Virus record (IMG/VR): IMGVR_UViG_3300037296_000114
Span: 1-61,371 of that record
Strand: one strand, 5' to 3'
Length of the DNA: 61,371 bases
Source of the DNA: a virus
Lineage: Duplodnaviria > Caudoviricetes
The notes beneath the pieces were generated by a model. That model was not told where the DNA came from and did not search any database. It saw only the letters and a program-made list of their open reading frames with translations. Below, piece by piece: positions 1 to 61,371 of this stretch. The position numbers and the translations under genes were made by a program. How positions within the stretch are numbered: position 1 is the first letter of the stretch; every line of letters begins with the position of its first letter.

Positions 1-127
1 TTGTGTTTTGGTCTGGGAAATTCCCACGCCCTTGTGTTGTTACAAACACCCATCCACCATTACGCGGCGTTGTGACTGTCCCAACAGCGTCATCAGCTAT
101 AGTCAGGTCAATTGATTTTATTGAGTT
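1..127. repeat. 127-bp exact repeat of 57492-57618 (shared tail-fibre segment; probable assembly overlap)
   Basis: Direct comparison: identical for 127 nt, then the copies diverge (tcc vs gcc). Confidence 0.95.
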
Positions 128-943
128 TCCCAACCCATACAAAGACTGCGCTACGGTTTCAGTAATGGCGGTTTTCCATTCGCTGAAATTGACGCCATCC
201 GCAGAGGATCTAAACACCATTTTGCCACTAAGAGAACGCTCAATCGCAATCTGACCGATCAGCGCACCGAAGCGGGTAAAGTTAACACCCGCACCAAGCG
301 AGAAAGGTGTATTTACATGCGTTGCGGCAAACTGGAAAAATCCGGTGGATTCGAAGTCATCCATATCATTGTTTGGCGGGCTTGGCGGGCTACCAGATCC
401 AAGACCTCCATACCCGACTTTCATCAGGCGATCAGCCGTCATGTCCAAATCACTTTGAGTAACCGCAGTGCCCGTAATAGGCACATCGACCTGAAACGCG
501 ATGTTGCTCAACAGCCAACGGCGCACGCCACCCGTGGATGCCGCCATTTGGTTGGACGCGGGGCGGTAAAGCCCTGTGTCGGGGTCAGACACAAACGACA
601 TTGACGGAAGCGAAGCTGTACCATTGAGGAACTTGCCTGCTCCCGCTCCATCAACAACGGATTGAAAGTTGCTGATTAGGTTCTGGATTGACGTGACCAG
701 ATCAAACTCCAGGCTGTTAGTGGGGAAGATCGCATACGACTGACCGGCTGCGGTTGACCCCTGATATGTCGTCTTTAGCGTCAGGGATGATGCGCTGATT
801 ACTGTCTCAATCTCATAGACACGGCCATCGGGACCGACCATGCCCCATCCCGTCTGGAGCGCACCAAACCACGACGAACCAGCGCCCGATACCGCAGTGC
901 TGCCGTTTGTGAATGATGCCGTTCCTACTGAATACCAAGCCAT
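1..943 (-). CDS. Tail fibre protein A (3' end runs off the window; absent from the ORF track)
   Basis: ATG at 943 gives MAWYSVGTASFTNGSTAVSGAGSSWFG..., open to base 1; clearly paralogous to 57274..58434. Confidence 0.85.
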   Translation of the reverse strand, partial: MAWYSVGTASFTNGSTAVSGAGSSWFGALQTGWGMVGPDGRVYEIETVISASSLTLKTTYQGSTAAGQSYAIFPTNSLEFDLVTSIQNLISNFQSVVDGAGAGKFLNGTASLPSMSFVSDPDTGLYRPASNQMAASTGGVRRWLLSNIAFQVDVPITGTAVTQSDLDMTADRLMKVGYGGLGSGSPPSPPNNDMDDFESTGFFQFAATHVNTPFSLGAGVNFTRFGALIGQIAIERSLSGKMVFRSSADGVNFSEWKTAITETVAQSLYGLGNSIKSIDLTIADDAVGTVTTPRNGGWVFVTTQGRGNFPDQNT

Positions 944-944
944 T

Positions 945-1937
945 TTATGTCCTACCTGTGATGCCGCGTGACGTCGGCTTTTGGAGTTTTACGGGGGGCA
1001 TGTTGCTTGTCAGCTTGTCGACCTTGGCTGACAACTCTTGAACAGCGCCCATTGTGACGCCGATAGCGTCAACGACGGGGATAGACTTACCGTCGCCCTT
1101 ACCTGTGGCTTTCTGGAAGTCTTCTGCGTAGGCGCCGATATGTTCGCCGCCGTCGCCCGCGCCGTCTTTGTACTTCCACTGCTCAACCGGCATGCTTTTC
1201 AGCGCCTCAAGGACGCCGCGTGCAGGCTTCTTGTTCTCCTTCACGTCCTTTGATGAAGGCATCATCATGGATAGGCCAAGGCCCGCGATACTGCCAAGCC
1301 CGCCGAATAGGCTGCTGCTGGCGGCTTGGTTGGCGTTGTATGATGCCATTTCCTGCTGATACTGCGTGTTGAGCATGTTGCCCATTTGCTGCTGGCCCTG
1401 CATGGCGCCACTGAAACCGCTGCTTCCTGACGAGTTTGCGAGGCCAAGCGAAGTTGCGGGATTAACCGCGAACCCAGACCCAAGATTTACCGCGTTCGCG
1501 CGCAAGGATCTGCCTTCGCTTTCAACCTGCTTACGCGCAGAGTTTGCCGCGCCCGCCAGTGCGAGGCTTTGCCCCACGCCTGCTGCTGCTTGCCCCGCCT
1601 GCGCACGACCGCTGCTTGGATCAATGCCCATGCGTGCGTTATTGCGGGCTGTGGTGGCGTTCGTTGTGCTTATTGCCTGCGATACGTCAGCCTGCGCTGC
1701 GCGCACCGCTTCCGCTCTAGCCGCAGGCGTATCGTAGTTTTGCGCCTCTTCTATGAAATTATCTTGAAGCGGCTCGAACACGCCTTTGTAGCGCGCGCGG
1801 TCTTTTTCCGCCCAATTATTTGAGATTTTCGCTTGATCCTGCATCCATGCCAGATAATCGCCGCCAAGTTCAGCACTTTTCAGCGCCGCCTCGCCAATGC
1901 GGGGGTCTGCTTCAGGTGCGCTGCTGCCCTTGCCCAT
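945..1937 (-). CDS. Virion/ejection protein with C-terminal peptidase S74-like (intramolecular chaperone) domain
   Basis: Begins MGKGSSAPEADP, Ala/Gly/Gln-rich body; C-terminus SSKDVKEN...LKSMPVEQWKYK...HIGAYAED...GAVQEL fits the S74 pattern; SD AAGGA upstream. Confidence 0.7.
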   Translation of the reverse strand: MGKGSSAPEADPRIGEAALKSAELGGDYLAWMQDQAKISNNWAEKDRARYKGVFEPLQDNFIEEAQNYDTPAARAEAVRAAQADVSQAISTTNATTARNNARMGIDPSSGRAQAGQAAAGVGQSLALAGAANSARKQVESEGRSLRANAVNLGSGFAVNPATSLGLANSSGSSGFSGAMQGQQQMGNMLNTQYQQEMASYNANQAASSSLFGGLGSIAGLGLSMMMPSSKDVKENKKPARGVLEALKSMPVEQWKYKDGAGDGGEHIGAYAEDFQKATGKGDGKSIPVVDAIGVTMGAVQELSAKVDKLTSNMPPVKLQKPTSRGITGRT

Positions 1938-2433
1938 CGCCATGTTCCTTACGTCGCTGGTGTTGCAACGCAGCATCATGCGCGTCCGTTTCTTCTGTTT
2001 CGTTATCGTGGTCGATGAATTTGCAATCGCTCCGCATGAGGCCAAACATGTTCATGTCGACCTGACCGTCAGCGCCGCGCTTGACGCCCTCGAACCGAAA
2101 CCCGAGTTTGAGTACCATGATCTGTGTCGGGATATTATCTACGGCTATCTGCGTCTGAACCCGAGCAAGACCCAACTCTACAAACGGATAATGGAAGAAC
2201 CCGCGCAGCGTTGACCTTGTGGCCCACCTGCGCGTCTTGGCGCTGGCAATGTGCATAAAGCACGCATTGTCGTAGAAGGCGTTGTAGATCACAACCGCAT
2301 GGATTGTCCCATCATCATCAACGGATGCCAGCGGGACACTTTCGGACGGCCATATCCTTTTCAGGCCAAGGCGCGATGCGGCCCAACCCAGAAGTAGGTA
2401 CGGTTCTTGTGACGTGATGCGCGCGGTCATCAT
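1912..2433 (-). CDS. GNAT (RimJ/RimL-like) acetyltransferase of the podovirus tail module
   Basis: FHYPFVELGLARVQTQIAVDN...KLGFRFEGVKR motif; typical position before ejection proteins. Confidence 0.8.
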   Translation of the reverse strand: MMTARITSQEPYLLLGWAASRLGLKRIWPSESVPLASVDDDGTIHAVVIYNAFYDNACFMHIASAKTRRWATRSTLRGFFHYPFVELGLARVQTQIAVDNIPTQIMVLKLGFRFEGVKRGADGQVDMNMFGLMRSDCKFIDHDNETEETDAHDAALQHQRRKEHGDGQGQQRT

Positions 2434-2498
2434 TACCCCATATGTTGTGTGCAGCATGCCATATATAACGCCAATGCGCTAGATGCTGTGTGCTGCGG

Positions 2499-5400
2499 TT
2501 AGGTGATCTTGTATATTCTTAGCCGCAAGCTGCCCGAGAATTGCTTTGTGACCCCGCGCGACCAGTATTCGATGCGCACGCGCAGGGATTGGTCACCGGT
2601 CCATCTGGTCAAAGGCAATATTTCCGCCTTCCATCCCCAATAGGTATCTGGGCTGGTGTTCGACTGCACGCCGCCGTTGACATGCTCTACAATCGCCTCA
2701 TAAACATCGTCTGCTCCGCCCCATGCGGTGATGGAGATAGGCGTTGACATGACGTAGATTGTGTAGCCGTGCGCAATATACTCATCGTCACGCACAGTCG
2801 TGGTCCTAGTTGTAAATCCTGTATTCGCGTCACCTACGAGTATGCTGCTCAAGCCTGTAGCGGATGGGACAAATTCAGGGAATGTTATAAGCTGTTCAGA
2901 GATTTGAAGCCTGCGACGTATGATTACGTCTTCAAACTCGGCCGTTCCGTCAGCCAAAATCCTCCATCCCTTTTGCCCTACAGTGAACCCGTCAGAGCGC
3001 AACTCGCCGCCGAACAGCGCAAGTCCGCTTGCTGTGAACGCCTCCGTGCTGACCATTACGGCGGCAAGATCCACAACATCAATCTTCTCGGCTGTAACGG
3101 ATCGCGTCACAAGGCCGTCTCCGGTCAGTAAGCTGGTGTTGCCCGTGCCGTAAGGGGATAGCCGCGCCTCGGCCACGGTCTCTGCGAAAAACGGCTGGAA
3201 AATATGCAGCTTTGCTTGCGCTGCCGTTGCGTCGTCAATGTATACGACGGGCCGCGCGAAGGCTGCATTTTCTGGCGATTCCACAAGGCCGCCATACTTC
3301 TCCCATTTTTGCGGATTAGCCGAATTGCCTTGCGGCACAGAGATATTACCCGCGATGATGCTCTCGGCTATCAGTGCGCCTGCCGCGTTGTAAAACTCTA
3401 CGCCTAGTCTGGCATTGCAGTTATCCGCAGACAGCTTGACCGAAAATTCAAACCACTTGCTATCTTCAATCGGGTATCCAGCCGTAGCTGTACCATCTGT
3501 ATCAAATAGGGTGAATTTGGCCCCGATGTATGCGTTTGAACGCACTACATTAGTGGTAGATGCTATGGTTAATGTCCGGTAATTGAACCCAGCCATATAA
3601 TCGCCTGGCTCATTGAGTTCCAAGCGGCCCGCGATGTTACCGGGTCTGTAGGTGACATTGAGTATGCCTTGGCTAAAGTCGCTGTTTTGCAGCATTTGCG
3701 CTGCATTACCGACCGCCAAGAGGTTTGCGTTGAGCGTGCCCTTAGCAAAAATGTAATCAGCGTCGAGCGTAATTGCAGATCCCGCCCCGCTGGCATTATC
3801 ATAGGCCACAACCTCAAGAGCGCCTGATGCCTCGCCAGCTACAGCGCGCAGCACAAATGCGGATGCAGCGTTTCCCTTTATATCCGCCATGACGCTGCCG
3901 AAGTTCTCAATCCCCGCAATCGTGCCGTTTGCCGCTACGCTCAACTCTGAAAGCATGGTTCCAAACGCGGTTCCGTTCAGGGCGCTCAAGTCCAGCCCCT
4001 TAACGTCTTGGATTTGGCCGTCCAGTTCGGATATTTCAGGCAGTTCGTCGGACTCTGCTGCGATCTGGACAAGGACGCGGGCGACTTCCGTGCTTTTATT
4101 GCCGCCGTTCAGGCCGCCAAAAATGCCGATATAGGAAGCGTCTGACGCAGCCCCAACCGGCACGTCGTAGAAGAAATTGAACCACCGCCATTGAGTGTCG
4201 AATGTACCTTGCGCGGACAATAGGCCAGAATTTCCGGTTGATCCGGCAGAGAACGCGATACCAAAGTTTGCAGCGGCCCCCGTTGAGGGCTTCCTTGCCA
4301 GCACAGACACCTTAACCCTGCGCGCAGCAAACTTCATGACCCATGGCGATTGCAGTTCAAGCACGGCACCGGCGCCAGTCGTTCCTGTGAATGAGGAAGG
4401 GGCTGATACCTCTCGCACACGGATCACTCCCGCTTGCCCAAGCGTGCTTTCGGCCACAAGAGTTGCGCGAGGCCCAGCGTGCAAGTCTTCAAGGCTATCC
4501 AGCGTGAACGAATACCCGGGCACGTCTCCCCTCAAAGCGGTGATCGAGGCGTTCAGAACCTCGCTTGAGGCCGTAATCGCGTTATTTGTCGCAACCTTCG
4601 TGAGGTAATCTGTATCAAGCGTCGCGGTGATTGAGGCGATTGCCTCGCTCTTGGCGTCTTCGATAGGCCCCTCTGGTCCGGTGAGGGCAGCGGCCAGCGA
4701 GGTGTTCGCAGACGATATGGCAGAGTTCGTTTGAACAGTCGTGAGGTAGTCAGCGTCCAGCGTTGCCGTAATTTCGCTTACCGCTCCATCCTTTGTCCCC
4801 TGAATAGGTCCGTCTGGTCCAGTCAGTGCAGCCGATAGGGCTGTACTGGCGGCTACTATCGCGCTTTCAGTGTCGGTTTTCGTGAAGTAGTCATTTGTCA
4901 GTGTTGCGGACAGATCGCCTATCGGTCCTTCTTCAATTTCAGCTTTCAAAGCCGTTCTGGCTGCTGCGATTGCTTCGTTGGTGCTGGTCTTGGTGAGATA
5001 GTTCAGTTGCAAGTTCGCTTGGACGCCACCTATGGAAGCGCCTAGATTTGTAATCTCTTCGGCCACCGCCTCTGCCTCTGTGGCGTAAACTCGTTGCTGC
5101 TGCTCAAGAGACGCAATGTTTCCACCTAGTGCAACACCCATAGACGTCACCGCCTCGGCCAGCGCGCTTCCATCTTCCTCCACTTTTGCCCGTAGATCGT
5201 TGGTGATGTATGCAAATTGCTGGCTGATACTGCTGCGCGCCTCATAGGCGTCCAGAACGTCACGCAGGTTCACTGACTGCAAGTCGCCCATAGACGCCCT
5301 AAGAGACGTTCCTGATGCCGCGATAGCCTCTTCTGTTGTGGCTTTCGTCAGGTAGTTATTTGATAGGTCGGCCCCAATTTCATTGGCGACCTCGGCGGCT

Positions 5401-6872
5401 AAAAGCAGCCCAGCAGAAGCGATTGCTTCGCCTGTTTGGGCACTTGTTAGGTAGTTTTGTGTAAGGCTTGCAGACACGCCGTTAATCTCTGCCTGTAGGC
5501 CGGTTATCTGCTCTGCTGATGCCGCCGCTTCACTGGCTGTAACAACTTGCTGCTGCTCAAGTAACGCAATGCTGCTACCGGTCTTTACGCCAAGCGAAGT
5601 GATCGCCTCGGCTAGAGCCGATCCGTCGTCCTCTACCTTTGCGCGCAAGTCATTCGTAACGTAAGCTATCTGTTCGGCTAGGCTCTCTCTGCCCTCATAT
5701 GCATCCATTAGGGCTTTCAGGTTCGTGGCACCTGAAATTGACGCAGCATCGTATAGATTGCGCACGTCCTGAACGGACTGGCTTATGCTTGCGCCGTCGA
5801 TGGTCTCTAGCGTGATTTCCGCCTGCGTCGTCCGCGTCTCAAGCGCGTCAAACTCGGTCTTGGTTGCCAGTAAATCAATGGCCCCTTGCAACCCGTCGAT
5901 GGTTGTTGACGCCTCGGATAGATCAATTACGAGACCGTCGACAATGGTTTGATCCGCCTTCGAGGTTATAGTGCTGGAAAGTGCATCTAGGTCAACTTCT
6001 ACATTGCTGATTTGCAGCGATAGATCATCGAGTAGCGGTATCTGGCTCGGGTCTAGGATCGCGTTGGAAATAGCTGCATTTACATAGGCAGTCGTGGCAC
6101 GAAGATTGATATTAGCCTCAACCGCATTGACCCTGATTTCAGTCTCGCTGATCCTCTCTTCTGTCGCGTCAATGGCGGAAATGCGTACAGTTCCATCCTC
6201 GGGGCTGACATAGATACCGGCATCGCGGAATGTACTGTCAACCTCGCTGATTTTGGTCAGAAGCCAAGCCACGCGCTGCGATATAGTGCTGATCGACTGC
6301 CCTATATCAACGCGCTCAATGTCCCGCAGTGCAAGTTGATCATTAAAATCATCCAGCCTTTGCACCTGATCTGCAAAGTCTTCGTTCAGCCCTGTTAAAG
6401 CGTTCGTGTAGGACGTGGTGAGGTCGTCAAGCCCAATGGATAGATCATTCACGTCTCCAAAAAGCACAGTTAGTTCGCTGTCTACTCCATCCAGTATCGC
6501 ATCAACGCTCGAAAACTCGTCAGCAAGTTTTCCTACGAATCCATCTGTGAGGGCTTCTAGGTCACTTCGCACATTTGCGGCCGCCAGCGCCGCTGCTGCC
6601 GCCTCCTGCCCCAGTGCATCTGCGTTCGCGATTGCCTGGGCGATCCGATAACGCAGCGTGCCCGGTTCTGCGTCAGTGCCTATTTCATCGGTGAGACGGA
6701 TATTTTCGTCCGTCGCCTTTCGTGCCAGCTTGAGGGAGATACCCAAGCCCGCATTTACGCCTTGCAGATCATCGAAACGGACAGCGTGCTTGCCTTTCGG
6801 TCCCCGAAAGCCCGCAAGTGTTTCAAGCCCTTCCTTTAGGCGGTTTGTCAGCCCTGATAGCCCGTTTTTCAT
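2499..6872 (-). CDS. Large tail fibre/spike protein A (coiled-coil stalk, carbohydrate-binding-like and J/DUF1983-like regions)
   Basis: 1457 aa starting MKNGLSG; overlaps the stop of the tail tube gene; repeated LxxNYLTKxxTxxAI units; beta-rich C-terminus. Confidence 0.75.
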   Translation of the reverse strand: MKNGLSGLTNRLKEGLETLAGFRGPKGKHAVRFDDLQGVNAGLGISLKLARKATDENIRLTDEIGTDAEPGTLRYRIAQAIANADALGQEAAAAALAAANVRSDLEALTDGFVGKLADEFSSVDAILDGVDSELTVLFGDVNDLSIGLDDLTTSYTNALTGLNEDFADQVQRLDDFNDQLALRDIERVDIGQSISTISQRVAWLLTKISEVDSTFRDAGIYVSPEDGTVRISAIDATEERISETEIRVNAVEANINLRATTAYVNAAISNAILDPSQIPLLDDLSLQISNVEVDLDALSSTITSKADQTIVDGLVIDLSEASTTIDGLQGAIDLLATKTEFDALETRTTQAEITLETIDGASISQSVQDVRNLYDAASISGATNLKALMDAYEGRESLAEQIAYVTNDLRAKVEDDGSALAEAITSLGVKTGSSIALLEQQQVVTASEAAASAEQITGLQAEINGVSASLTQNYLTSAQTGEAIASAGLLLAAEVANEIGADLSNNYLTKATTEEAIAASGTSLRASMGDLQSVNLRDVLDAYEARSSISQQFAYITNDLRAKVEEDGSALAEAVTSMGVALGGNIASLEQQQRVYATEAEAVAEEITNLGASIGGVQANLQLNYLTKTSTNEAIAAARTALKAEIEEGPIGDLSATLTNDYFTKTDTESAIVAASTALSAALTGPDGPIQGTKDGAVSEITATLDADYLTTVQTNSAISSANTSLAAALTGPEGPIEDAKSEAIASITATLDTDYLTKVATNNAITASSEVLNASITALRGDVPGYSFTLDSLEDLHAGPRATLVAESTLGQAGVIRVREVSAPSSFTGTTGAGAVLELQSPWVMKFAARRVKVSVLARKPSTGAAANFGIAFSAGSTGNSGLLSAQGTFDTQWRWFNFFYDVPVGAASDASYIGIFGGLNGGNKSTEVARVLVQIAAESDELPEISELDGQIQDVKGLDLSALNGTAFGTMLSELSVAANGTIAGIENFGSVMADIKGNAASAFVLRAVAGEASGALEVVAYDNASGAGSAITLDADYIFAKGTLNANLLAVGNAAQMLQNSDFSQGILNVTYRPGNIAGRLELNEPGDYMAGFNYRTLTIASTTNVVRSNAYIGAKFTLFDTDGTATAGYPIEDSKWFEFSVKLSADNCNARLGVEFYNAAGALIAESIIAGNISVPQGNSANPQKWEKYGGLVESPENAAFARPVVYIDDATAAQAKLHIFQPFFAETVAEARLSPYGTGNTSLLTGDGLVTRSVTAEKIDVVDLAAVMVSTEAFTASGLALFGGELRSDGFTVGQKGWRILADGTAEFEDVIIRRRLQISEQLITFPEFVPSATGLSSILVGDANTGFTTRTTTVRDDEYIAHGYTIYVMSTPISITAWGGADDVYEAIVEHVNGGVQSNTSPDTYWGWKAEILPLTRWTGDQSLRVRIEYWSRGVTKQFSGSLRLRIYKIT

Positions 6873-8446
6873 GGCCGTCTGCTCAATTCTGCAAGCGAGG
6901 TTGCGAAGGTGATCGAGGAAATGGACGCGGAACCGGACACATGCACCTCCCAATGCTGCGCGCTCACGTCGGGCAGCCGCACTACCTGATTGAGTGATGT
7001 GACCGTGTGGACGCTCACACCGTCAGCAATAAACACGGCTTGGAAGTTGTCGGCGCCGGTCAGGTTGTCACCCTCGATCAATGCCCCTGAAAACGAGACA
7101 GGATAAGGCAGATCATACAGTTTGGTTTTCCACTCCTGCGCGCGATAGGTTTCAGACGCCGTGTCGTCAAAGACATGCAGTCGATTGTCGGCCTCCTGCA
7201 TGTAGAGGCGGCCAGTGCGAATGTCGTGGTAGCCGCACTTCATGACGGCATCGGTGCGCATGAAGAAAGGCTGGGCCCCAGTCAGGTCGATGATCCCCGT
7301 CTTTTCCTCTGCACCGGCCAGTGTGCCAGCAAATGCGAAGACGTAGCGCCCGCCCACTTGGCTTGCGACCATCGTTTCAGGCTGCATGCGTGCCCAAGCA
7401 CGTCGGTTGAACAGTTGCCTCGTGACTAGGCTGGTGCTGGTGCCCGATACCAGCACAAGACCTTCCGTCGATGGATATGCCGCAGCGTATCCAAGATCCA
7501 CGATTCCGCGCGCGGAGACGCAAGGCAGGTTCTCTTCAACGCGCTCAAGCTGGAACGTGTCAGGCTCGGACCCTTGGCCGCGATAGGGCTGACCCTTTGT
7601 CATGACCGCCAGTTGCGAGCCAAACGCGGCGAGGCCCACAATATCGTAGTCGACGGTCAGGGAGTAGGACACTGGCCATGCGTGCGGCTGGTATGGCTCA
7701 CAGAACCATATGTCGCGCGCTGTGTGTCCCACCATCATGCCGTTGGGCATGCTGATGATGCCGCGCAAGTCGTCAGGCGGGGGCGTGAAGTTCGTGGTGC
7801 TGATCGGTTCCGCGATAGGGTATGTCTCCTGATCGTGGTCGAATGTCGCCGCAGGTGTGATTTCAGCAACGAAGTACAGATCGGTCACGGATAAGTCAGA
7901 CGTCACGGAGCGATATATGCGGATTGCGGAAATGCCTCGGTTAAGAGGTGGCGTCTCCATCCCAGCCACGCGCACGGTAACACCCTCCGACGTGGATAGA
8001 GCCTCGGACACTGGCGACGGGGCGCTCTCCTCCCCAAACTCTGTGACAAAGGTGTAGGCGAACACTACCGTTTCCAGATTGTCTACGTCTGGTGTCGATG
8101 TTGTTGCGGTAGTGGGCGCTGTCGCCGGTGCGTTCAACGCAAGCGGATAGTACAGATCGTTGGTATACATCTTCGGCACGCCGTCACCGGTGATGTAGAG
8201 GCGGTCTGACGCGACGGGACCGGGCACGACATGAACATGATCGGCCCATGCCAGCCAAGTCGACCCGTTCAGATAAACGGTCTTTCGTGGCGTCGTCAGG
8301 TCTGTGGTGAATGTCGATCCCGATAGAGGCGTTATAGCCCCATCATCAAGCCGTGTGTTGACCGCCAGTTGCGCGGCGTTTGGCGGCAACATACGCGGGT
8401 GTTTCACTGGAAACTCGCCCATGAAGTCTGTGATGCTGATGATCAT
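6869..8446 (-). CDS. Tail tubular/nozzle (stabilisation) protein
   Basis: 525 aa, beta-propeller-like; YTFVTEFGEESAPSP and CEPYQPHAWP motifs as in Bcep22-like podoviruses. Confidence 0.7.
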   Translation of the reverse strand: MIISITDFMGEFPVKHPRMLPPNAAQLAVNTRLDDGAITPLSGSTFTTDLTTPRKTVYLNGSTWLAWADHVHVVPGPVASDRLYITGDGVPKMYTNDLYYPLALNAPATAPTTATTSTPDVDNLETVVFAYTFVTEFGEESAPSPVSEALSTSEGVTVRVAGMETPPLNRGISAIRIYRSVTSDLSVTDLYFVAEITPAATFDHDQETYPIAEPISTTNFTPPPDDLRGIISMPNGMMVGHTARDIWFCEPYQPHAWPVSYSLTVDYDIVGLAAFGSQLAVMTKGQPYRGQGSEPDTFQLERVEENLPCVSARGIVDLGYAAAYPSTEGLVLVSGTSTSLVTRQLFNRRAWARMQPETMVASQVGGRYVFAFAGTLAGAEEKTGIIDLTGAQPFFMRTDAVMKCGYHDIRTGRLYMQEADNRLHVFDDTASETYRAQEWKTKLYDLPYPVSFSGALIEGDNLTGADNFQAVFIADGVSVHTVTSLNQVVRLPDVSAQHWEVHVSGSASISSITFATSLAELSRRP

Positions 8447-8455
8447 TGCGGCCCC

Positions 8456-9133
8456 TCATATAAATTCTGGTCTGCTGCGACGGGGCGCGCGCTGCTGGCC
8501 GCGAAGTTCCGATGAAAAGTGCCGGTCGCAGGCTTCGTTGAAACGGCCGGCATAGTATCCGGCCATCTTGGGGTCGTGCCACTTGGTGTCCTTGATCGCC
8601 AAGAGCCGCGCCAGCGCGCCTTCTGCAATCTTCTCCGCAGACTGGATGAAGACGTGTTCAGGGATCACGTTGTATTTGTCCTGCAATGGGTCCGCAGGAT
8701 CGTTGCCGTACTCTGTGCCCGCCCGTGGTTTCAGGAATAGGGATAGAGACAGGCTGCCGACCATGAAGGGCAGCACAGTCACGGAGTTTGGCGATACCTG
8801 CGTAATATATCGAGGCGCGTTGCCCTCCATTGCCTCGGCGTCTGACAGCGATATTTGCGTGAATTGTGTTGCCACAAGTTCAGTGCTAGATACGGTTTCG
8901 CTTGAAAACTCTGCGCTCTCAATCTCGAATATGGTGGCGTAGTCGGGGGAGACGATTGCCTCCCCCTGCTCTGTCAGGTCCATTGTTGAGACGTGACGCC
9001 AGCAACGTGTGCGCTCGCACCACTCGATTGCAGCCAGACGCAGGTACTGCTCGGCCACGGGGCGCGGGCAGTATTGCGCATGCGGCAACACAAGCGGCAG
9101 GAAGTCACGCAGGGGGCGGGTTGGCACCTCCAT
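8456..9133 (-). CDS. Head-tail adaptor protein
   Basis: LRLAAIEWCERTRCWR...IAEGALARL motif; position in structural operon. Confidence 0.65.
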   Translation of the reverse strand: MEVPTRPLRDFLPLVLPHAQYCPRPVAEQYLRLAAIEWCERTRCWRHVSTMDLTEQGEAIVSPDYATIFEIESAEFSSETVSSTELVATQFTQISLSDAEAMEGNAPRYITQVSPNSVTVLPFMVGSLSLSLFLKPRAGTEYGNDPADPLQDKYNVIPEHVFIQSAEKIAEGALARLLAIKDTKWHDPKMAGYYAGRFNEACDRHFSSELRGQQRAPRRSRPEFI

Positions 9134-9846
9134 TAGCCACGGTTCCGCGTATCATCGCCCGTTGAGTTTGTTGTCATGACCTGTTCGGTCTGCACCTTGA
9201 GGCCGATTGCATTGGCAAACATCTGGTAGTGCGCTTGCGCGCGGCTGGCGTTATTCGGGTCCGCCGCGTCCTTGGAGTAGGCGCGGTACATGACGTAATC
9301 CACCAGCGCGCCCCGCAGGACGTCAGGCAGCGTCAGTTCAGCCGTGTAGCTGTCAACGCTCAATGGGTTGGTAGGCTCTGCAATCTCGGTCGGCAGGATC
9401 GACACAACGGCCTCTACAATGCCAGTACCGTCATTGCCGGGCACGACGTAGAAGCTGCGGGGGTCTGCCATATCCTGAATGACATGCTCCACGGTCGCGG
9501 AGAAAGGCAGCACCGTGGCGTCCTGCCAACCGGCCATGATGCTGTCCAGCGTAGTGCGGCTGACTGCTGTGATGGCTGTCCCGCCCTTGCGCCCGCCCTC
9601 GTCCTCGTCAACGGAGGTGAGGTTGCGAGACATGCGAATGAGCGAGATATGATTGCCCTCTAGGCGTTGAAGTGTGCCTTCCTGTAGGGACAGCTCAATC
9701 GTGTCGGTGACAGCGTTTGGCTTGTGCAGGGCAATCGCCTGCATTGCGTCGTTGAGGTAGATCAGCAACTCGGGCACCGGCCAGCGAACAAAGCCGCTAT
9801 CCTGCAAGGTGATCGAGGCGCGGCGTAGGATTTCTTTGGCCTGCAT
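9133..9846 (-). CDS. Adaptor/virion protein (DUF6682-like)
   Basis: VRWPVPELLIYLNDA...LVDYVMYRAYSKDA motif; AAGGAG SD. Confidence 0.7.
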   Translation of the reverse strand: MQAKEILRRASITLQDSGFVRWPVPELLIYLNDAMQAIALHKPNAVTDTIELSLQEGTLQRLEGNHISLIRMSRNLTSVDEDEGGRKGGTAITAVSRTTLDSIMAGWQDATVLPFSATVEHVIQDMADPRSFYVVPGNDGTGIVEAVVSILPTEIAEPTNPLSVDSYTAELTLPDVLRGALVDYVMYRAYSKDAADPNNASRAQAHYQMFANAIGLKVQTEQVMTTNSTGDDTRNRG

Positions 9847-9892
9847 GGTGCAGCACTCCTTTTAAGACGTGGTAGCGGTGATTGGTGGGGGC

Positions 9893-10564
9893 TTATTCAG
9901 CCTCAACCAGCCCCATTTCAGCAGCTTTAGTGCGGATGAATTTCAGCACGGTTTCACGCTTGGCTTGGCCGTTTGGTTCACGGTCATGCGTTGCGACAAA
10001 TGCGGCCTTGATTGCCTCGTCGTCGGCGCTGTCAGGCATGGACAGAACGGCGGACACAAGATCGGCCTGCTCCTTCGATAGCCCGGATGCCTTCACGGCG
10101 GCATTGTAGCGGGCGCGCTCGGCTTTATCAGCGGCGGCCTTCTCGGCGGCGGCTTTGTCTTCTGCGGCCTTGTCTGCGGCTGCGCGTTCGGCCTCGGTCG
10201 CCTTATCCAGCGGATCGTTGACCGGCTCGGTTGGCGACTTGGTGTCAGGCTCGTTTGGCTCTGCGGCCTTGTCTGCGGCCGTCTTGCGGGCCTGCTCGGT
10301 TTCCGGCATGTCGGGATCGGTATCATCCGCCGCGTCTGGGTCTGCTGGTGGCTCGTCGTCGCTGGCAACGCCGCGCTCTTTCGCTACTTCTTCGCGATAA
10401 ATCTTGTAGGCTTCGCTGACGGACAGGAATTTTGCCACATGCTCGTCGTCCTCTACATCTTCGATGTGAGGCCCGTTCGGCACGCGCGGCTGGAAGTGGT
10501 ATTTCACGCCGCCCATAGTGACCTTTGTACCTTTATTCCGCTCAATTTTGCTTTGGATCAGCAT
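9893..10564 (-). CDS. Virion-associated protein with Ala/Lys/Glu-rich linker
   Basis: 223 aa, in operon, SD GGAG. Confidence 0.6.
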   Translation of the reverse strand: MLIQSKIERNKGTKVTMGGVKYHFQPRVPNGPHIEDVEDDEHVAKFLSVSEAYKIYREEVAKERGVASDDEPPADPDAADDTDPDMPETEQARKTAADKAAEPNEPDTKSPTEPVNDPLDKATEAERAAADKAAEDKAAAEKAAADKAERARYNAAVKASGLSKEQADLVSAVLSMPDSADDEAIKAAFVATHDREPNGQAKRETVLKFIRTKAAEMGLVEAE

Positions 10565-10592
10565 GTGGGTTTACTCCGGTTGTTGCTGCGTG

Positions 10593-10619
10593 AAAAAGGG
10601 CGGCTCATAGGGGCCGCCC
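10593..10619 (-). terminator. Rho-independent terminator
   Basis: GGGCGGC/GCCGCCC stem followed by T5 on the minus strand. Confidence 0.7.
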
Positions 10620-10625
10620 GTTGGT

Positions 10626-11069
10626 TTAGAAGGTGTACTGGAACACCAGCGTAAGTGTCGCGGCGCCTGCGGCCTGATTGGCTGACAGTTGCACACCAAT
10701 GCCGCGATGCTTGTCCGACGGCGCGATTGCGAGACATTCCGCCATTGTGGCGGTGTCGCCTGCGGCGGTGGTCGGTGCGGCTGCGAACAGCGTGTCTGCG
10801 GTCAGGTCGCGGGTGTCGTCATTGTCACCAGCCTCGCCATCCAGCAGGCTTACCTCCGCTGTGGTGGCAGCGGTTACGCCGTCGCCAAAGACAGACGCGG
10901 CGATGATGCGGGCACCGGCTGGCAGCGTGGCAATCTCGATCAGATCAGTGGCTGTCGCGTAGGCTTTTGTGAACGCGAAACTGGCGATGCAGGCACCGAC
11001 AAGGCCGCTTTGATAGACCGAAGGGGGCGTGTCGATGCGACGTGCGATTTTGGACTGTTGAAGGGCCAT
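10626..11069 (-). CDS. Capsid decoration/minor head protein
   Basis: 147 aa, beta-rich, DLIEIATLPAGARI motif; directly after the major capsid gene. Confidence 0.6.
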   Translation of the reverse strand: MALQQSKIARRIDTPPSVYQSGLVGACIASFAFTKAYATATDLIEIATLPAGARIIAASVFGDGVTAATTAEVSLLDGEAGDNDDTRDLTADTLFAAAPTTAAGDTATMAECLAIAPSDKHRGIGVQLSANQAAGAATLTLVFQYTF

Positions 11070-11138
11070 TGGCTTCCTCTCTTCCGTGTGTGTGGTTGTG
11101 CGCAGGGCTGGTTATTCAGCCCCGCGCGTTAGATCGCC

Positions 11139-12242
11139 TTACTGGCTGACAGGCGCGGTTGCGGCGGTGTCGATTGCCATGACGCCGAAGTCAGACTTGC
11201 CAAAGCGGGTCTTGGTGAACCCGACAATCGTACCGGCGCAAACGGTCGGCTCGTTGTCGAAGTCTTCCATTTCCTCTTTCCACGAGAAGCGGGAACCCTT
11301 GGCAACGCCATAGGCGCAGATGCCAGCCTGACGGCCCATGAACAGGGCGCGGCTTGCTTCCACGTCACCGCCGACACCGTAGTCGTCAAAGCGGATGGTG
11401 GAGGGGTGGCTGTGCAGAACGACGTTGTTGATCATGCCAAGGTTGCCCTTGAAGATCTTGTTCTTGTTGCCCTCGGCAGCAGCAGCCGCCTTTTGGACCT
11501 CAAGCCAGCCGCCTGTGCCGGTCGCCGTGCGCATGTCATGCTCCTGATAGGGAGACATGACGGTCACATAGCGGTTCTCGCCTTCGATGGTGACAGGCAC
11601 CATGTTGGCGGTGGATGGATCACGGGCGCGCATCATGGCCGCGACCGTGACGGCGCGCTCAATCAGTTCGCGGCTCATAACGTCCGCAGTGGTCAGGCTG
11701 CCCTTGGACACGGCGGACCCACCAAACAGCAAGTGCTGGTTATCAGGCGCTCGCAGTGGGTTGCCACCGTGGCCGGTGTAGTCTTCGTCTTCGATGAAGT
11801 CTTCGTTCATGCCGCGCGCACCGGACAGGTAGATGAACATGAGTTCATCCATGTACTTCGCCCAATAGTCGCCAAGGCGGTTCTTACCGACTTTGCGCAG
11901 ATCGTGGGCGGTGCGCTTGCGGGTCATTTTACCGCCAGCGGACACGGTTTTGCGAAGCTGGTCGATGATCACTTCGTCCGTATAGAATTTCAGGTTCTCT
12001 TCCTTGCCCTTGACGCGCTTGTCGCCAGACGTGGGCTTGCCGCGCAACTGCACAGACAGGTCGAAGCTGATGCTGTCGCCCTGATCGGATTCGAGGTCCG
12101 TTTTTTCTTCGATGATGTTGTTGTCGCCACGTCCGACAAACTTCTTGGTGAAGTAGGCTTTTTCGAGCGTGTCGATAGCGAGGTTAGCAGACCATTTCTT
12201 TTGGGCCTTAACGTCGCCAAAGGGGATTACCGTTTGGGTCAT
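11139..12242 (-). CDS. Major capsid protein (N4-gp56/DUF4043 family)
   Basis: Begins MTQTVIPFGD; GDSISFDLSVQLRG...EENLKFYTDEVIIDQLR and KTRF...DFGVMAIDTAA; SD GAGGA. Confidence 0.9.
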   Translation of the reverse strand: MTQTVIPFGDVKAQKKWSANLAIDTLEKAYFTKKFVGRGDNNIIEEKTDLESDQGDSISFDLSVQLRGKPTSGDKRVKGKEENLKFYTDEVIIDQLRKTVSAGGKMTRKRTAHDLRKVGKNRLGDYWAKYMDELMFIYLSGARGMNEDFIEDEDYTGHGGNPLRAPDNQHLLFGGSAVSKGSLTTADVMSRELIERAVTVAAMMRARDPSTANMVPVTIEGENRYVTVMSPYQEHDMRTATGTGGWLEVQKAAAAAEGNKNKIFKGNLGMINNVVLHSHPSTIRFDDYGVGGDVEASRALFMGRQAGICAYGVAKGSRFSWKEEMEDFDNEPTVCAGTIVGFTKTRFGKSDFGVMAIDTAATAPVSQ

Positions 12243-12280
12243 TTTGATGTCCTCATGTTGGATCGGTTGAGCCAGCATAA

Positions 12281-12318
12281 GCACATCTTGCGCCATACTA
12301 CGGAGACGCCTACCACAT
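12281..12318 (-). promoter_or_regulatory. Putative late promoter motif, copy 1 (upstream of major capsid gene)
   Basis: GCACATCTTGCGC-N11-GACGCCTACCACAT on the + strand, shared with 38578-38614 and partly with 53767-53785. Confidence 0.7.
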
Positions 12319-12330
12319 ATGGTATAATCA

Positions 12331-12364
12331 GGGAAGCCCAAACCGTTTCTGGTCCGGGCTTCCC
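12331..12364. terminator. Stem-loop between the csrA-like gene and the capsid promoter
   Basis: GGGAAGCCC...GGGCTTCCC inverted repeat. Confidence 0.5.
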
Positions 12365-12396
12365 TCTTTCGTGTCGCGCGTGCGTAACGCTTCTAT

Positions 12397-12576
12397 TTAG
12401 GCGGGCGCTGCGTCTCCGCAGTCTGGAATAATGTCTCCGCCGCGTGCATGCTTGATTTGCGTGTCGGCTGGGGCTTGAATTGCCAGCTTCAAGTTCTCGC
12501 CCGTCACTTTGCGCACCACGATCACAACGCCACCGATAGTGAGGCAGTCGCCGGTTTTTACTTTTCGTATCAGCAT
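12397..12576 (-). CDS. csrA: CsrA/RsmA-like small RNA-binding protein (divergent)
   Basis: MLIRKVKTGDCLTIGGVVIVVRKVTGENLKLAIQAPADTQIKH aligns with CsrA (G-E/D-x-L-x-IG...V-R/K-I/L-x-I-x-AP...H). Confidence 0.7.
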   Translation of the reverse strand: MLIRKVKTGDCLTIGGVVIVVRKVTGENLKLAIQAPADTQIKHARGGDIIPDCGDAAPA

Positions 12577-12595
12577 CTGCCGAACCTTTCTGTGG

Positions 12596-13420
12596 TTATG
12601 AAATGTCGCGGGATGCAAAGTCGTCCCGCTGTTCTGGTGTCAGGCGGCGCATGGCGTCCTCGATCTGGTCGCTGTCACCGCGCTCAATCAGCAGTTCCAG
12701 CGCCGCATAGGGGCTGTCCACAACGCCAGACATATCGGACGCGGGGGCGCGGGCCAGTGATGGGGGCGGCGTGCGCATATCCTCGCCCTTCTCTTCCGCC
12801 TTTGGCGCTGGCTTTGCGCCTTTCAGGGGGGGCACGCCTTTAACCGCTCCACCCGCAATCATGCGGTGCGCCTCTGCAAGCTGCTCTGAATAACTCATAG
12901 CCGCGTAGGCGGAGTTTCCAGTAACCATGCGGACGGCTCCGTCGAAGGCTTTGAGCGCTGCATCGCTTTCCTGAAAGCCGGGGTTGGTCTTCATGTATCT
13001 GGCCACGGCGCCGTTCCACTGCTTTTCCTCTTGGTCTGCGGCGTGCTGGGCAACCGCCCGCTGCCCCACCAGTTCAGAGGACTGTTCGGCAATGCGGTTC
13101 AGTTCCTCTTTGTACTCTGCGCTGGTCAGGTCGCCGTCGTCGTACTTTTCGAGCAACGCCTCGCGTTCTTCGTTGAGGGCGGTGAGGTTGCCGTCAATCT
13201 CCTGAATGTCCACGCTGGGAGCGGGTGCCTGCTCCTGCTCTGAGGCTGCGGCTTCTAGATCATCTTCGCCACCAGTACCGGCAGCGGCTGTTGCTGCGGC
13301 GTCCTCAAGCGCTGCGTCTGCATTGCCGTCGCCGTCTTGGTGGTCCTCCATGTAGTCGCTGTCTTCGAGTGCCGCGCGCTCTGCGTCGGTCAGCAGGTCG
13401 TCATAATCGTTATCGGCCAT
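12596..13420 (-). CDS. Capsid scaffolding protein
   Basis: Acidic, helical 274 aa between portal and capsid genes. Confidence 0.7.
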   Translation of the reverse strand: MADNDYDDLLTDAERAALEDSDYMEDHQDGDGNADAALEDAAATAAAGTGGEDDLEAAASEQEQAPAPSVDIQEIDGNLTALNEEREALLEKYDDGDLTSAEYKEELNRIAEQSSELVGQRAVAQHAADQEEKQWNGAVARYMKTNPGFQESDAALKAFDGAVRMVTGNSAYAAMSYSEQLAEAHRMIAGGAVKGVPPLKGAKPAPKAEEKGEDMRTPPPSLARAPASDMSGVVDSPYAALELLIERGDSDQIEDAMRRLTPEQRDDFASRDIS

Positions 13421-13441
13421 GATTAGGCTCCTTTGGTTGGG

Positions 13442-13681
13442 TTAGTCTGAAATTTCGCGGCTATGTGCTGCGAGGTTGTGTATTGCCATCGTTAGGAGGC
13501 CCACTGCTTCCACGGCGTCGGCTGTGTCGAACCCCGTGGTGAATTTTCCATCGGTAAGCGTTCCTCCGAATACGATGGAGCGCAGTTCGCCCGACTTGGC
13601 GCGTTCCAGCAATTTCTCGCAAACGTCGATCACGCGCTGTTCGGGCTTTGCTTTCCCGATCTGGATGGGGGTTGTCTTCAT
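13442..13681 (-). CDS. Hypothetical protein
   Basis: 79 aa, ATGA overlap with portal; LLERAKSGELRSI motif common in phages. Confidence 0.65.
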   Translation of the reverse strand: MKTTPIQIGKAKPEQRVIDVCEKLLERAKSGELRSIVFGGTLTDGKFTTGFDTADAVEAVGLLTMAIHNLAAHSREISD

Positions 13682-15984
13682 GGCATCATGCCTCCTTGTG
13701 GGCCTGCGGGTGCAGGCATGGGTTGTTCTTGCGCCATAGGGTCAACTGGCGGCGCTACGGGCTGCTGTTGTGGCATGGCGGGTTGCTGTGGCGCCGGTTC
13801 AGAGGGTTGCCCCGCAAAGCCTGCTTCGAGAAGGAAGCTGTCAGCGACTGCCGCGACGGCTTGGTCGCCAGCGATGGCGATGGCGGCCTCGATCGCTTTC
13901 ATCTGGGTGTCGACGTCCTGCCCAGACGTCTTGGACAGGATCGCGCGTATCTCGGCCTTCACCTTCTCGCTTTGACCGATGGAGAGGGCAGCGCGGGCTT
14001 GACGCTCTGCCGCTGTGGCCTCTTTCTCGGCTACCTCGGCCTCTTGCGCACGCTGCTGCATCTTCTGCTGTGCGGCCTGTGCCTGCTTGCGTGCGATGGT
14101 TTCCTCGTCGGGGTTGTCAGGGTCTGCGTCTGGGTCTTCAGCCCCTGTGAGGCTACGCACGCGCTTCACCAACTCTTCGCGCTGCGGCACGTCCATCGTC
14201 TCAATGAGAAGATCGAGGATCGCCATAACCACCTCTGGGGAGGTGCCCGCCAGCATCTGCATCAACTCAATAAGCTGTTGCGTCTGCGCTTGCCGGATAG
14301 TGCTGTTCCAATCCTCTTCGCTGATGATGAAATCAGCCTTGCTTGAAACAATATCGTTCTCGGGAAGCCCGTCGTTGACCGTGATAAACTCGGGCCGTCC
14401 GCGCTGGTTGGTAATGCGGAATTGCTTTTCCTGCTCCATGAATTGTTCTGTGAGGGACAGCATCTTTTCGCCATGGACCTGACGCGCATAGCGCAGGTTG
14501 TCGAAGATCGTGCTTGTTGCCAGTGAGCCTTGATCCTGACGCGCTACGATAGCCTTGCCGCTGGTGGCGTTGGTCGTGCGCCCCATATTCTCGTCTGTGA
14601 TGCCACTGGCCTGCTGCACCATGCTGATAGAGCGAGACATAATGTCGAGGTGCGCGGGTGCCAACTCGCGGTCCACGCCCATTTCAAGCTGCTTACCCTG
14701 CCGTTTGACGATGATGCCGTCTGGCCGGTTCGCTTCTTCTTGGAACGTCGCCATGTCGGCAACCGCGCCCTCGTCCATGATCGTCTTGTTGGTGGACAAG
14801 ATGTAGAGAGCCTTCGAGAAACGCTTGTTAATGTCGCTCTGCGGGTCTCGCATCTGGCGCACCGGTGCATAGGGCATGTTGTCCCGGTCCATCCGGTAGG
14901 CCCAGATCGGGGTGAATGGGTAGAGGTTGTGGCGGTACGGTGACTTTGACAGGTGCAGGAGGCCGTTCTCGGTCATGATTGCCACGAACATGCGCATCCG
15001 CACACGCCTGGTCACTGACGCGCGGCCCGCTTCGACCTCGCGCATGTGGCCTTGGCTCTGCGGGTCGAACAATTCGCCACGGAATTGCCCGCCGCTCATG
15101 TACTTGTCCTCTACGGGCACGCGAAACCATGCCTCGATCACACGCAGGCGTCGACGGTCTGACTGTTCGTGCGCTAGGCCACTGGACAGGGATAGCTGGT
15201 GTGCGTCCTCCATCGCGTCCATTGCATCATCCCCGCTGCCGGATAGGGCTTGCAAGAAGTCGAGGGTGTTGGATGCCGCAATCTCGATCTGATATTTGCG
15301 CTCTGGGAACATGTGGGCCGCAATGTCGGTGTCCATCCACTTCGAGCGGAACATGAACCGCGCGTCGCTCAAGTCTGGCTCCATCGCAATGCTGTCCCAT
15401 AGCATGTTGCGCCACGTCTCGCGGCGGTCGAAGATGGGTTCGCCCTCGTCGTCGGCCTGCACGCCGCTTTCCAGCCAGCCCACGCCCACCTTGGCGCAGT
15501 CTGCAAACGCGGCAGAGACGTGGAACTCACTGCGGTTGACGTCTGACAGGTACTTGAGCAACTGGCTCTTGCGCTCTGCTGCCTTGCTGGCCTCTTTTTG
15601 GCGGGGGAGGATCTTGTAATCCGTGCGCCCGCGCTTCTCGGTGCCCAGCAGCCATTGATAGGAGGTCGCAATCACGTTGTAGACAAGCGGCTGTTGACCG
15701 CGTGCGCGCAGGAGCGCTGCGTCTTGGCTGTCCCATTGCAGGCCGTCCACAAAGTCGGCGTCGATTGCCTGCTGGCGTCTGTTGACCTCCTGACGCAGCA
15801 ACTCCGACTGGTAGAACCCAAGAAGTTTGCTGTGGAGCGCCTGATAGTCGATGTTGTCGAGTTTGTTCGAGACAACTTTCTCTGTGATGGGCTGCTTTGC
15901 CAGCCGGTCGATGGGGTCGTTCGACTTGCGGCCGCCGTCCGTCACCTGACCCGCAAAGGCTGGATCATCCTGTGTATTATACAA
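13678..15984 (-). CDS. Portal protein (P22-like)
   Basis: DFVDGLQW...RGQQPLVYNVI, RQMRDPQSDINKR, ATSGKAIVARQDQG motifs. Confidence 0.9.
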   Translation of the reverse strand: MYNTQDDPAFAGQVTDGGRKSNDPIDRLAKQPITEKVVSNKLDNIDYQALHSKLLGFYQSELLRQEVNRRQQAIDADFVDGLQWDSQDAALLRARGQQPLVYNVIATSYQWLLGTEKRGRTDYKILPRQKEASKAAERKSQLLKYLSDVNRSEFHVSAAFADCAKVGVGWLESGVQADDEGEPIFDRRETWRNMLWDSIAMEPDLSDARFMFRSKWMDTDIAAHMFPERKYQIEIAASNTLDFLQALSGSGDDAMDAMEDAHQLSLSSGLAHEQSDRRRLRVIEAWFRVPVEDKYMSGGQFRGELFDPQSQGHMREVEAGRASVTRRVRMRMFVAIMTENGLLHLSKSPYRHNLYPFTPIWAYRMDRDNMPYAPVRQMRDPQSDINKRFSKALYILSTNKTIMDEGAVADMATFQEEANRPDGIIVKRQGKQLEMGVDRELAPAHLDIMSRSISMVQQASGITDENMGRTTNATSGKAIVARQDQGSLATSTIFDNLRYARQVHGEKMLSLTEQFMEQEKQFRITNQRGRPEFITVNDGLPENDIVSSKADFIISEEDWNSTIRQAQTQQLIELMQMLAGTSPEVVMAILDLLIETMDVPQREELVKRVRSLTGAEDPDADPDNPDEETIARKQAQAAQQKMQQRAQEAEVAEKEATAAERQARAALSIGQSEKVKAEIRAILSKTSGQDVDTQMKAIEAAIAIAGDQAVAAVADSFLLEAGFAGQPSEPAPQQPAMPQQQPVAPPVDPMAQEQPMPAPAGPQGGMMP

Positions 15985-16414
15985 AGTCCCATACCCCCGC
16001 TTCGCGGGTCTTGCCCGTGTTGGTATCGGTCTGCTCCACGTCGGCCACGCGAACCATGTCGGCGTCTGTGAGGGGGCGCATGGTCAGCAGGTCGCCAAGG
16101 TGGTCGCGGATGATCGAGGTGAGGCGCAGCAGCGTGCGCGGGTCGTTCTGGGATAGCCCCAGCGCCGCAGCGAATTGCCACGTCATTTGCGCGCAGTGGA
16201 TGGCGTCGCCTGTGTACTCGTCCCACATGTAGGCCAGATCGAGGGGGACAAGGCATGGTGTTACCTTGTCCGCGTCGAGGGTGCGGCGGCTGTTTGGCAT
16301 CAGGACCATAACAGGCCGCCCGTTGTGCATAGACCATGTGCCTATGACCACGACGTCGCCCTGCTCTCGCTTCCAGTCGTATCGGGTTAGATCAATGATA
16401 GGTGTATCGCTCAC
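15977..16414 (-). CDS. Conserved hypothetical protein between terL and portal
   Basis: GTG start overlapping the terL stop (GTGA); 145 aa. Confidence 0.6.
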   Translation of the reverse strand: MSDTPIIDLTRYDWKREQGDVVVIGTWSMHNGRPVMVLMPNSRRTLDADKVTPCLVPLDLAYMWDEYTGDAIHCAQMTWQFAAALGLSQNDPRTLLRLTSIIRDHLGDLLTMRPLTDADMVRVADVEQTDTNTGKTREAGVWDFV

Positions 16415-18096
16415 GATGCCATTCCTCCTTGGGGTTGGCTGCGGCGGACCTTCTTGATCGCGGCATATGAATTTGTCAGTGCTGTTGCGGGGTCGAAGCC
16501 TTGCGCCCACTGGCGCAGGGCGTCTGCTGCCTCGGAGTGTCCATCGCCTTTCTCTGGCTCGTTGGACCACAAACCAAGGCGGCTGTTCCATTTCTTGTGG
16601 TATAGAGAAACGTGGTTGAGACCTTCCTTGCACCCTACCTCGTCAAAGTACGCCTGATTGAACTTGCTGCGCAGAAGGTCGATACCGTTCTGGAGAAATT
16701 GCACGCGCGGGACGATTTCGAAATTCCAGCTTGGCGCAAGCTCTGATAGCAGATCCTGCGGCGAAGCTACCCTATCCTGCATTTGCCGCTGGTGTGATGC
16801 GTCATGAGGCAGGTAGTGCGTGCCAAAAACCACGCCAAGGTTCATTAGCTTTGATACGAAGAACTCGTATGATTGCGCCCAATCCTCAATAAACAAAGGG
16901 AACCGGTGCTGTGATCCCACATACTGCATCAGCCATATCGCCGTGCCATCTCCTGCGCCTATATCCCAGAATGTGTGGACGGGTACGTTGGTGATGAACG
17001 GATAGCGCCCTATGCGGCCTTCCGATCTGGCTCTGGATAGCTGCGGGGCAAAGAACGTGCCTGCTGTAGACTGCATCCAGCACTCTGCGGGTGTCGACGG
17101 GTTTTCCTGCCACATACGTTCAGGATCGCCGTTCATTTCGTTCTCGCGCTTGGAGACGTACCACTTGCGTTGTCGCAGGTCGATCTTGCAGCACATTTCA
17201 TTTTCTATGCCGTCGAAGTATTCGTGATCTGTTGCGCTTACTGGCGTGTTGTCGTTGGCAGGGCTCCTGTATCCGGCGTGCTGCCACCATGAGTAAAAGA
17301 AGAACCGAAAATCGCCCCTGTCGAGAGTTTTCCCCATCTGTGCCTTTGCCTCGGCCCTTGTCGCATAGTCAAAGAACGCGCCACTGCGTCCTTCTGCTGT
17401 GCTCTCTATGATCACAATGCCAGTGCCAGGTACTGATGGAATAGAACCTCTTATGATTTCCTCTGCTTTAGCAGGGTACTTCACGCCAATCTTACCTAAC
17501 TCACTCACATGCAATCGGTGGATTGTTCCACCGCGCATCGAGGTCGCCACACGTATGCTGCTGCTGTTGTGCGCAAAATAAAGAGTTGTTTCAGTCTGTT
17601 TGCGGGTGGGAAACATCTCAAGAATTTCAGGGGGTAGGTTTTCATATGCAAAAATTACTTTGTCGCGGAATATAACCTCTGCATCCTCTTGGGTATGCGC
17701 AATAATACCTACGCGCTGACCGGTGACGAATAGCGCGTGATCAAGCCACATGATCGCAGACATGGTGGTCATGCCAAGCTGCCGGGCTTTAAGGATCACG
17801 TTTCGGTAGTGCAAGTTTTCCACGAAGTCGCGCTGCTCTGCGTTTGGCTTGAATTGGACTATCTCACCAACATCGTCGTCGTCATTCTTGGTTAGGATCT
17901 TGTAAAGCTGGCCGGATAACACGCGCCAGCGCCATGACCGCAGGCACCACTCCATTTCGGCCTCTGTGGTGGGCACAAAGTCTTCCGGCGCCGGTCCTGT
18001 GAGGACTGCGTGCGGGGTAGCTTTATGTGCCTGCTGTTGGGTCACGTCGCTATCTGGTGTTTTCTGGGTGGATTTCGTCGGACAGGCGGTATTCAT
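16411..18096 (-). CDS. terL: Terminase large subunit
   Basis: ILKARQLGMTT Walker A, LHVSE Walker B, IESTAEG, FWDIG nuclease motif, SEAADALR. Confidence 0.95.
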   Translation of the reverse strand: MNTACPTKSTQKTPDSDVTQQQAHKATPHAVLTGPAPEDFVPTTEAEMEWCLRSWRWRVLSGQLYKILTKNDDDDVGEIVQFKPNAEQRDFVENLHYRNVILKARQLGMTTMSAIMWLDHALFVTGQRVGIIAHTQEDAEVIFRDKVIFAYENLPPEILEMFPTRKQTETTLYFAHNSSSIRVATSMRGGTIHRLHVSELGKIGVKYPAKAEEIIRGSIPSVPGTGIVIIESTAEGRSGAFFDYATRAEAKAQMGKTLDRGDFRFFFYSWWQHAGYRSPANDNTPVSATDHEYFDGIENEMCCKIDLRQRKWYVSKRENEMNGDPERMWQENPSTPAECWMQSTAGTFFAPQLSRARSEGRIGRYPFITNVPVHTFWDIGAGDGTAIWLMQYVGSQHRFPLFIEDWAQSYEFFVSKLMNLGVVFGTHYLPHDASHQRQMQDRVASPQDLLSELAPSWNFEIVPRVQFLQNGIDLLRSKFNQAYFDEVGCKEGLNHVSLYHKKWNSRLGLWSNEPEKGDGHSEAADALRQWAQGFDPATALTNSYAAIKKVRRSQPQGGMAS

Positions 18097-18454
18097 AGCC
18101 TGTCAGGTCAAAGTCGCGGTGCAACGGCAGGCCGCAGCCCTTGAGGCGGTACAGCGGCGGCCCATTACTGCACTCGAAGTCGACCAACAGCGGCCCTTCG
18201 TGGCGGACCAGCAGCATGAAGGCCGATTCACTGATCGTGATGGATACGGGCTTGGGCGGGCAGTCTCCGGCGCTGATTAAGATTTCTGCCACGCTCAAGA
18301 AGTAATCGCAGTCAGTTCCGTTAAGATCGAGGACAGGCTCCAGCGCCTTTCTCCATTCGGCGCCAGCGATCAGAGCATCCAGTACGTCGTCGTTGATCTG
18401 CTCGAATAGCTGCGCGGCTGTAGGCGCGTCTGGGATTGCGTGGTTATCCATCAT
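18050..18454 (-). CDS. Hypothetical protein
   Basis: 134 aa, coupled by ATGA overlap. Confidence 0.55.
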   Translation of the reverse strand: MMDNHAIPDAPTAAQLFEQINDDVLDALIAGAEWRKALEPVLDLNGTDCDYFLSVAEILISAGDCPPKPVSITISESAFMLLVRHEGPLLVDFECSNGPPLYRLKGCGLPLHRDFDLTGYEYRLSDEIHPENTR

Positions 18455-18642
18455 GCCCTCACCCCCATCGTTGCTGTGACCGTGGCCAGCGCCTTTGCCA
18501 GCCTTGCGCGGATGCCTGCGGTCTTGTTGGACTTGGTGGACTTGCAGGGGCAGTCTGCCAGCGCGACTTGCAGGCTGTGGACCTCGGACAAAGGCACGCG
18601 AATGACCGCGAACCCGTCCTCAACTGTGACGCGGCGGCCCAT
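18451..18642 (-). CDS. Hypothetical protein
   Basis: 63 aa starting MGRRVTVEDG, TGATG coupling. Confidence 0.5.
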   Translation of the reverse strand: MGRRVTVEDGFAVIRVPLSEVHSLQVALADCPCKSTKSNKTAGIRARLAKALATVTATMGVRA

Positions 18643-18995
18643 CAGTGCATGGCCTTTGCGGGCTTGACGCAATCGTCACAAGTGCATCTGGCCTCGCTGG
18701 TCAGGTCGTGTCCGTGCAGCAGCCCCTGCTGTACAAGGCTGGCTGTAATGCCCAGCATGTTGCCAACCATATCCTCTATGGATTGCATAAAGTCCCGTTG
18801 ACCTGCCGTGCTGAATAGATATGCGCGGAGAAGCGGCATTGCGGCTTCTTGCAACGCCTCTGTGACCGCTTCGGCCTCCATGTCGCGCCCGCCGTCGCGC
18901 GAGCGCATGGCCTCGTCCAGCGCGTCCTGCAATGAGGCAAAATCAACGGAAATGTTCGCGACCATTGCGTCTGGCTTTTCGGGTGCGTCAGTCAT
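18642..18995 (-). CDS. Hypothetical protein
   Basis: 117 aa, coupled overlaps, C-terminal CxCxxC. Confidence 0.55.
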   Translation of the reverse strand: MTDAPEKPDAMVANISVDFASLQDALDEAMRSRDGGRDMEAEAVTEALQEAAMPLLRAYLFSTAGQRDFMQSIEDMVGNMLGITASLVQQGLLHGHDLTSEARCTCDDCVKPAKAMH

Positions 18996-19261
18996 ACCGG
19001 CTGCCCCCCTGCACGCAGCATGGCATCTGCCATGAGGTAACAGTCACGGGCAATGTCGTCATGGCTTGCGTCGTTGTCAGCGTTTGCAATCAGCGCCAAC
19101 CCCGCGAAGTATTCGCGCAGCGTCATGCCGCCCTGCTCGTGCATGATCGGCTGCTTTGGGAACGCTGGCCCGCCGTCTGCTGGCTTAGGCGGGAAAAACT
19201 CGCCGCGCTCCTTCATGGCCTTGAGGTCTTTAAGATACGCGGTTTTAATGTTGTCTGTCAT
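18992..19261 (-). CDS. Conserved small phage protein
   Basis: GGPAFP...GMTLREYFA...YLMADAML motif widespread in phages. Confidence 0.7.
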   Translation of the reverse strand: MTDNIKTAYLKDLKAMKERGEFFPPKPADGGPAFPKQPIMHEQGGMTLREYFAGLALIANADNDASHDDIARDCYLMADAMLRAGGQPV

Positions 19262-20142
19262 GGTAGGATTTCCTCTCCATCTTGGAAGGTTTCGGGTTGG
19301 TTGTGGGCTGCGTCCATCGGGTGCGAGGCTGCGATTGGAGCGCTTGGTGTGTCTGGGCGCACGGGAATGGCGCTGGCGCTCTGTGCGAGGCGCTGTACGA
19401 GGCGTGCGAGGGGGCTTGTGGTCTCTTCCTCGACCTTTCCCGCGTACATGCCGATGTGCTTGGCGAAGCGGTCCAACGCGATCTGCCTGTCATTGATCTT
19501 GAACTTTTTGCCCTGCTTGGTTTCCTCGACACCCTCGAAGAGAAGGCGCGCGCCGGGACTGAGCGTGCGGGTGTCAGCCATGCGGACGATTTCAACGCCA
19601 AAGCCGGAACACTCGGCGCAGTCTGGGTTTGGCGTGTCGTTGAGGTTGTAGCCGTAGCCTCCGGCGTCTGTGGGCAGGCGTGCATCCTCGATCGCGCCAT
19701 CTATCGCCATGTCGCGCAGGTCAGGATCATCGAAGAGGTCGAAGCACGCCAGCTTGTGCGCTTCGCGGAACTCGCGGGGGGTGCGCCATTGGTATTCGCC
19801 GTCCGTGCCATGGCAGTAGCGGCATGGGGCGTGAATGTTCGAGGTCAACTCGGTGGGGTCAGCGAGGGCCAGCTCAAGCCACTGTGCGGCCACCTCCTCC
19901 GCCGACATGAGCGCTTTGGCTTCGATCTGTGCGCGGCCTTCCTCGATAGCGGCCTTGATACCATCATTTACCATCAATCGTGGCCCGTGCATGTTCGGCT
20001 GCTTGTAGCCAGCGCGTCTGGCCGATTCCGTGGCGTTCTGGGTTTCGAGGTAGGCGAGAACGAACAGGCGCTGCTTGTCGCTCAAGCCGTGCTTGTCGAG
20101 CCAATCCGTGCTGTTCGCTGGTGTTGGTGCCTGATTGCCCAT
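19258..20142 (-). CDS. terS: Terminase small subunit with Zn-finger-like insertion
   Basis: LSDKQRLFVLAYL...NATESARRAGY HTH; CRYC...CAEC; KINDRQIALDRFAKHIGM. Confidence 0.9.
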   Translation of the reverse strand: MGNQAPTPANSTDWLDKHGLSDKQRLFVLAYLETQNATESARRAGYKQPNMHGPRLMVNDGIKAAIEEGRAQIEAKALMSAEEVAAQWLELALADPTELTSNIHAPCRYCHGTDGEYQWRTPREFREAHKLACFDLFDDPDLRDMAIDGAIEDARLPTDAGGYGYNLNDTPNPDCAECSGFGVEIVRMADTRTLSPGARLLFEGVEETKQGKKFKINDRQIALDRFAKHIGMYAGKVEEETTSPLARLVQRLAQSASAIPVRPDTPSAPIAASHPMDAAHNQPETFQDGEEILP

Positions 20143-20198
20143 GCCCTGCCTCTGGTGCGCGCTCCACGCTTCCGTGTGGCCTCACCATACAGGTTTGA

Positions 20199-20215
20199 TG
20201 ATGCAGATTGCAACA
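20199..20215. promoter_or_regulatory. Putative repressor operator (upstream of terS)
   Basis: TGATGC-AGATT-GCAACA. Confidence 0.55.
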
Positions 20216-20281
20216 ATTTGAATTTCAAAAATGGGGGCTTTGCGCCCACCACCACCTCTCTTGTTAACCTTATTACTTTAC

Positions 20282-20467
20282 TGCGTCCCGTTTTGCGTCC
20301 CGTTTTGCGTCCATACATGCTCTTTATTGTTTGTTATCAACAACATATATGCGTCCCGTTTTGCGTCCCGTTTTGCGTCCGTCCTTTTTTATGCGTCCCG
20401 TTATGCGTCCATGCAGTCGGTTTATCGTTTGTTATCAGATACATATATGCGTCCCGTTTTGCGTCCC
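20282..20467. repeat. Array of 10 TGCGTCC(CGTTT) repeats in clusters; candidate packaging site or origin
   Basis: Mostly 12-bp period, clusters of 3+3+2+2, with two similar AT-rich spacers (tttat.gtttgttatca..acatata). Confidence 0.9.
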
Positions 20468-20517
20468 AAATCCTGAATTTGTAGACATTAACCCCTGTTT
20501 TGTAGACATTATTATTT

Positions 20518-20534
20518 TGTTGCACTGTGCAACA
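20518..20534. promoter_or_regulatory. Putative repressor operator (perfect palindrome) at the early rightward promoter
   Basis: TGTTGC-ACTGT-GCAACA. Confidence 0.75.
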
Positions 20535-20575
20535 TGTTCCTGTAGAACTGGTGGCAGAACAAAGGAGACGGCAAG

Positions 20576-20704
20576 ATGCTTTCTGAAATTTTGAACATTA
20601 TCGAGCGCACCGCCTTGCGCGAATTTGCGGGCGACTTCGTGGGCATCATCGCCTTCGCACTGATCGTTATCTTCGGCTTTTTGTCGGTGGGGGTGGCGCA
20701 ATGA
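20576..20704 (+). CDS. Small single-TM protein (42 aa; not in ORF track)
   Basis: AAGGAG SD; MLSEILNIIERTALREFAGDFVGIIAFALIVIFGFLSVGVAQ. Confidence 0.65.
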   Translation: MLSEILNIIERTALREFAGDFVGIIAFALIVIFGFLSVGVAQ

Positions 20705-20880
20705 CGCGGCCAGCAACAGCCGCAGAGGTCCGCAGTCACTACAAATCAAACGGCGATACAGTCCGCATTTCGCGTGCTGGCCGCGTCACGTTTAGGTCTG
20801 ACGGTGAGGGCATTTGGCTCGAAGGCCGGTGGGTCGAGGAATATCAGGTAATGGATTGCGGAAAGGTGGTGTTGATATGA
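20701..20880 (+). CDS. Hypothetical protein (59 aa; not in ORF track)
   Basis: ATGA coupling at both ends; MTRPATAAEVRSHYKSNG... Confidence 0.6.
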   Translation: MTRPATAAEVRSHYKSNGDTVRISRAGRVTFRSDGEGIWLEGRWVEEYQVMDCGKVVLI

Positions 20881-21170
20881 TCCGCCAGTACCGCGCAGGA
20901 CGCCACACAATGATCGACACGGCACGCGGTCGCCTGCCTGTCGGCACCATCGACGTCGGGACCATCTTCAAGCCTTCGGGCCGCTTCGCGCCGCTGATCG
21001 TAGAGGGCTGGTTGTCCCGCGATTACGCCAAGTATGACGGCGCTGCGCGCACCATGCGCACCGTCCGTATCTCTGGCGGTCACATCGCGGTCGTCCGCTG
21101 CCTCGCGTCTGGCAAGCGCATGCACGTCGCAGACTGCCGTATCCGTCAGGCGGAGGACACATTCAGATGA
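20877..21170 (+). CDS. Hypothetical protein
   Basis: MIRQYRAG..., coupled overlaps. Confidence 0.6.
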   Translation: MIRQYRAGRHTMIDTARGRLPVGTIDVGTIFKPSGRFAPLIVEGWLSRDYAKYDGAARTMRTVRISGGHIAVVRCLASGKRMHVADCRIRQAEDTFR

Positions 21171-21469
21171 AAACCGTGACACGGAAGATTGGAAGCAACA
21201 AGGGCCGCCCGCGTCTCTGGATCGAGGGCGCACACCTTGTCGCGGCTGGATTTGCGCGGGGCGACAACTGGACGCTGCGCCAGACCCGCACCGGCTTGGT
21301 GATCGACAAGGACGTTGAAGGTTCCCGCAGGGTCTCGGGCAAGGGTGACCGGCCTGTGATCGACATTATGGGCGCTTCTCTCGGCGTCCTCGCGGAAGGT
21401 TTTGAGCGCGCGAAACTCACATACCGGCCTGCACAGGGCTTGATCATTATCGAAGGTGCAAGCGAATGA
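21167..21469 (+). CDS. SymE/AbrB-like fold protein
   Basis: KIGSNKGRPRLWIEGAHLVAAGF motif resembles SymE-like PxIxLxGxxLxxxGF. Confidence 0.55.
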   Translation: MKTVTRKIGSNKGRPRLWIEGAHLVAAGFARGDNWTLRQTRTGLVIDKDVEGSRRVSGKGDRPVIDIMGASLGVLAEGFERAKLTYRPAQGLIIIEGASE

Positions 21470-21708
21470 AAAGCAAGATCAAACACACCTCGTTCATCAC
21501 CAGCAAAAGCGATGTTGACGCGATGGTTCGCGCCCTGTCGGTCATGCCCGACGTTGACGTAACCAGAACAGAAACAGGCGTAGTCGTGAAGGCCGGAAAG
21601 AGCGGGATTGAGGTGCTGCGCGCAATGATCGGAAGCAGCGGAAGCTACCTCGTCCGTCACGTTGAGGGCATTTTCCTCGCCCCAGAACACACAGAAAAAA
21701 AGGCATAA
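21466..21708 (+). CDS. Hypothetical protein
   Basis: 80 aa, coupled overlap. Confidence 0.6.
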   Translation: MKSKIKHTSFITSKSDVDAMVRALSVMPDVDVTRTETGVVVKAGKSGIEVLRAMIGSSGSYLVRHVEGIFLAPEHTEKKA

Positions 21709-21712
21709 CATC

Positions 21713-22451
21713 ATGAAAAATCAATCAACCATCGTTCAGAAAATCATCGACTTGCGCCGCAAGGCAGAAAACGATGGCTGCACAGAGGCGGAGGCTATGC
21801 AGTGTGCCGCGATGGCGTCGCGACTCATGTCCAAGCACGAAGTCACAGCCGACGATCTGGAGCGCGCGGAGGCGGCTGGCGAGGATACAGGCGTGGGCAC
21901 CGAGACGGTGGAACAAAAAACCAAATCCTGCGACGACGCGATCAAATATGCATGCGCCGGAATTGCCAAGCTGGCGGAGGTCGAGATTTATTTCAGATCG
22001 GTGAAGCGCGGGGGCCGTAAAGTTAGTGAAACCCCTGTTGTTGTTGGCCTAGAAGCTGACCGCGAATTTGCACTGTACCTGATCGAGTTGGTGCGCGGTG
22101 CTTCATTGCGGGGGGTGGAAGCAGGCGCAGGCGGACAATGGGTATTCGTCAAGCGATAGCCGTGCGCGGCGCTGGTTCAAGATCGGCTTGGGCGTGCGTG
22201 TAGGTGAGCGCGCTACCGAATTGGCAGTGGAGCGCAAGAAAGCGCGCGCGGCCACTACCGGCACCAATATCCTCGTCTTGAAGGACCAGATCATCAAAAA
22301 GGAAATGGCGGGCCTGTCGCTTCGTCAACCCCGCTCGACATCGACGGCAAGCATGGACGGCGGCGCATTTCTCGCAGGTCAGGCGGCTGGGTCTCGCGTC
22401 GGAATGGGTCGGCCTGATGGCGAAGGGTCTCGCGCACAATCACTCCGCTGA
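21713..22451 (+). pseudogene. DUF2786-family protein split by a +1 frameshift in a G6 run (22110-22115)
   Basis: N-terminus IVQKIIDLRRKA...TEAEA...ASRLMSKH; C-terminal half (FKIG...AFLAGQAAG) lies in another frame; deleting one G restores LRGWKQ. Confidence 0.75.
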
Positions 22452-22529
22452 CGCATTGCCTGTCCCTGCGTGTCGGGGGCAGCGCCATGCGGCAGCGTGA
22501 AACACAAACACAAGACAGGATACAGTGAA

Positions 22530-22724
22530 ATGACCGACACCAATCTGACCCGCGACGACACCAATAGCCACATTTCAGTGATCTGGGATGCACTCATGGC
22601 ATTTCGTGAGGATTGCATACCGGAAGGCAGCGACAACCACGACCAGCAGTGGAACGACATTTGCACCGCGATGGCGTGGATTGTGGAGGATCACCCTGAC
22701 CTGACTGATCCAGTGCCAGCATGA
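22530..22724 (+). CDS. Hypothetical protein
   Basis: MTDTNLTRDD..., SD AGGA. Confidence 0.55.
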   Translation: MTDTNLTRDDTNSHISVIWDALMAFREDCIPEGSDNHDQQWNDICTAMAWIVEDHPDLTDPVPA

Positions 22725-22954
22725 AGCGCAAAAACAAGTCTGGGGCCGGTCGGCCTCCCACATACCCCCTTATGTCGCTCTGCGTCGGTGGCGAGTTTTA
22801 CATACCGCAATCACACGACGGCGCGCAGCCGGTCCAGAACAGCCGGAACGTGAAGGTAGCGCGGGCAGCATACACCCATGCCGCAGCGCACGACCGGAAA
22901 TACCAAGTCAGCAAGCAGCCATGCGGCGGATACACAGTCAGGAGAACACAGTGA
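22721..22954 (+). CDS. Small basic protein (GRPPTYP...VRR)
   Basis: Coupled overlaps; motif common in phage early proteins. Confidence 0.6.
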   Translation: MKRKNKSGAGRPPTYPLMSLCVGGEFYIPQSHDGAQPVQNSRNVKVARAAYTHAAAHDRKYQVSKQPCGGYTVRRTQ

Positions 22955-23844
22955 AGGAACTAGCAAAAGTAAACGGCGGGCGCATACCGCACAAAGAACA
23001 CCGGAAACTCAACATAGAGGATTCAGTCGAGTACATTCTTGATCGGCTCATTTTTGCAAAGCTGGAAGACGTCAAGGACGTACGCAAAGACTGCATGTTT
23101 ATGCCTCATGAAATGGGTCCTTTGTGGATGCGCGGGGTCGGGGAAAATGAACTCCTGTTCAACCACCCCGAAGAAGTTGATGATCCTCGGCTTGTTTGGC
23201 CTATGTCTGTCGGGACTGTCGGTTATGTGGACGATCCCGCGATGGGTCGGACAATCCAGTGCAACTCATTTGGCTCCGTTCCAGCCAAGGTTTTGCGCGG
23301 AAAGTACCGGTTCATAGGCAAATACAACATGGGCTTCGCCACGGGGCGGTTCATCGAGCATAATCAATTCATATCTTCGATTGAATATGCGTGCTGGTCG
23401 ATGAACCGGTGGAGATCTTCACAGAGGCTGCGCTTCGATCAAGCGTTTCTCAAAAACGTCCCTAACGCTGGCACCGCGCCAATAGAAAGGTACGTCGATA
23501 AGGGCGAGGATGATATTGGCGCGATGTGCGCGCTAGGTCAAAGCATAGCCCTCACCTATCGGTATGAATGGGGTGCGCAATTCTCCATTGGAAACTCTGC
23601 TAGGGTCGTCGTGCCCACTACTCCGCAGGGCATCCGGTCCCTTTTCGATGATCGAGACAAGCCTGTCGATCGTGATCGCCGTGCAGCCATCCGGCATTGG
23701 GTCAATGAGCATATGCGCCGGAAGCCAGCAGGCAGTTTCTCATCTATCCGCGAACATATGCGGGGTCAGGTCAAGTTTTCATGGCGTGGCTTTGATGTAG
23801 AAATACTGCCTAGCAAATTCGACACCGAAAGGGTGGGGAAATGA
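22951..23844 (+). CDS. Hypothetical protein with C-terminal HxRR...HxRG motif
   Basis: GTG start with AGGAG SD; 297 aa. Confidence 0.65.
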   Translation: MKELAKVNGGRIPHKEHRKLNIEDSVEYILDRLIFAKLEDVKDVRKDCMFMPHEMGPLWMRGVGENELLFNHPEEVDDPRLVWPMSVGTVGYVDDPAMGRTIQCNSFGSVPAKVLRGKYRFIGKYNMGFATGRFIEHNQFISSIEYACWSMNRWRSSQRLRFDQAFLKNVPNAGTAPIERYVDKGEDDIGAMCALGQSIALTYRYEWGAQFSIGNSARVVVPTTPQGIRSLFDDRDKPVDRDRRAAIRHWVNEHMRRKPAGSFSSIREHMRGQVKFSWRGFDVEILPSKFDTERVGK

Positions 23845-24005
23845 GCAATCTCGAAGAACACGAAGCCGAGCAGGCTGAAATCACAGCCGCGTGCGAGGCT
23901 GGCGAGTGCGACCACCCCGAGTGTCAGCCGCAGGACGAACCCGCGACCGGCATGCGCTGCCCAGACTGCACAAAAACAGGAATCGTACAGGAGTTCCAGA
24001 TATGA
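23841..24005 (+). CDS. Small Cys-rich protein (54 aa; not in ORF track)
   Basis: MSNLEEHEAEQ...CDHPEC...CPDC, ATGA coupling. Confidence 0.5.
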   Translation: MSNLEEHEAEQAEITAACEAGECDHPECQPQDEPATGMRCPDCTKTGIVQEFQI

Positions 24006-24418
24006 ACACCAGGCTCGAATTACCCAAGCCTCCAAAACGCCCCTGCGGCTCATGCCCATACCGGAAGGACGTGCCATCCGGCGTGTGGGCTGCGGAGGAG
24101 TACGCCAAGCTGCCCCAATACGACGGCGATACGGGCGAACAGTTCATGAAGGGGGCGGTGGCTCTGTTTATGTGCCACCAGCGCGACGGGTGCCTGTGCG
24201 GCGGCTGGCTACAAACTCACGGCGCGGACCATCTTGCGGCGCTTCGCGTGCGCGCGGTGGACCCATCGGCCTATGGCTATCAGTCTGACGTTGAGACGTT
24301 TGCGAGAGGCGAGGAGGCGATGCTGCACGGCTTGGCCGACATTGACAGCCCAAGCGATAAAGCGCTGAAAATATCCTCCAAGATTGCCCCGCTCGTAGGG
24401 CGCAGGAGGGCATCATGA
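24002..24418 (+). CDS. DUF6283-like protein
   Basis: PCGSCPYRKDVPSGVW..EEYAKLP.YD...FMCHQ...LCGGW. Confidence 0.7.
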   Translation: MNTRLELPKPPKRPCGSCPYRKDVPSGVWAAEEYAKLPQYDGDTGEQFMKGAVALFMCHQRDGCLCGGWLQTHGADHLAALRVRAVDPSAYGYQSDVETFARGEEAMLHGLADIDSPSDKALKISSKIAPLVGRRRAS

Positions 24419-24597
24419 TCCGCGCTCTATGCCGCATCATCCGCCGCCAGAAACCGGTCCGAAAGGGCGTTGAGTGTCTTGTGCATTGCTTCGATTTCAA
24501 CCCGACACGCCCGACAACAGGCGCGCGGGATCAATGGACACAAGACCAGCTTGCGGCAGTGTGCCGTTTGGAAGGAGATACCGATGCAGCCCAGTGA
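24415..24597 (+). CDS. Hypothetical protein
   Basis: Coupled overlap, 60 aa. Confidence 0.45.
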   Translation: MIRALCRIIRRQKPVRKGVECLVHCFDFNPTRPTTGARDQWTQDQLAAVCRLEGDTDAAQ

Positions 24598-24736
24598 TGA
24601 AGCCACCCGCCAGCGCCGCATGATCCTCGCCCACCACGCATTCAACGCCGCGCTCCTGCTGACCGTGATCGGCGCGATGCTGTTTGTCGCAGCGGCGGGC
24701 GCTCTGCCAACTGAATTGGAGGGGCATGGGCGATGA
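24584..24736 (+). CDS. Small membrane protein
   Basis: AAGGAG SD; hydrophobic AALLLTVIGAMLFVAAAG. Confidence 0.55.
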   Translation: MQPSDEATRQRRMILAHHAFNAALLLTVIGAMLFVAAAGALPTELEGHGR

Positions 24737-25026
24737 ATATTAACCCTGAAGAATATGACGTAATCGCGCACGCTCTAGGGCTGAGCGGGACATATGACCG
24801 ATACAAGCCACGCCGCCGCTGGGCATACCGCAACTACTTCGCGGCGGGCGGAAAGGATGTGCAGACTTGGGAAAGCCTTGTGGCGCGAGGATTGGCCGCC
24901 ACTCTGCGTCCAGTTAATCCTGACAACACCACGCCGGGATTTTCTGTAACGCACGCGGGCACTGTAGCTGCCGGACTGCGGAATTATGTTCCTGCCAGCA
25001 TCTTGAAGCGGGAGATGCCAGAATGA
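24733..25026 (+). CDS. Hypothetical protein (HALGL...YRNYF motif)
   Basis: Recurring phage motif; coupled. Confidence 0.65.
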   Translation: MNINPEEYDVIAHALGLSGTYDRYKPRRRWAYRNYFAAGGKDVQTWESLVARGLAATLRPVNPDNTTPGFSVTHAGTVAAGLRNYVPASILKREMPE

Positions 25027-25235
25027 CCCGCCACCCAACAGAAGGCAGCGCCATCGCAGCCGACGCGCACTATGACCGCCACGAGATAGGCCAGCACGAA
25101 GGCGAGGCGTGCGGACGCTACCCCGAGCCTGACGAAGACCAGCCGCGCGGATACAGGCCGAAGCCTTGCCCCGGCGTGATGGTAGACCTCAACGGAATGG
25201 CCGTGTGCGACACCTGCGGCGAGATTGGAGAATAG
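25023..25235 (+). CDS. Small Zn-ribbon-like protein
   Basis: C...CPG...CDTC. Confidence 0.55.
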   Translation: MTRHPTEGSAIAADAHYDRHEIGQHEGEACGRYPEPDEDQPRGYRPKPCPGVMVDLNGMAVCDTCGEIGE

Positions 25236-25237
25236 AT

Positions 25238-25432
25238 ATGAAAAGCAACATCATCGACATAGACGGGGCCATTGAGGCGCGCACCGAAAAGGCTGTGCTG
25301 TTCCACGCTGGCGACAAAGAGGACGCCGCATGGCTGGCCTTGTCGCAGATCGAAATTGAGGAAACTGGCATCGGCGGGATTTTCACCGTGACGCTGCCCG
25401 AATGGCTGGCGTTGGAAAAGGGGCTGATATGA
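25238..25432 (+). CDS. Conserved small phage protein
   Basis: TEKAVL...WLALSQIE...TLPEWLALEKGLI; GGAG SD. Confidence 0.7.
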   Translation: MKSNIIDIDGAIEARTEKAVLFHAGDKEDAAWLALSQIEIEETGIGGIFTVTLPEWLALEKGLI

Positions 25433-25800
25433 CACCGGAACAGATTAAATGGACGCGAGCGCAAGAGGTCATACGCGCGGCGATATGCTTTGAGGCAGCG
25501 GTTGAAGGCTACATCACGGAAACGGAATACGAGCTTGACGCCTCACTGTCCGAGCCTGCCGCGACGATCAGTGTTTGCGGAAGTGAATCGTTGCAATTCG
25601 TCAAAGACATGGCCGCGCACATCATCGCCCAGCGTGAGCAGATCGAAGAACTGGAAGCGCGCGTGAAGGCGGCAATAGTTATGGCCGATACACTAGAAAA
25701 ATGGGAGGGAGACGGATTCATGTTTTCTGTAGATCATCTGCACGCTATCAGCCGCACCACTGTTTTATTTCGCGCCACAGAAGGGCAGGACAATGAGTGA
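25429..25800 (+). CDS. Hypothetical protein
   Basis: MTPEQIKW..., coupled. Confidence 0.55.
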   Translation: MTPEQIKWTRAQEVIRAAICFEAAVEGYITETEYELDASLSEPAATISVCGSESLQFVKDMAAHIIAQREQIEELEARVKAAIVMADTLEKWEGDGFMFSVDHLHAISRTTVLFRATEGQDNE

Positions 25801-26107
25801 GGTTGACCGCCCATGCCCAAACTGCGGGCATACACTGAATGGATGCAGCGGATTGCGTAGCTACGGCACGTATCAAACGCACGACACCGCGTATTGCTTG
25901 CGATACCTGCGAGATGATCGCGCCACCCTCCGCGCCCAGCTTGCCGAGGCACAGGCGCAGGTACAGACGGCGCGGGATGCGCTGCGTGAGGCTATTGCCC
26001 TTTGCGATTGGGATACCAGCGACAGCGAACTTTTCGCGCTGGAAAATAAACTGCGCGCCCTGATCCAAACCACAGAACCCCGCCCCGATGCGGCAAAGGA
26101 GGAATAG
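25793..26107 (+). CDS. Hypothetical protein (CxxC plus coiled coil)
   Basis: 104 aa, overlapping neighbour. Confidence 0.55.
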   Translation: MSEVDRPCPNCGHTLNGCSGLRSYGTYQTHDTAYCLRYLRDDRATLRAQLAEAQAQVQTARDALREAIALCDWDTSDSELFALENKLRALIQTTEPRPDAAKEE

Positions 26108-26111
26108 AACG

Positions 26112-26294
26112 ATGAAAGATTTGAGATACCACACCTGCACGGTAGATGATCCGTGGAGTGAAGCGACGGGCAAGCGAGGCTTGCACCCTGACGCCATTGA
26201 AGGCGAACAGACAGAAAGTGACTTTGGCGGTGACATCGTGCGCTGGCATTGCCCGACTTGTGGCGTGAGATGGAAACAGGAGCTACCCGAATGA
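26112..26294 (+). CDS. Small Zn-ribbon-like protein
   Basis: AGGAGG SD; CPTC. Confidence 0.6.
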   Translation: MKDLRYHTCTVDDPWSEATGKRGLHPDAIEGEQTESDFGGDIVRWHCPTCGVRWKQELPE

Positions 26295-26818
26295 CCCCCG
26301 CACAGACAGACGTGGAGCGCGTGGCGCGCGACCTTGAACACACAGGTGAACTATCCATGCCATACCGCTGTGAGATTGCCGACATGCTGCGCGATCTTGC
26401 AGGCCACACACAGCACAAGGCGGGTCTGACAGAGGATGCCCGTATCATGCAAAAGCGCATTGGCTCTACGCCATTTCCCGAAGGGTTTCAGCAGATCGCG
26501 GACGATGCTCATGTTATGATTGCAAGGCAGGCATTTCGCATTGCCGACCTTGAGAAGCGCATAGCCGCCATGCAGCCCAGCGTTGTGGCTGCGGCGAAGG
26601 TATTGTGCGCAACAGAGTTGCCTTACTATGTCGTAGAAATGCCCCTCACAGAATCCGGCAACGGACCCGCAACAATAGGCTTTGACGCAGCTAAAATGAC
26701 ATACGAAGTTTGGGATGCTTACACGCTTGAAATTGTGGGTGCGCCTTACGAGTTGCTTTCAGATGCAAACCGCGCATGGCTCCGCGCCCTCGCCAAAGGA
26801 GCCACCGATGACCGCTAA
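26291..26818 (+). CDS. Hypothetical protein
   Basis: MTPAQTDVER..., ATGA coupling, AGGAG SD. Confidence 0.6.
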   Translation: MTPAQTDVERVARDLEHTGELSMPYRCEIADMLRDLAGHTQHKAGLTEDARIMQKRIGSTPFPEGFQQIADDAHVMIARQAFRIADLEKRIAAMQPSVVAAAKVLCATELPYYVVEMPLTESGNGPATIGFDAAKMTYEVWDAYTLEIVGAPYELLSDANRAWLRALAKGATDDR

Positions 26819-26874
26819 ACCAGACACCACGCCGATGGCCGCGCTTGGTCTGGCACCGCAGGGGGAGCGTTGAT

Positions 26875-27126
26875 ATGGCATATCCCCGCGATGAATTTGA
26901 GCGCATAGGCGACGAGGCTATGCAAGAGGCGCTATCCCCTATGTCTTGGTCAGCCATCAAGAGCCGAATCCAGCACCTTGACCACTGCGCTGTCGGCGGC
27001 GTGTCGATTGACGCTACGCTGATCGCTTCGCTGGCCGTAAAGGTTGCAGTAAAGCACATGAATGGCGCACGCGTAACGGTGCAGGAAGCTGCAACGCTAA
27101 TTTCTGCGACGGCGGAAAAGCCATGA
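26875..27126 (+). CDS. Hypothetical protein
   Basis: GGAG SD; MAYPRDEF... Confidence 0.45.
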   Translation: MAYPRDEFERIGDEAMQEALSPMSWSAIKSRIQHLDHCAVGGVSIDATLIASLAVKVAVKHMNGARVTVQEAATLISATAEKP

Positions 27127-27135
27127 TGCGCGTCA

Positions 27136-27435
27136 ATGACCGCTAAACGAAAGCCTTGTGCAGTGGAGGCTGCTGTACTGGATCGCGCTGCGCGTGGTCA
27201 CAACGGCGGCCCAGCCCTCGACCCGTTACCAGTGCCGAAGCCAAAGGCGCAACCATTCGGCCTGCGGGCTGCGTGGTTGCGCTTCGCGCATGAGGTTGAG
27301 TTGCGCCGCCTCGCGGTCCTGCACGTCAGGATCGAGCGAAAGAAGGCGACGATGGATGAACTGGTGAAGGAGCGGCAGCGTATCATGCAGCGATGTATCA
27401 GGCGCGGGCGCAGGATAGCCGGAAAAGACCTATAG
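27136..27435 (+). CDS. Basic coiled-coil protein with GHNGGP motif
   Basis: Last gene before the bidirectional terminator. Confidence 0.55.
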   Translation: MTAKRKPCAVEAAVLDRAARGHNGGPALDPLPVPKPKAQPFGLRAAWLRFAHEVELRRLAVLHVRIERKKATMDELVKERQRIMQRCIRRGRRIAGKDL

Positions 27436-27442
27436 TAGACGT

Positions 27443-27469
27443 AAAAGCGGCCCCGTCTGGGGCCGTTTT
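27443..27469. terminator. Bidirectional Rho-independent terminator
   Basis: AAAA-GCGGCCCC-gtct-GGGGCCG-TTTT between convergent operons. Confidence 0.85.
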
Positions 27470-27961
27470 CTATTGGGGATGATCTTCTGGTGCCTTTGGT
27501 GGCTCGAATGGCTTATGCGGCGGCAGGCGCGGCGGGCTTGAGTTAAGAAAGCCTGCCTCGGATAGTATCTCGTCCGTTTCCTCCTTTGACAGTTTGGGCT
27601 CCTTTTTGCGCGCCTCCATTGCTGGGTCTGCTTTGCTGGTCGGCGTCACTCGCGGGACCAGCTTGATCGCTTCAACATAGATCGCACCGGGCGTCGGCTT
27701 GTCCGACCGCTTTGGATGGGCGCGCAAGTAGCGGATGCACGCCTCTTCAACAGCATCTTGAGGCAGGCTTTGCAACACCTTGGCCCAATCCCTGCCCATA
27801 GAGTGAGATAGCGGGATAGGATCATCGTCACGGTAATAGTGGGATAGGAGCGTGTATACGCGCCCGCCCAGCCATTCAAGATGCGCTACGCGCTCCGGCG
27901 ACAAATGCGTTGAGGCTTTGCTCTGTTCTGTCGGGACTTCTAGCACTTGATTTCCTTTCAT
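27470..27961 (-). CDS. Putative helicase loader/replication accessory protein
   Basis: DWAKVLQSLP..AVEEAC..YL...PTPGAI pattern; follows the initiator. Confidence 0.6.
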   Translation of the reverse strand: MKGNQVLEVPTEQSKASTHLSPERVAHLEWLGGRVYTLLSHYYRDDDPIPLSHSMGRDWAKVLQSLPQDAVEEACIRYLRAHPKRSDKPTPGAIYVEAIKLVPRVTPTSKADPAMEARKKEPKLSKEETDEILSEAGFLNSSPPRLPPHKPFEPPKAPEDHPQ

Positions 27962-28655
27962 ATGGCTCTTTTGGTGTTAAGGCGGGCGCTGTGTTCAGGC
28001 CCGCGCGCCGCGTCATAGCTTTCGTGAAAAATCTGAATGAGTTTGGCGGATCGTCACCGGCTACGCGCGTGGCCATAACTTCGCGCACGACGTCAACTTG
28101 ATCTGCCACGGTCAGGCCCAGATCGACTGACCATTTTCGCGCCTCGATCATGTCGGACGATGTGCCGGCCGCGCGGGACGATGGGTCAGCGCCCATTGCT
28201 GCCAGCAGGCTTTCCCGTTGCCGGTCACCGTCTGGCGGGCGCTCCCGCTCAATTGGCGGCCCGCCGTTGTGCAGGTTCATTGGCTTTGTGGTTGCGTCCT
28301 GCTTTTGGCTCGTTTGATAATCGTCATAATTCAGGATTTCGATATGCGTTCTACTGCCCCTGCGTTGACCGGATGATCCGACTTCCACCATGCCTTCGTC
28401 GCAGAGACGGGCGAGGAACCCACGGACCCGCTTGTCAGACTCCCAGCCGAAGGCGGCGGCAAGATCACGCAGCGTGGTCACGATGGACCCCCGTGGAACC
28501 AATATCCGCTTGCTGCCGACTTTATGCGTCGTGTCTCTGTATGCGGCATTGGCAATCAGCCATATCCAAGCCTCGCGGGAGGACATAGGTTCACCGTCGA
28601 ACATATCATGATCGAAGATCCTGCGGTGAAGCTGTATCCATCCCGGCTTGATCAT
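27876..28655 (-). CDS. Phage replication initiator (winged-helix N-terminus)
   Basis: GWIQLHRRIFDH...AWIWLI...PRGSIVTTLRDLA..FGW...VRGFL..L...NYDDYQ. Confidence 0.8.
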   Translation of the reverse strand: MIKPGWIQLHRRIFDHDMFDGEPMSSREAWIWLIANAAYRDTTHKVGSKRILVPRGSIVTTLRDLAAAFGWESDKRVRGFLARLCDEGMVEVGSSGQRRGSRTHIEILNYDDYQTSQKQDATTKPMNLHNGGPPIERERPPDGDRQRESLLAAMGADPSSRAAGTSSDMIEARKWSVDLGLTVADQVDVVREVMATRVAGDDPPNSFRFFTKAMTRRAGLNTAPALTPKEPYERKSSARSPDRTEQSLNAFVAGARSAS

Positions 28656-29053
28656 ACCTCGACCACCTCGATCCCCTGACTGCGCAGGATCGCCTTTTTG
28701 AGCGAGTAGAGCGGGAGGATCATGCCTTTTGCGTCCTCGGTGACCGTCTGGCCCGTGGTTACGTCTGTATATTGGAAGTCAGCGATGTAGACCAAGCCGT
28801 GATTGTTGGAGCCAAGCAACTGTCCTGACGCGCCCATGAGCGGGATACGGACCTGCAATTTTAGATCACGAATGAGGCCGTGCCGCTGCTTATCCCGCAG
28901 GATCAGGTAGCGATCAGCCTCGCGCTTACTGTCAAATTCGATGCCAGCAACGGTCACCTTTTTGGCGCTATACTTGTTCTTACGCGGCTCATCGCCGCTT
29001 TTTCTTTGCGTGGCGAGGAACTGCGCGGCGGTCATTTTTTCCATTCTACGCAC
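28652..29053 (-). CDS. DUF1064 family (PD-(D/E)XK-like) protein
   Basis: NKYSAKK...GIEFDSKREADRY..L...YIADF.Y...EDAKG. Confidence 0.85.
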   Translation of the reverse strand: MRRMEKMTAAQFLATQRKSGDEPRKNKYSAKKVTVAGIEFDSKREADRYLILRDKQRHGLIRDLKLQVRIPLMGASGQLLGSNNHGLVYIADFQYTDVTTGQTVTEDAKGMILPLYSLKKAILRSQGIEVVEV

Positions 29054-29197
29054 CTCGCGTTATCAACCCCGCCTCTATCTAAAGGCTCTCGGATGGGTAG
29101 CCGATTGGTGGCGTGATTTCGGTTACAAGAATCCAGAAGGCGCCCGAAGGCATCACACCCATGCACTGCCCAATTCGCAGTGAGAAAAACGCGCCTC

Positions 29198-29434
29198 CTA
29201 TGGGTCGGGGTCACCTTCGTCCACCTCTTCCGGCAGGACAAACGGAACCCAGCTATTCGGGCAAACAATCCCACCGGTTGCGATGTGGATTTTTTGCTGT
29301 GTGCGCCCGCCTGGTGTTCGCTTACCGCTCAAGATCAAGCTAAGATACGAACGACCGATTCCCAGATGCTTCGCAACAACGGCTTGCGATGCGTCTGGAA
29401 ACTTTGCGGAGATATACTGTTCAAGTGTCATCAT
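29198..29434 (-). CDS. cro: Cro-like HTH regulator
   Basis: MTLEQYI...QAVVAKHLGIGRSYLSLILSGKRTP...IHIATGGIV; divergent from the repressor. Confidence 0.85.
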   Translation of the reverse strand: MMTLEQYISAKFPDASQAVVAKHLGIGRSYLSLILSGKRTPGGRTQQKIHIATGGIVCPNSWVPFVLPEEVDEGDPDP

Positions 29435-29437
29435 AAT

Positions 29438-29501
29438 AGTTGCCATTTGCAACATTTTGCAAAGCAGTGTCAACCGTCCTTATTGGTTACGCCTTGCAAC
29501 A
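29438..29501. promoter_or_regulatory. cro/cI switch: two operators and a cro promoter
   Basis: AGTTGC-CATTT-GCAACA (29438-54) and GGTTAC-GCCTT-GCAACA (29485-501); TTGACA on the minus strand at 29468-73. Confidence 0.75.
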
Positions 29502-29558
29502 CAGGCGCTTTTCGTGTCTAAATCAGACTTCAACCCCATATATTTAAGGGAAATTAGT

Positions 29559-29873
29559 ATGCGTGTAAGGATAGCAGAGGTCAGGAAGTCGCTTGGTGTC
29601 AGCCAAGGAGAACTTGCTGAAAGAGTCGGGATGTCGCGCCCGTACCTTGCTCAAATTGAGAACGGGACTCGCAACATGACAACAGCAAAGCAGGTTTCTA
29701 TCGCAGAGGCGCTGGGTGTCGACCCCGGCAAGCTGGTAGACTTCACCGCTCCAGACCCGAGTGATGAAGACTATTTATTGCAATCGTTTAGATCGCTTTC
29801 GCCACAACAACGAAGGGAGTGGTTGGATTTGGCCCGCGTGGCTACGGGGCTTGCGAAGCCAAAAGGCGGATGA
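29559..29873 (+). CDS. cI: XRE-family immunity repressor (104 aa, no S24 peptidase domain)
   Basis: IAEVRKSLGVSQGELAERVGMSRPYLAQIENG HTH with a short helical C-terminal domain. Confidence 0.85.
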   Translation: MRVRIAEVRKSLGVSQGELAERVGMSRPYLAQIENGTRNMTTAKQVSIAEALGVDPGKLVDFTAPDPSDEDYLLQSFRSLSPQQRREWLDLARVATGLAKPKGG

Positions 29874-29994
29874 AGTCTTTGCGCTGATCTGCTGTCATTG
29901 AGCGGAAAATGCGCAAAGCCTCCTGCACGTCCTTTTCAACCCCTGCATCTACCCTAATGTCTTCCTGCCTATTTCGATCCGCGCTGCTGGTCAT
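29842..29994 (-). CDS. 50-aa protein resembling the repressor C-terminal domain; candidate antirepressor (not in ORF track)
   Basis: AGGGGAG SD; DVQEALRIFRSMTADQRKDFIRLL vs repressor DEDYLLQSFRSLSPQQRREWLDLA. Confidence 0.7.
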   Translation of the reverse strand: MTSSADRNRQEDIRVDAGVEKDVQEALRIFRSMTADQRKDFIRLLASQAP

Positions 29995-30075
29995 AGCAAA
30001 CTCCCCTATTGGATTTCATCAAAAAAAACACGGCGCGCCGATCAAACTCTAGCGAGAAAGGCAGCGCGCCGATTG

Positions 30076-30194
30076 TGTTACATTGCGCAACAATTAGGCA
30101 TGATGCAACACTACTACACGGTTTTTTTGACCGGCTCTAGTCAAAATCAGTATTTTTTATTGCATTCCGCTGCTACTTGTTGCAAATAGTAACA
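30076..30194. promoter_or_regulatory. Divergent promoter region with operators
   Basis: TGTTAC-ATTGC-GCAACA (30076-92), a half-match at 30094-110, TGTTGC-AAATA-GTAACA (30178-94); TTGCAT at 30160. Confidence 0.7.
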
Positions 30195-30216
30195 ATAAGT
30201 AACGGAGGACCGCAAA

Positions 30217-30516
30217 TTGCATGATGCAATCAAGAGCGATGCAGGCGCAGCGCCTGTAGATAAAAAGCTGGTGGAGTTGATCGACGCCACCATCCACCTA
30301 TTCGCACCCATGAAGGACGGCGGGAAGTACATCGCCCTGATCGGGAATATGTCTTATGCCTTCAAGGGCAACACGCCTCTAGCTGCGCACAAACGCGCAG
30401 ACGACTGGCGCAAGGGTGAGTGGGAGAAGATCACCAGCAAGGCGCACCGTGAGCGGCATGCCGCAACAAAAGCGCCAGCGAAGGCGGCAGCATCCGCAGA
30501 TGTGGTGCAGCCATGA
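30217..30516 (+). CDS. Hypothetical protein
   Basis: GGAGG SD with TTG start. Confidence 0.6.
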   Translation: MHDAIKSDAGAAPVDKKLVELIDATIHLFAPMKDGGKYIALIGNMSYAFKGNTPLAAHKRADDWRKGEWEKITSKAHRERHAATKAPAKAAASADVVQP

Positions 30517-31505
30517 GCGACATTGCGGTTATCGACCCTATCGGTACAGGCAGCAACCTTATCCGCCAGACCTGCTGGACGCCGGATATGCCAAACGAGG
30601 TGTATCACGGGGACTGCTGCATTGGCCCATCCATCTCGGCCAGCAGTGTGAAGGCGATCCTTTCGGACCCCGCCGAATTTTGGCGCACGTCTGCGATCAA
30701 CCAGCACGCTGCGGAGCGCGAGGTGAAGCAGGCGTTTAGCGTAGGAACGACTGCGCACACGATGGTTTTGGAACCCGAGTTGCTGGCGGAAACCATCGCG
30801 GTCGTACCAGCGGAAATTCTTGCCTCAAACGGTGCCCTTTCAACGAAAGCGGCGAAAGAGTTTGTCATTGATCAGACCGAAGCGGGGCGCACCGTTGTCA
30901 CGCCTGATCAATGGGACGCCGTGTGCAGCATGGCGGAGAACATCAAGGCGAACGGTCTGGTGATGCGCGCTCTCGAAGGCGGGATCATCGAACCATCCCT
31001 CTTCGTGCGAGACGAAGAAACCGGCCTGTTCATGAAAAGTCGTCCCGACGTCGCGCCTGCGGAGAGCGGGCGGTTTATCGTGGACCTCAAGACCACGGAC
31101 CACGAAAGCATTGCAGCTTGGGAGAAGGCCGCCACCGTTGATCTGCGCTACGACATTCAGGGCGCGCTGATGATGAACCACGTTCAGAAGACCATGAACG
31201 TCACCGCCGCAGGCGTGATGTATGTGGTCTCCTGCAAAAAGGAGCCGCACCGCGTCGGCGTACGCGTCCTGCGGCCCAACACAGAATCCGGCCAAGACCT
31301 TCTTGCGACCGGCTGGGCTGACATTCTGGAAGCGCAGCGGATTTTCAACGCCTGCTGGTCAGACGGCGTGTTTCCGTCGCCTTGGGACAGCGTGTCGGAC
31401 CTTGAGCCACCGGAGTTTCGCAGGCGGCAGATCGTCAGGGCGCTGGAAGATGCCGGATACCCTGAAACACCATTCTCACATTGGGGGGAGCCATCAACAT
31501 GGTAA
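30513..31505 (+). CDS. recE: RecE/exonuclease VIII-like PD-(D/E)XK nuclease (DUF3799)
   Basis: MPNEVYH...ISASSVK...GTTAHTMVLEP...KSRPD...IVDLKTT...YDIQGA. Confidence 0.85.
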   Translation: MSDIAVIDPIGTGSNLIRQTCWTPDMPNEVYHGDCCIGPSISASSVKAILSDPAEFWRTSAINQHAAEREVKQAFSVGTTAHTMVLEPELLAETIAVVPAEILASNGALSTKAAKEFVIDQTEAGRTVVTPDQWDAVCSMAENIKANGLVMRALEGGIIEPSLFVRDEETGLFMKSRPDVAPAESGRFIVDLKTTDHESIAAWEKAATVDLRYDIQGALMMNHVQKTMNVTAAGVMYVVSCKKEPHRVGVRVLRPNTESGQDLLATGWADILEAQRIFNACWSDGVFPSPWDSVSDLEPPEFRRRQIVRALEDAGYPETPFSHWGEPSTW

Positions 31506-31963
31506 TCAATGCAAAGGGCGAAGGGATGCCGTCTGGCGCCTTCGCCACGGTTATAGAGGGCAAGCACGAAGGCCCATTGCTAATGGAGGCTGTGGGCAGC
31601 GGCTTCACATATGACAGCGCGGGCGAACGTGCCGAGAAAATGCGCCAGCGCCCTGACATTATTCGCACTTGCGTTGTCCAGCTTCGCTTTTTTACCGGCA
31701 ACGAACTGCTCTTTTCGCAGGTCGGCGGTGCCCCCTTGGTTGTAGATTTCGACACCACCCTTTTCGGCTTCATCATCGAGAAGAAAAGCTACGGGCCGAC
31801 CCTTTGGGAAGGTGCGGCTGGGTGTCTGAACGAAGGCCGCGCCAATGAAGCGTACATGCGCTTTGCATCCCAGCCCGACACCATCCGAGCGTGCATTGTC
31901 GGACTGACATTCGCGCAAGGCAATCATCAACTTTTCCTCGATCTTGAAAGGATCAACCAATGA
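31499..31963 (+). CDS. Hypothetical protein made of two tandem homologous domains
   Basis: Halves share F..IE.K..GP.L.E...PD.IR.C.V.L.F..GN..LF. Confidence 0.65.
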   Translation: MVINAKGEGMPSGAFATVIEGKHEGPLLMEAVGSGFTYDSAGERAEKMRQRPDIIRTCVVQLRFFTGNELLFSQVGGAPLVVDFDTTLFGFIIEKKSYGPTLWEGAAGCLNEGRANEAYMRFASQPDTIRACIVGLTFAQGNHQLFLDLERINQ

Positions 31964-33150
31964 ACGAACTGACCACGCAGCAAAACGCACCGGCCCCGCA
32001 GCGCCAAGGCGCAGAAAACATTGATTGGGGTGTATCTCCACTCATGAACCCAGCGCGGTTTGATCACATGTACCGCATTGGCCGCATGCTGGCCTCATCC
32101 GCGCTTTGGCCTGCACACCTGAAAGGCCGCAACCCAGAAGAGGGAGCGGCTAACGGCATGCTGTGCCTGAACATGGCAGAACGCCTACGCGAAGATCCAC
32201 TTACCGTTGCACAGAACATCTACTTTGTTTCCGGCAAGCCCGGATGGAACACCACCTACATGATCGCCAAAGCGAATATGCACGGAGTGTTCAGCGATCC
32301 GATTGATTGGGACGTGAAGGGGACCGGCGATAACCTGTCTGTGACTGCTTTCGGGCTGATGAAAGGCACGGGAAAGCGCGTCGAGGTCACATGCGGCATG
32401 GCGATGGCAAAGGCCGAGGGCTGGACGAAGAACAGCAAGTATCAATCCATGCCGGAGCAAATGCTGCGCTATCGCTCTGCCGCGTTCCTGATCCGCCTGT
32501 ACGCGCCGGAAGTGATGATCGGCGTGCCTGCCCAGATCGAACTCGAACTGGACCGCGATTATAAGGACGTGACGCCCCAAGAAGCCGCGCCACAGGCGTC
32601 GATCATGGAGGCTGTGACCGGCAGCGTTGAAGGTAATGCGGGACGCATTGCGGCACCGGAGGCAGCAAAGGTTGACCGCACGCCCCCTGCCCCCGCCGTG
32701 ACGGAAAAGACCGAGGCAGACGCCAAGGCCAAGGCCGAAGCGGAAGCCGCGGCTAAAGAGAAGGCCGAGAAAGCAGAGGCTGACGCCAAGGAAAAGGCGG
32801 AGAAGGCAGCCAAGGTGCAAGCCGACAAGGAGGCGAAGGAGGCCGCAGAACAGGGGGCCGCAGCGAAGGCAGAAGCTGACCACAACGCGAAAGTGAAGGC
32901 TAACGCAGACGCCGCCGCACAGCAGGAAACGCCGCACGATCCAGACACCGGCGAGGTTTTGGATCAGCCCCCTGCAACCGGCGAAGCATACGAGCGCATG
33001 GCAGCGACGGCCAAGGCGATCATGCGCGACCTCGAAGGTAACAGCGACCCCGACGGCGTGCTGCAATTCTACGAAGAGCAGATCGACCAGATGAAAGCGC
33101 AGGCGCCCGAACTGCACGCTGAAATCATGGAAGCAGCCGCTCCCGCGTAA
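31960..33150 (+). CDS. recT: RecT-like single-strand annealing protein with Ala/Glu/Lys-rich tail
   Basis: DPLTVAQNIYFVSGKPGW...MAKAEGW.KNSKY.SMPEQMLRYRSAAF..RLYAPE. Confidence 0.8.
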   Translation: MNELTTQQNAPAPQRQGAENIDWGVSPLMNPARFDHMYRIGRMLASSALWPAHLKGRNPEEGAANGMLCLNMAERLREDPLTVAQNIYFVSGKPGWNTTYMIAKANMHGVFSDPIDWDVKGTGDNLSVTAFGLMKGTGKRVEVTCGMAMAKAEGWTKNSKYQSMPEQMLRYRSAAFLIRLYAPEVMIGVPAQIELELDRDYKDVTPQEAAPQASIMEAVTGSVEGNAGRIAAPEAAKVDRTPPAPAVTEKTEADAKAKAEAEAAAKEKAEKAEADAKEKAEKAAKVQADKEAKEAAEQGAAAKAEADHNAKVKANADAAAQQETPHDPDTGEVLDQPPATGEAYERMAATAKAIMRDLEGNSDPDGVLQFYEEQIDQMKAQAPELHAEIMEAAAPA

Positions 33151-33183
33151 CACCGCAGCGCGCAACCTCCCGCGCGCCACCTT

Positions 33184-33211
33184 GCGGGGCGGCCAAGTCG
33201 CCCCGCCTTTT
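33184..33211 (+). terminator. Rho-independent terminator
   Basis: GCGGGGCG/CGCCCCGC stem plus CTTTT. Confidence 0.75.
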
Positions 33212-33235
33212 CACCAATCAAAGTTGGAACTGCAA

Positions 33236-33391
33236 GTGACCACAACACAGCACGACATTGAAAACATGAGCGAGGCCGACATGAAAGCGGCCTGCAAGAA
33301 GCTGGAAGCCGAAGAGGGCCCAACACGCGCGGTTGAACTGCGCAAGTCTTGGAACTTTGAACACCAGCCATGGAAGAAAAAGAACAGATAG
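33236..33391 (+). CDS. Small hypothetical protein
   Basis: GTG start, 51 aa. Confidence 0.4.
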   Translation: MTTTQHDIENMSEADMKAACKKLEAEEGPTRAVELRKSWNFEHQPWKKKNR

Positions 33392-33400
33392 GAGGCCAAG

Positions 33401-33889
33401 ATGGCGCTACTTAAATACAAGCCGGAGCAAGTAGATCGTGCCCTTGAGCAACGTGAACGCGGGCGCTCATTTGGCGAGATTGCAGTGTTCACCGGAATGA
33501 CGGTCAACGCAGTGAAGTACCACTGCCTGAAAAATGGTGTAGAGGGGCCGCGCCTGTCGGAACTGTCGCCTCCCCGTGCCGAGCGCAAGACATATGTGCG
33601 CAACGGCATAGTCGTGCGCCTGTTCACCGCAGAAGAGGACCGCACAATCCTCGAAATGTCCATGTCAGGGAAGACCTCACGCCAGATCGGCGCGGCTATG
33701 GGGCGGGATCGCACTGTCGTCGCAAATCGCCTTCGCGCGCTGGCGCGGCGTGAACAGCGTAAGGAAATACCCCCAGTCTGCGAGACGTGCGATGGTGAAG
33801 GCGAGACTGTGGTTGCGGTCCTTCTTCCATCCGGCCATTCCGAACAGATAGGGACGTGCCCAGATTGCAGCGGGAGGGGCACAGCATGA
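33401..33889 (+). CDS. Double-HTH (GcrA/Myb-like) regulator with CxxCxGxG Zn finger
   Basis: AGGAGG SD; FTAEEDRTILEM...GKTSRQIG..MGRDR..V..RL; CETCDGEG...CPDCSGRG. Confidence 0.7.
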   Translation: MALLKYKPEQVDRALEQRERGRSFGEIAVFTGMTVNAVKYHCLKNGVEGPRLSELSPPRAERKTYVRNGIVVRLFTAEEDRTILEMSMSGKTSRQIGAAMGRDRTVVANRLRALARREQRKEIPPVCETCDGEGETVVAVLLPSGHSEQIGTCPDCSGRGTA

Positions 33890-34107
33890 TCCCTTGTAAA
33901 TTCCAGATGGACAGGAGCGGCAGCACGATCCTTGCCTACAGCGAGGACCGCACGCCCATACACATAATGGTATTAGACCTAGAACTGGTTGATCACATTG
34001 CCAAGCACGTCGACCTGACGCCGTTTTTAAAGGGCTATGCGATGGCTGACGTGGACGCTGCGGGGCAACTTATCTTGGGTGACGTTCTACCCGACCAGGC
34101 GTTTTAA
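33886..34107 (+). CDS. Hypothetical protein
   Basis: GGAGG SD, ATGA coupling. Confidence 0.55.
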   Translation: MIPCKFQMDRSGSTILAYSEDRTPIHIMVLDLELVDHIAKHVDLTPFLKGYAMADVDAAGQLILGDVLPDQAF

Positions 34108-34811
34108 TGGCCGCCTCAACAAAATCTCTGTTCAAGGCAACGAAGCAGAAACGGCACGTCGATCGCTCGCAGTCTGTGATTGCTGGCCTGCATGATCAGA
34201 CCAAGCCCGCCGACGTGCGCGACCCGCTGGACTATGACCCAACGCCCATTGACGCCACACTGGCGTTTCTGGGCGCGGAGGGCGACCGCATGCGCGAAAT
34301 AGGCGGGCCTGTCTGGGAGCCAGCAGTGGGCGGCGGTCACATGGCGCGCGGGCTGGAACACGCTGGCTTTGAGGTGATCGGGTCCGACATTGTGAACAGG
34401 GGCTGGCCCAGAACAATCACGCGCCCGTTTTACAGTTGGGACGGGACGCACCGCAACATGGGCTGCGCTCCGGCGCGCCTGCTTGTGACGAACCCGCCCT
34501 ACAACGAGGTCAGCGCGCGTGACGGGCATGGGCGATGGCTCCGGCACATCATGGACTTGGGTGTCCCGTATGCCGCCATGCTGCTGAACTGGGATTGGAT
34601 CGCTGCGAGGATCAACGGCATGGACGAACTGCACCAGCTATTTCCGGTCAGCCGCGCCTATGTCTGCACATGGAAGATCGACTTTCGCGGTCTTGGATCA
34701 CCGCCCCAGCGCAATGGCTGGCTGGTCTGGGACCGCGAATGGCAGGGCGAGACGGTATTGAGACGCCTCTACAAAGAGGCCGGTGATCCAAAACAGGAGA
34801 AACTGCTATGA
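34107..34811 (+). CDS. Orphan amino (N6-adenine-type) DNA methyltransferase
   Basis: DYDPTP, WEPAVGGG (motif I), SDI, TNPPY (motif IV). Confidence 0.8.
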   Translation: MAASTKSLFKATKQKRHVDRSQSVIAGLHDQTKPADVRDPLDYDPTPIDATLAFLGAEGDRMREIGGPVWEPAVGGGHMARGLEHAGFEVIGSDIVNRGWPRTITRPFYSWDGTHRNMGCAPARLLVTNPPYNEVSARDGHGRWLRHIMDLGVPYAAMLLNWDWIAARINGMDELHQLFPVSRAYVCTWKIDFRGLGSPPQRNGWLVWDREWQGETVLRRLYKEAGDPKQEKLL

Positions 34812-34981
34812 CCGCGCCGCAGTACATCAAGGTCGCTCATGTCGCGACGCAGTACGGTATCAGCCGCTACAAGTTATATCGTTTGCAAAACGAAGGCCGG
34901 TTGACCATTCACAAGTTGGACGGGGCCGCGCTGGTGAAGGTGGCCGACCTTGTTGGGCTGATTGAGGGGGCACCGGCCTAG
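34808..34981 (+). CDS. xis: Excisionase-like HTH protein (57 aa; not in ORF track)
   Basis: YIKVAHVATQYGISRYKLYRLQNEGRL..HKL; lies directly before attP-int. Confidence 0.75.
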   Translation: MTAPQYIKVAHVATQYGISRYKLYRLQNEGRLTIHKLDGAALVKVADLVGLIEGAPA

Positions 34982-34993
34982 ACCGCAGCACAA

Positions 34994-35230
34994 TCTACTT
35001 GGGGGGTAAATTGGGGGGTGGCGAAAGCCGCCCCTTTTTCTTTGCTATAAAAATAGGGGCTTTTCGCTAAATTCAACGTGCCCACCACATGCACATTGTA
35101 GCTGTAGCAACATGTAGCATGAGCGAAATATCCCCATAATATGTTGCACCATGTAACACTCGCGGCTACAAAGCCCATGCAACGCGTATCATCGCAGCGC
35201 CCTCTACTTGGGGGGTAAATTGGGGGGGTG
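34994..35230. other. attP: arm-type direct repeats flanking a putative tRNA-3'-end core (35077-35087)
   Basis: TCTACTTGGGGGGTAAATTGGGGGG(G)TG at 34994-35020 and 35203-35230; CGTGCCCACCA between them; AT-rich IHF-like tract. Confidence 0.7.
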
Positions 35231-35243
35231 CTTCTTGGCAGGA

Positions 35244-36434
35244 ATGAACAAATTGACCGCCGTAGCGATCAAGGCTGCGCCGGTAGGGGTGAAGTTACAG
35301 GACGGCGGCGGGCTGATATTGGAGCGCACGGCCAGCGGTGGGCGCTGGATATTCCGCTACTCGTTTCAGGGGCGGCGCCGTGAAATGGGGATAGGCTCGA
35401 TGCCCGACGTCAGCCTGTCCGCAGCCCGTAGCGCCCGCAACGAGTGGGCCGCCATTCTGAAAACCGGCGTCGATCCTATCGTGGAGCGCCAGCGCATGAA
35501 GGACGAGGCCGCCGCAGAAGCAAGCCGCCACGATCCTACATTCGGGGAAATGACGCAGGTGGCGTTTGAGGCCCGCAAGCAGATACTGCGCGACGATGGA
35601 AAGCGCGGAAGGTGGTTATCGCCAATCTCGATCCACGTTCTGCCCAAGATCGGGTCTCTCCGCGTTTCCAATCTGCACCAGCGCGATATTCACGACGCCA
35701 TCGACCCGATATGGCGGACCAAGCACGAAACCGCGCGCAAGGCTTTGTTCAGAACAAGATTGATTTTGAAGCATGCAAAGCTGTCAGGGTACGATGTTGA
35801 CCCATTCATATGCGATGCTGCGCAGCACATGTTAGGGCACTATGATCACGTCGAAACTCCATTAGCTGCGACGCCGTGGCAGGATTTGCCTGACCTGTAT
35901 GAGACCCTATCGAGCAAGCCTCACCCCTCATATCTAGCGTTGCGCTGGATCATCCTCACCGTAGCGCGGAGCGATTCGGCGCGCGGGGCGCGGTTCAGTG
36001 AGATTGAGGGCGACGTCTGGACAGTGCCAGCCGACCGGATGAAAGGGCGGCGCGGCAAGGTCCAGCCGTTCAGGGTTCCGCTTTCAGGTGCCGCAATCAG
36101 TGTGGTTGAAGAGTGCCGGGAGTATGCGCGCGGTGATCTGATGTTCCCATCGCCTCGAAATGATAGCGTGACAGGTTACATTCTGACAAAGACACTCAAG
36201 GATTTAGGCGAAGCCGGTAAGCCGCATGGGTTCAGGACCAGCTTTAGAACGTGGACGCAGGACACAGGGCAACCGTGGGACGTGGCGGAGACTGCGCTAG
36301 GCCACGTCATCGGCGGGAAGGTGGAGCGCGCTTACGCTCGGTCAGACCTGCTGGACCGGCGAAGGATCTTGCTGGACCGCTGGGCCGCGCATGTAACTGG
36401 CAGCACGTCCAACGTGGTGGCGTTGAAGAGGTAA
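35244..36434 (+). CDS. int: Tyrosine integrase, P4-like with arm-binding domain
   Basis: DGGGL..W.FRY...REMGIG arm domain; catalytic R...RMK...HGFR...ALGH...AY. Confidence 0.95.
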   Translation: MNKLTAVAIKAAPVGVKLQDGGGLILERTASGGRWIFRYSFQGRRREMGIGSMPDVSLSAARSARNEWAAILKTGVDPIVERQRMKDEAAAEASRHDPTFGEMTQVAFEARKQILRDDGKRGRWLSPISIHVLPKIGSLRVSNLHQRDIHDAIDPIWRTKHETARKALFRTRLILKHAKLSGYDVDPFICDAAQHMLGHYDHVETPLAATPWQDLPDLYETLSSKPHPSYLALRWIILTVARSDSARGARFSEIEGDVWTVPADRMKGRRGKVQPFRVPLSGAAISVVEECREYARGDLMFPSPRNDSVTGYILTKTLKDLGEAGKPHGFRTSFRTWTQDTGQPWDVAETALGHVIGGKVERAYARSDLLDRRRILLDRWAAHVTGSTSNVVALKR

Positions 36435-36465
36435 AAAAGCCCGCCGCCGAATAAACGGGGCGGGC
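36433..36465 (-). terminator. Terminator of the lysis operon
   Basis: GCCCGCC/GGCGGGC stem with A6 on the + strand. Confidence 0.65.
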
Positions 36466-36573
36466 AAGTCGGTGAGATTTCCGAACAGGCAAGTACGGAA
36501 ATGGTATTCTGGAAAAACCTTTCCTATCTAGTAAAATGCGACTGAAACCCGTCGCCGGCATTCCAAAGCGTGC

Positions 36574-36885
36574 CTAGCGGTTGAAGTAGCCCTGCATACG
36601 CGCGCTTTCAATCTCAAGCCGCTCAAGGCGGCGGTTTGCCTGCTTCACGTCCTCATGCAGTTCATCCTGCTTGCGCATAGTTTCACGCAGCGACGTGCGG
36701 TCAAACTCGGACCACTGGCAGGTTACGGGCGTAACCACGTCAGATATAGCCTTAACGGGATCAACCCCATTCTTGCGGTTATAGTAGATCGCCGCGACGA
36801 TCATGCATGTGGCAAGGATCAGTATAAGGCCCGTCAGGCCAAACAGTTCACCAATGACAGTAAGTGCATTAGGTATCCACTCCAC
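36574..36885 (-). CDS. Lysis-cassette membrane protein (one TM plus coiled coil)
   Basis: N-terminal hydrophobic helix; last gene of the cassette. Confidence 0.6.
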   Translation of the reverse strand: MEWIPNALTVIGELFGLTGLILILATCMIVAAIYYNRKNGVDPVKAISDVVTPVTCQWSEFDRTSLRETMRKQDELHEDVKQANRRLERLEIESARMQGYFNR

Positions 36886-37330
36886 GGATGCGCTCCCAGA
36901 TCAGTTCCAAAGATATGGCGAAGCGATCTAGGTTCAGAATGAACAGCAACGAGTACCCGACCGCCATAGCCATGTAGATATATACGCCAGTGCTACTCGG
37001 TTGTTGGTGCATGATCGTGACGCTCAAATTCATCAAAAAAACAACTGCGGCAATGCAAGACGTGCCGCGCGCAATGGGCGTCCACATCATCCCTCTGCCG
37101 TTGATCTGGATTGCAATGGCGTAGATTGTCCCTACCGCGATACCAGAAAGCCCCAGACTTCTCCACGGCGGTCCGAGACCCCAACCCGCAGCAGACTTAC
37201 GCAGCATGTCAAATGCCTGCGCAGAAACCGCCTTATCTGGCCCCCAAGACAACACCCAAAGCCCCCACCCGAAAATGAGAGCGGCTGCAAAATACTCAAT
37301 AGAAGACATGCGTATCAACTTGGGAGCCAT
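36869..37330 (-). CDS. Four-TM membrane protein (holin/antiholin candidate)
   Basis: Four hydrophobic segments; located in the lysis cassette. Confidence 0.6.
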   Translation of the reverse strand: MAPKLIRMSSIEYFAAALIFGWGLWVLSWGPDKAVSAQAFDMLRKSAAGWGLGPPWRSLGLSGIAVGTIYAIAIQINGRGMMWTPIARGTSCIAAVVFLMNLSVTIMHQQPSSTGVYIYMAMAVGYSLLFILNLDRFAISLELIWERIRGVDT

Positions 37331-37335
37331 GAGCG

Positions 37336-37683
37336 TTACCCCGACTTTTTGGCTGCTGCGATAGCCTCGGCGGCGTATCGGCCAGCAATGGTTTTCAGGG
37401 CGTCAGGCGTTGCTTGCGGGATGCGCCGGATGGCGTCAGGCGCAGAGCGGTAAAGGTGTGCAAGAGCGGCGTTCTTGACGACCTCGAAGCCCGCAGTGGG
37501 GCCATTTTTGAGCGCGGCTGTAGCGCCAGATTGCAACGCGCTATGGATGGCGCGCTGGTCCTTCTCTTCGATCTGGATGCCGGTCCAGCGGGCGAAGAAA
37601 ACGGCAAACGCGGGGACCGCGATAGTCAAAGCGAGATTTGAGACCAGCGGAAGTACCGCCGTCATAAGTGCCATATAGTCCAT
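37336..37683 (-). CDS. Holin-like protein
   Basis: N-terminal TM, IEEKDQRAIHSAL motif; follows the endolysin. Confidence 0.6.
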   Translation of the reverse strand: MDYMALMTAVLPLVSNLALTIAVPAFAVFFARWTGIQIEEKDQRAIHSALQSGATAALKNGPTAGFEVVKNAALAHLYRSAPDAIRRIPQATPDALKTIAGRYAAEAIAAAKKSG

Positions 37684-37704
37684 TTTTTTACCTTTCAGGT
37701 TGGG

Positions 37705-38532
37705 TTAGGAGACGGCGCGATCCGTCCATTCGCGGTCAATGACCTCGAAGCCTGGGCACAGCTTTGCAGCTACCTCACGATGGCCCATGAGGCGGCGCAG
37801 CTGCGTGCGCTGTGCAATGCTCTCGATGTGGTCCTTCGTGGCGGCCAGCGTCTGCGGGGTGAAATAGTCCTCCGCGCGCTTTGTGCTTGTGATGGTGCCG
37901 ACCTCAATCATCAGGTGATGATAGACGCCGCGATTGTAGCCCACGGCACCGGCGCCATACCGATCCTCGGGGCGCGCGTCGAACCGTTCACCGTCTGGCG
38001 TGCAGATCGAGTGATAGCCGGTATCAGACCAGCCGCGCCCGCCACGGCTCACAGGGTCGGTGTGCATCCGGTGAATGTCCGCGACAATTTCGGCGTTTGT
38101 CTTGTAGCGGTGCCAATCACCGGGCACGGCGGCGCAGTGGATCATGAATGCGTCGATCACCGTGCCAGCCCCGCCTTGGCGCATTACCTCCGCATGCCGA
38201 TCCGGCAGGAGCGCGGGCTTGGTCGGCGTCAAAACCTCTGTGGATGCTGACACGCTGGCAAATGGAAGGCCGTCTGCGTCCACAAGGGCGCGCAGAGCGG
38301 CATATGTGTCGCCGTCGAAGTTGTCTGTGACGCCGTGGGGCAAGTAGCCCAGCCCCTCAAGGCCGCGATTCAGAGTGTTGATCGCCCAGATCGAGGACTT
38401 TTGCGGCCCGTTCATGGAAAGATGATGCGCGGCGGCGCGTGTGCGCTTGCCCCACCAGCCGTCTACCGGCCCCGCGTCTACGCCAAGGGACTTCGATGCC
38501 AACTGAATAAGGCGGTATGAGGGATGCTGCAT
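37705..38532 (-). CDS. Endolysin: peptidoglycan-binding repeats plus N-acetylmuramoyl-L-alanine amidase
   Basis: GPVDGWWGKRT; IHCAA...GWSDTGYH...GHREVAAKLCPGF; AGGAG SD. Confidence 0.9.
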   Translation of the reverse strand: MQHPSYRLIQLASKSLGVDAGPVDGWWGKRTRAAAHHLSMNGPQKSSIWAINTLNRGLEGLGYLPHGVTDNFDGDTYAALRALVDADGLPFASVSASTEVLTPTKPALLPDRHAEVMRQGGAGTVIDAFMIHCAAVPGDWHRYKTNAEIVADIHRMHTDPVSRGGRGWSDTGYHSICTPDGERFDARPEDRYGAGAVGYNRGVYHHLMIEVGTITSTKRAEDYFTPQTLAATKDHIESIAQRTQLRRLMGHREVAAKLCPGFEVIDREWTDRAVS

Positions 38533-38577
38533 TGGGAATACTCCTGCGCAATGTGACAATATGGCTTTCGGCCTGTC

Positions 38578-38614
38578 GCACATCTTGCGCGGGTATTCCT
38601 GACGCCTACCACAT
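38578..38614 (-). promoter_or_regulatory. Putative late promoter motif, copy 2 (upstream of endolysin)
   Basis: GCACATCTTGCGC-N10-GACGCCTACCACAT. Confidence 0.7.
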
Positions 38615-38670
38615 GTTGTGCTTTCGATAAAGGGGGCGATTTGTAGCGTAGAAAAACCCTAAAAGACACT

Positions 38671-38687
38671 TGTTTCTATTTGCAACA
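38671..38687. promoter_or_regulatory. Putative operator upstream of the terB cassette
   Basis: TGTTTC-TATTT-GCAACA. Confidence 0.55.
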
Positions 38688-38710
38688 TGTGGCAACTTCT
38701 GGCTGCTGCT

Positions 38711-38890
38711 GCGTGGCAACTCATATGTGTGAAGAAGAAGCATAGCCGGACTTAATCCACGCTAAGAATGGCCCCAGCTATCAGGGCAAAAGGCTGAACC
38801 GCAAAGCCTGACGGATAGCAGGCGGTGACAGGAGGCAGAGACCCCATACACAGGCCGCCAAAGGCCAAAAAAATTAGAGAAGGATTCTCC
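38711..38890 (+). ncRNA. Candidate structured 5' leader RNA of terB
   Basis: Stems GCGTGG/CCACGC, GCTATC/GATAGC enclosing AGGCT/AGCCT, GGCC/GGCC, and GAGA-AGGAT-TCTC over the SD. Confidence 0.35.
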
Positions 38891-38891
38891 G

Positions 38892-39323
38892 ATGTTTAAA
38901 GGACTTAAAGAAAAGCTGTCAGGTAGCGCAAAGCGCATGTCAGGCCGCACTGATCTGCTTGAAGCTGTTTGCGCTGGTGCGGCCCTCGTAGCGGCAGCGG
39001 ATGGCGACATTGACGATGCCGAAGTGGAGGCGACAATCAAAGCCGTTACTGCAAACGAAACGCTGAATACAGCCTTTGCCGCCAACGCTATCAACGGCTG
39101 CATTGAACGCATGCTTGACCGCGCCAACGGTGGCCGCGTCGGCAAGCTGGGTCTCTACAAGGAGATTGAGGACGTTGCAGGCAACGCAGAAGAGGGTGAA
39201 ATCGTCCTTTTGACTGCGATGGATATTGCCGATGCTGACGGCAGCGTCGATCCATCTGAAAAGGCTGTGCTTGAGAAAATCGCCTCCAAGCTGGGCCTCA
39301 AGTTGAGCAATTACGATGCTTGA
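38892..39323 (+). CDS. terB: TerB-family protein (P1 TciA-like)
   Basis: LEAVCAGAALVAAADGDIDDAE...IADADGSVDPSEKAVLEKIASKLGL. Confidence 0.9.
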   Translation: MFKGLKEKLSGSAKRMSGRTDLLEAVCAGAALVAAADGDIDDAEVEATIKAVTANETLNTAFAANAINGCIERMLDRANGGRVGKLGLYKEIEDVAGNAEEGEIVLLTAMDIADADGSVDPSEKAVLEKIASKLGLKLSNYDA

Positions 39324-39486
39324 TAAACTGCGCCAGCATGTTTTGGCGTGGACTACAAGCGCGGCCCTGACGCTCACAGGATTCCAAATATTCGCCCCCG
39401 CTATGGTTGATTGGATTCTGGACTTTGCCGTGGTCGGTTTGGTGTTCGTCGCTGCGAAGTTGGCAGGGACCGCGCCTAAATCGTAA
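39316..39486 (+). CDS. 56-aa two-TM protein overlapping terB (not in ORF track)
   Basis: MLDKLRQHVLAWTTSAALTLTGFQIFAPAMVDWILDFAVVGLVFVAAKLAGTAPKS. Confidence 0.65.
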   Translation: MLDKLRQHVLAWTTSAALTLTGFQIFAPAMVDWILDFAVVGLVFVAAKLAGTAPKS

Positions 39487-39511
39487 GGCAAAGCCAAGAA
39501 CCAAAATTCAG

Positions 39512-39545
39512 AAGCCCGCGCAGCTTGATAGCCGCGCGGGCTTTT
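39512..39545. terminator. Terminator between the terB cassette and the giant gene
   Basis: AAGCCCGCGC...GCGCGGGCTTTT. Confidence 0.8.
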
Positions 39546-39549
39546 CCCA

Positions 39550-42500
39550 TTATTTTCCTGACAGCAGCGGCGCCGCGTCGTCCCTGATCCGGTCGTTCAG
39601 TTTCGGATTAAGCTGGATGCCAAACTCGTTGCGCACGCTGGCCCGCTCCCTGCCCCCGATTGACTGTTTTAGGCTCTTGCTTGTGATCGGGTACTCGGGA
39701 ACGCGCTCATTGAAGTCTTTGACCTTTCCAACAACGCTCTCTGGCAGGCCGCGCCCCTTCATGACGGATTTTGCGGCTTCCTTCATAATCCCGCTGCGCT
39801 CCTTCATGATCCGCTTCTCTTCGTTCTTCATACGCGTGTTTGCGTCGTACCGCTCGGACAGGCGCGCAGGCGTGAAGCCGATTGCCTGACCGATGATTTC
39901 GCCCGTTCCAAACGTGTCGATGATGGGATCTCCGTTGTAGGTCTCTGCTCCGTCCACGGCATACCGGCCAGCGCGCATAGGGTCTCGGATGAATTTCGGG
40001 ACCATAGTTTCAACGCCGCGATACGCCTTGCTGGCGTCGCCCTCGCCCACACCCTCGGCCAGCGTGTCCGCGCCCTTGAGGATGCGCACCGCCATGCCCG
40101 GCACCGCGCCCAGAAGCTGCATGATCCAGTAGGTGTATTCGTCCTCGCCCTCCAACTCGCGGTCGGAACTGCGGAACCATAGATCAGGCATACCGATGCG
40201 CGACCGCAGGTCGATCCCAAGAGCCTGACCGGGCACGCCGTTCAGCATGGCGCCGACAACGGGGCGAGGAAGGTAGGCGGACAGCGCCTTTTCCATCTCC
40301 TTTTCGGCCTCGTCGCCGCCTCCAGCAAAGAACATTCCGGCGAACATCATCAGCAGCGAGTAGCCCCATGTGCCCTTGATGCCAGCGTTCAACATCATCT
40401 GCGCGGTGATCCCGACAAGCTGGCGCCGCGCCTCGTCTTTTACCGCCTGATTTTCGGCATTAATTGCTTGGTGAGTGTCCCTGAAAAGACGCCACAGCAT
40501 GTTGATCTGGAAATTTTTGAAGACTAGAGCCACCCTTGCCGTGTCGTTCTGCATAAGTCTCGGGCGCGACGTGTTCTGATAATCGAAGTGGGTTTTCCAC
40601 GTCAGGTCCGATGCAGCTTTCACCGCTGCATCCTGATCCATGCCCTTCTCCTTGGCCATGCGGTACGCTGCGAGGAATGTTATCTCGCGGTTGGCGCGCT
40701 CCGCATGGTGGAACATGTAGGATATGACGCCCATTACCTTTGTGCGGATGGCGCTATACTCAACACCGCTATCACCGATACCGGCCAGATCATGCGACTG
40801 CGACCTGTCGATCGCTCCAATATCGTATGCCGTATTCATCGCCGCCTTTTCGTTGGCCGTGATATGCTTGCTCTCCGTCAGGTGTAGCTTGTCCGCCCGC
40901 GTGAAGTCTGCCGCAGCTTTCGTCAGCGCCGCTGCGGCCTTCGCCTGTCCACCCTTCCCGTGGAACGCCCCAAGGACAGGGATGCCGACAACAACGGTCT
41001 GCGTCATGTTCACCAGCGCCGCAGCCGGTGTCATGCCCAGATAGTAGACAAAGGCCGCGCTGGTGGCCGCTTGAGACCATGCCGCCCCCTTCGGGTTCAT
41101 CGTGTATTCGTGGCGTTTGTTGATTTCATCCACGACAAGCCCAGACCGCACAGGGTCGCTGTCTCTCGCAGCTTCCGCCTTCGCCACGGTCAGCGCCTCT
41201 TCCATATCCAGCGAATAGGTAAGCCGCGCCAACTGGTGCGCGCTATGGAACATGTGATTGCCGTATGCGCGGAAAGCGTCGCCGGAAAAGCCTGGGGTGC
41301 CCTTGCGGTGGATCTTGGTCTTGCGCATGGACATGTCTGGGAGGGTCATAAGCCACCGCTGCCAGATCGCGTCCATGATGGCGCTGTCTGCGTCGATGCC
41401 GTCCAGCAGGCCGGTAATGTCCGCGACAAACGCAGGGTCCACGGCGTCCCTCATGGTCTTGGTGGTCAACACGCCGGTCTCTACGTCGTACCCCTGCGCG
41501 CGAAGTTCCTCTGCCGCCTGTCGCTGCTTTCTGGCGCTCTCGAACAGGCTGAAACTGACAACCTTCTTGTTCTTGTCGCGCACTGTGACTTGGAATTGAC
41601 CAAAGCGAGACAGTGGAAAGTACGGCCCTTGTAGTTTGTTGCTCTCGAACCGCTGGCGCAACTGGCGCAGGCGGGCGAGATTGCCCCAACCGCCCTTCTT
41701 TACGACGGTCGCAAGTTCTGCGTCCGCGTCCGCGATTGCATCATCGCGCACCTTGCCGGTCAGCCCCTCATCGTCAATCTCCTGCATGCGCTCGGCGTGC
41801 GCGCGCTCGGCCCGCCGCTTGGTGACCTCCATCGCCTTCGCGGCATTGGCTACAATCGCCTCCTGAAAGTCCCTGTCGATCTTGTCGTACCCGTCGCGCA
41901 CATCTCGATACATGTCGCGGTATGCCTTGGGCAGCGCGTCAAAACGCTCTTTCAGGTCGTCATAATCCCGCTGCCGCTTGGCCTCCTTCCGCAGCCGGTA
42001 GTTGGCCGCCTTGTAGCCGTATGTGCTGGGGTCGCCGTTGCGCACGGTCGCCTCGTCAGTGGTGAGGGTGATAGGGTTGTGCGGAAGTGTCGGGTCGATC
42101 CCCGCAATGGTGCTGTCGTGCATAATATCCATGAGGGCAGTATTCGACTTGCCGTCTGCCCCGATCAGCTTCCGCCAGCGCTGCGCCAGCTTGTCTGTGT
42201 CTGCGTGCTTTTCGTTGCGCAGGGTATCCATCTTCTGTTTCAGCGCTAGGTATGTCTGTGCGGCCGGAATTTTCCGGCCCATTTCAGCAATGAGGGGGCG
42301 GCCCGGGACAAGCGCCAGCAGGTTCATCCCCGACTTGCCCGCCATTGCTTGCGTCAGCACATCGCTCACAAACTGCTTGGACGTGGCCGCAGCCTTTTTG
42401 GCTGCTGCTTTGCTCGGTGCGCGGCTCTCGCTCACTCCGCCGCCCGGTCCCGTCGGGTTTGGATCACCGCGACCAGCCACGCCCCCATCAGCGATGGCCT

Positions 42501-45500
42501 GCATGACAGACGCTTGGCTGTTGAAGCCATTGCCGCGCAGCACGTTCGCCAGCGCCTCAAAGAATGACTTGATCTTAGAAATGGGGCCCGCCTCTGTGTC
42601 GCCCCCTGCCTCGCGCCACATGCGGTATTGCTCCGCGATGTTTTCCTCCATCAACTGTGCGCTGTTCAGATCAGGATACAGGCCAGCCACACGGTCCATT
42701 GTGGCTTTGTCAGCCCGCGCAGCACGCACCAGCGACTTCCATTCTGCGGCGGTAAACAGGCCGTAGGGCTTGCCCCATAGTTCAGCGTCGCGCAGCGCGT
42801 GGATGATTTCGTGACGCAGCGTACCAACGGCCCCATTGGCGGAACGCGCCGACACCTGAATAGCGCCACGGCCTTTGGCGTATGCGCCCTGCACCTCGCG
42901 GCCCTCCGCCAAGTTCATCACCGTGCGCAGAACCTTGGCCGGAACCTTCCCCCGCAAGCCGGTTGCTGCAATCTCCGCGTCAACGTCCGCCTGTATCGAG
43001 CGCAGTTCGTTGTTCGTCAGCGCCGGGGGCGGCGTGTCTGGGTCAACCATGCCCCAGCCTGCCGGTGCGCGCGATTCCTGCGTTCCAAAGTCTGGCAGTG
43101 TCTCGCCCGTGATCGTACGCGCCTCGTCCTTATGAGTGCGCGCTGTCAGAACCGTGCCCAGCGTCTCCTGATAGACCTTCAAGACCGCTTTCAGGTTCTC
43201 GGCATTGAGCCGCTTGTTGTATGGGCCAGACCGCGCGGAGAAGTCGCCCGCTATTTCGCGCACACGAGGGCTTAGAATGTATGGCTTCCCACCCTTCTTC
43301 TCAACGGTCATGAGGTAGTCGCCGCTGTAGGCGCGCTGCACCTTCAACACACCATCTTCTGACGTGAGAAGCGCGGGCGCGTCCCGATGTCCCGCCGTGT
43401 CAACAAATTGCATTGCCTGATCGAGGTCGCGGAATGTCACGTCCTGATCTTGCAGAGCCTTCTCCGCGTCGAAGTCCTTGGGCATAAGGATGCCCTGCCC
43501 CGTCGTGCCGTCGTCCTTGGTGTAGATCACGATTTGACCGCGCCCAAACTTCTCAAAGCCACCGATGATGTTGCCGGTGACAATCTGGCGCTTCTCGCGG
43601 GTTTCAGCCAAGCCGTTCGTAAACGCCCGAGTGACTGTTGCCTCATTGGCGTTCATCACGTCGTACTGTGATTCCTGCCCTGCAAAGCGAAGCAGCGGGA
43701 CGTTCAGTGTGCGCGCGGGGCTGGCAAGCGCAATGCTTACCTTGGCGCGGCCTAGAGCGGTCGGGTTGCCCTTCATCTTTGAAAGATCGACCCCCAGCGC
43801 GATACCATAGACGCTATCTACAGTGCTGCCCTTTTCCAGCACGTTGACCATCACAGGCTTGCCCACCTTGAATTTGTGCAGGAGGTCTTTTGTATCGGAC
43901 ACAGCCTTATCAAAGCCTGCAATTCGCTTATCTAGGCGGTTGATAGCGTCTGCCGCTTTGTCTTTCTGCTTGTCCGTTTTCGCCTCGGCCAGCCGCTTTT
44001 CAAGCGTCGGTCGCATGGCCTCCATCTTGTCTTTTTCAAGAACGGTCATTTCATTTATGGCGTCGATCTGACTTGCCATATGGTCGGCAGGGGTTTGACC
44101 GCCAAGCGCCTTGGACACCGAATCCGCCACCTGCTCCAGCGTCATAGGCTTGCCGATAACCTTCACGTCAACATCTTCAAGCACAGTGTCTCCGCCAAAG
44201 GCGCTGGACAGCTCTGTGCCCTCCGATACGATGGTGCGGCTTTCTGTGCGGGCGTCCAGTTCAACAACCTTTGCCTCAAGGCCGTTTTGCCCCATGCTAT
44301 CCAGTTCCTGAATATAGGACGTGTATAGGGTCTCAATGTCGTCAAAAATTTCAGCAACCTGTTTCGGGTCGAGGATCGCCAGCTTGCCTGTGAATTTGGC
44401 GGCAATGCCATCTGCTGTGCTTTTGTTCTTGGGGATAGCAACGCCGGTCAGCGCCGCCAGTTCTGGGTTTTCACGCAGGTAATCCAGTACGATTTCATCG
44501 CCATACTTGTTCATGAAGTCGGTCACGTTATCGAGGCTTACCGCCGACTTCTTGCTGGCCGTCGTGTTGGCGTTGAGTGATGCCATTTTCTTCATCAGCA
44601 CAGCAGCCGGCCGTTTTTCTACGGCGAGGTCGGAGACGGCAATCGTGTACTTTGGCAACTCGATCTGGCCCGTCCGGTTGACCCGGCCCAGCATCTGCAT
44701 GAAGGTGTCGATGTTGGGGTCGGGTTGCAGGATGAACATGTGGCGCACCTTGCCGTCGTTCTTTGCCGTCGCGTGCAGCGAGAAGCCGGTGGCGCCAGAC
44801 CGGTTGATAATAAGCGCGTCCATTTGGCCGGAATTAAACTGGTTCATCTGACGCTTGTTCGATGCCGCGCTGCTGTCACGGGACGCATACTTGCCGTCTT
44901 TGATGATCTTGCCGCGTCCGGTGACCTCGCCCACGTTCATGCCTGCTGCTGACAGGCGGTCACGGATATAGTCGATTGGCGAAGCTGGCATGCCTTGGAA
45001 GTCTACGCTGTCGATGTAGGCTTCAACGCGCTTCAACTCTTCCAGTGCAAATTCTCCACCGTGGATAGACACGTCCATATCCGTCATGTTGACATGCTCT
45101 TTGGTGTTTTCGTCAATCTTCACCGTGATCCGGCGCAGGCGCTGGACGTAGCGGCGCAGAATCTCGTTGAATGGAATATCGAAGTCGTCACCGATAGCGA
45201 TACCCTCATCTGACGCATAATCCTCCATGATCGCCGCGTTGGTGTTTGACAGGGCAATGATAGGCTTTTCGCCTCGCTTGTGGGCTTCAATCGCCTTATC
45301 GACTACTGCCTCGGCCTTGATCGCCAGCAGAACCTGATTGACGGCGTTGTGCATGATCGAAGAGAAGTTTGTGCTGGATGCCCCGGCGTCTCCGACTGCA
45401 TTGTCCGAGGCCACACCTTCGCCTTCGTCCTTGTAGGTTTCAGCAAAGGATTCGCGCGCATCTGTCATGAAGTTCTGATCGAGGGTGAAAATCTCACGCA

Positions 45501-48500
45501 GAGACTTTGCGCTATCCGCAGCAAGCAGTGGGTCAGTTTCCATCTGCTCAAGGTTCATGCTGATCCCCTCATATGTCCGTTCGCGGCGCAGATACTGGCC
45601 GTCTTGGGTCAATGAGGACGACATGATCTGTTGCAACGGGACACCGCCCTGCGTGATAATGTCTTCCAGCTTGGAAATATCAGGCGCAGCCAACTGAATG
45701 TTGGTTTTGAAGTACAGCGACATGACGGCTGGGTTCTTTGCAAAGGTCGCAGAAGAGAAGAAAACTCCATTCTCCGAGTCCGCCAGCAATCCACGGATGA
45801 ACACAGAGCGCGGCTCCGGCCCCTCTGGGTCAGTGCGCCCAGCCGCCGTGCCGCCTGCTTCGTGGCTTTCGTCCAAGATGAACATGGCATTTGGCGCAAT
45901 GGCTTTGATCGCGTCCATGCGCTCCGTAACCTTGCCTTTCTGGGTGTTCATCTGGTCGTAGGTCGTGAAGATTACCTTCTTGCCCTTCGGCAATTTGCTG
46001 GTCTTCCTCAATGCTGTGATCGCATTGCCTTGCGCGGCCTTTGTCAGCGACATGAGTTTGTCCGCTGGGTTGTCCTCGGAAAGAGGAATTGCCTTACTGC
46101 CGCGCAAATCGTTGGTCGGGAAGGCGTACTTATCCGCGTCCTTCTCGCCAATGTCGCGCAGATCGCGAACCATATCACCAAACAGACCGGGCTTAACCGT
46201 GACGAAAACAGGCAACTTACCCGAACGGATGGCGTAACGGATCATAGCTGCGTTAATCCGGCCCTTCCCTACGCCGGTCTGGTCCCCGATGATGAAGCCC
46301 TTGCCATTTTCGATGTTGTCAATAGCAAGGGCCGCCGCGTCGACCTGCTCGGCGCTGAACGCGCCCTGTGTGCCTTCGGTGCCTTTTGTCGTGGGTTGAT
46401 TGAGCGCGCTATGGAAAGCCTGCATTGCAACCTTGCCCTCTTCCCCAACCCAAGACCAGACGGTATCGCCGTCCGTAATGTCAAAGTCCTCGCCAAACAT
46501 ATCATCAACGCGACCGCTGCTGATATAATTGTAGATAGAGTTAGATATGGAAGCATCGAAATCGAACGCCTGTGTGGTCCTCTCATCCCAAAGCGCGATG
46601 TAATCGCCAGTCATATCATCCCAAAGTCGAATTTGGATTGAGTTGTTCGATGATGATTTACTTACATTACGAACAGCCCTCGCGTGTATCTCAACGCTGT
46701 AACCCTCTGGAGTTTGGACGCCCCCATACGAAGCCCAGCCGCTCTCCCCCTCTGGCGCGCTCCATTCATCCATAGCGTTCCCAAAGTGAAGTATTCCGTC
46801 AGTTCCTTGCGTGCCTTCGGTGCCAAGCATTTCATCAATGGTATAGCCCAGCTTGTCAGCAACGAAGCTGTCAATATCGCCAACGCGCGCCTCAAGTTCA
46901 TCAAGCGCGCGGCTGGCTGCCTCCTGCATGTTTTTTGGGACAAGGGTGCCTACGGCAAACTTCGCACCGGAGCGCGGCGCATACTGCACCTGAAAGTCTG
47001 TTTCAGCCTCTTGGTTGTCGCGCTCTACCGGCTTCCGTTTTACGGGTAGAGGTTTGCCAGAAATGTCTCCAGCGTTTCCACTTGGAGCGCCTGCATTGCT
47101 TCCTTGCTGTCCTGCATTGCTTCCGGCTGGATCGGCCACGTCTGGACGCGCCCCGCCGTCTTGTTGTGCAGTGTCTCGCTCTCCATCGCCAGAAGGTGCC
47201 CCAGATTGCGCGGGTCGTCCGCTGGTGTCAGGCTGTCGTTCTCCCACATCGGCGCTGCTGCCATCGCCACGGGGTCCAGATTGTCCGCCTGCGCTTGGGT
47301 TGCCAGTCGGTCGATCTTGTCCGCCAGCAGGCCGCGATACGCCACCAGCGTCAGGGGCTTGACCGGTTTGCGCATCCGTATCGCCCCCAGATAGTTCTCG
47401 CTGCCCTCTGGGGTCCAAGTTATCCGTGCGTCCATCGAGCCTGCTCCTGAAATCTAGCCAGTTGGTATAAACCGTTGGTGCTTCCTTCATAGGATACACC
47501 TTTTCGGACGGTTTGCGACCATCAATCACGATCACGTCAACCGGCCAGCCTGCACCTTGCCGCTCGTACAGGCGCCCGTCAACGGTGAAGTGTTCCGTCA
47601 CATTGTAGGTATCGTACAGTTTCTTGTAGAATTTGCGCGATTGAGCGCCACGATACTTCGCCTTGCGTGCATCCGCGTCGCCTTGGTGTCCGCCAACGAT
47701 AAGGACCGCCTTGCCGTCTGGCTTCATTGCATCCAGCGCGCGGAAGGAAATAGCGTGGTCAATCTCCGTCGTGGTGCCATCCTGCCCAGAAATGGGGAAT
47801 TTGACTGTTTTTCCGTCCTGCATCTTCACCTTTCCGAATGGCGGGTTGGCGATAACCACGTCCCTCGCCCCCGGCTGATCTACGGTCATGGCGTCGGCGT
47901 TGGTGATCGTCGCCCCCGGCAGTGCATTGCGCAACTGCCCGTAGCGGTCTGCGTTCAACTCATTGGCCGTGACGTTGGTGTCACTCGCAGAGATTGCCAG
48001 CATGCCATTGCCCGCGCTCGGCTCGTAGATCGTCGTGTTCTGGTCGATCCCGACAAGGTGCGAGGCGAGGAAGGCCAGCGGCGCGGGCGTCGAGTACGCT
48101 TGCTGCTCAATGCTGGTGCTGGTGCGCTGCGCCAGCTTCGGTTGTGAGGCGTAGAGCGCAACAAGATAACCGTATTTCTCCTTTGGGCTGCCATCCTGCG
48201 CCGCAATCGCGCGGGCACGCTCAACGATAGCGGCCTCGATCGCTTCCTCCACCATCTTGAGGTCAGGCTCGGTCAGCGTGCGGCCAAGAACCTCGGCGGC
48301 CTCTTTGCGCGCCTGCACGATTGTCGTGTACGATTTTCCGTCCTTGAACGCGGCATAGAAATGCCTGGTGATCTTCGTGCGCTCCGCCTGCCCGCCAGCC
48401 TTGAGCGCGGGGGTCGGTTCTGTTGTCGGTGTGGGTTCTGGCGTCGTCTCTGGCTTTACCTCTGCCGCGCGCAGATCCCGAACCGCCTGCAAAACCTCTT

Positions 48501-51500
48501 GGCTGGTCTGCATGCCGGTAAGGTCCTGACCGTCGAGGTCCATGTCGTCGCGCAACTGGTTGTAGGCGTTGCGGGCGATGGGCTGCGCCTGCTCAAGCGT
48601 CAGGCCAACGCCGTCCATAAGAGCCTTGATGAAGTCGGTAAACCGGCGCTTACCCTGCCGAATGTAGAGCGTGCCCATACGATAGGCGATCTGCACCAGC
48701 TTTGGGTCAAGCCCGCTGTTGATCTGGCCCTTCATCATCGCGGCCATTTCGGCCTCAAGGGCGTCGAGTTCCGCGCTTTCTGCTTCGGACAGGCCCGCGC
48801 GTTTCTTGACCGGCTCTTGATTTTGGGCGGTGCTTTCCTGCGCCTCGCCTTCGTTTACTGGCGCTGCGTTCTTGATCGGCTTTTCGTTTTTGGACTGCCG
48901 CTCAACCTCCGGCCCGAATATCGCCTGCTTGAGCGCTTCGTGCTGGTCTCCATCAAGCGTCTTGGACACATCTGAAAGCATAGGTATCTGCTGGAATAGA
49001 TCGCTGACGCCTGCATTTTTCAGGGCGGTACGGCGCAAGTCTGGGTTGTTTGTCCACCACCAATCCATACGGCGGGGACCGCGCGGTTGTGGATTGAGCG
49101 GTTCAGTTTGGTTGCTGTCAGCCTTCACGCCCAGCGGCCCCATGCCATCGAGCGGCGCAATCTGCGGCGGTGACTTGCGCGGGGCTGGCTTTGGTCGCGC
49201 TTCCTTGTTGGCGTTAAGTTCCGCCTCAAATTCTGGCGTAATGAATAGGAATTGACCACGGCGCACGATCTTCTTCTGCTCCAGCAGTTTTGTCGTGACC
49301 CAAAGCGCCTCTGCGCGGTCATACTTCGGGATGCCCTGCGCCTCATAGCCTTCGCTGTTGGCGGGGGTTAGTGCGAAGCTATTCCCCTGCTGCGTGCCGC
49401 TCACCATGCCAGCCTTCGAGACAAGTTCGTCAATTCGGCTCTGTGTGGGTTCGGTCGTTCCCGCGCTTTCCAGTAGGCGGCGAGCCTCGTCGGGCTTCAT
49501 TTTCTGAAACTCAAGCCCCATAGTTACCTGCTGGATAACAACCTGTTTCAAATCATCGGAAAGATCGGCGGGCTTTTTCGTATCCTGATCCTTGAGCCAG
49601 CCCTTGAAGCTGGAAACGTCCGTGCTGTTGATCCCGCCCATGCGCTTGTCACCGGACCCATCGGAGAACCCAGCGCGATACAGCTTCAAAGCCTCGTCTT
49701 GGCTGGTGGTGCCCAAGATAACCTTATGCTCGTCAAACTTACCGGTTTTCGGGTCGACCTGATTGATGATGTGAACCGTGTTGCTGTCGGGGTTGTCGCC
49801 CATGTAGAAGTCGATGGGGTCACCATCCGCGCCCTCGGTGCGTTTTATGTCGCCGTAGTGCGCGGGCATGGTCACAGACCACTCATTGCCGTCTGGGTCC
49901 GTGCCCTTACGCTCTCCCCCCTTGGCAGTCTCGATCACCAGCGGCATACCGTTCCATGAGAACCGGCCCTTCTTGTAATTCCCCGCCTCTGCCTGCGCGG
50001 GTGTCGGCTCTGGCGCTACCTGCGCGGCCTCGGCCTCGATCTTGGCGGCAATTTCGTTTTTCCTTTTGATCCCAGCCCGCTCGCCGTCTACTTTGCGCTG
50101 ATTGTCAAATTCAGCCTGTTTTTGCATACGCTTGACCAGTTCCTGCTGTTCAAGGATGCGCAAGCCTACGTCTTTACCGCGACGGCCGTTTGAAACCATG
50201 CCCTCTGACGCTTGTTCAGCCTTCATGTCAGACAGATCGTTCAGCGCGTCGGAGAGTGCATAGCCGCTATCTCCGACTTGTGGGCGCGGGGTGCCGTCAG
50301 GGGGTGTCGGGCCGGTCGGCGCCGGTGCCATCGCGGCGATAGCGGCCTCAACCTTGTCGGTATGCTTGCGGGAGAAGATGAACCCGCCCGCGCGCTCGTC
50401 CCATTTCAGGGAGATATTGCCCACGTCTGGCGGGCTGTCTTTGGGCACGCCTTTCAAAACGGCCGCTTTCTCGCGGATATTTTCTATGGTGGGATTAACC
50501 GCGGGGATTTGTGCGGGGGCTGCGACACTAGGCGTGGCAGGAGGCGTGTCGAACATGTCGGTTTGATCCCGCGCGCCGGTATCGAACAGGCCAAAGTCTG
50601 TGGCCGCGTCGCCGCCGCGCTTGGGCTTTTTGGCTTGGAGTTCAGCGCGGTCCTTGTCAGTGACCGGAGCAACGCCCTCGATCAGCGTCTGTTCGCCTTC
50701 CGGTGTCTGCTCTGTGGCTGGCTGTGTGGACTTGAGGGCGCGGTATCCAATCGTGTCCAGTTCCCCGTTCACAATCTCGGTGAGGCTGGCGAGGTCCGTC
50801 CATGCGTCCCCACCAATGCCTTCTTTCGTCAGGCCCACCTGCTTTGCCGCGTGGCGGGCTTTGGGCAGGTTGCTCCACCAGCGGTCCTGTAGGGCTGGCT
50901 CCGGCCCTACTTGGGCTGTTTGGCTTCCAGCGCCGTCAGGATTTCCATCTTGCGCGCCGCCTGCGCCCTCTGTTCCGGCGTCGCGTTCGGGTCGCTGTTC
51001 ACCTTCTGCGAATGGGTCCGTACCAACTGCGCCGTCTTGTCCCTGTGTTTCTTGCTCAAGGAGAGGGGGGCCGGAATTTTCGCCGTCGTCTGATTGTTCT
51101 GTGGCACTGGTTTGATCCTCTTCAATCCCGTTTCTCAACTGCCACCATACAGCATCCTCTGCAACGCCGCCATACTCGCGCAGGCGGGCGTCAATCTCGT
51201 AGTATTCCGTCGGTGTCAGGGTGATACCAATGCGCTGCTCTACGCCGGTCAGGACGGAGCGCATGCGGATGCCGTAGTTTTCGCCCGCGTCGAAGTCGTC
51301 CATTTCAGAATACGGGGCCATCGCTACTGTTGCCCAATCCTCTGAAATGGGGTCAATCTCGATCATGCCCTGATCATCGACGGCAATGCCTTGGCTTTCG
51401 AGTTCAGCCATTTCCGCCTTATAATCAGCGACGGCCTGCGCCTCGATCTGGCTTGTATCCTGCACCGGACGGCCTGCTGCCTCTTCGGCCAGCGCACTAA

Positions 51501-53736
51501 TCAGCGCGTCGCGGTCGAGGTATCCGTTGTCGTCGTTCTGGATCAAATAGCCAAAATCGCCAAATTCGCTGGCGGGCAGGTTATCAAGATCCTTCAATCC
51601 GTCATTTCTGAACAGGCCCATTGTCGTCTGCGGTGTCACGCCAAGGTTTTTCAGTTCGATCCCTGCGGGGCTGTTGGGGTCGACGTAGATGTTGTTGGAC
51701 TTCATGAAGTTTGTGAGGGGCCGCTTTTGCAGCTTGGGCGCGCCCTCCTTCTGCGGCCGTCGCGCGTGCGCGGGCGGAATGACTGCGGGGGCTGCGACAC
51801 TTGCGACTTCCGCGACAACTGGCGATTCCTCTGCTACGGGCTGGCTCAATGGCGTGACCGCAGTTACCTGCACATCACCGGCTTCAATCTCGGCGCGCGG
51901 GATGAAGAACGGGTTGCCGTCCTGCTCGAACGTGATGCCTTCGTCCGTCTCTTCTTGGAAAGTGGCGTCGATGGGCTTTCCCCCAGGCACTGTGATCGAG
52001 ACGCGCGACCCTTTGGGCTGGTTGCGGGCAAGCGGCTGCAATGCCTCTGGCTCTGGCGCGACGGCGGGCGCTTGTTCTGCGGCGCGGCCTACGGGGCCGG
52101 TCGGCTTCGGCGGGACGTTCATCATTCCCGCCATTTCAGCCTCAAGGGCCGCCAATTCGGCTTCCTCTTGATCCGTCAGGCCATTCAGCGGCACCGGTGG
52201 AGGCGTTGCGTCCGCCGGTGCGGGCATGGGGGCCGCCGTAGTATCTGCGCCGGTCGGCACCGGTGGGGCGAGTTGAGGTGGCGGCCCTGCTGGTGCAGCG
52301 CCGCCGTCACCCTGCGGCAGCGGCGGGGGTGCGCGCTTTGGTGCTGGTAGCGCAAGTGGCGGATCTGCCTCCGCTTTCTGGCCGTTCATCGCGCCGGATG
52401 CGCCGCCGACAACACCACCGCCAAGGGCGCCAAGCATGAAATTGTTGAGGCTGTCCGCCGTCAGGTCCACCTCCATCTGCGCAGCTTGGCTCAATCCAAA
52501 CTTTGAAGCCACACCCTCCGCGACTTCCTGCAAACCCTCTTCTGCGCCGGAAATAGCGGCGGTCCCTGCAATGCGTGTCGCCGCCCCACGTCCAGCGAGG
52601 CTGGCGAGTGGCCTTGATACGATTGCACCGGTCGCTGCACCGCCAAGCGCACCGGGCACGGCGGCCCAGCCTGCCGCAAGCTGCTGTGCTGCCATCGACA
52701 CAATGTCAGCCGCTTCCTCTTCCGATTTGCCGCTGGCAATGAGCGCCTGATACTGCTTACTTTCGCGCGCCAGCTTTGAGACGCCGCTTTCGTCCTTGTC
52801 TGCCAGTAGCGCCTTGATGTCCTCACGCGCCTGATCCGCCCCAGCGCCGGCCGATTGCGCGCCGCCAGCGGCAGCGCCTGCCAACGAACTGCCGCGCGTA
52901 GCCAGCGCTGCGATAATAACCGGCCCCATGCTGCCCAAAACGTCTGCTGTGAGGTGCGCCAGACCTGTCGCGCTCGGCGCTTCCGGCATTTCCCATGTGG
53001 AGGGCTTGAAGAGGTCACCCTTGAACGTAGAACCCTGCATTGCCTCGGTGGAGCCTTTGCTGATGAAGCCCGCAACCTGATCGGCTTTGCCTTTAAGATA
53101 TTCATTGGCTGCACGTCCGCCTTTCGCGCCCATGCCCTCGCGGGGGTCTACGCGCTTCGCGTCCATGATCGGCATGCCGTTTTCATCGGTCCCGACTTGC
53201 TCACTGACAATCTCGCGGCCTACACCGGATGCAGCATCCATCCCACGCCCTGCGCCCTCTGCGGCCATCCCGACACCTTTGACGAACCCGCTGGCGCCAC
53301 GAAGCGCCACGCCACCCAAGCCGCCGATACCGTCAGACTGTGAAGCCCCTGCGCTTGCGTCCGGTGCTGGTGTCGCGGCGCTGCCCACGCCCTTGCCAAT
53401 CTCGACCGCACGCCCAAGGATAGCAGAAGTATCAACGCCTTCACCGAACGCCTCGCGCATGGCGTCCTGCATGCCTTTACCGGATGATAGTGATTGGCCG
53501 ATTGCCCCTGACGCCTTCGAGGTGAAATCGTTGAGTTGCGCGGGGTCCGTGATACCAGACGCTTCTGCAATCGCCTCGATTACGTTTGTGGGTACTCTGG
53601 TGGTCCGTGCAAGATCCTCGAAGCCTACGCCAGCGGGGGCTTTCGGCGCTTGGTCAGATATAATGCCGCGCGTTCTGGTGTCTGCGCGCTCTGTTGCAAT
53701 CTGGACGGGGGATTTCGAGAAGATGTTATCAGCCAC
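39550..53736 (-). CDS. Giant DarB-like polyvalent virion protein (~4728 aa): InPase-like domain, N6-MTase, Strawberry-notch SF2 helicase, HExxH, PLxRFG
   Basis: GTG start with GAGG SD; AGNYKKG...DGDPID...FDEHK; YSTP..EPSAGNG..NPPF; GDQTGVGKGR..DESH..SATF; HEIIH; YFPLSRFG. Confidence 0.9.
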   Translation of the reverse strand: MADNIFSKSPVQIATERADTRTRGIISDQAPKAPAGVGFEDLARTTRVPTNVIEAIAEASGITDPAQLNDFTSKASGAIGQSLSSGKGMQDAMREAFGEGVDTSAILGRAVEIGKGVGSAATPAPDASAGASQSDGIGGLGGVALRGASGFVKGVGMAAEGAGRGMDAASGVGREIVSEQVGTDENGMPIMDAKRVDPREGMGAKGGRAANEYLKGKADQVAGFISKGSTEAMQGSTFKGDLFKPSTWEMPEAPSATGLAHLTADVLGSMGPVIIAALATRGSSLAGAAAGGAQSAGAGADQAREDIKALLADKDESGVSKLARESKQYQALIASGKSEEEAADIVSMAAQQLAAGWAAVPGALGGAATGAIVSRPLASLAGRGAATRIAGTAAISGAEEGLQEVAEGVASKFGLSQAAQMEVDLTADSLNNFMLGALGGGVVGGASGAMNGQKAEADPPLALPAPKRAPPPLPQGDGGAAPAGPPPQLAPPVPTGADTTAAPMPAPADATPPPVPLNGLTDQEEAELAALEAEMAGMMNVPPKPTGPVGRAAEQAPAVAPEPEALQPLARNQPKGSRVSITVPGGKPIDATFQEETDEGITFEQDGNPFFIPRAEIEAGDVQVTAVTPLSQPVAEESPVVAEVASVAAPAVIPPAHARRPQKEGAPKLQKRPLTNFMKSNNIYVDPNSPAGIELKNLGVTPQTTMGLFRNDGLKDLDNLPASEFGDFGYLIQNDDNGYLDRDALISALAEEAAGRPVQDTSQIEAQAVADYKAEMAELESQGIAVDDQGMIEIDPISEDWATVAMAPYSEMDDFDAGENYGIRMRSVLTGVEQRIGITLTPTEYYEIDARLREYGGVAEDAVWWQLRNGIEEDQTSATEQSDDGENSGPPLLEQETQGQDGAVGTDPFAEGEQRPERDAGTEGAGGAQDGNPDGAGSQTAQVGPEPALQDRWWSNLPKARHAAKQVGLTKEGIGGDAWTDLASLTEIVNGELDTIGYRALKSTQPATEQTPEGEQTLIEGVAPVTDKDRAELQAKKPKRGGDAATDFGLFDTGARDQTDMFDTPPATPSVAAPAQIPAVNPTIENIREKAAVLKGVPKDSPPDVGNISLKWDERAGGFIFSRKHTDKVEAAIAAMAPAPTGPTPPDGTPRPQVGDSGYALSDALNDLSDMKAEQASEGMVSNGRRGKDVGLRILEQQELVKRMQKQAEFDNQRKVDGERAGIKRKNEIAAKIEAEAAQVAPEPTPAQAEAGNYKKGRFSWNGMPLVIETAKGGERKGTDPDGNEWSVTMPAHYGDIKRTEGADGDPIDFYMGDNPDSNTVHIINQVDPKTGKFDEHKVILGTTSQDEALKLYRAGFSDGSGDKRMGGINSTDVSSFKGWLKDQDTKKPADLSDDLKQVVIQQVTMGLEFQKMKPDEARRLLESAGTTEPTQSRIDELVSKAGMVSGTQQGNSFALTPANSEGYEAQGIPKYDRAEALWVTTKLLEQKKIVRRGQFLFITPEFEAELNANKEARPKPAPRKSPPQIAPLDGMGPLGVKADSNQTEPLNPQPRGPRRMDWWWTNNPDLRRTALKNAGVSDLFQQIPMLSDVSKTLDGDQHEALKQAIFGPEVERQSKNEKPIKNAAPVNEGEAQESTAQNQEPVKKRAGLSEAESAELDALEAEMAAMMKGQINSGLDPKLVQIAYRMGTLYIRQGKRRFTDFIKALMDGVGLTLEQAQPIARNAYNQLRDDMDLDGQDLTGMQTSQEVLQAVRDLRAAEVKPETTPEPTPTTEPTPALKAGGQAERTKITRHFYAAFKDGKSYTTIVQARKEAAEVLGRTLTEPDLKMVEEAIEAAIVERARAIAAQDGSPKEKYGYLVALYASQPKLAQRTSTSIEQQAYSTPAPLAFLASHLVGIDQNTTIYEPSAGNGMLAISASDTNVTANELNADRYGQLRNALPGATITNADAMTVDQPGARDVVIANPPFGKVKMQDGKTVKFPISGQDGTTTEIDHAISFRALDAMKPDGKAVLIVGGHQGDADARKAKYRGAQSRKFYKKLYDTYNVTEHFTVDGRLYERQGAGWPVDVIVIDGRKPSEKVYPMKEAPTVYTNWLDFRSRLDGRTDNLDPRGQRELSGGDTDAQTGQAPDAGGVSRPAGGQDRPTGNPSAGGQSGPRGDGSSADVGERQPDTSGRPAQSGAPSGDGERDTAQQDGGARPDVADPAGSNAGQQGSNAGAPSGNAGDISGKPLPVKRKPVERDNQEAETDFQVQYAPRSGAKFAVGTLVPKNMQEAASRALDELEARVGDIDSFVADKLGYTIDEMLGTEGTQGTDGILHFGNAMDEWSAPEGESGWASYGGVQTPEGYSVEIHARAVRNVSKSSSNNSIQIRLWDDMTGDYIALWDERTTQAFDFDASISNSIYNYISSGRVDDMFGEDFDITDGDTVWSWVGEEGKVAMQAFHSALNQPTTKGTEGTQGAFSAEQVDAAALAIDNIENGKGFIIGDQTGVGKGRINAAMIRYAIRSGKLPVFVTVKPGLFGDMVRDLRDIGEKDADKYAFPTNDLRGSKAIPLSEDNPADKLMSLTKAAQGNAITALRKTSKLPKGKKVIFTTYDQMNTQKGKVTERMDAIKAIAPNAMFILDESHEAGGTAAGRTDPEGPEPRSVFIRGLLADSENGVFFSSATFAKNPAVMSLYFKTNIQLAAPDISKLEDIITQGGVPLQQIMSSSLTQDGQYLRRERTYEGISMNLEQMETDPLLAADSAKSLREIFTLDQNFMTDARESFAETYKDEGEGVASDNAVGDAGASSTNFSSIMHNAVNQVLLAIKAEAVVDKAIEAHKRGEKPIIALSNTNAAIMEDYASDEGIAIGDDFDIPFNEILRRYVQRLRRITVKIDENTKEHVNMTDMDVSIHGGEFALEELKRVEAYIDSVDFQGMPASPIDYIRDRLSAAGMNVGEVTGRGKIIKDGKYASRDSSAASNKRQMNQFNSGQMDALIINRSGATGFSLHATAKNDGKVRHMFILQPDPNIDTFMQMLGRVNRTGQIELPKYTIAVSDLAVEKRPAAVLMKKMASLNANTTASKKSAVSLDNVTDFMNKYGDEIVLDYLRENPELAALTGVAIPKNKSTADGIAAKFTGKLAILDPKQVAEIFDDIETLYTSYIQELDSMGQNGLEAKVVELDARTESRTIVSEGTELSSAFGGDTVLEDVDVKVIGKPMTLEQVADSVSKALGGQTPADHMASQIDAINEMTVLEKDKMEAMRPTLEKRLAEAKTDKQKDKAADAINRLDKRIAGFDKAVSDTKDLLHKFKVGKPVMVNVLEKGSTVDSVYGIALGVDLSKMKGNPTALGRAKVSIALASPARTLNVPLLRFAGQESQYDVMNANEATVTRAFTNGLAETREKRQIVTGNIIGGFEKFGRGQIVIYTKDDGTTGQGILMPKDFDAEKALQDQDVTFRDLDQAMQFVDTAGHRDAPALLTSEDGVLKVQRAYSGDYLMTVEKKGGKPYILSPRVREIAGDFSARSGPYNKRLNAENLKAVLKVYQETLGTVLTARTHKDEARTITGETLPDFGTQESRAPAGWGMVDPDTPPPALTNNELRSIQADVDAEIAATGLRGKVPAKVLRTVMNLAEGREVQGAYAKGRGAIQVSARSANGAVGTLRHEIIHALRDAELWGKPYGLFTAAEWKSLVRAARADKATMDRVAGLYPDLNSAQLMEENIAEQYRMWREAGGDTEAGPISKIKSFFEALANVLRGNGFNSQASVMQAIADGGVAGRGDPNPTGPGGGVSESRAPSKAAAKKAAATSKQFVSDVLTQAMAGKSGMNLLALVPGRPLIAEMGRKIPAAQTYLALKQKMDTLRNEKHADTDKLAQRWRKLIGADGKSNTALMDIMHDSTIAGIDPTLPHNPITLTTDEATVRNGDPSTYGYKAANYRLRKEAKRQRDYDDLKERFDALPKAYRDMYRDVRDGYDKIDRDFQEAIVANAAKAMEVTKRRAERAHAERMQEIDDEGLTGKVRDDAIADADAELATVVKKGGWGNLARLRQLRQRFESNKLQGPYFPLSRFGQFQVTVRDKNKKVVSFSLFESARKQRQAAEELRAQGYDVETGVLTTKTMRDAVDPAFVADITGLLDGIDADSAIMDAIWQRWLMTLPDMSMRKTKIHRKGTPGFSGDAFRAYGNHMFHSAHQLARLTYSLDMEEALTVAKAEAARDSDPVRSGLVVDEINKRHEYTMNPKGAAWSQAATSAAFVYYLGMTPAAALVNMTQTVVVGIPVLGAFHGKGGQAKAAAALTKAAADFTRADKLHLTESKHITANEKAAMNTAYDIGAIDRSQSHDLAGIGDSGVEYSAIRTKVMGVISYMFHHAERANREITFLAAYRMAKEKGMDQDAAVKAASDLTWKTHFDYQNTSRPRLMQNDTARVALVFKNFQINMLWRLFRDTHQAINAENQAVKDEARRQLVGITAQMMLNAGIKGTWGYSLLMMFAGMFFAGGGDEAEKEMEKALSAYLPRPVVGAMLNGVPGQALGIDLRSRIGMPDLWFRSSDRELEGEDEYTYWIMQLLGAVPGMAVRILKGADTLAEGVGEGDASKAYRGVETMVPKFIRDPMRAGRYAVDGAETYNGDPIIDTFGTGEIIGQAIGFTPARLSERYDANTRMKNEEKRIMKERSGIMKEAAKSVMKGRGLPESVVGKVKDFNERVPEYPITSKSLKQSIGGRERASVRNEFGIQLNPKLNDRIRDDAAPLLSGK
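46363..46824 (-). repeat. 21-bp direct repeats (each encoding GTEGTQG) flanking a 420-bp in-frame insert
   Basis: 46363-46383 and 46804-46824 are 18/21 identical. Confidence 0.8.
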
Positions 53737-53766
53737 GGCAAACCTCTGCATATGCGGAATGTGGCC

Positions 53767-53785
53767 GCACATCTTGCGCGGGTAT
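53767..53785 (-). promoter_or_regulatory. Putative late promoter motif, copy 3 (upstream of the giant gene)
   Basis: GCACATCTTGCGCGGGTAT, identical to 38578-38596. Confidence 0.7.
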
Positions 53786-53827
53786 GTTGGCGCAACGTAG
53801 CAGAGAGTTAGGCTGTCGGGAAGATGC

Positions 53828-54052
53828 TTAGACTTTGTCTTTGCGCCTGTCGACGGTCCATTCGCGGCGACGGTCTTCCGACCGGACCATGAAGACAGTA
53901 GCCACAACGCCAGACACGGCACCAATGACAGCGGACAGGGCGATATTTCCAGTGATTGCGAAGGCGATAACCCCAAACATTGAAATTAGGCCAATGGCCC
54001 CGAAGATGTAGCCAATAGCTATGGCGACGTTCATGCGTTGAAAATAATCCAT
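53828..54052 (-). CDS. Small two-TM membrane protein (moron-like)
   Basis: 74 aa, hydrophobic with basic tail; AT-rich upstream region with TTGCAT-N17-TATCTA. Confidence 0.7.
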   Translation of the reverse strand: MDYFQRMNVAIAIGYIFGAIGLISMFGVIAFAITGNIALSAVIGAVSGVVATVFMVRSEDRRREWTVDRRKDKV

Positions 54053-54089
54053 ATCATTTAGATAGGACCGTTGGTTTCAAAATGCAACA

Positions 54090-54113
54090 GCGCCGCAAGT
54101 TTCCCTGCGGCGC
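54090..54113. terminator. Stem-loop after the ejection-protein operon
   Basis: GCGCCGCA/TGCGGCGC inverted repeat. Confidence 0.6.
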
Positions 54114-54119
54114 GCTTTG

Positions 54120-55958
54120 TCAGTCACCCAGATAGAGGTCTGGCAAGGGTTGCTGCTGCGGTGCCGCCAGCGCCGCCCCTGCCGCGCGGTTGGACTGAAC
54201 ATACTCAATCGCCATCTGCGTTTGCTGATCTGGCGTGAGTTTGGCCCACTCACCAAAGTCAAGCTGCTCGGACAGTGCCTTTTTTGCGCCCGCAATGTCG
54301 TCCGCGTTCGAGGCTGGTGCTTTCGCCCCAGCTTTGACTTGTTCGAGGATGATGCTGCGCTCAAACTTGCGCTGATCCGCCGCGACCTCGCCCGCCTGCG
54401 AAAGCTGGCCCCAAAGGTTCTCGAACACCTGTTCAGGAGAGAGGGCATAGAGACCTTCGCGGATAATGTCGGCCTGATCCTCGTACTTCTTCACAAACGT
54501 CTCGCCGGTCTCTACGTTTTTGAACGTGATCTGCGCGCCGGTCACAGCCCCGTCGCTCCCGCGCTCAAAACCCGATTCAGCACGGATAACCTCATATCCA
54601 TCATCGTATGAGTTGTAGGTGTCCGACATGTGATCAAGGAAGGCATCATCGTCACCAATGGTCGCGGCATGCACGGCCTTGCCCCAGCTTTCAAGCTGCC
54701 CGCGCGCCTCACGGCTACCCGCCCACGTCTCAAATGCCTGGGCTTTCTCGATGTTACCCTGCGAGGCGTAATACTGGATGATCTTGGGCACGGCGGTTTC
54801 CGCGTAGTGATCCAAGAAACTCTTTGACGCGCGATCTGCCTGCGCCTTCGTCGTCTTGACCGCACCATTCGGCCCCACAACACCCTTGGGCTTTGGCGCT
54901 GTCTCTGCTGCCGATGCAAGGGATGGTGCGCCGCCCTTGTCTGGTGGCGCGGTGACGGCCTGCTCGAAGTCTGCCGCAGCTTCCGCTTGATCCTGTGGCG
55001 CAACGGCCGCCGCAGGTGAGGTGTTCACGGGCGCGTCAGGCCCGCCCTGTGGTGGCGCTGGTTGCTGCACTACCGAACGCGGCACCGGAGACTGTGCAGC
55101 GGGTGTGACCGGCTGTTGTCCGTTGGTTGGTGCTGGCCCTGCCATTTGCGGGGTTGCACGCCCTACGTCCGGTCCCTGCCCCTCGTTCGCAGCTGGTGCT
55201 TGATTGCCTGCCCCAACAACATACTGGCGGCGCATTTCTGTCTCTTGCGGCGTCAGTGGCTCATATGTCTGGCTATTCAGGCCCGTCTGCAATTCACGCC
55301 GCGCCGTTTCTGCAATCTGCGCAGCATCCTGCCCCGCCGCAGACGGTTGCCATGAAGGCATTGGCTGGTCCGTCTCTGCTGGGCGCTGTGGGCGCTGTGC
55401 AACGCGGGGCATGCCCGCTGGAACCTGCTGTGCGGACTGCACGGCTGGCGTGCCTGACATTGCCGCCTGACCCAAGCCGCGAGGTTGGCGAGGCGCCTGT
55501 GGGGCGCCATAGCCTTGCGCATACTGCGGTGCGCCGCGCTCAAATTCAGGCTGATCGGCAGGACGTCGCGCGGGATCGGCAGACACCGCCGCACCTTCCG
55601 GCCCCTGTGGTGCGCCTGCGGATGGATCGTCTGGCTGTACGGGCGTCCCGCCGTACGTCTCATACTCGGCATAGCTGTCTTCTGCGTCCTGACCAATGGC
55701 GGCCAGAACCGAACGCTCCTTTTCCGCGCGGTTGTATTCGGTGTCGGTGCGGCCCCATACAGTTTCTTGGCGGGCGCGCGTTTTGTCGGTCCATGCGTCG
55801 TCCCGCTCCCACGATTCCTCCTGACGCTCACGCGACTTTGCCAGCCAATCGTCGTCCTTGGACTTGCGTTCACGATCCTTTTTCTTGTCTTTCAGGTCTT
55901 CGCCGTAGGTGTATCCACCGAAAGCGCCTTGAATAAATGATCCCAGACCACGTTGCAT
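54120..55958 (-). CDS. Internal virion/ejection protein
   Basis: Begins MQRGLGSFIQGAFGG; Pro/Gln/Ala-rich disordered middle; located before the giant protein. Confidence 0.65.
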   Translation of the reverse strand: MQRGLGSFIQGAFGGYTYGEDLKDKKKDRERKSKDDDWLAKSRERQEESWERDDAWTDKTRARQETVWGRTDTEYNRAEKERSVLAAIGQDAEDSYAEYETYGGTPVQPDDPSAGAPQGPEGAAVSADPARRPADQPEFERGAPQYAQGYGAPQAPRQPRGLGQAAMSGTPAVQSAQQVPAGMPRVAQRPQRPAETDQPMPSWQPSAAGQDAAQIAETARRELQTGLNSQTYEPLTPQETEMRRQYVVGAGNQAPAANEGQGPDVGRATPQMAGPAPTNGQQPVTPAAQSPVPRSVVQQPAPPQGGPDAPVNTSPAAAVAPQDQAEAAADFEQAVTAPPDKGGAPSLASAAETAPKPKGVVGPNGAVKTTKAQADRASKSFLDHYAETAVPKIIQYYASQGNIEKAQAFETWAGSREARGQLESWGKAVHAATIGDDDAFLDHMSDTYNSYDDGYEVIRAESGFERGSDGAVTGAQITFKNVETGETFVKKYEDQADIIREGLYALSPEQVFENLWGQLSQAGEVAADQRKFERSIILEQVKAGAKAPASNADDIAGAKKALSEQLDFGEWAKLTPDQQTQMAIEYVQSNRAAGAALAAPQQQPLPDLYLGD

Positions 55959-55959
55959 G

Positions 55960-56805
55960 TTATATCGCCTTTTTGCCGTAGAACCGTGAGAGGATTTCCT
56001 CACCGGCTGGTTTCTTTGGGATTACGCCTCTGCTGTAGCTCAAGGGCTTGCCAGATGATACCGACGCAGGTGCGGCTGTGGGGGCTGGTGGCGGCGCTGC
56101 ACGCTCCTTTGGCGCTGCGCTCGGCAACCTGATCGAGTTGGCGATAGAGCCGACACTGGCGGCGTAGTTTGGGTCTGTCGCGTACCCAGACCTGCCAAGA
56201 GCGGCAAGTTGACCGTCAAGGTCTCCGGCTGCCAGCATCGGCTTGTAGCGGGGGTTGGTTTGCAGGAACTCGCCATAGCCGCGCACACTGTCCCCCATCC
56301 CTTCGTAGCCCCGAAAGCTGTCGTTGATGCGAACAGTCTGGCCGTTCACCACCTCGTTCGTCGCCATCGTGTTGCCACCAGCCTTGCCGTGAGACTTTAT
56401 CCCAAAGAAGTTGTTGCCGGGAGCAGACTTGCCCCAGCCGGTTTCCTGTGCGGCCTGCGCGATGATGAGGCGAGGATCGAGGCCCGTTTGCTGGCCCACC
56501 TCAATCGCGTAGGGCATCATGTCGGCGATAAACGTGTCGCGGTTTCCGCCCCCGCTGTAGGACGTGCTGGCCCGACCGCCGCCACCGCTTGTTGCCGCAC
56601 CGCCGCCCATTTTCCCCGCCGCATCAAAGCCCCGCTCCATACCGTCGTAATAGATGCCACGCTCCGTCTGCTTACGGTCTGCGCTGGCTTGCATTGCATC
56701 CGTGCGCGCGTTCTGCGCCTCACGATCCTTGCGGCGCTCTTTCAGGTTCAGGCCCGTGGATGCTCCACCAGCCAAGCCCGAGAAAAAGGAACCCGCGCCG
56801 CTCAT
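55960..56805 (-). CDS. Ejection protein with FlgJ-like glucosaminidase (GH73) domain
   Basis: IIAQAAQETGWG...NNFFGIK...FRGY...GYATDPNY. Confidence 0.9.
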   Translation of the reverse strand: MSGAGSFFSGLAGGASTGLNLKERRKDREAQNARTDAMQASADRKQTERGIYYDGMERGFDAAGKMGGGAATSGGGGRASTSYSGGGNRDTFIADMMPYAIEVGQQTGLDPRLIIAQAAQETGWGKSAPGNNFFGIKSHGKAGGNTMATNEVVNGQTVRINDSFRGYEGMGDSVRGYGEFLQTNPRYKPMLAAGDLDGQLAALGRSGYATDPNYAASVGSIANSIRLPSAAPKERAAPPPAPTAAPASVSSGKPLSYSRGVIPKKPAGEEILSRFYGKKAI

Positions 56806-57263
56806 GCACCAATACCGAACAGTTCGTCGATCTGTACTTCTGTCAAAGAAAGCCATGAACCCAAAGACAAAACAAACGGATGCAGTCGGTCAACGCTTCC
56901 GGTCGCAGCCCACTCGATCTGCGCGTCTACCGACTGCGCAGGGTCTAGGAATGACAAGAAGCTGTCCATCACGGCAGGCCACTCGCCTTTGGCCGCAGCG
57001 ATTGCGTCAGTAGGTTGCAAAACGCCTTCTGTGGCAAGTGCGATGCAAAACTCGCGGCGCGTGATCGACACTGCTCTTTTTGCCGCTATCTCTTTTACAG
57101 TGATGGAATCTATCTCGGCTTGTGTAGGCGGTGGCGGGTAGGCGGTGTCAATTGCGTCCTGCTCGGTGTTGGCAGTCTCGCGCAAGAAAACAGTTTGGCT
57201 CAAACCATCCTCGTCGTTTTCGACGATCCACTCGTTACCGCCCTTATTTATAGCTGTAATCAT
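56802..57263 (-). CDS. Tail fibre-associated/assembly protein
   Basis: SITRREFCIAL...QIEW.....DRLHP.V..LG..L.LT..QIDELF motif found after fibre genes. Confidence 0.7.
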   Translation of the reverse strand: MITAINKGGNEWIVENDEDGLSQTVFLRETANTEQDAIDTAYPPPPTQAEIDSITVKEIAAKRAVSITRREFCIALATEGVLQPTDAIAAAKGEWPAVMDSFLSFLDPAQSVDAQIEWAATGSVDRLHPFVLSLGSWLSLTEVQIDELFGIGA

Positions 57264-57273
57264 GCTGTGCCTC

Positions 57274-58434
57274 TTACAAGAATGTCATTTGGATAGTTAC
57301 GGATGCGCCTGTTCTGTTCTCAACTTTCAGTGTGCCGTTTGCCGGTTGTGCGGATACTGTCAGATCCCCGTCAATTCCCGCCGTGCCTGTTAGGACCAAG
57401 TCGTTTGAGACCTTAAAATTGGCGCTGGTGCCCCCTGTAGTCACCTTGTCCATGCGCGGAGACCCGCCCGTGTCGTAGTAAGTAAGCCCGCTTGTGTTTT
57501 GGTCTGGGAAATTCCCACGCCCTTGTGTTGTTACAAACACCCATCCACCATTACGCGGCGTTGTGACTGTCCCAACAGCGTCATCAGCTATAGTCAGGTC
57601 AATTGATTTTATTGAGTTGCCCAATCCGTACAATGACTGAGCGGTGGTTTCAGTAATGACGGTTCTCCAGTCGCCAAACGTGGTGCCGTCTGGTGACGGT
57701 CTATAGGCCATTCTTCCATTTGGGGCGCGTTCGATTGCAAGCTGACCGCCCAGAGCGTCAAATCGTGCAAGGTTAATACCTGCGCCAAAGGAGAAAGGTA
57801 TATTTGCATCAGTGGAGGTAAACTGGAAAAATCCGCAAATTTCAAAATCGTCCATATCATTATTTGGCGGGCTCGGCGGGCTGCCTGATCCAAGACCGCC
57901 GTACCCGACTTTCATCAAGCGACCAGACGTCATGTCCAAATCATTTTGAGTAACCGCAGTGCCCGTAATCGGCACATCGACCTGAAACGCGGTGTTGCTC
58001 AACAGCCAACGGCGCACGCCACCCGTGGATGCCGCCATTTGGTTTGACGCGGGGCGGTAAAGCCCTGTGTCGGGGTCAGACACAAACGACATTGACGGAA
58101 GCGCAGCTGTACCATTCAGGAACTTGCCTGCTCCTGCGCCGGTCAACACGCTTTCGTAATTGACCAACAGCGTATTCAAGCGCGTGTTAAAGGAGACAAG
58201 CGCGGCGTAGGTCGGGAATATGCCATAGGCAGCACCAGGCTGCGAACTCCCCACATATGCTGGCGAGATGGTCAACTGTGTAGCGCTGATGACCGCAACA
58301 ACCTCATACACCTGCCTGTTCGGGCCAACGAAGGCGGCACCTGCCTGTACCGCGCCAACAAACAGCGTGCCCGCACCTGTGACCGTCGCGCTTCCGTTGG
58401 TCACCGTGACGGTGCCCGTTTTGTACCAGCTCAT
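57274..58434 (-). CDS. Tail fibre protein B
   Basis: MSWYKTGTVTVTNGSATVTG; PSMSFVSDPDTGLY; GRLMKVGYGGLG fibre motifs. Confidence 0.85.
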   Translation of the reverse strand: MSWYKTGTVTVTNGSATVTGAGTLFVGAVQAGAAFVGPNRQVYEVVAVISATQLTISPAYVGSSQPGAAYGIFPTYAALVSFNTRLNTLLVNYESVLTGAGAGKFLNGTAALPSMSFVSDPDTGLYRPASNQMAASTGGVRRWLLSNTAFQVDVPITGTAVTQNDLDMTSGRLMKVGYGGLGSGSPPSPPNNDMDDFEICGFFQFTSTDANIPFSFGAGINLARFDALGGQLAIERAPNGRMAYRPSPDGTTFGDWRTVITETTAQSLYGLGNSIKSIDLTIADDAVGTVTTPRNGGWVFVTTQGRGNFPDQNTSGLTYYDTGGSPRMDKVTTGGTSANFKVSNDLVLTGTAGIDGDLTVSAQPANGTLKVENRTGASVTIQMTFL

Positions 58435-58435
58435 C

Positions 58436-58888
58436 TTACTCTCCTAATTCAAAAGTGATCCCGAAGCTGATCACCGCATCAGCCACGCCCCCGTCTCCGG
58501 GCATAATCTGCGTAAAGGTATTGCCCTGCCTGATCTGGATGCCACCCATCGGGACGACGTCGCCCACGTGAGTTCGAAATGTTCGCCCGTCATGCGGGTA
58601 GAGCGCTAGCCCAGCGAACACTGCCACCTGGCCCTTGGGCCACTTCACCACAGGCAAAGCGGCAAGAACTGCGACAGACCCGCGACCGTAGCTGTTGCGG
58701 TAGGCACCGACACTGTAATCCAACCCCAACGCGCGGTGTTCCCACGTCAGAAATACGCCTGGGTTGACCTGCTCAAAGTTCACTGATGCGCCAAGATGCT
58801 GAGAGCCGAGCAGAACAGACATGCGATCAGGTTCAGCAGTAGCTGGATTAGAAAGCAGCGCGGTGAGAAGAAGAACATGGCGCATCAT
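58436..58888 (-). CDS. Predicted small outer-membrane beta-barrel protein
   Basis: Signal peptide (ATA/E), amphipathic strands, NPG...GAYRNSY motif, terminal strand FGITFEL. Confidence 0.65.
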   Translation of the reverse strand: MMRHVLLLTALLSNPATAEPDRMSVLLGSQHLGASVNFEQVNPGVFLTWEHRALGLDYSVGAYRNSYGRGSVAVLAALPVVKWPKGQVAVFAGLALYPHDGRTFRTHVGDVVPMGGIQIRQGNTFTQIMPGDGGVADAVISFGITFELGE

Positions 58889-61371
58889 TTGTTCACCTGC
58901 TTAATTTCGGCAGTCATGTTGAAGATCTGCGTCTGAGCGCCCGTTGTGCCGTATGAAGCGCGCACTCTAATCTTTGGAAACGAGGCCAGGTAAACTGAAC
59001 TCACGACGTTTATCGGGATGATCTTGACAGAACCGCTCAGCCTGCTTCCGTTGTTACCAGCCCCGAAATAGAATGGCTTCGGAGGACCGGTTACGGCTGT
59101 CGTGCCGTCGTTACGTACCCCGTCAACACGGAAAACAACGCTGCCGGCACTATCGGACTGAGGCTGAACTTCAAAGTGCATTTCGATGACTATCGGGTTT
59201 AGAACGCCTCCTTCGCTATTGAACTCGAAAGGAGAAAAGGAGACGTTGATCGGCCCTACTACGACTTCATTTGCGTCTAGATCCTGACCATTGGGGAACC
59301 CAGTGATATAGGTCTTGCTGATAGCGCCGATTTCAACATTTCGGCTCGTGATGGCCCCGTCCACAATCAGATCACCGGTGATCTGAACGTTCGAGAAAAA
59401 CTCGGCCAGATCGCCCACAAATTTGAACCGGTCGGAGCGCACAACGAATTGCGCCGCGACACCATTGCTGACCAGCTCGACCTCACCCGTCACGCCGCCT
59501 GCACGCGCCCGCCAGAGATAGCCCGCCTGCAAGCCATCGACCCCTGCTTTGGCCAGCGAGGTGGCTGTCGCCAGCGCATCAAGGCTGCCGTAACTGGCAC
59601 TGATCGTTTGCGTGACCGCCGAAACAGCACCGGCTGCCGTAACTCGGGTGCTCTCAAGCGTGGATACACGCCCCCGAGTAGCAGCCAGCCCTGTGGTCGC
59701 ATTGTAGACCGTGCTCTCAAGGTTGGTCGACCGCTGTGCCAGCGCGCTGTCGGCGTTTGCTGAGGTCGTAGACAGGTCAGAAAGCGCCGCCGAGGTCGCC
59801 GAGACGTCATCCTCCAGATCACCGGCCCGTGCTTCTAGATTGGTCGCACGCTGGGCCAGTGCGGCATCGGCATTGGCGGACGCCGTGGAGAGGTTGCTCA
59901 CCGCCGCCGTGGTGGCAGAGACGTCGCCCTCCAGATCAGTGGCTCGCGCTTCAAGGTTGGTCGCACGCTGGGCCAGCGCACTGTCGGCATTCGCCGAGGC
60001 CGTGGCGAGGTTACTCACCGCCGCCGTGTTGGCAGATACGTCACCCTCCAGATCACCAGCCCGTGCTTCGAGATTGGTCGCACGCTGCGCCAGCGCGCTG
60101 TCGGCGGTCGCAGAGGCCGTAGCCAGGTCAGAAAGCGCCGCCGAGGTGGCCGAGGCGTCATCCTCCAGATCACCAGCCCGTGCTTCAAGATTGGTCGCAC
60201 GCTGGGCCAGCGCACTGTCGGCATTCGCCGAGGCTGTGGCGAGGGTATTTACCGCCGCTGAAGTGGCACCCACCTCATTCTCCAGATCGTCCGCTCGCGC
60301 CTCAAGGCTTGTCGCTCGCTGCGCCAAAGCACTATCTGCATCCGAGGTGGCTGTTGCGAGGTCAGTAACAGCCGCAGAGGTCTGGGCCACATCGGTCTCA
60401 AGGTCACCCACTCGCGCGGTCACATCCTGCCGTGCACTTGCCTCTGCGGACAACGCATCTGCGCGTGCTTCAGCCTCCTGCAACACCAGCGCTTCGCTGG
60501 CTTCGATCGCGGCTGCAAGCTCCACCTCCAGCTGAGCGAGAGCCGTCCGGCCCTCGTCAATATCAGCACTCAAAGACAGGCGCGCAGAGGCCAGATCGGC
60601 GCGACGCTGCTCACCTTCTTCATAGATCCGCAAGAGGCCCGCCAGATCCGCCACCGCGGATGCTTCGCTTTCACCCGACAGCCGGCGCACGTCTCGCAAT
60701 GCAATATCGAACGCCGCCCCGTCCAGAGTGGAAAGCTCCAGCTCGGCACTGGCCACCCGCGCCTCGACGGCGCTGACTTCAGTGGAAAGTGCGCGGGCAG
60801 CGACCGCTGCGTCTAGAGCGCTGATCTCCAGCTCCGCCTGATCCTGCCGTGCGCCGAGCGTTGAGACGGTGCTTGCGTCAGCTTTTGCCGCCAGCGATGC
60901 CGTTGCGGCGTCCAGAACCAGCTGCACCTCGTTGACCTGCGCGATGATGTCGTCCAGCACGGGAAGTTGAGACGGATCCAACACCTGAGCCGCAATCTCT
61001 TCGCGGACGAACTGCTGCGATGCAAAAAGCCCGATCTGCCCAGCGATTTCATTGACGGCAATCTGCGTTTCGAACAGCGCACCCTCTAGGCTCTTGACGC
61101 CCTCGATTTTGACACTGCCATCCTCCTCATCCACGTAGACGCCAGCGCGCGCGATCGTACTACGCGTGTCACTCACCCGCATAAGCAGATCCGTAATCCG
61201 CGCCGAAATCTGCTCAAGTGAATCGTCTATGATCCGGTCCGCAGGCACCCGCGCACGCGCATCCGCCTCTACCCGCTCTTGGGTCTGCAACGCAAACTGC
61301 TCAACGACACCTACAGCTTGTCCGACGGCGCCGACCGCTTCTACTGTGTCCTCAATCACCTGCGTCACTAC
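58885..61371 (-). CDS. J-like tail protein B, 5'-truncated by the window end; paralogue of 2499..6872
   Basis: Frame is open to the window edge; AGVYVDEEDGSVKI and LDPSQLPVLDD match protein A; DUF1983-like QFVVRSDRFKF. Confidence 0.75.
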   Translation of the reverse strand, partial: VVTQVIEDTVEAVGAVGQAVGVVEQFALQTQERVEADARARVPADRIIDDSLEQISARITDLLMRVSDTRSTIARAGVYVDEEDGSVKIEGVKSLEGALFETQIAVNEIAGQIGLFASQQFVREEIAAQVLDPSQLPVLDDIIAQVNEVQLVLDAATASLAAKADASTVSTLGARQDQAELEISALDAAVAARALSTEVSAVEARVASAELELSTLDGAAFDIALRDVRRLSGESEASAVADLAGLLRIYEEGEQRRADLASARLSLSADIDEGRTALAQLEVELAAAIEASEALVLQEAEARADALSAEASARQDVTARVGDLETDVAQTSAAVTDLATATSDADSALAQRATSLEARADDLENEVGATSAAVNTLATASANADSALAQRATNLEARAGDLEDDASATSAALSDLATASATADSALAQRATNLEARAGDLEGDVSANTAAVSNLATASANADSALAQRATNLEARATDLEGDVSATTAAVSNLSTASANADAALAQRATNLEARAGDLEDDVSATSAALSDLSTTSANADSALAQRSTNLESTVYNATTGLAATRGRVSTLESTRVTAAGAVSAVTQTISASYGSLDALATATSLAKAGVDGLQAGYLWRARAGGVTGEVELVSNGVAAQFVVRSDRFKFVGDLAEFFSNVQITGDLIVDGAITSRNVEIGAISKTYITGFPNGQDLDANEVVVGPINVSFSPFEFNSEGGVLNPIVIEMHFEVQPQSDSAGSVVFRVDGVRNDGTTAVTGPPKPFYFGAGNNGSRLSGSVKIIPINVVSSVYLASFPKIRVRASYGTTGAQTQIFNMTAEIKQVNK
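59710..60410 (-). repeat. About six tandem 117-bp (39-aa) repeats in tail protein B
   Basis: Unit ExxVSATSAAxSxLATASANADSALAQRATNLEARAGDL; CCTCCAGAT recurs at 59811, 59928, 60045 and 60162. Confidence 0.9.

Follow-up and report, generated by a model that had tools for sequence, protein, structure and literature searches.

Many prophage repressors are short XRE proteins that lack a self-cleavage domain, and the trigger of their induction is mostly obscure. Roseobacter prophages are abundant in the sea, and when induced they have a shaping influence on how bacteria die and exchange genes. How repression could be relieved in such a phage is the question raised by the locus described here, in which the gene of a CI-like repressor is faced by a very small convergent ORF. 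The window, i.e., the whole stretch of DNA that was analysed (61,371 nucleotides), is IMG/VR record IMGVR_UViG_3300037296_000114, which represents the complete 61-kb genome of a temperate phage and includes an integrase gene. The phage is a temperate phage of marine roseobacters, with an alphaproteobacterial host.

A first-pass annotation, made from the letters alone, had read the gene pair as a candidate SinI/SinR-type lysis-lysogeny switch. The principle of such a switch is already known. SinI, which is small and has no HTH, resembles the oligomerisation domain of SinR in sequence, and formation of the heterodimer abolishes DNA binding (PMC3163267, available text). AimX of the Bacillus arbitrium phages is encoded by an ORF of 29-80 aa, convergent with the gene of the short XRE repressor AimC and overlapping it by ca. 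30 bp; it blocks AimC oligomerisation, according to the available text of bioRxiv 10.1101/2025.11.23.689978. What is new here is that the phage is alphaproteobacterial, that it has no arbitrium genes, and that the small protein has detectable homology to the repressor's own tail. We put the chances at slightly better than even that the product of the 50-aa gene is an antirepressor that mimics the tail of the CI-like repressor of the same phage.

The immunity region and its repressor

The features of the region are collected in Table 1. The Cro-like gene is the first of a leftward operon that continues with a DUF1064 gene (E 2.8e-16) and a gene for a 259-aa protein. On its upstream side, the small ORF is separated by a non-coding stretch of 222 bp from genes on the opposite strand (encoding a 99-aa protein and a DUF3799 protein).

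Table 1. Features of the immunity region, in window coordinates
Feature	Coordinates	Strand	Basis and remarks
Cro-like HTH gene	29198..29431	-	HTH_3 E 5.1e-5; phrog_35; divergent from repressor
Operator-like palindrome, cro/cI intergenic	29439..29453	.	Repeats and pattern; overlaps leftward promoter-like site
Second operator-like palindrome, cro/cI intergenic region	29486..29500	.	Repeats and pattern
CI-like repressor, 104 aa	29559..29873	+	XRE HTH, linker and C-terminal helical hairpin
Repressor-tail coding part, residues 67-95, presumed pairing surface	29757..29843	+	AF2 model, 1b0n_A match
Small ORF, 50 aa, candidate antirepressor	29842..29994	-	ATG at 29994 end; HTH-less helical hairpin
Shine-Dalgarno AGGGGAG of small ORF	30001..30007	-	6 nt before ATG; read from sequence
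Terminator-like element	30021..30073	-	Predicted fold and repeat; stem ca. 30031-30073, T8 30028-30021
Operator-like palindrome GTTACATTGCGCAAC	30077..30091	.	GTTRC-N5-GYAAC pattern; inverted and direct repeats
Sigma-70-like promoter site, rightward operon, TTGACC-18-TATTTT	30127..30156	+	Consensus match only
Operator-like palindrome before rightward early operon (operon start 30217)	30179..30193	.	Repeats and pattern

As annotated at first pass, the repressor is an XRE protein without an S24 domain: HTH_3 (PF01381) was found at residues 5-58 (E 4.9e-14; bit score 52.5, cut-off 23) and is the sole Pfam domain of the protein. In the AF2 model (mean pLDDT 84), helices at residues 5-52 form the HTH part, residues 56-66 a linker, and helices 67-78 and 82-95 (pLDDT ca. 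90) the tail. The tail is conserved in all 11 full-length homologues, which are 54-92% identical to the window repressor (92% for P0002 and 76% for P0004; P0011 and P0012, the latter from a Pseudodonghicola MAG, are also among the closest), and residues F77, R78, Q84, R85, A92 and R93 are invariant in the family. An IMG/VR search with the repressor returned relatives at the level of the HTH only, and the INPHARED phage collection contained no DNA match.

The best Foldseek match of the model in the PDB, and the sole one at E ≤ 0.001, was 1b0n_A, the SinR chain of the SinR/SinI complex (E 2.1e-4), with an alignment covering 98 of 103 residues. AimC (9iaq_D) ranked 35th among the matches (E 7.3e-3), at the general level of the XRE fold. 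In the predicted model the overall architecture of the repressor is SinR-like, i.e., an XRE HTH is joined to a C-terminal two-helix domain, which in SinR (PDB 1b0n) serves oligomerisation. By analogy with SinR and AimC, the tail would pair repressor subunits.

Search for other induction devices

No Peptidase_S24 domain was found in the repressor or anywhere else in the 61-kb genome, and no ANT domain was detected in it either. The M78 domain (ImmA/IrrE, PF06114) gave no match in the genome at E ≤ 0.1, with a control that matched in 8 of 14 genomes. The SinI family (PF08671) matched neither the repressor nor the peptide at E ≤ 1 and nothing at E ≤ 10 in a six-frame search of the whole genome, while the control matched in B. 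subtilis above its cut-off. Thus, no rival induction device was detected in the genome. The annotated lack of a canonical LexA box was borne out, there being none with one mismatch or less in the immunity region (patterns GTTC-N7-GTTC and CTGT-N8-ACAG). Induction independent of the SOS response may be proposed, but only from the failure to find such boxes and the domains listed above.

The small ORF is a conserved gene

The convergent ORF with a strong AGGGGAG Shine-Dalgarno sequence was found at the coordinates first given for it; it starts with an ATG, and its overlap with the 3' end of the repressor gene, also annotated, measures 32 nt. The position alone is uninformative, since 19 of the 36 long ORFs in the window are likewise faced by a convergent ORF that is 46 aa or longer. 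GC content by codon position (0.60/0.40/0.58) resembles that of the repressor gene, but too weakly to count as evidence.

Conserved synteny, proposed at first pass as a check, was observed in a prophage of Thalassovita litoralis (L016). Its repressor is 62% identical to that of the window and is followed, in the same place and orientation, by a homologous convergent ORF (4433-4179(-)) with its own Shine-Dalgarno sequence and ATG. A Smith-Waterman alignment of the two peptides scored 59, against 23.8 +/- 4.5 for shuffled sequences, and none of 5000 shuffles reached 59; BLASTP produced no alignment of this pair. When the 151 nt past the repressor stop were compared between the two phages in all six frames, the ORF frame pair scored 58 and the other 35 pairs 30 or less. 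At the DNA level, 86 of 160 aligned columns were identical, and third codon positions were near random. By these sequence comparisons, the small ORF is a conserved gene, and its conservation is frame-specific.

An exhaustive HMMER search for the peptide through 1.84 billion representatives yielded 11 matches at E ≤ 0.001. Three were small proteins: the window's own, the Thalassovita ORF, and P0022 (46 aa, E 1.2e-4). The other eight were 393-3237 aa long, had several matched stretches each, and were judged spurious; the one that was read (P0023) contains a repeated TPR-like motif. P0022 comes from a 4347-bp ENA contig, as does a 104-aa repressor, P0028, which belongs to the 90%-identity cluster of P0002. 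The C-terminus of P0022 is a possible antisense reading of the last codons of this repressor in the same relative frame, a compatibility also seen with one close repressor relative and with none of eight other homologues; P0022 and P0028 are paired solely by the equal length of their contigs and by this compatibility.

The clear members of the peptide family thus number three. Purine-rich sites precede the ATG also in L016 and in the convergent ORF of a syntenic metagenome phage (L030). Among 401 sampled Rhodobacteraceae genomes, the peptide was present in one and a repressor-family match in 12; a further peptide match in this sample (G144) lay inside a 311-aa frame and was set aside. No such convergent ORF was present downstream of the repressor homologues in L015, L017 and L028. 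A word-based protein search with the peptide found only the peptide itself, and an IMG/VR check with the peptide profile gave no relative among 62 pattern matches. Contigs matching the stretch came from the probable source sample, apart from a 188-nt piece over cro, and none from a relative spans the small ORF.

Operators, promoters and a terminator-like hairpin

The pattern GTTRC-N5-GYAAC has six matches, against 0.35 expected, and none of 100 shuffles reached six. The candidate operators flank both early promoters. Where the first-pass annotation had noted operator-like sites upstream of the small ORF, one full palindrome is present (30077-30091). The positive feedback on the small gene that had been read from it is one of several readings, as this site could equally serve the rightward promoter-like site. 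It stands 102 bp from the operator-like site at 30179, a spacing that suggests looping.

A search for a promoter of the small ORF found none, even when 8 of 12 consensus matches were accepted. Directly upstream of its Shine-Dalgarno sequence, and between it and the operator-like palindrome at 30077-30091, lies a feature absent from the first-pass annotation: a hairpin with a 10-bp G+C stem, followed by T8, that a consensus terminator scanner missed owing to the long loop. The hairpin may act as a terminator. It has no conserved counterpart upstream of the L016 ORF, where nothing resembling a terminator folds (z -0.33). On the plus strand, no terminator was found between the repressor stop and the hairpin, and the repressor mRNA therefore probably spans the whole small gene in antisense.

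This arrangement bears on an alternative, namely that the antisense convergent transcript is the operative regulator, acting by polymerase collision or RNA pairing, with the ORF being secondary or serving to tune the RNA. It accords with the probable coverage of the small gene by repressor mRNA and with the overlap of the ORF and the repressor 3' end, which is 137 nt long in L016 and 74 nt long in L030; for aimX, too, an antisense mechanism was the initial proposal (bioRxiv 10.1101/2025.11.23.689978, available text). In the aimX case, however, recoding of the overlap was without effect and a start-to-stop mutation abolished function, as far as the available text of that preprint reports, and here the frame-specific score, the modest DNA identity and the near-random third positions all argue against this alternative. 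RNA and protein mechanisms could coexist. An operative antisense transcript is, in our view, quite unlikely.

The peptide resembles the repressor tail

The small protein had been described as lacking an HTH and as aligning without gaps to the repressor tail. It indeed matches no HTH family in Pfam, and BLASTP of the single pair gave 7 identities and 14 positives in 18 positions (E 6e-4). The Smith-Waterman score of the peptide against its own repressor was 40, against 20.0 +/- 4.0 for shuffles, of which 8 of 5000 reached 40. This single-genome value (p ca. 0.002) is borderline given the many small ORFs in the 61-kb window, and the likeness is taken to be above chance because comparison with relatives supports it. 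The similar segments do lie in different DNA, with repressor residues 64-92 encoded at 29748-29834 and peptide residues 17-45 at 29946-29860. The two DNA stretches share 33 of 87 nucleotides, or 14, 17 and 2 of 29 at the first, second and third codon positions; the two matches at third positions indicate that the likeness is at the protein level and is not due to a DNA hairpin or inverted repeat.

When the three peptides were aligned with 12 repressors by hhalign, peptide residues 16-45 fell on repressor residues 63-92 with a probability of 89.5-91.9% (E 2e-6 to 7e-7). The score was 36.2; 300 column shuffles gave 10.3 +/- 2.3, with a maximum of 17.9, the reversed peptides gave 10.3, and the profile E value improved from 1.9e-5 to 2e-6 when the third peptide was added. 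Invariant peptide residues R31, Q37 and R38 coincide with invariant repressor residues R78, Q84 and R85. The AF2 model of the peptide is, like that of the tail, a confident hairpin, with helices at residues 4-32 and 35-48, and the turns of the two hairpins coincide in the hhalign register. These comparisons support the view that the peptide is homologous, or at least significantly similar at the profile level, to the two-helix tail of the repressor family. The L016 peptide, compared with its own repressor, did not score significantly (108 of 5000 shuffles reached its score), and its best alignment was out of register. Peptides are no closer to the tail of their own repressor than to others: for the window's peptide, the window's own repressor ranks seventh of 12, and co-variation of the partners is thus not seen. 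The peptide model had no Foldseek match at E ≤ 0.001, and the best score in the ESM Atlas was 0.78, with no lead.

A non-functional ORF, be it a chance frame or a decaying inverted duplicate of the repressor 3' end, is highly improbable on these data. In its favour, convergent ORFs so placed are common in the window, Pfam and PHROG hold no family for the peptide, there is the missing promoter and the terminator-like hairpin just upstream, and where the DNA downstream of a repressor homologue could be read, such an ORF was lacking in half of the cases. However, the frame, the ATG, a Shine-Dalgarno sequence rich in purines and the helical core are all retained in three diverged copies, in which replacements are conservative. 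The six-frame test is also specific, and the profile match became better, not worse, with the third member.

Co-folding of the repressor with the peptide gave a score of 0.38, the best of three controls being 0.17, which is weakly in favour of heterodimer formation. The runs agreed in at least 88% of contacts, and the partner pLDDT was at least 67. Of 80 solved complexes, 58 reach the mark applied to co-folds, as do 2 of 110 mismatched pairs; at scores of 0.60 or less, only 7 of the 80 solved complexes and both mismatches do so; these counts apply only roughly, custom alignments having been used here. A pass of this kind belongs to a weak class, in which most passes are wrong if the pairing was not already likely on other grounds, and it may reflect likeness to SinR/SinI, which is a solved complex.

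The evidence for a real gene and for tail-likeness says nothing on the effect of binding, and the small ORF might encode a tail-related protein that does not inactivate: it might act as a co-repressor or stabilise the repressor as a subunit, modulate looping or the choice of operator, serve as a decoy against the repressors of related phages (anti-immunity), or have an unrelated partner. The peptides resemble the family consensus and show no partner-specific similarity, which would suit cross-reaction with related repressors, and the spacing of the operators at 30077 and 30179 suggests a loop that a tail-binding protein could tune. An HTH-less hairpin cannot add DNA contacts, however, and both of the experimentally studied HTH-less copies or binders of an XRE oligomerisation domain, SinI and AimX, are inactivators, according to the available texts (PMC3163267; bioRxiv 10.1101/2025.11.23.689978). 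We regard a non-inactivating role as unlikely.

Proposed mechanism and relation to known systems

As an antirepressor, the small protein would work as follows. The repressor consists of an XRE domain, a linker and a two-helix hairpin, and the hairpin would pair subunits, so that two HTH domains are presented to the palindromic GTTRC-N5-GYAAC operators. The small protein, essentially the hairpin alone, would replace the second repressor subunit in this pairing. The resulting heterodimer, with a single HTH, could not hold the operators, and their release would free the cro-side and the rightward early operons. In the convergent layout each transcript, if extended, would be antisense to the other gene, which may add mutual interference. 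Tail dimerisation, peptide binding, loss of DNA binding and the timing of peptide expression are the steps that we infer.

Several other small phage proteins inactivate a repressor by direct binding, among them Qtip, the Vibrio small-ORF modules, Gifsy GfoA/GfhA, 186 Tum and P1 Coi. They act on cleavable or non-cleavable repressors without RecA-stimulated cleavage, and their genes lie elsewhere in the genome or are under LexA or quorum-sensing control. To our knowledge, none of them copies the repressor's own oligomerisation domain.

Functioning like SinI/SinR is the best reading of the gene pair. In both cases the antagonist gene adjoins the repressor gene; in B. subtilis the two genes are co-oriented, with sinI first, whereas the small ORF is convergent and overlapping. 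SinI/SinR is not a phage switch, and PF08671 matched neither protein here and nothing else in the genome. The switch type proposed at first pass stands as far as it concerns a conserved, HTH-less, tail-like gene beside a SinR-like repressor, and the small protein is to be regarded as an analogue of SinI and not as a member of its family.

In its genetic layout the locus is closest in kind to AimX/AimC/AimL, as that module is presented in the available text of bioRxiv 10.1101/2025.11.23.689978. In both, the repressor is a short XRE protein (80-140 aa) that lacks an autocleavage domain, and its gene diverges from a cro-like one heading the replication operon, the small ORF (50 aa here) is convergent with the repressor gene and overlaps its 3' end to a similar extent, the small ORF lies just downstream of a terminator region, and the peptides diverge faster than the repressors. 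AimX binds the C-terminal oligomerisation domain of AimC and blocks both oligomerisation and DNA binding, which is what we propose here. The systems differ in that aimR and aimP are present there and absent here (neither immediately precedes the small ORF on its strand), in the host (Bacillus there), and in that no LexA box was found in the present immunity region. The AimC domain contains a beta-hairpin and is reported to be a new fold (PDB 9iaq), whereas the tail here is a plain two-helix hairpin, and AimX is described as occupying the partner's place with no AimX-AimC sequence homology reported in the available text, whereas such homology is detectable here. The same preprint, in its available part, also mentions small antirepressors of Vibrio phages. 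In the limited collection of literature searched, no SinI-like or tail-mimic phage antirepressor outside Bacillus was found.

If the antirepressor reading is true, the principle of SinI and AimX, by which a small protein takes the place of a partner subunit, is also at work in alphaproteobacterial phages and operates there without a communication system. The pair would clearly illustrate how part of a target protein can give rise to the regulator that acts on it, and such genes would be recognisable from sequence, since they still resemble the repressor tail. A search rule for hidden antirepressors below the ORF cut-off follows: a convergent small ORF with a profile that matches the C-terminal helices of the neighbouring repressor.

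Other convergent ORFs

The 56-aa convergent ORF of L030 was rejected as a relative, not being significantly like the window and L016 peptides (694 and 380 of 5000 shuffles, respectively, reached the scores); against the peptide HMM, 89 of 2000 shuffles reached its score. The motif LPEP, common to L030 and L016, is the antisense of a conserved repressor motif and was discarded as an overlap artefact. The L058 ORF resembles its own repressor tail (1 of 1000 shuffles), but out of register and in the overlapping part, and is not counted as mimicry. A word-based protein search with the L058/L061 pair yielded none from four candidates.

A broader reading can be entertained, albeit doubtfully. The antirepressor would have arisen from an inverted duplication of the repressor 3' end and would form, with the repressor, a self-contained two-gene toggle without dedicated sensor genes, its expression gated by the terminator-like hairpin beside the repressor operator and the two genes coupled through the antisense overlap. 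The convergent ORFs of L058 and L061 (unrelated-looking, conserved) and of L054 and L030 (marginal) would be diverged members of the same hidden class, and tail mimics below gene-calling size would be a general, overlooked induction route for non-cleavable XRE repressors in alphaproteobacterial prophages. Likeness of the L054/L058/L061 subfamily to the first peptide subfamily is weak (14.3, against 7.0 +/- 1.7 in shuffles), as is its likeness to the repressors (12.0, against 8.2 +/- 1.4, reached by 3 of 100 shuffles); the profile columns of this subfamily were taken from a MAFFT alignment made jointly, a procedure that gives the real order an advantage over shuffles.

Organization of the immunity locus

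The repressor gene, which codes for a 104-aa XRE protein, is divergent from a leftward operon consisting of a Cro-like HTH gene, a DUF1064 gene, and a gene for a 259-aa protein. A small ORF of 50 aa, preceded by an AGGGGAG site, is convergent with the repressor gene and overlaps its last 32 nt. The rightward operon begins past 222 non-coding bp, with a gene for a 99-aa protein followed by one for a DUF3799 PD-(D/E)XK protein. In three syntenic phages, the early operon beside the immunity region opens with a gene for a conserved protein of ca. 83-99 aa, without Pfam or PHROG family.

A 15-bp palindrome, GTTRC-N5-GYAAC, is present in six copies in the window (0.35 expected; none of 100 shuffles reached six), four of them within the immunity locus. 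The same palindrome is found in the cro/cI spacer of a Thalassovita litoralis prophage (locus L016).

Coordinates of features in the window and in related loci (L numbers, loci with repressor homologues)
Feature	Sequence	Position	Strand	Remarks
Cro-like HTH gene	window	29431-29198	-	first of leftward operon
XRE repressor gene	window	29559-29873	+	104 aa
Small ORF	window	29994-29842	-	50 aa
AGGGGAG site	window	6 nt ahead of small ORF's ATG	-	
Terminator-like hairpin	window	30021-30073	-	10-bp G+C stem, then T8
Rightward operon	window	from 30217		
Conserved early-operon first gene	window	30217-30516		
Conserved early-operon first gene	L030	3543-3836		
Conserved early-operon first gene	L054	1244-993		
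GTTRC-N5-GYAAC	window	29439, 29486		between cro and cI
GTTRC-N5-GYAAC	window	30077, 30179		right-hand spacer
GTTRC-N5-GYAAC	window	35143		ahead of integrase gene
GTTRC-N5-GYAAC	window	20519		
GTTRC-N5-GYAAC	L016	3837, 7541		
Integrase gene	window	35208-36434		phrog_1, E 9.3e-34
Single open frame	window	39550-53976	-	4808 aa
Convergent small ORF	L058	1108-920	-	62 aa
Convergent small ORF	L061	1422-1622	+	66 aa
Isolated repressor homologue	L015	2600-4315		65% identity
Isolated repressor homologue	L028	3001-3740		64% identity
Split repressor homologue	L055/L065	G154:C48:105240-105538		two frames

The small ORF is conserved

DNA of repressor homologues, including the part coding for the tail (the C-terminal two-helix hairpin), was gathered from three search sets. 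The tail was present in three of five relatives in the genome-contig scan and in 3 of 25 in the metagenome scan (one cut by a contig end). When 401 Rhodobacteraceae genomes were searched in six frames, 12 had a repressor-family match at E <= 1e-12. The clearest copy of the small ORF was found in L016, whose repressor is 62% identical to that of the window. In both L016 and the window, the ATG of the ORF is located exactly 121 nt past the stop of the repressor gene; in L016 it is preceded by GGAGAGGA. The alignment score of its product with the window peptide was 59 (23.8 +/- 4.5 for shuffled sequences; none of 5000 shuffles reached 59). When the 151 nt past the repressor stop were translated in six frames in the window and L016, the pair of ORF frames scored 58 and the other 35 pairs 30 or less; in the DNA alignment, only 86 of 160 columns were identical.

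One further member, P0022, was found when 1.84 billion cluster representatives were searched exhaustively with HMMER; it is a 46-aa peptide with 19 of its last 32 residues identical to the window peptide (manual count). P0022 and the repressor homologue P0028 each come from an ENA contig of 4347 bp, and P0028 shares a 90% cluster with P0002, which is 92% identical to the window's repressor. The antisense strand of the last codons of P0028 can encode the last nine residues of P0022 and the stop, with the relative frame unchanged from the window; P0002 allows this antisense reading too, and none of eight other homologues does. The small ORF is thus conserved, with copies in L016 and P0022, in a manner specific to its reading frame. 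Judging by these comparisons, we conclude that it is a real, conserved gene, but a rare one.

The small ORF was present in 1 of the 401 Rhodobacteraceae genomes sampled, and was absent beside the repressor homologues of L015, L028, and L017, the last of which has a different neighborhood. The close homologues in L015 and L028 are isolated, with neither cro nor a small ORF, and adjoin an integrase gene or a stretch that translates like a tRNA gene; these loci are probably remnants at prophage ends. Another homologue (L055/L065) is split over two frames, covering model positions 1-50 and 51-100, and probably represents a pseudogene, broken by a frameshift, within a prophage remnant.

The peptide resembles the repressor tail

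The first-pass annotation proposed that the peptide mimics the repressor tail in a SinI/SinR-type switch, and all its statements about the sequence were correct when checked. At the level of the single genome, the pairwise likeness is modest (BLASTP E 6e-4; Smith-Waterman score 40 versus 20.0 +/- 4.0, reached by 8 of 5000 shuffles). It would not be convincing alone, because there are many small ORFs in 61 kb and convergent ORFs are common: 19 of the window's 36 long ORFs are accompanied by one that is at least 46 aa long and starts 45-130 nt past their stop. A convergent ORF without conservation is no evidence. The two similar stretches come, as claimed, from different DNA, with 33 of 87 nt identical (14, 17, and 2 of 29 at codon positions 1, 2, and 3, respectively). 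Hence neither an inverted DNA repeat nor an RNA hairpin is the source of the likeness.

The tail is conserved in the repressor family, with consensus APDxxDExYLLQSFRRLxPEQRKEWLDLARVATG. Matches to it improved from E 1.9e-5 with a two-peptide profile to E 2e-6 (probability 89.5%) with three peptides. The hhalign score was 36.2; shuffling the columns of the peptide alignment 300 times gave 10.3 +/- 2.3 (maximum 17.9), and reversing it gave 10.3. The match is ungapped and pairs repressor residues 63-92 with peptide residues 16-45. In it, R31, Q37, and R38, invariant among the peptides, fall on R78, Q84, and R85, invariant among the repressors. In AlphaFold models, the tail forms helices 67-78 and 82-95 (pLDDT about 90) and the peptide helices 4-32 and 35-48 (pLDDT above 90 for residues 21-40); the turns of the two hairpins coincide in the hhalign register.

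The best PDB match of the repressor model, and the sole one at E <= 0.001, was 1b0n_A, SinR of the SinR/SinI complex (98 columns). The proposed relationship to SinI/SinR holds for the repressor architecture and the match of the peptide to the tail profile, but neither protein matched Pfam SinI. We conclude that the pair is a functional and architectural analogue of SinI/SinR and not a member of that family.

Co-folding of the peptide and the tail

The repressor tail (residues 56-104, 12-row alignment) and the peptide (2-row alignment) were co-folded in one job. The score was 0.38 in three runs, and 0.00, 0.00, and 0.17 in controls. In calibration, 58 of 80 solved complexes and 2 of 110 mismatches attained this mark; at 0.60 or under, only 7 of the 80 complexes did, along with both mismatches. 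The pair thus exceeded the best control, but with a score in the weak class, and the pass may reflect likeness, since SinR/SinI is a solved complex. The prediction gives a small push towards binding of the peptide to the tail. Partner-specific co-variation was not visible; the window's own repressor ranked seventh of 12 for its peptide.

Comparison with known systems

The working principle proposed here is that of SinI/SinR (PMC3163267). Among published systems, the AimX/AimC/AimL module of Bacillus arbitrium phages (bioRxiv 10.1101/2025.11.23.689978) comes closest. In that preprint, AimC is described as a short XRE repressor that lacks a cleavage domain and diverges from a cro-like gene; AimX is a 29-80 aa ORF convergent with the repressor, which in phi106 overlaps the repressor's end by 30 bp and sits after a terminator region. 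AimX diverges faster than the repressor, and its heterodimer with the repressor blocks oligomerization and DNA binding. The layout of the immunity locus closely mirrors this module, but lacks aimR and aimP, belongs to a different host phylum, and has a repressor with a simpler tail fold. Sequence homology between antagonist and tail is detectable here and is not known to be reported for AimX/AimC, although some AimX may resemble their AimC in sequence. A small antagonist of this kind is already known from both systems; a literature search revealed no tail mimic of such kind described in phages outside Bacillus. The best reading of the 50-aa peptide, to which we give slightly better than even chances, is a tail-mimic antirepressor.

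Induction and expression of the peptide

No S24, M78/ImmA, or ANT domains were found in the 61-kb genome. The alphaproteobacterial LexA box has the consensus GTTC-N7-GTTC; neither this nor the CTGT-N8-ACAG kind of LexA-type box was found near the immunity region, in agreement with the first-pass annotation. No recognizable route of repressor inactivation other than the peptide is thus left.

A search of the small ORF's strand revealed no promoter-like site. The terminator-like hairpin is located directly upstream of the small ORF's SD, between it and the adjoining operator-like palindrome at 30077; a palindromic GGCGCGCC-type word, present in two copies, makes up its stem. The hairpin looks like a canonical intrinsic terminator only when read on the minus strand, and on the plus strand an A8 run is found ahead of it. 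One possibility is an attenuator gating the peptide; another is a bidirectional terminator ending the repressor mRNA, which would then be antisense to the whole small gene. A hairpin of this type is not conserved in L016. In view of these results, the positive feedback that had been proposed is one of several possible readings.

Convergent ORFs in more distant relatives

Convergent ORFs downstream of more distant repressor homologues were found in two other Rhodobacteraceae genomes (L058 and L061). Their first 28 residues scored 49 (versus 20.0 +/- 4.3; 0 of 5000 shuffles), and the parts outside the repressor genes 40 (versus 13.9 +/- 3.1). They have the same helix / [ST]-D-R-[QE]-F / helix pattern and the common motif F-x-E-[VI]-[LI]-S-x-L-[ST]-D-R-[QE]-F, and the homology between the two is clear; the link of both to the window's peptide family and the repressor tail is weak. 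No gene-called relatives of the two ORFs were found. L054 and L030 share synteny with the window, and their candidate ORFs were marginal or non-significant. Because of the base rate of 19/36, the ORFs of all four loci were set aside and not counted as members of the peptide family.

Phage and host

The record of 61,371 bp is rated 100% complete, and the presence of an integrase gene indicates that the phage is temperate. The nearest relatives of the repressor are found in genomes of Sulfitobacter, Thalassovita, and Lutimaribacter and in a Pseudodonghicola MAG, which points to a member of the Rhodobacteraceae as the very likely host. The window also contains a single open frame of 4808 aa. A related phage coexists in the probable source sample, where a 151-nt contig has 15 differences over the repressor gene (window 29658-29776).
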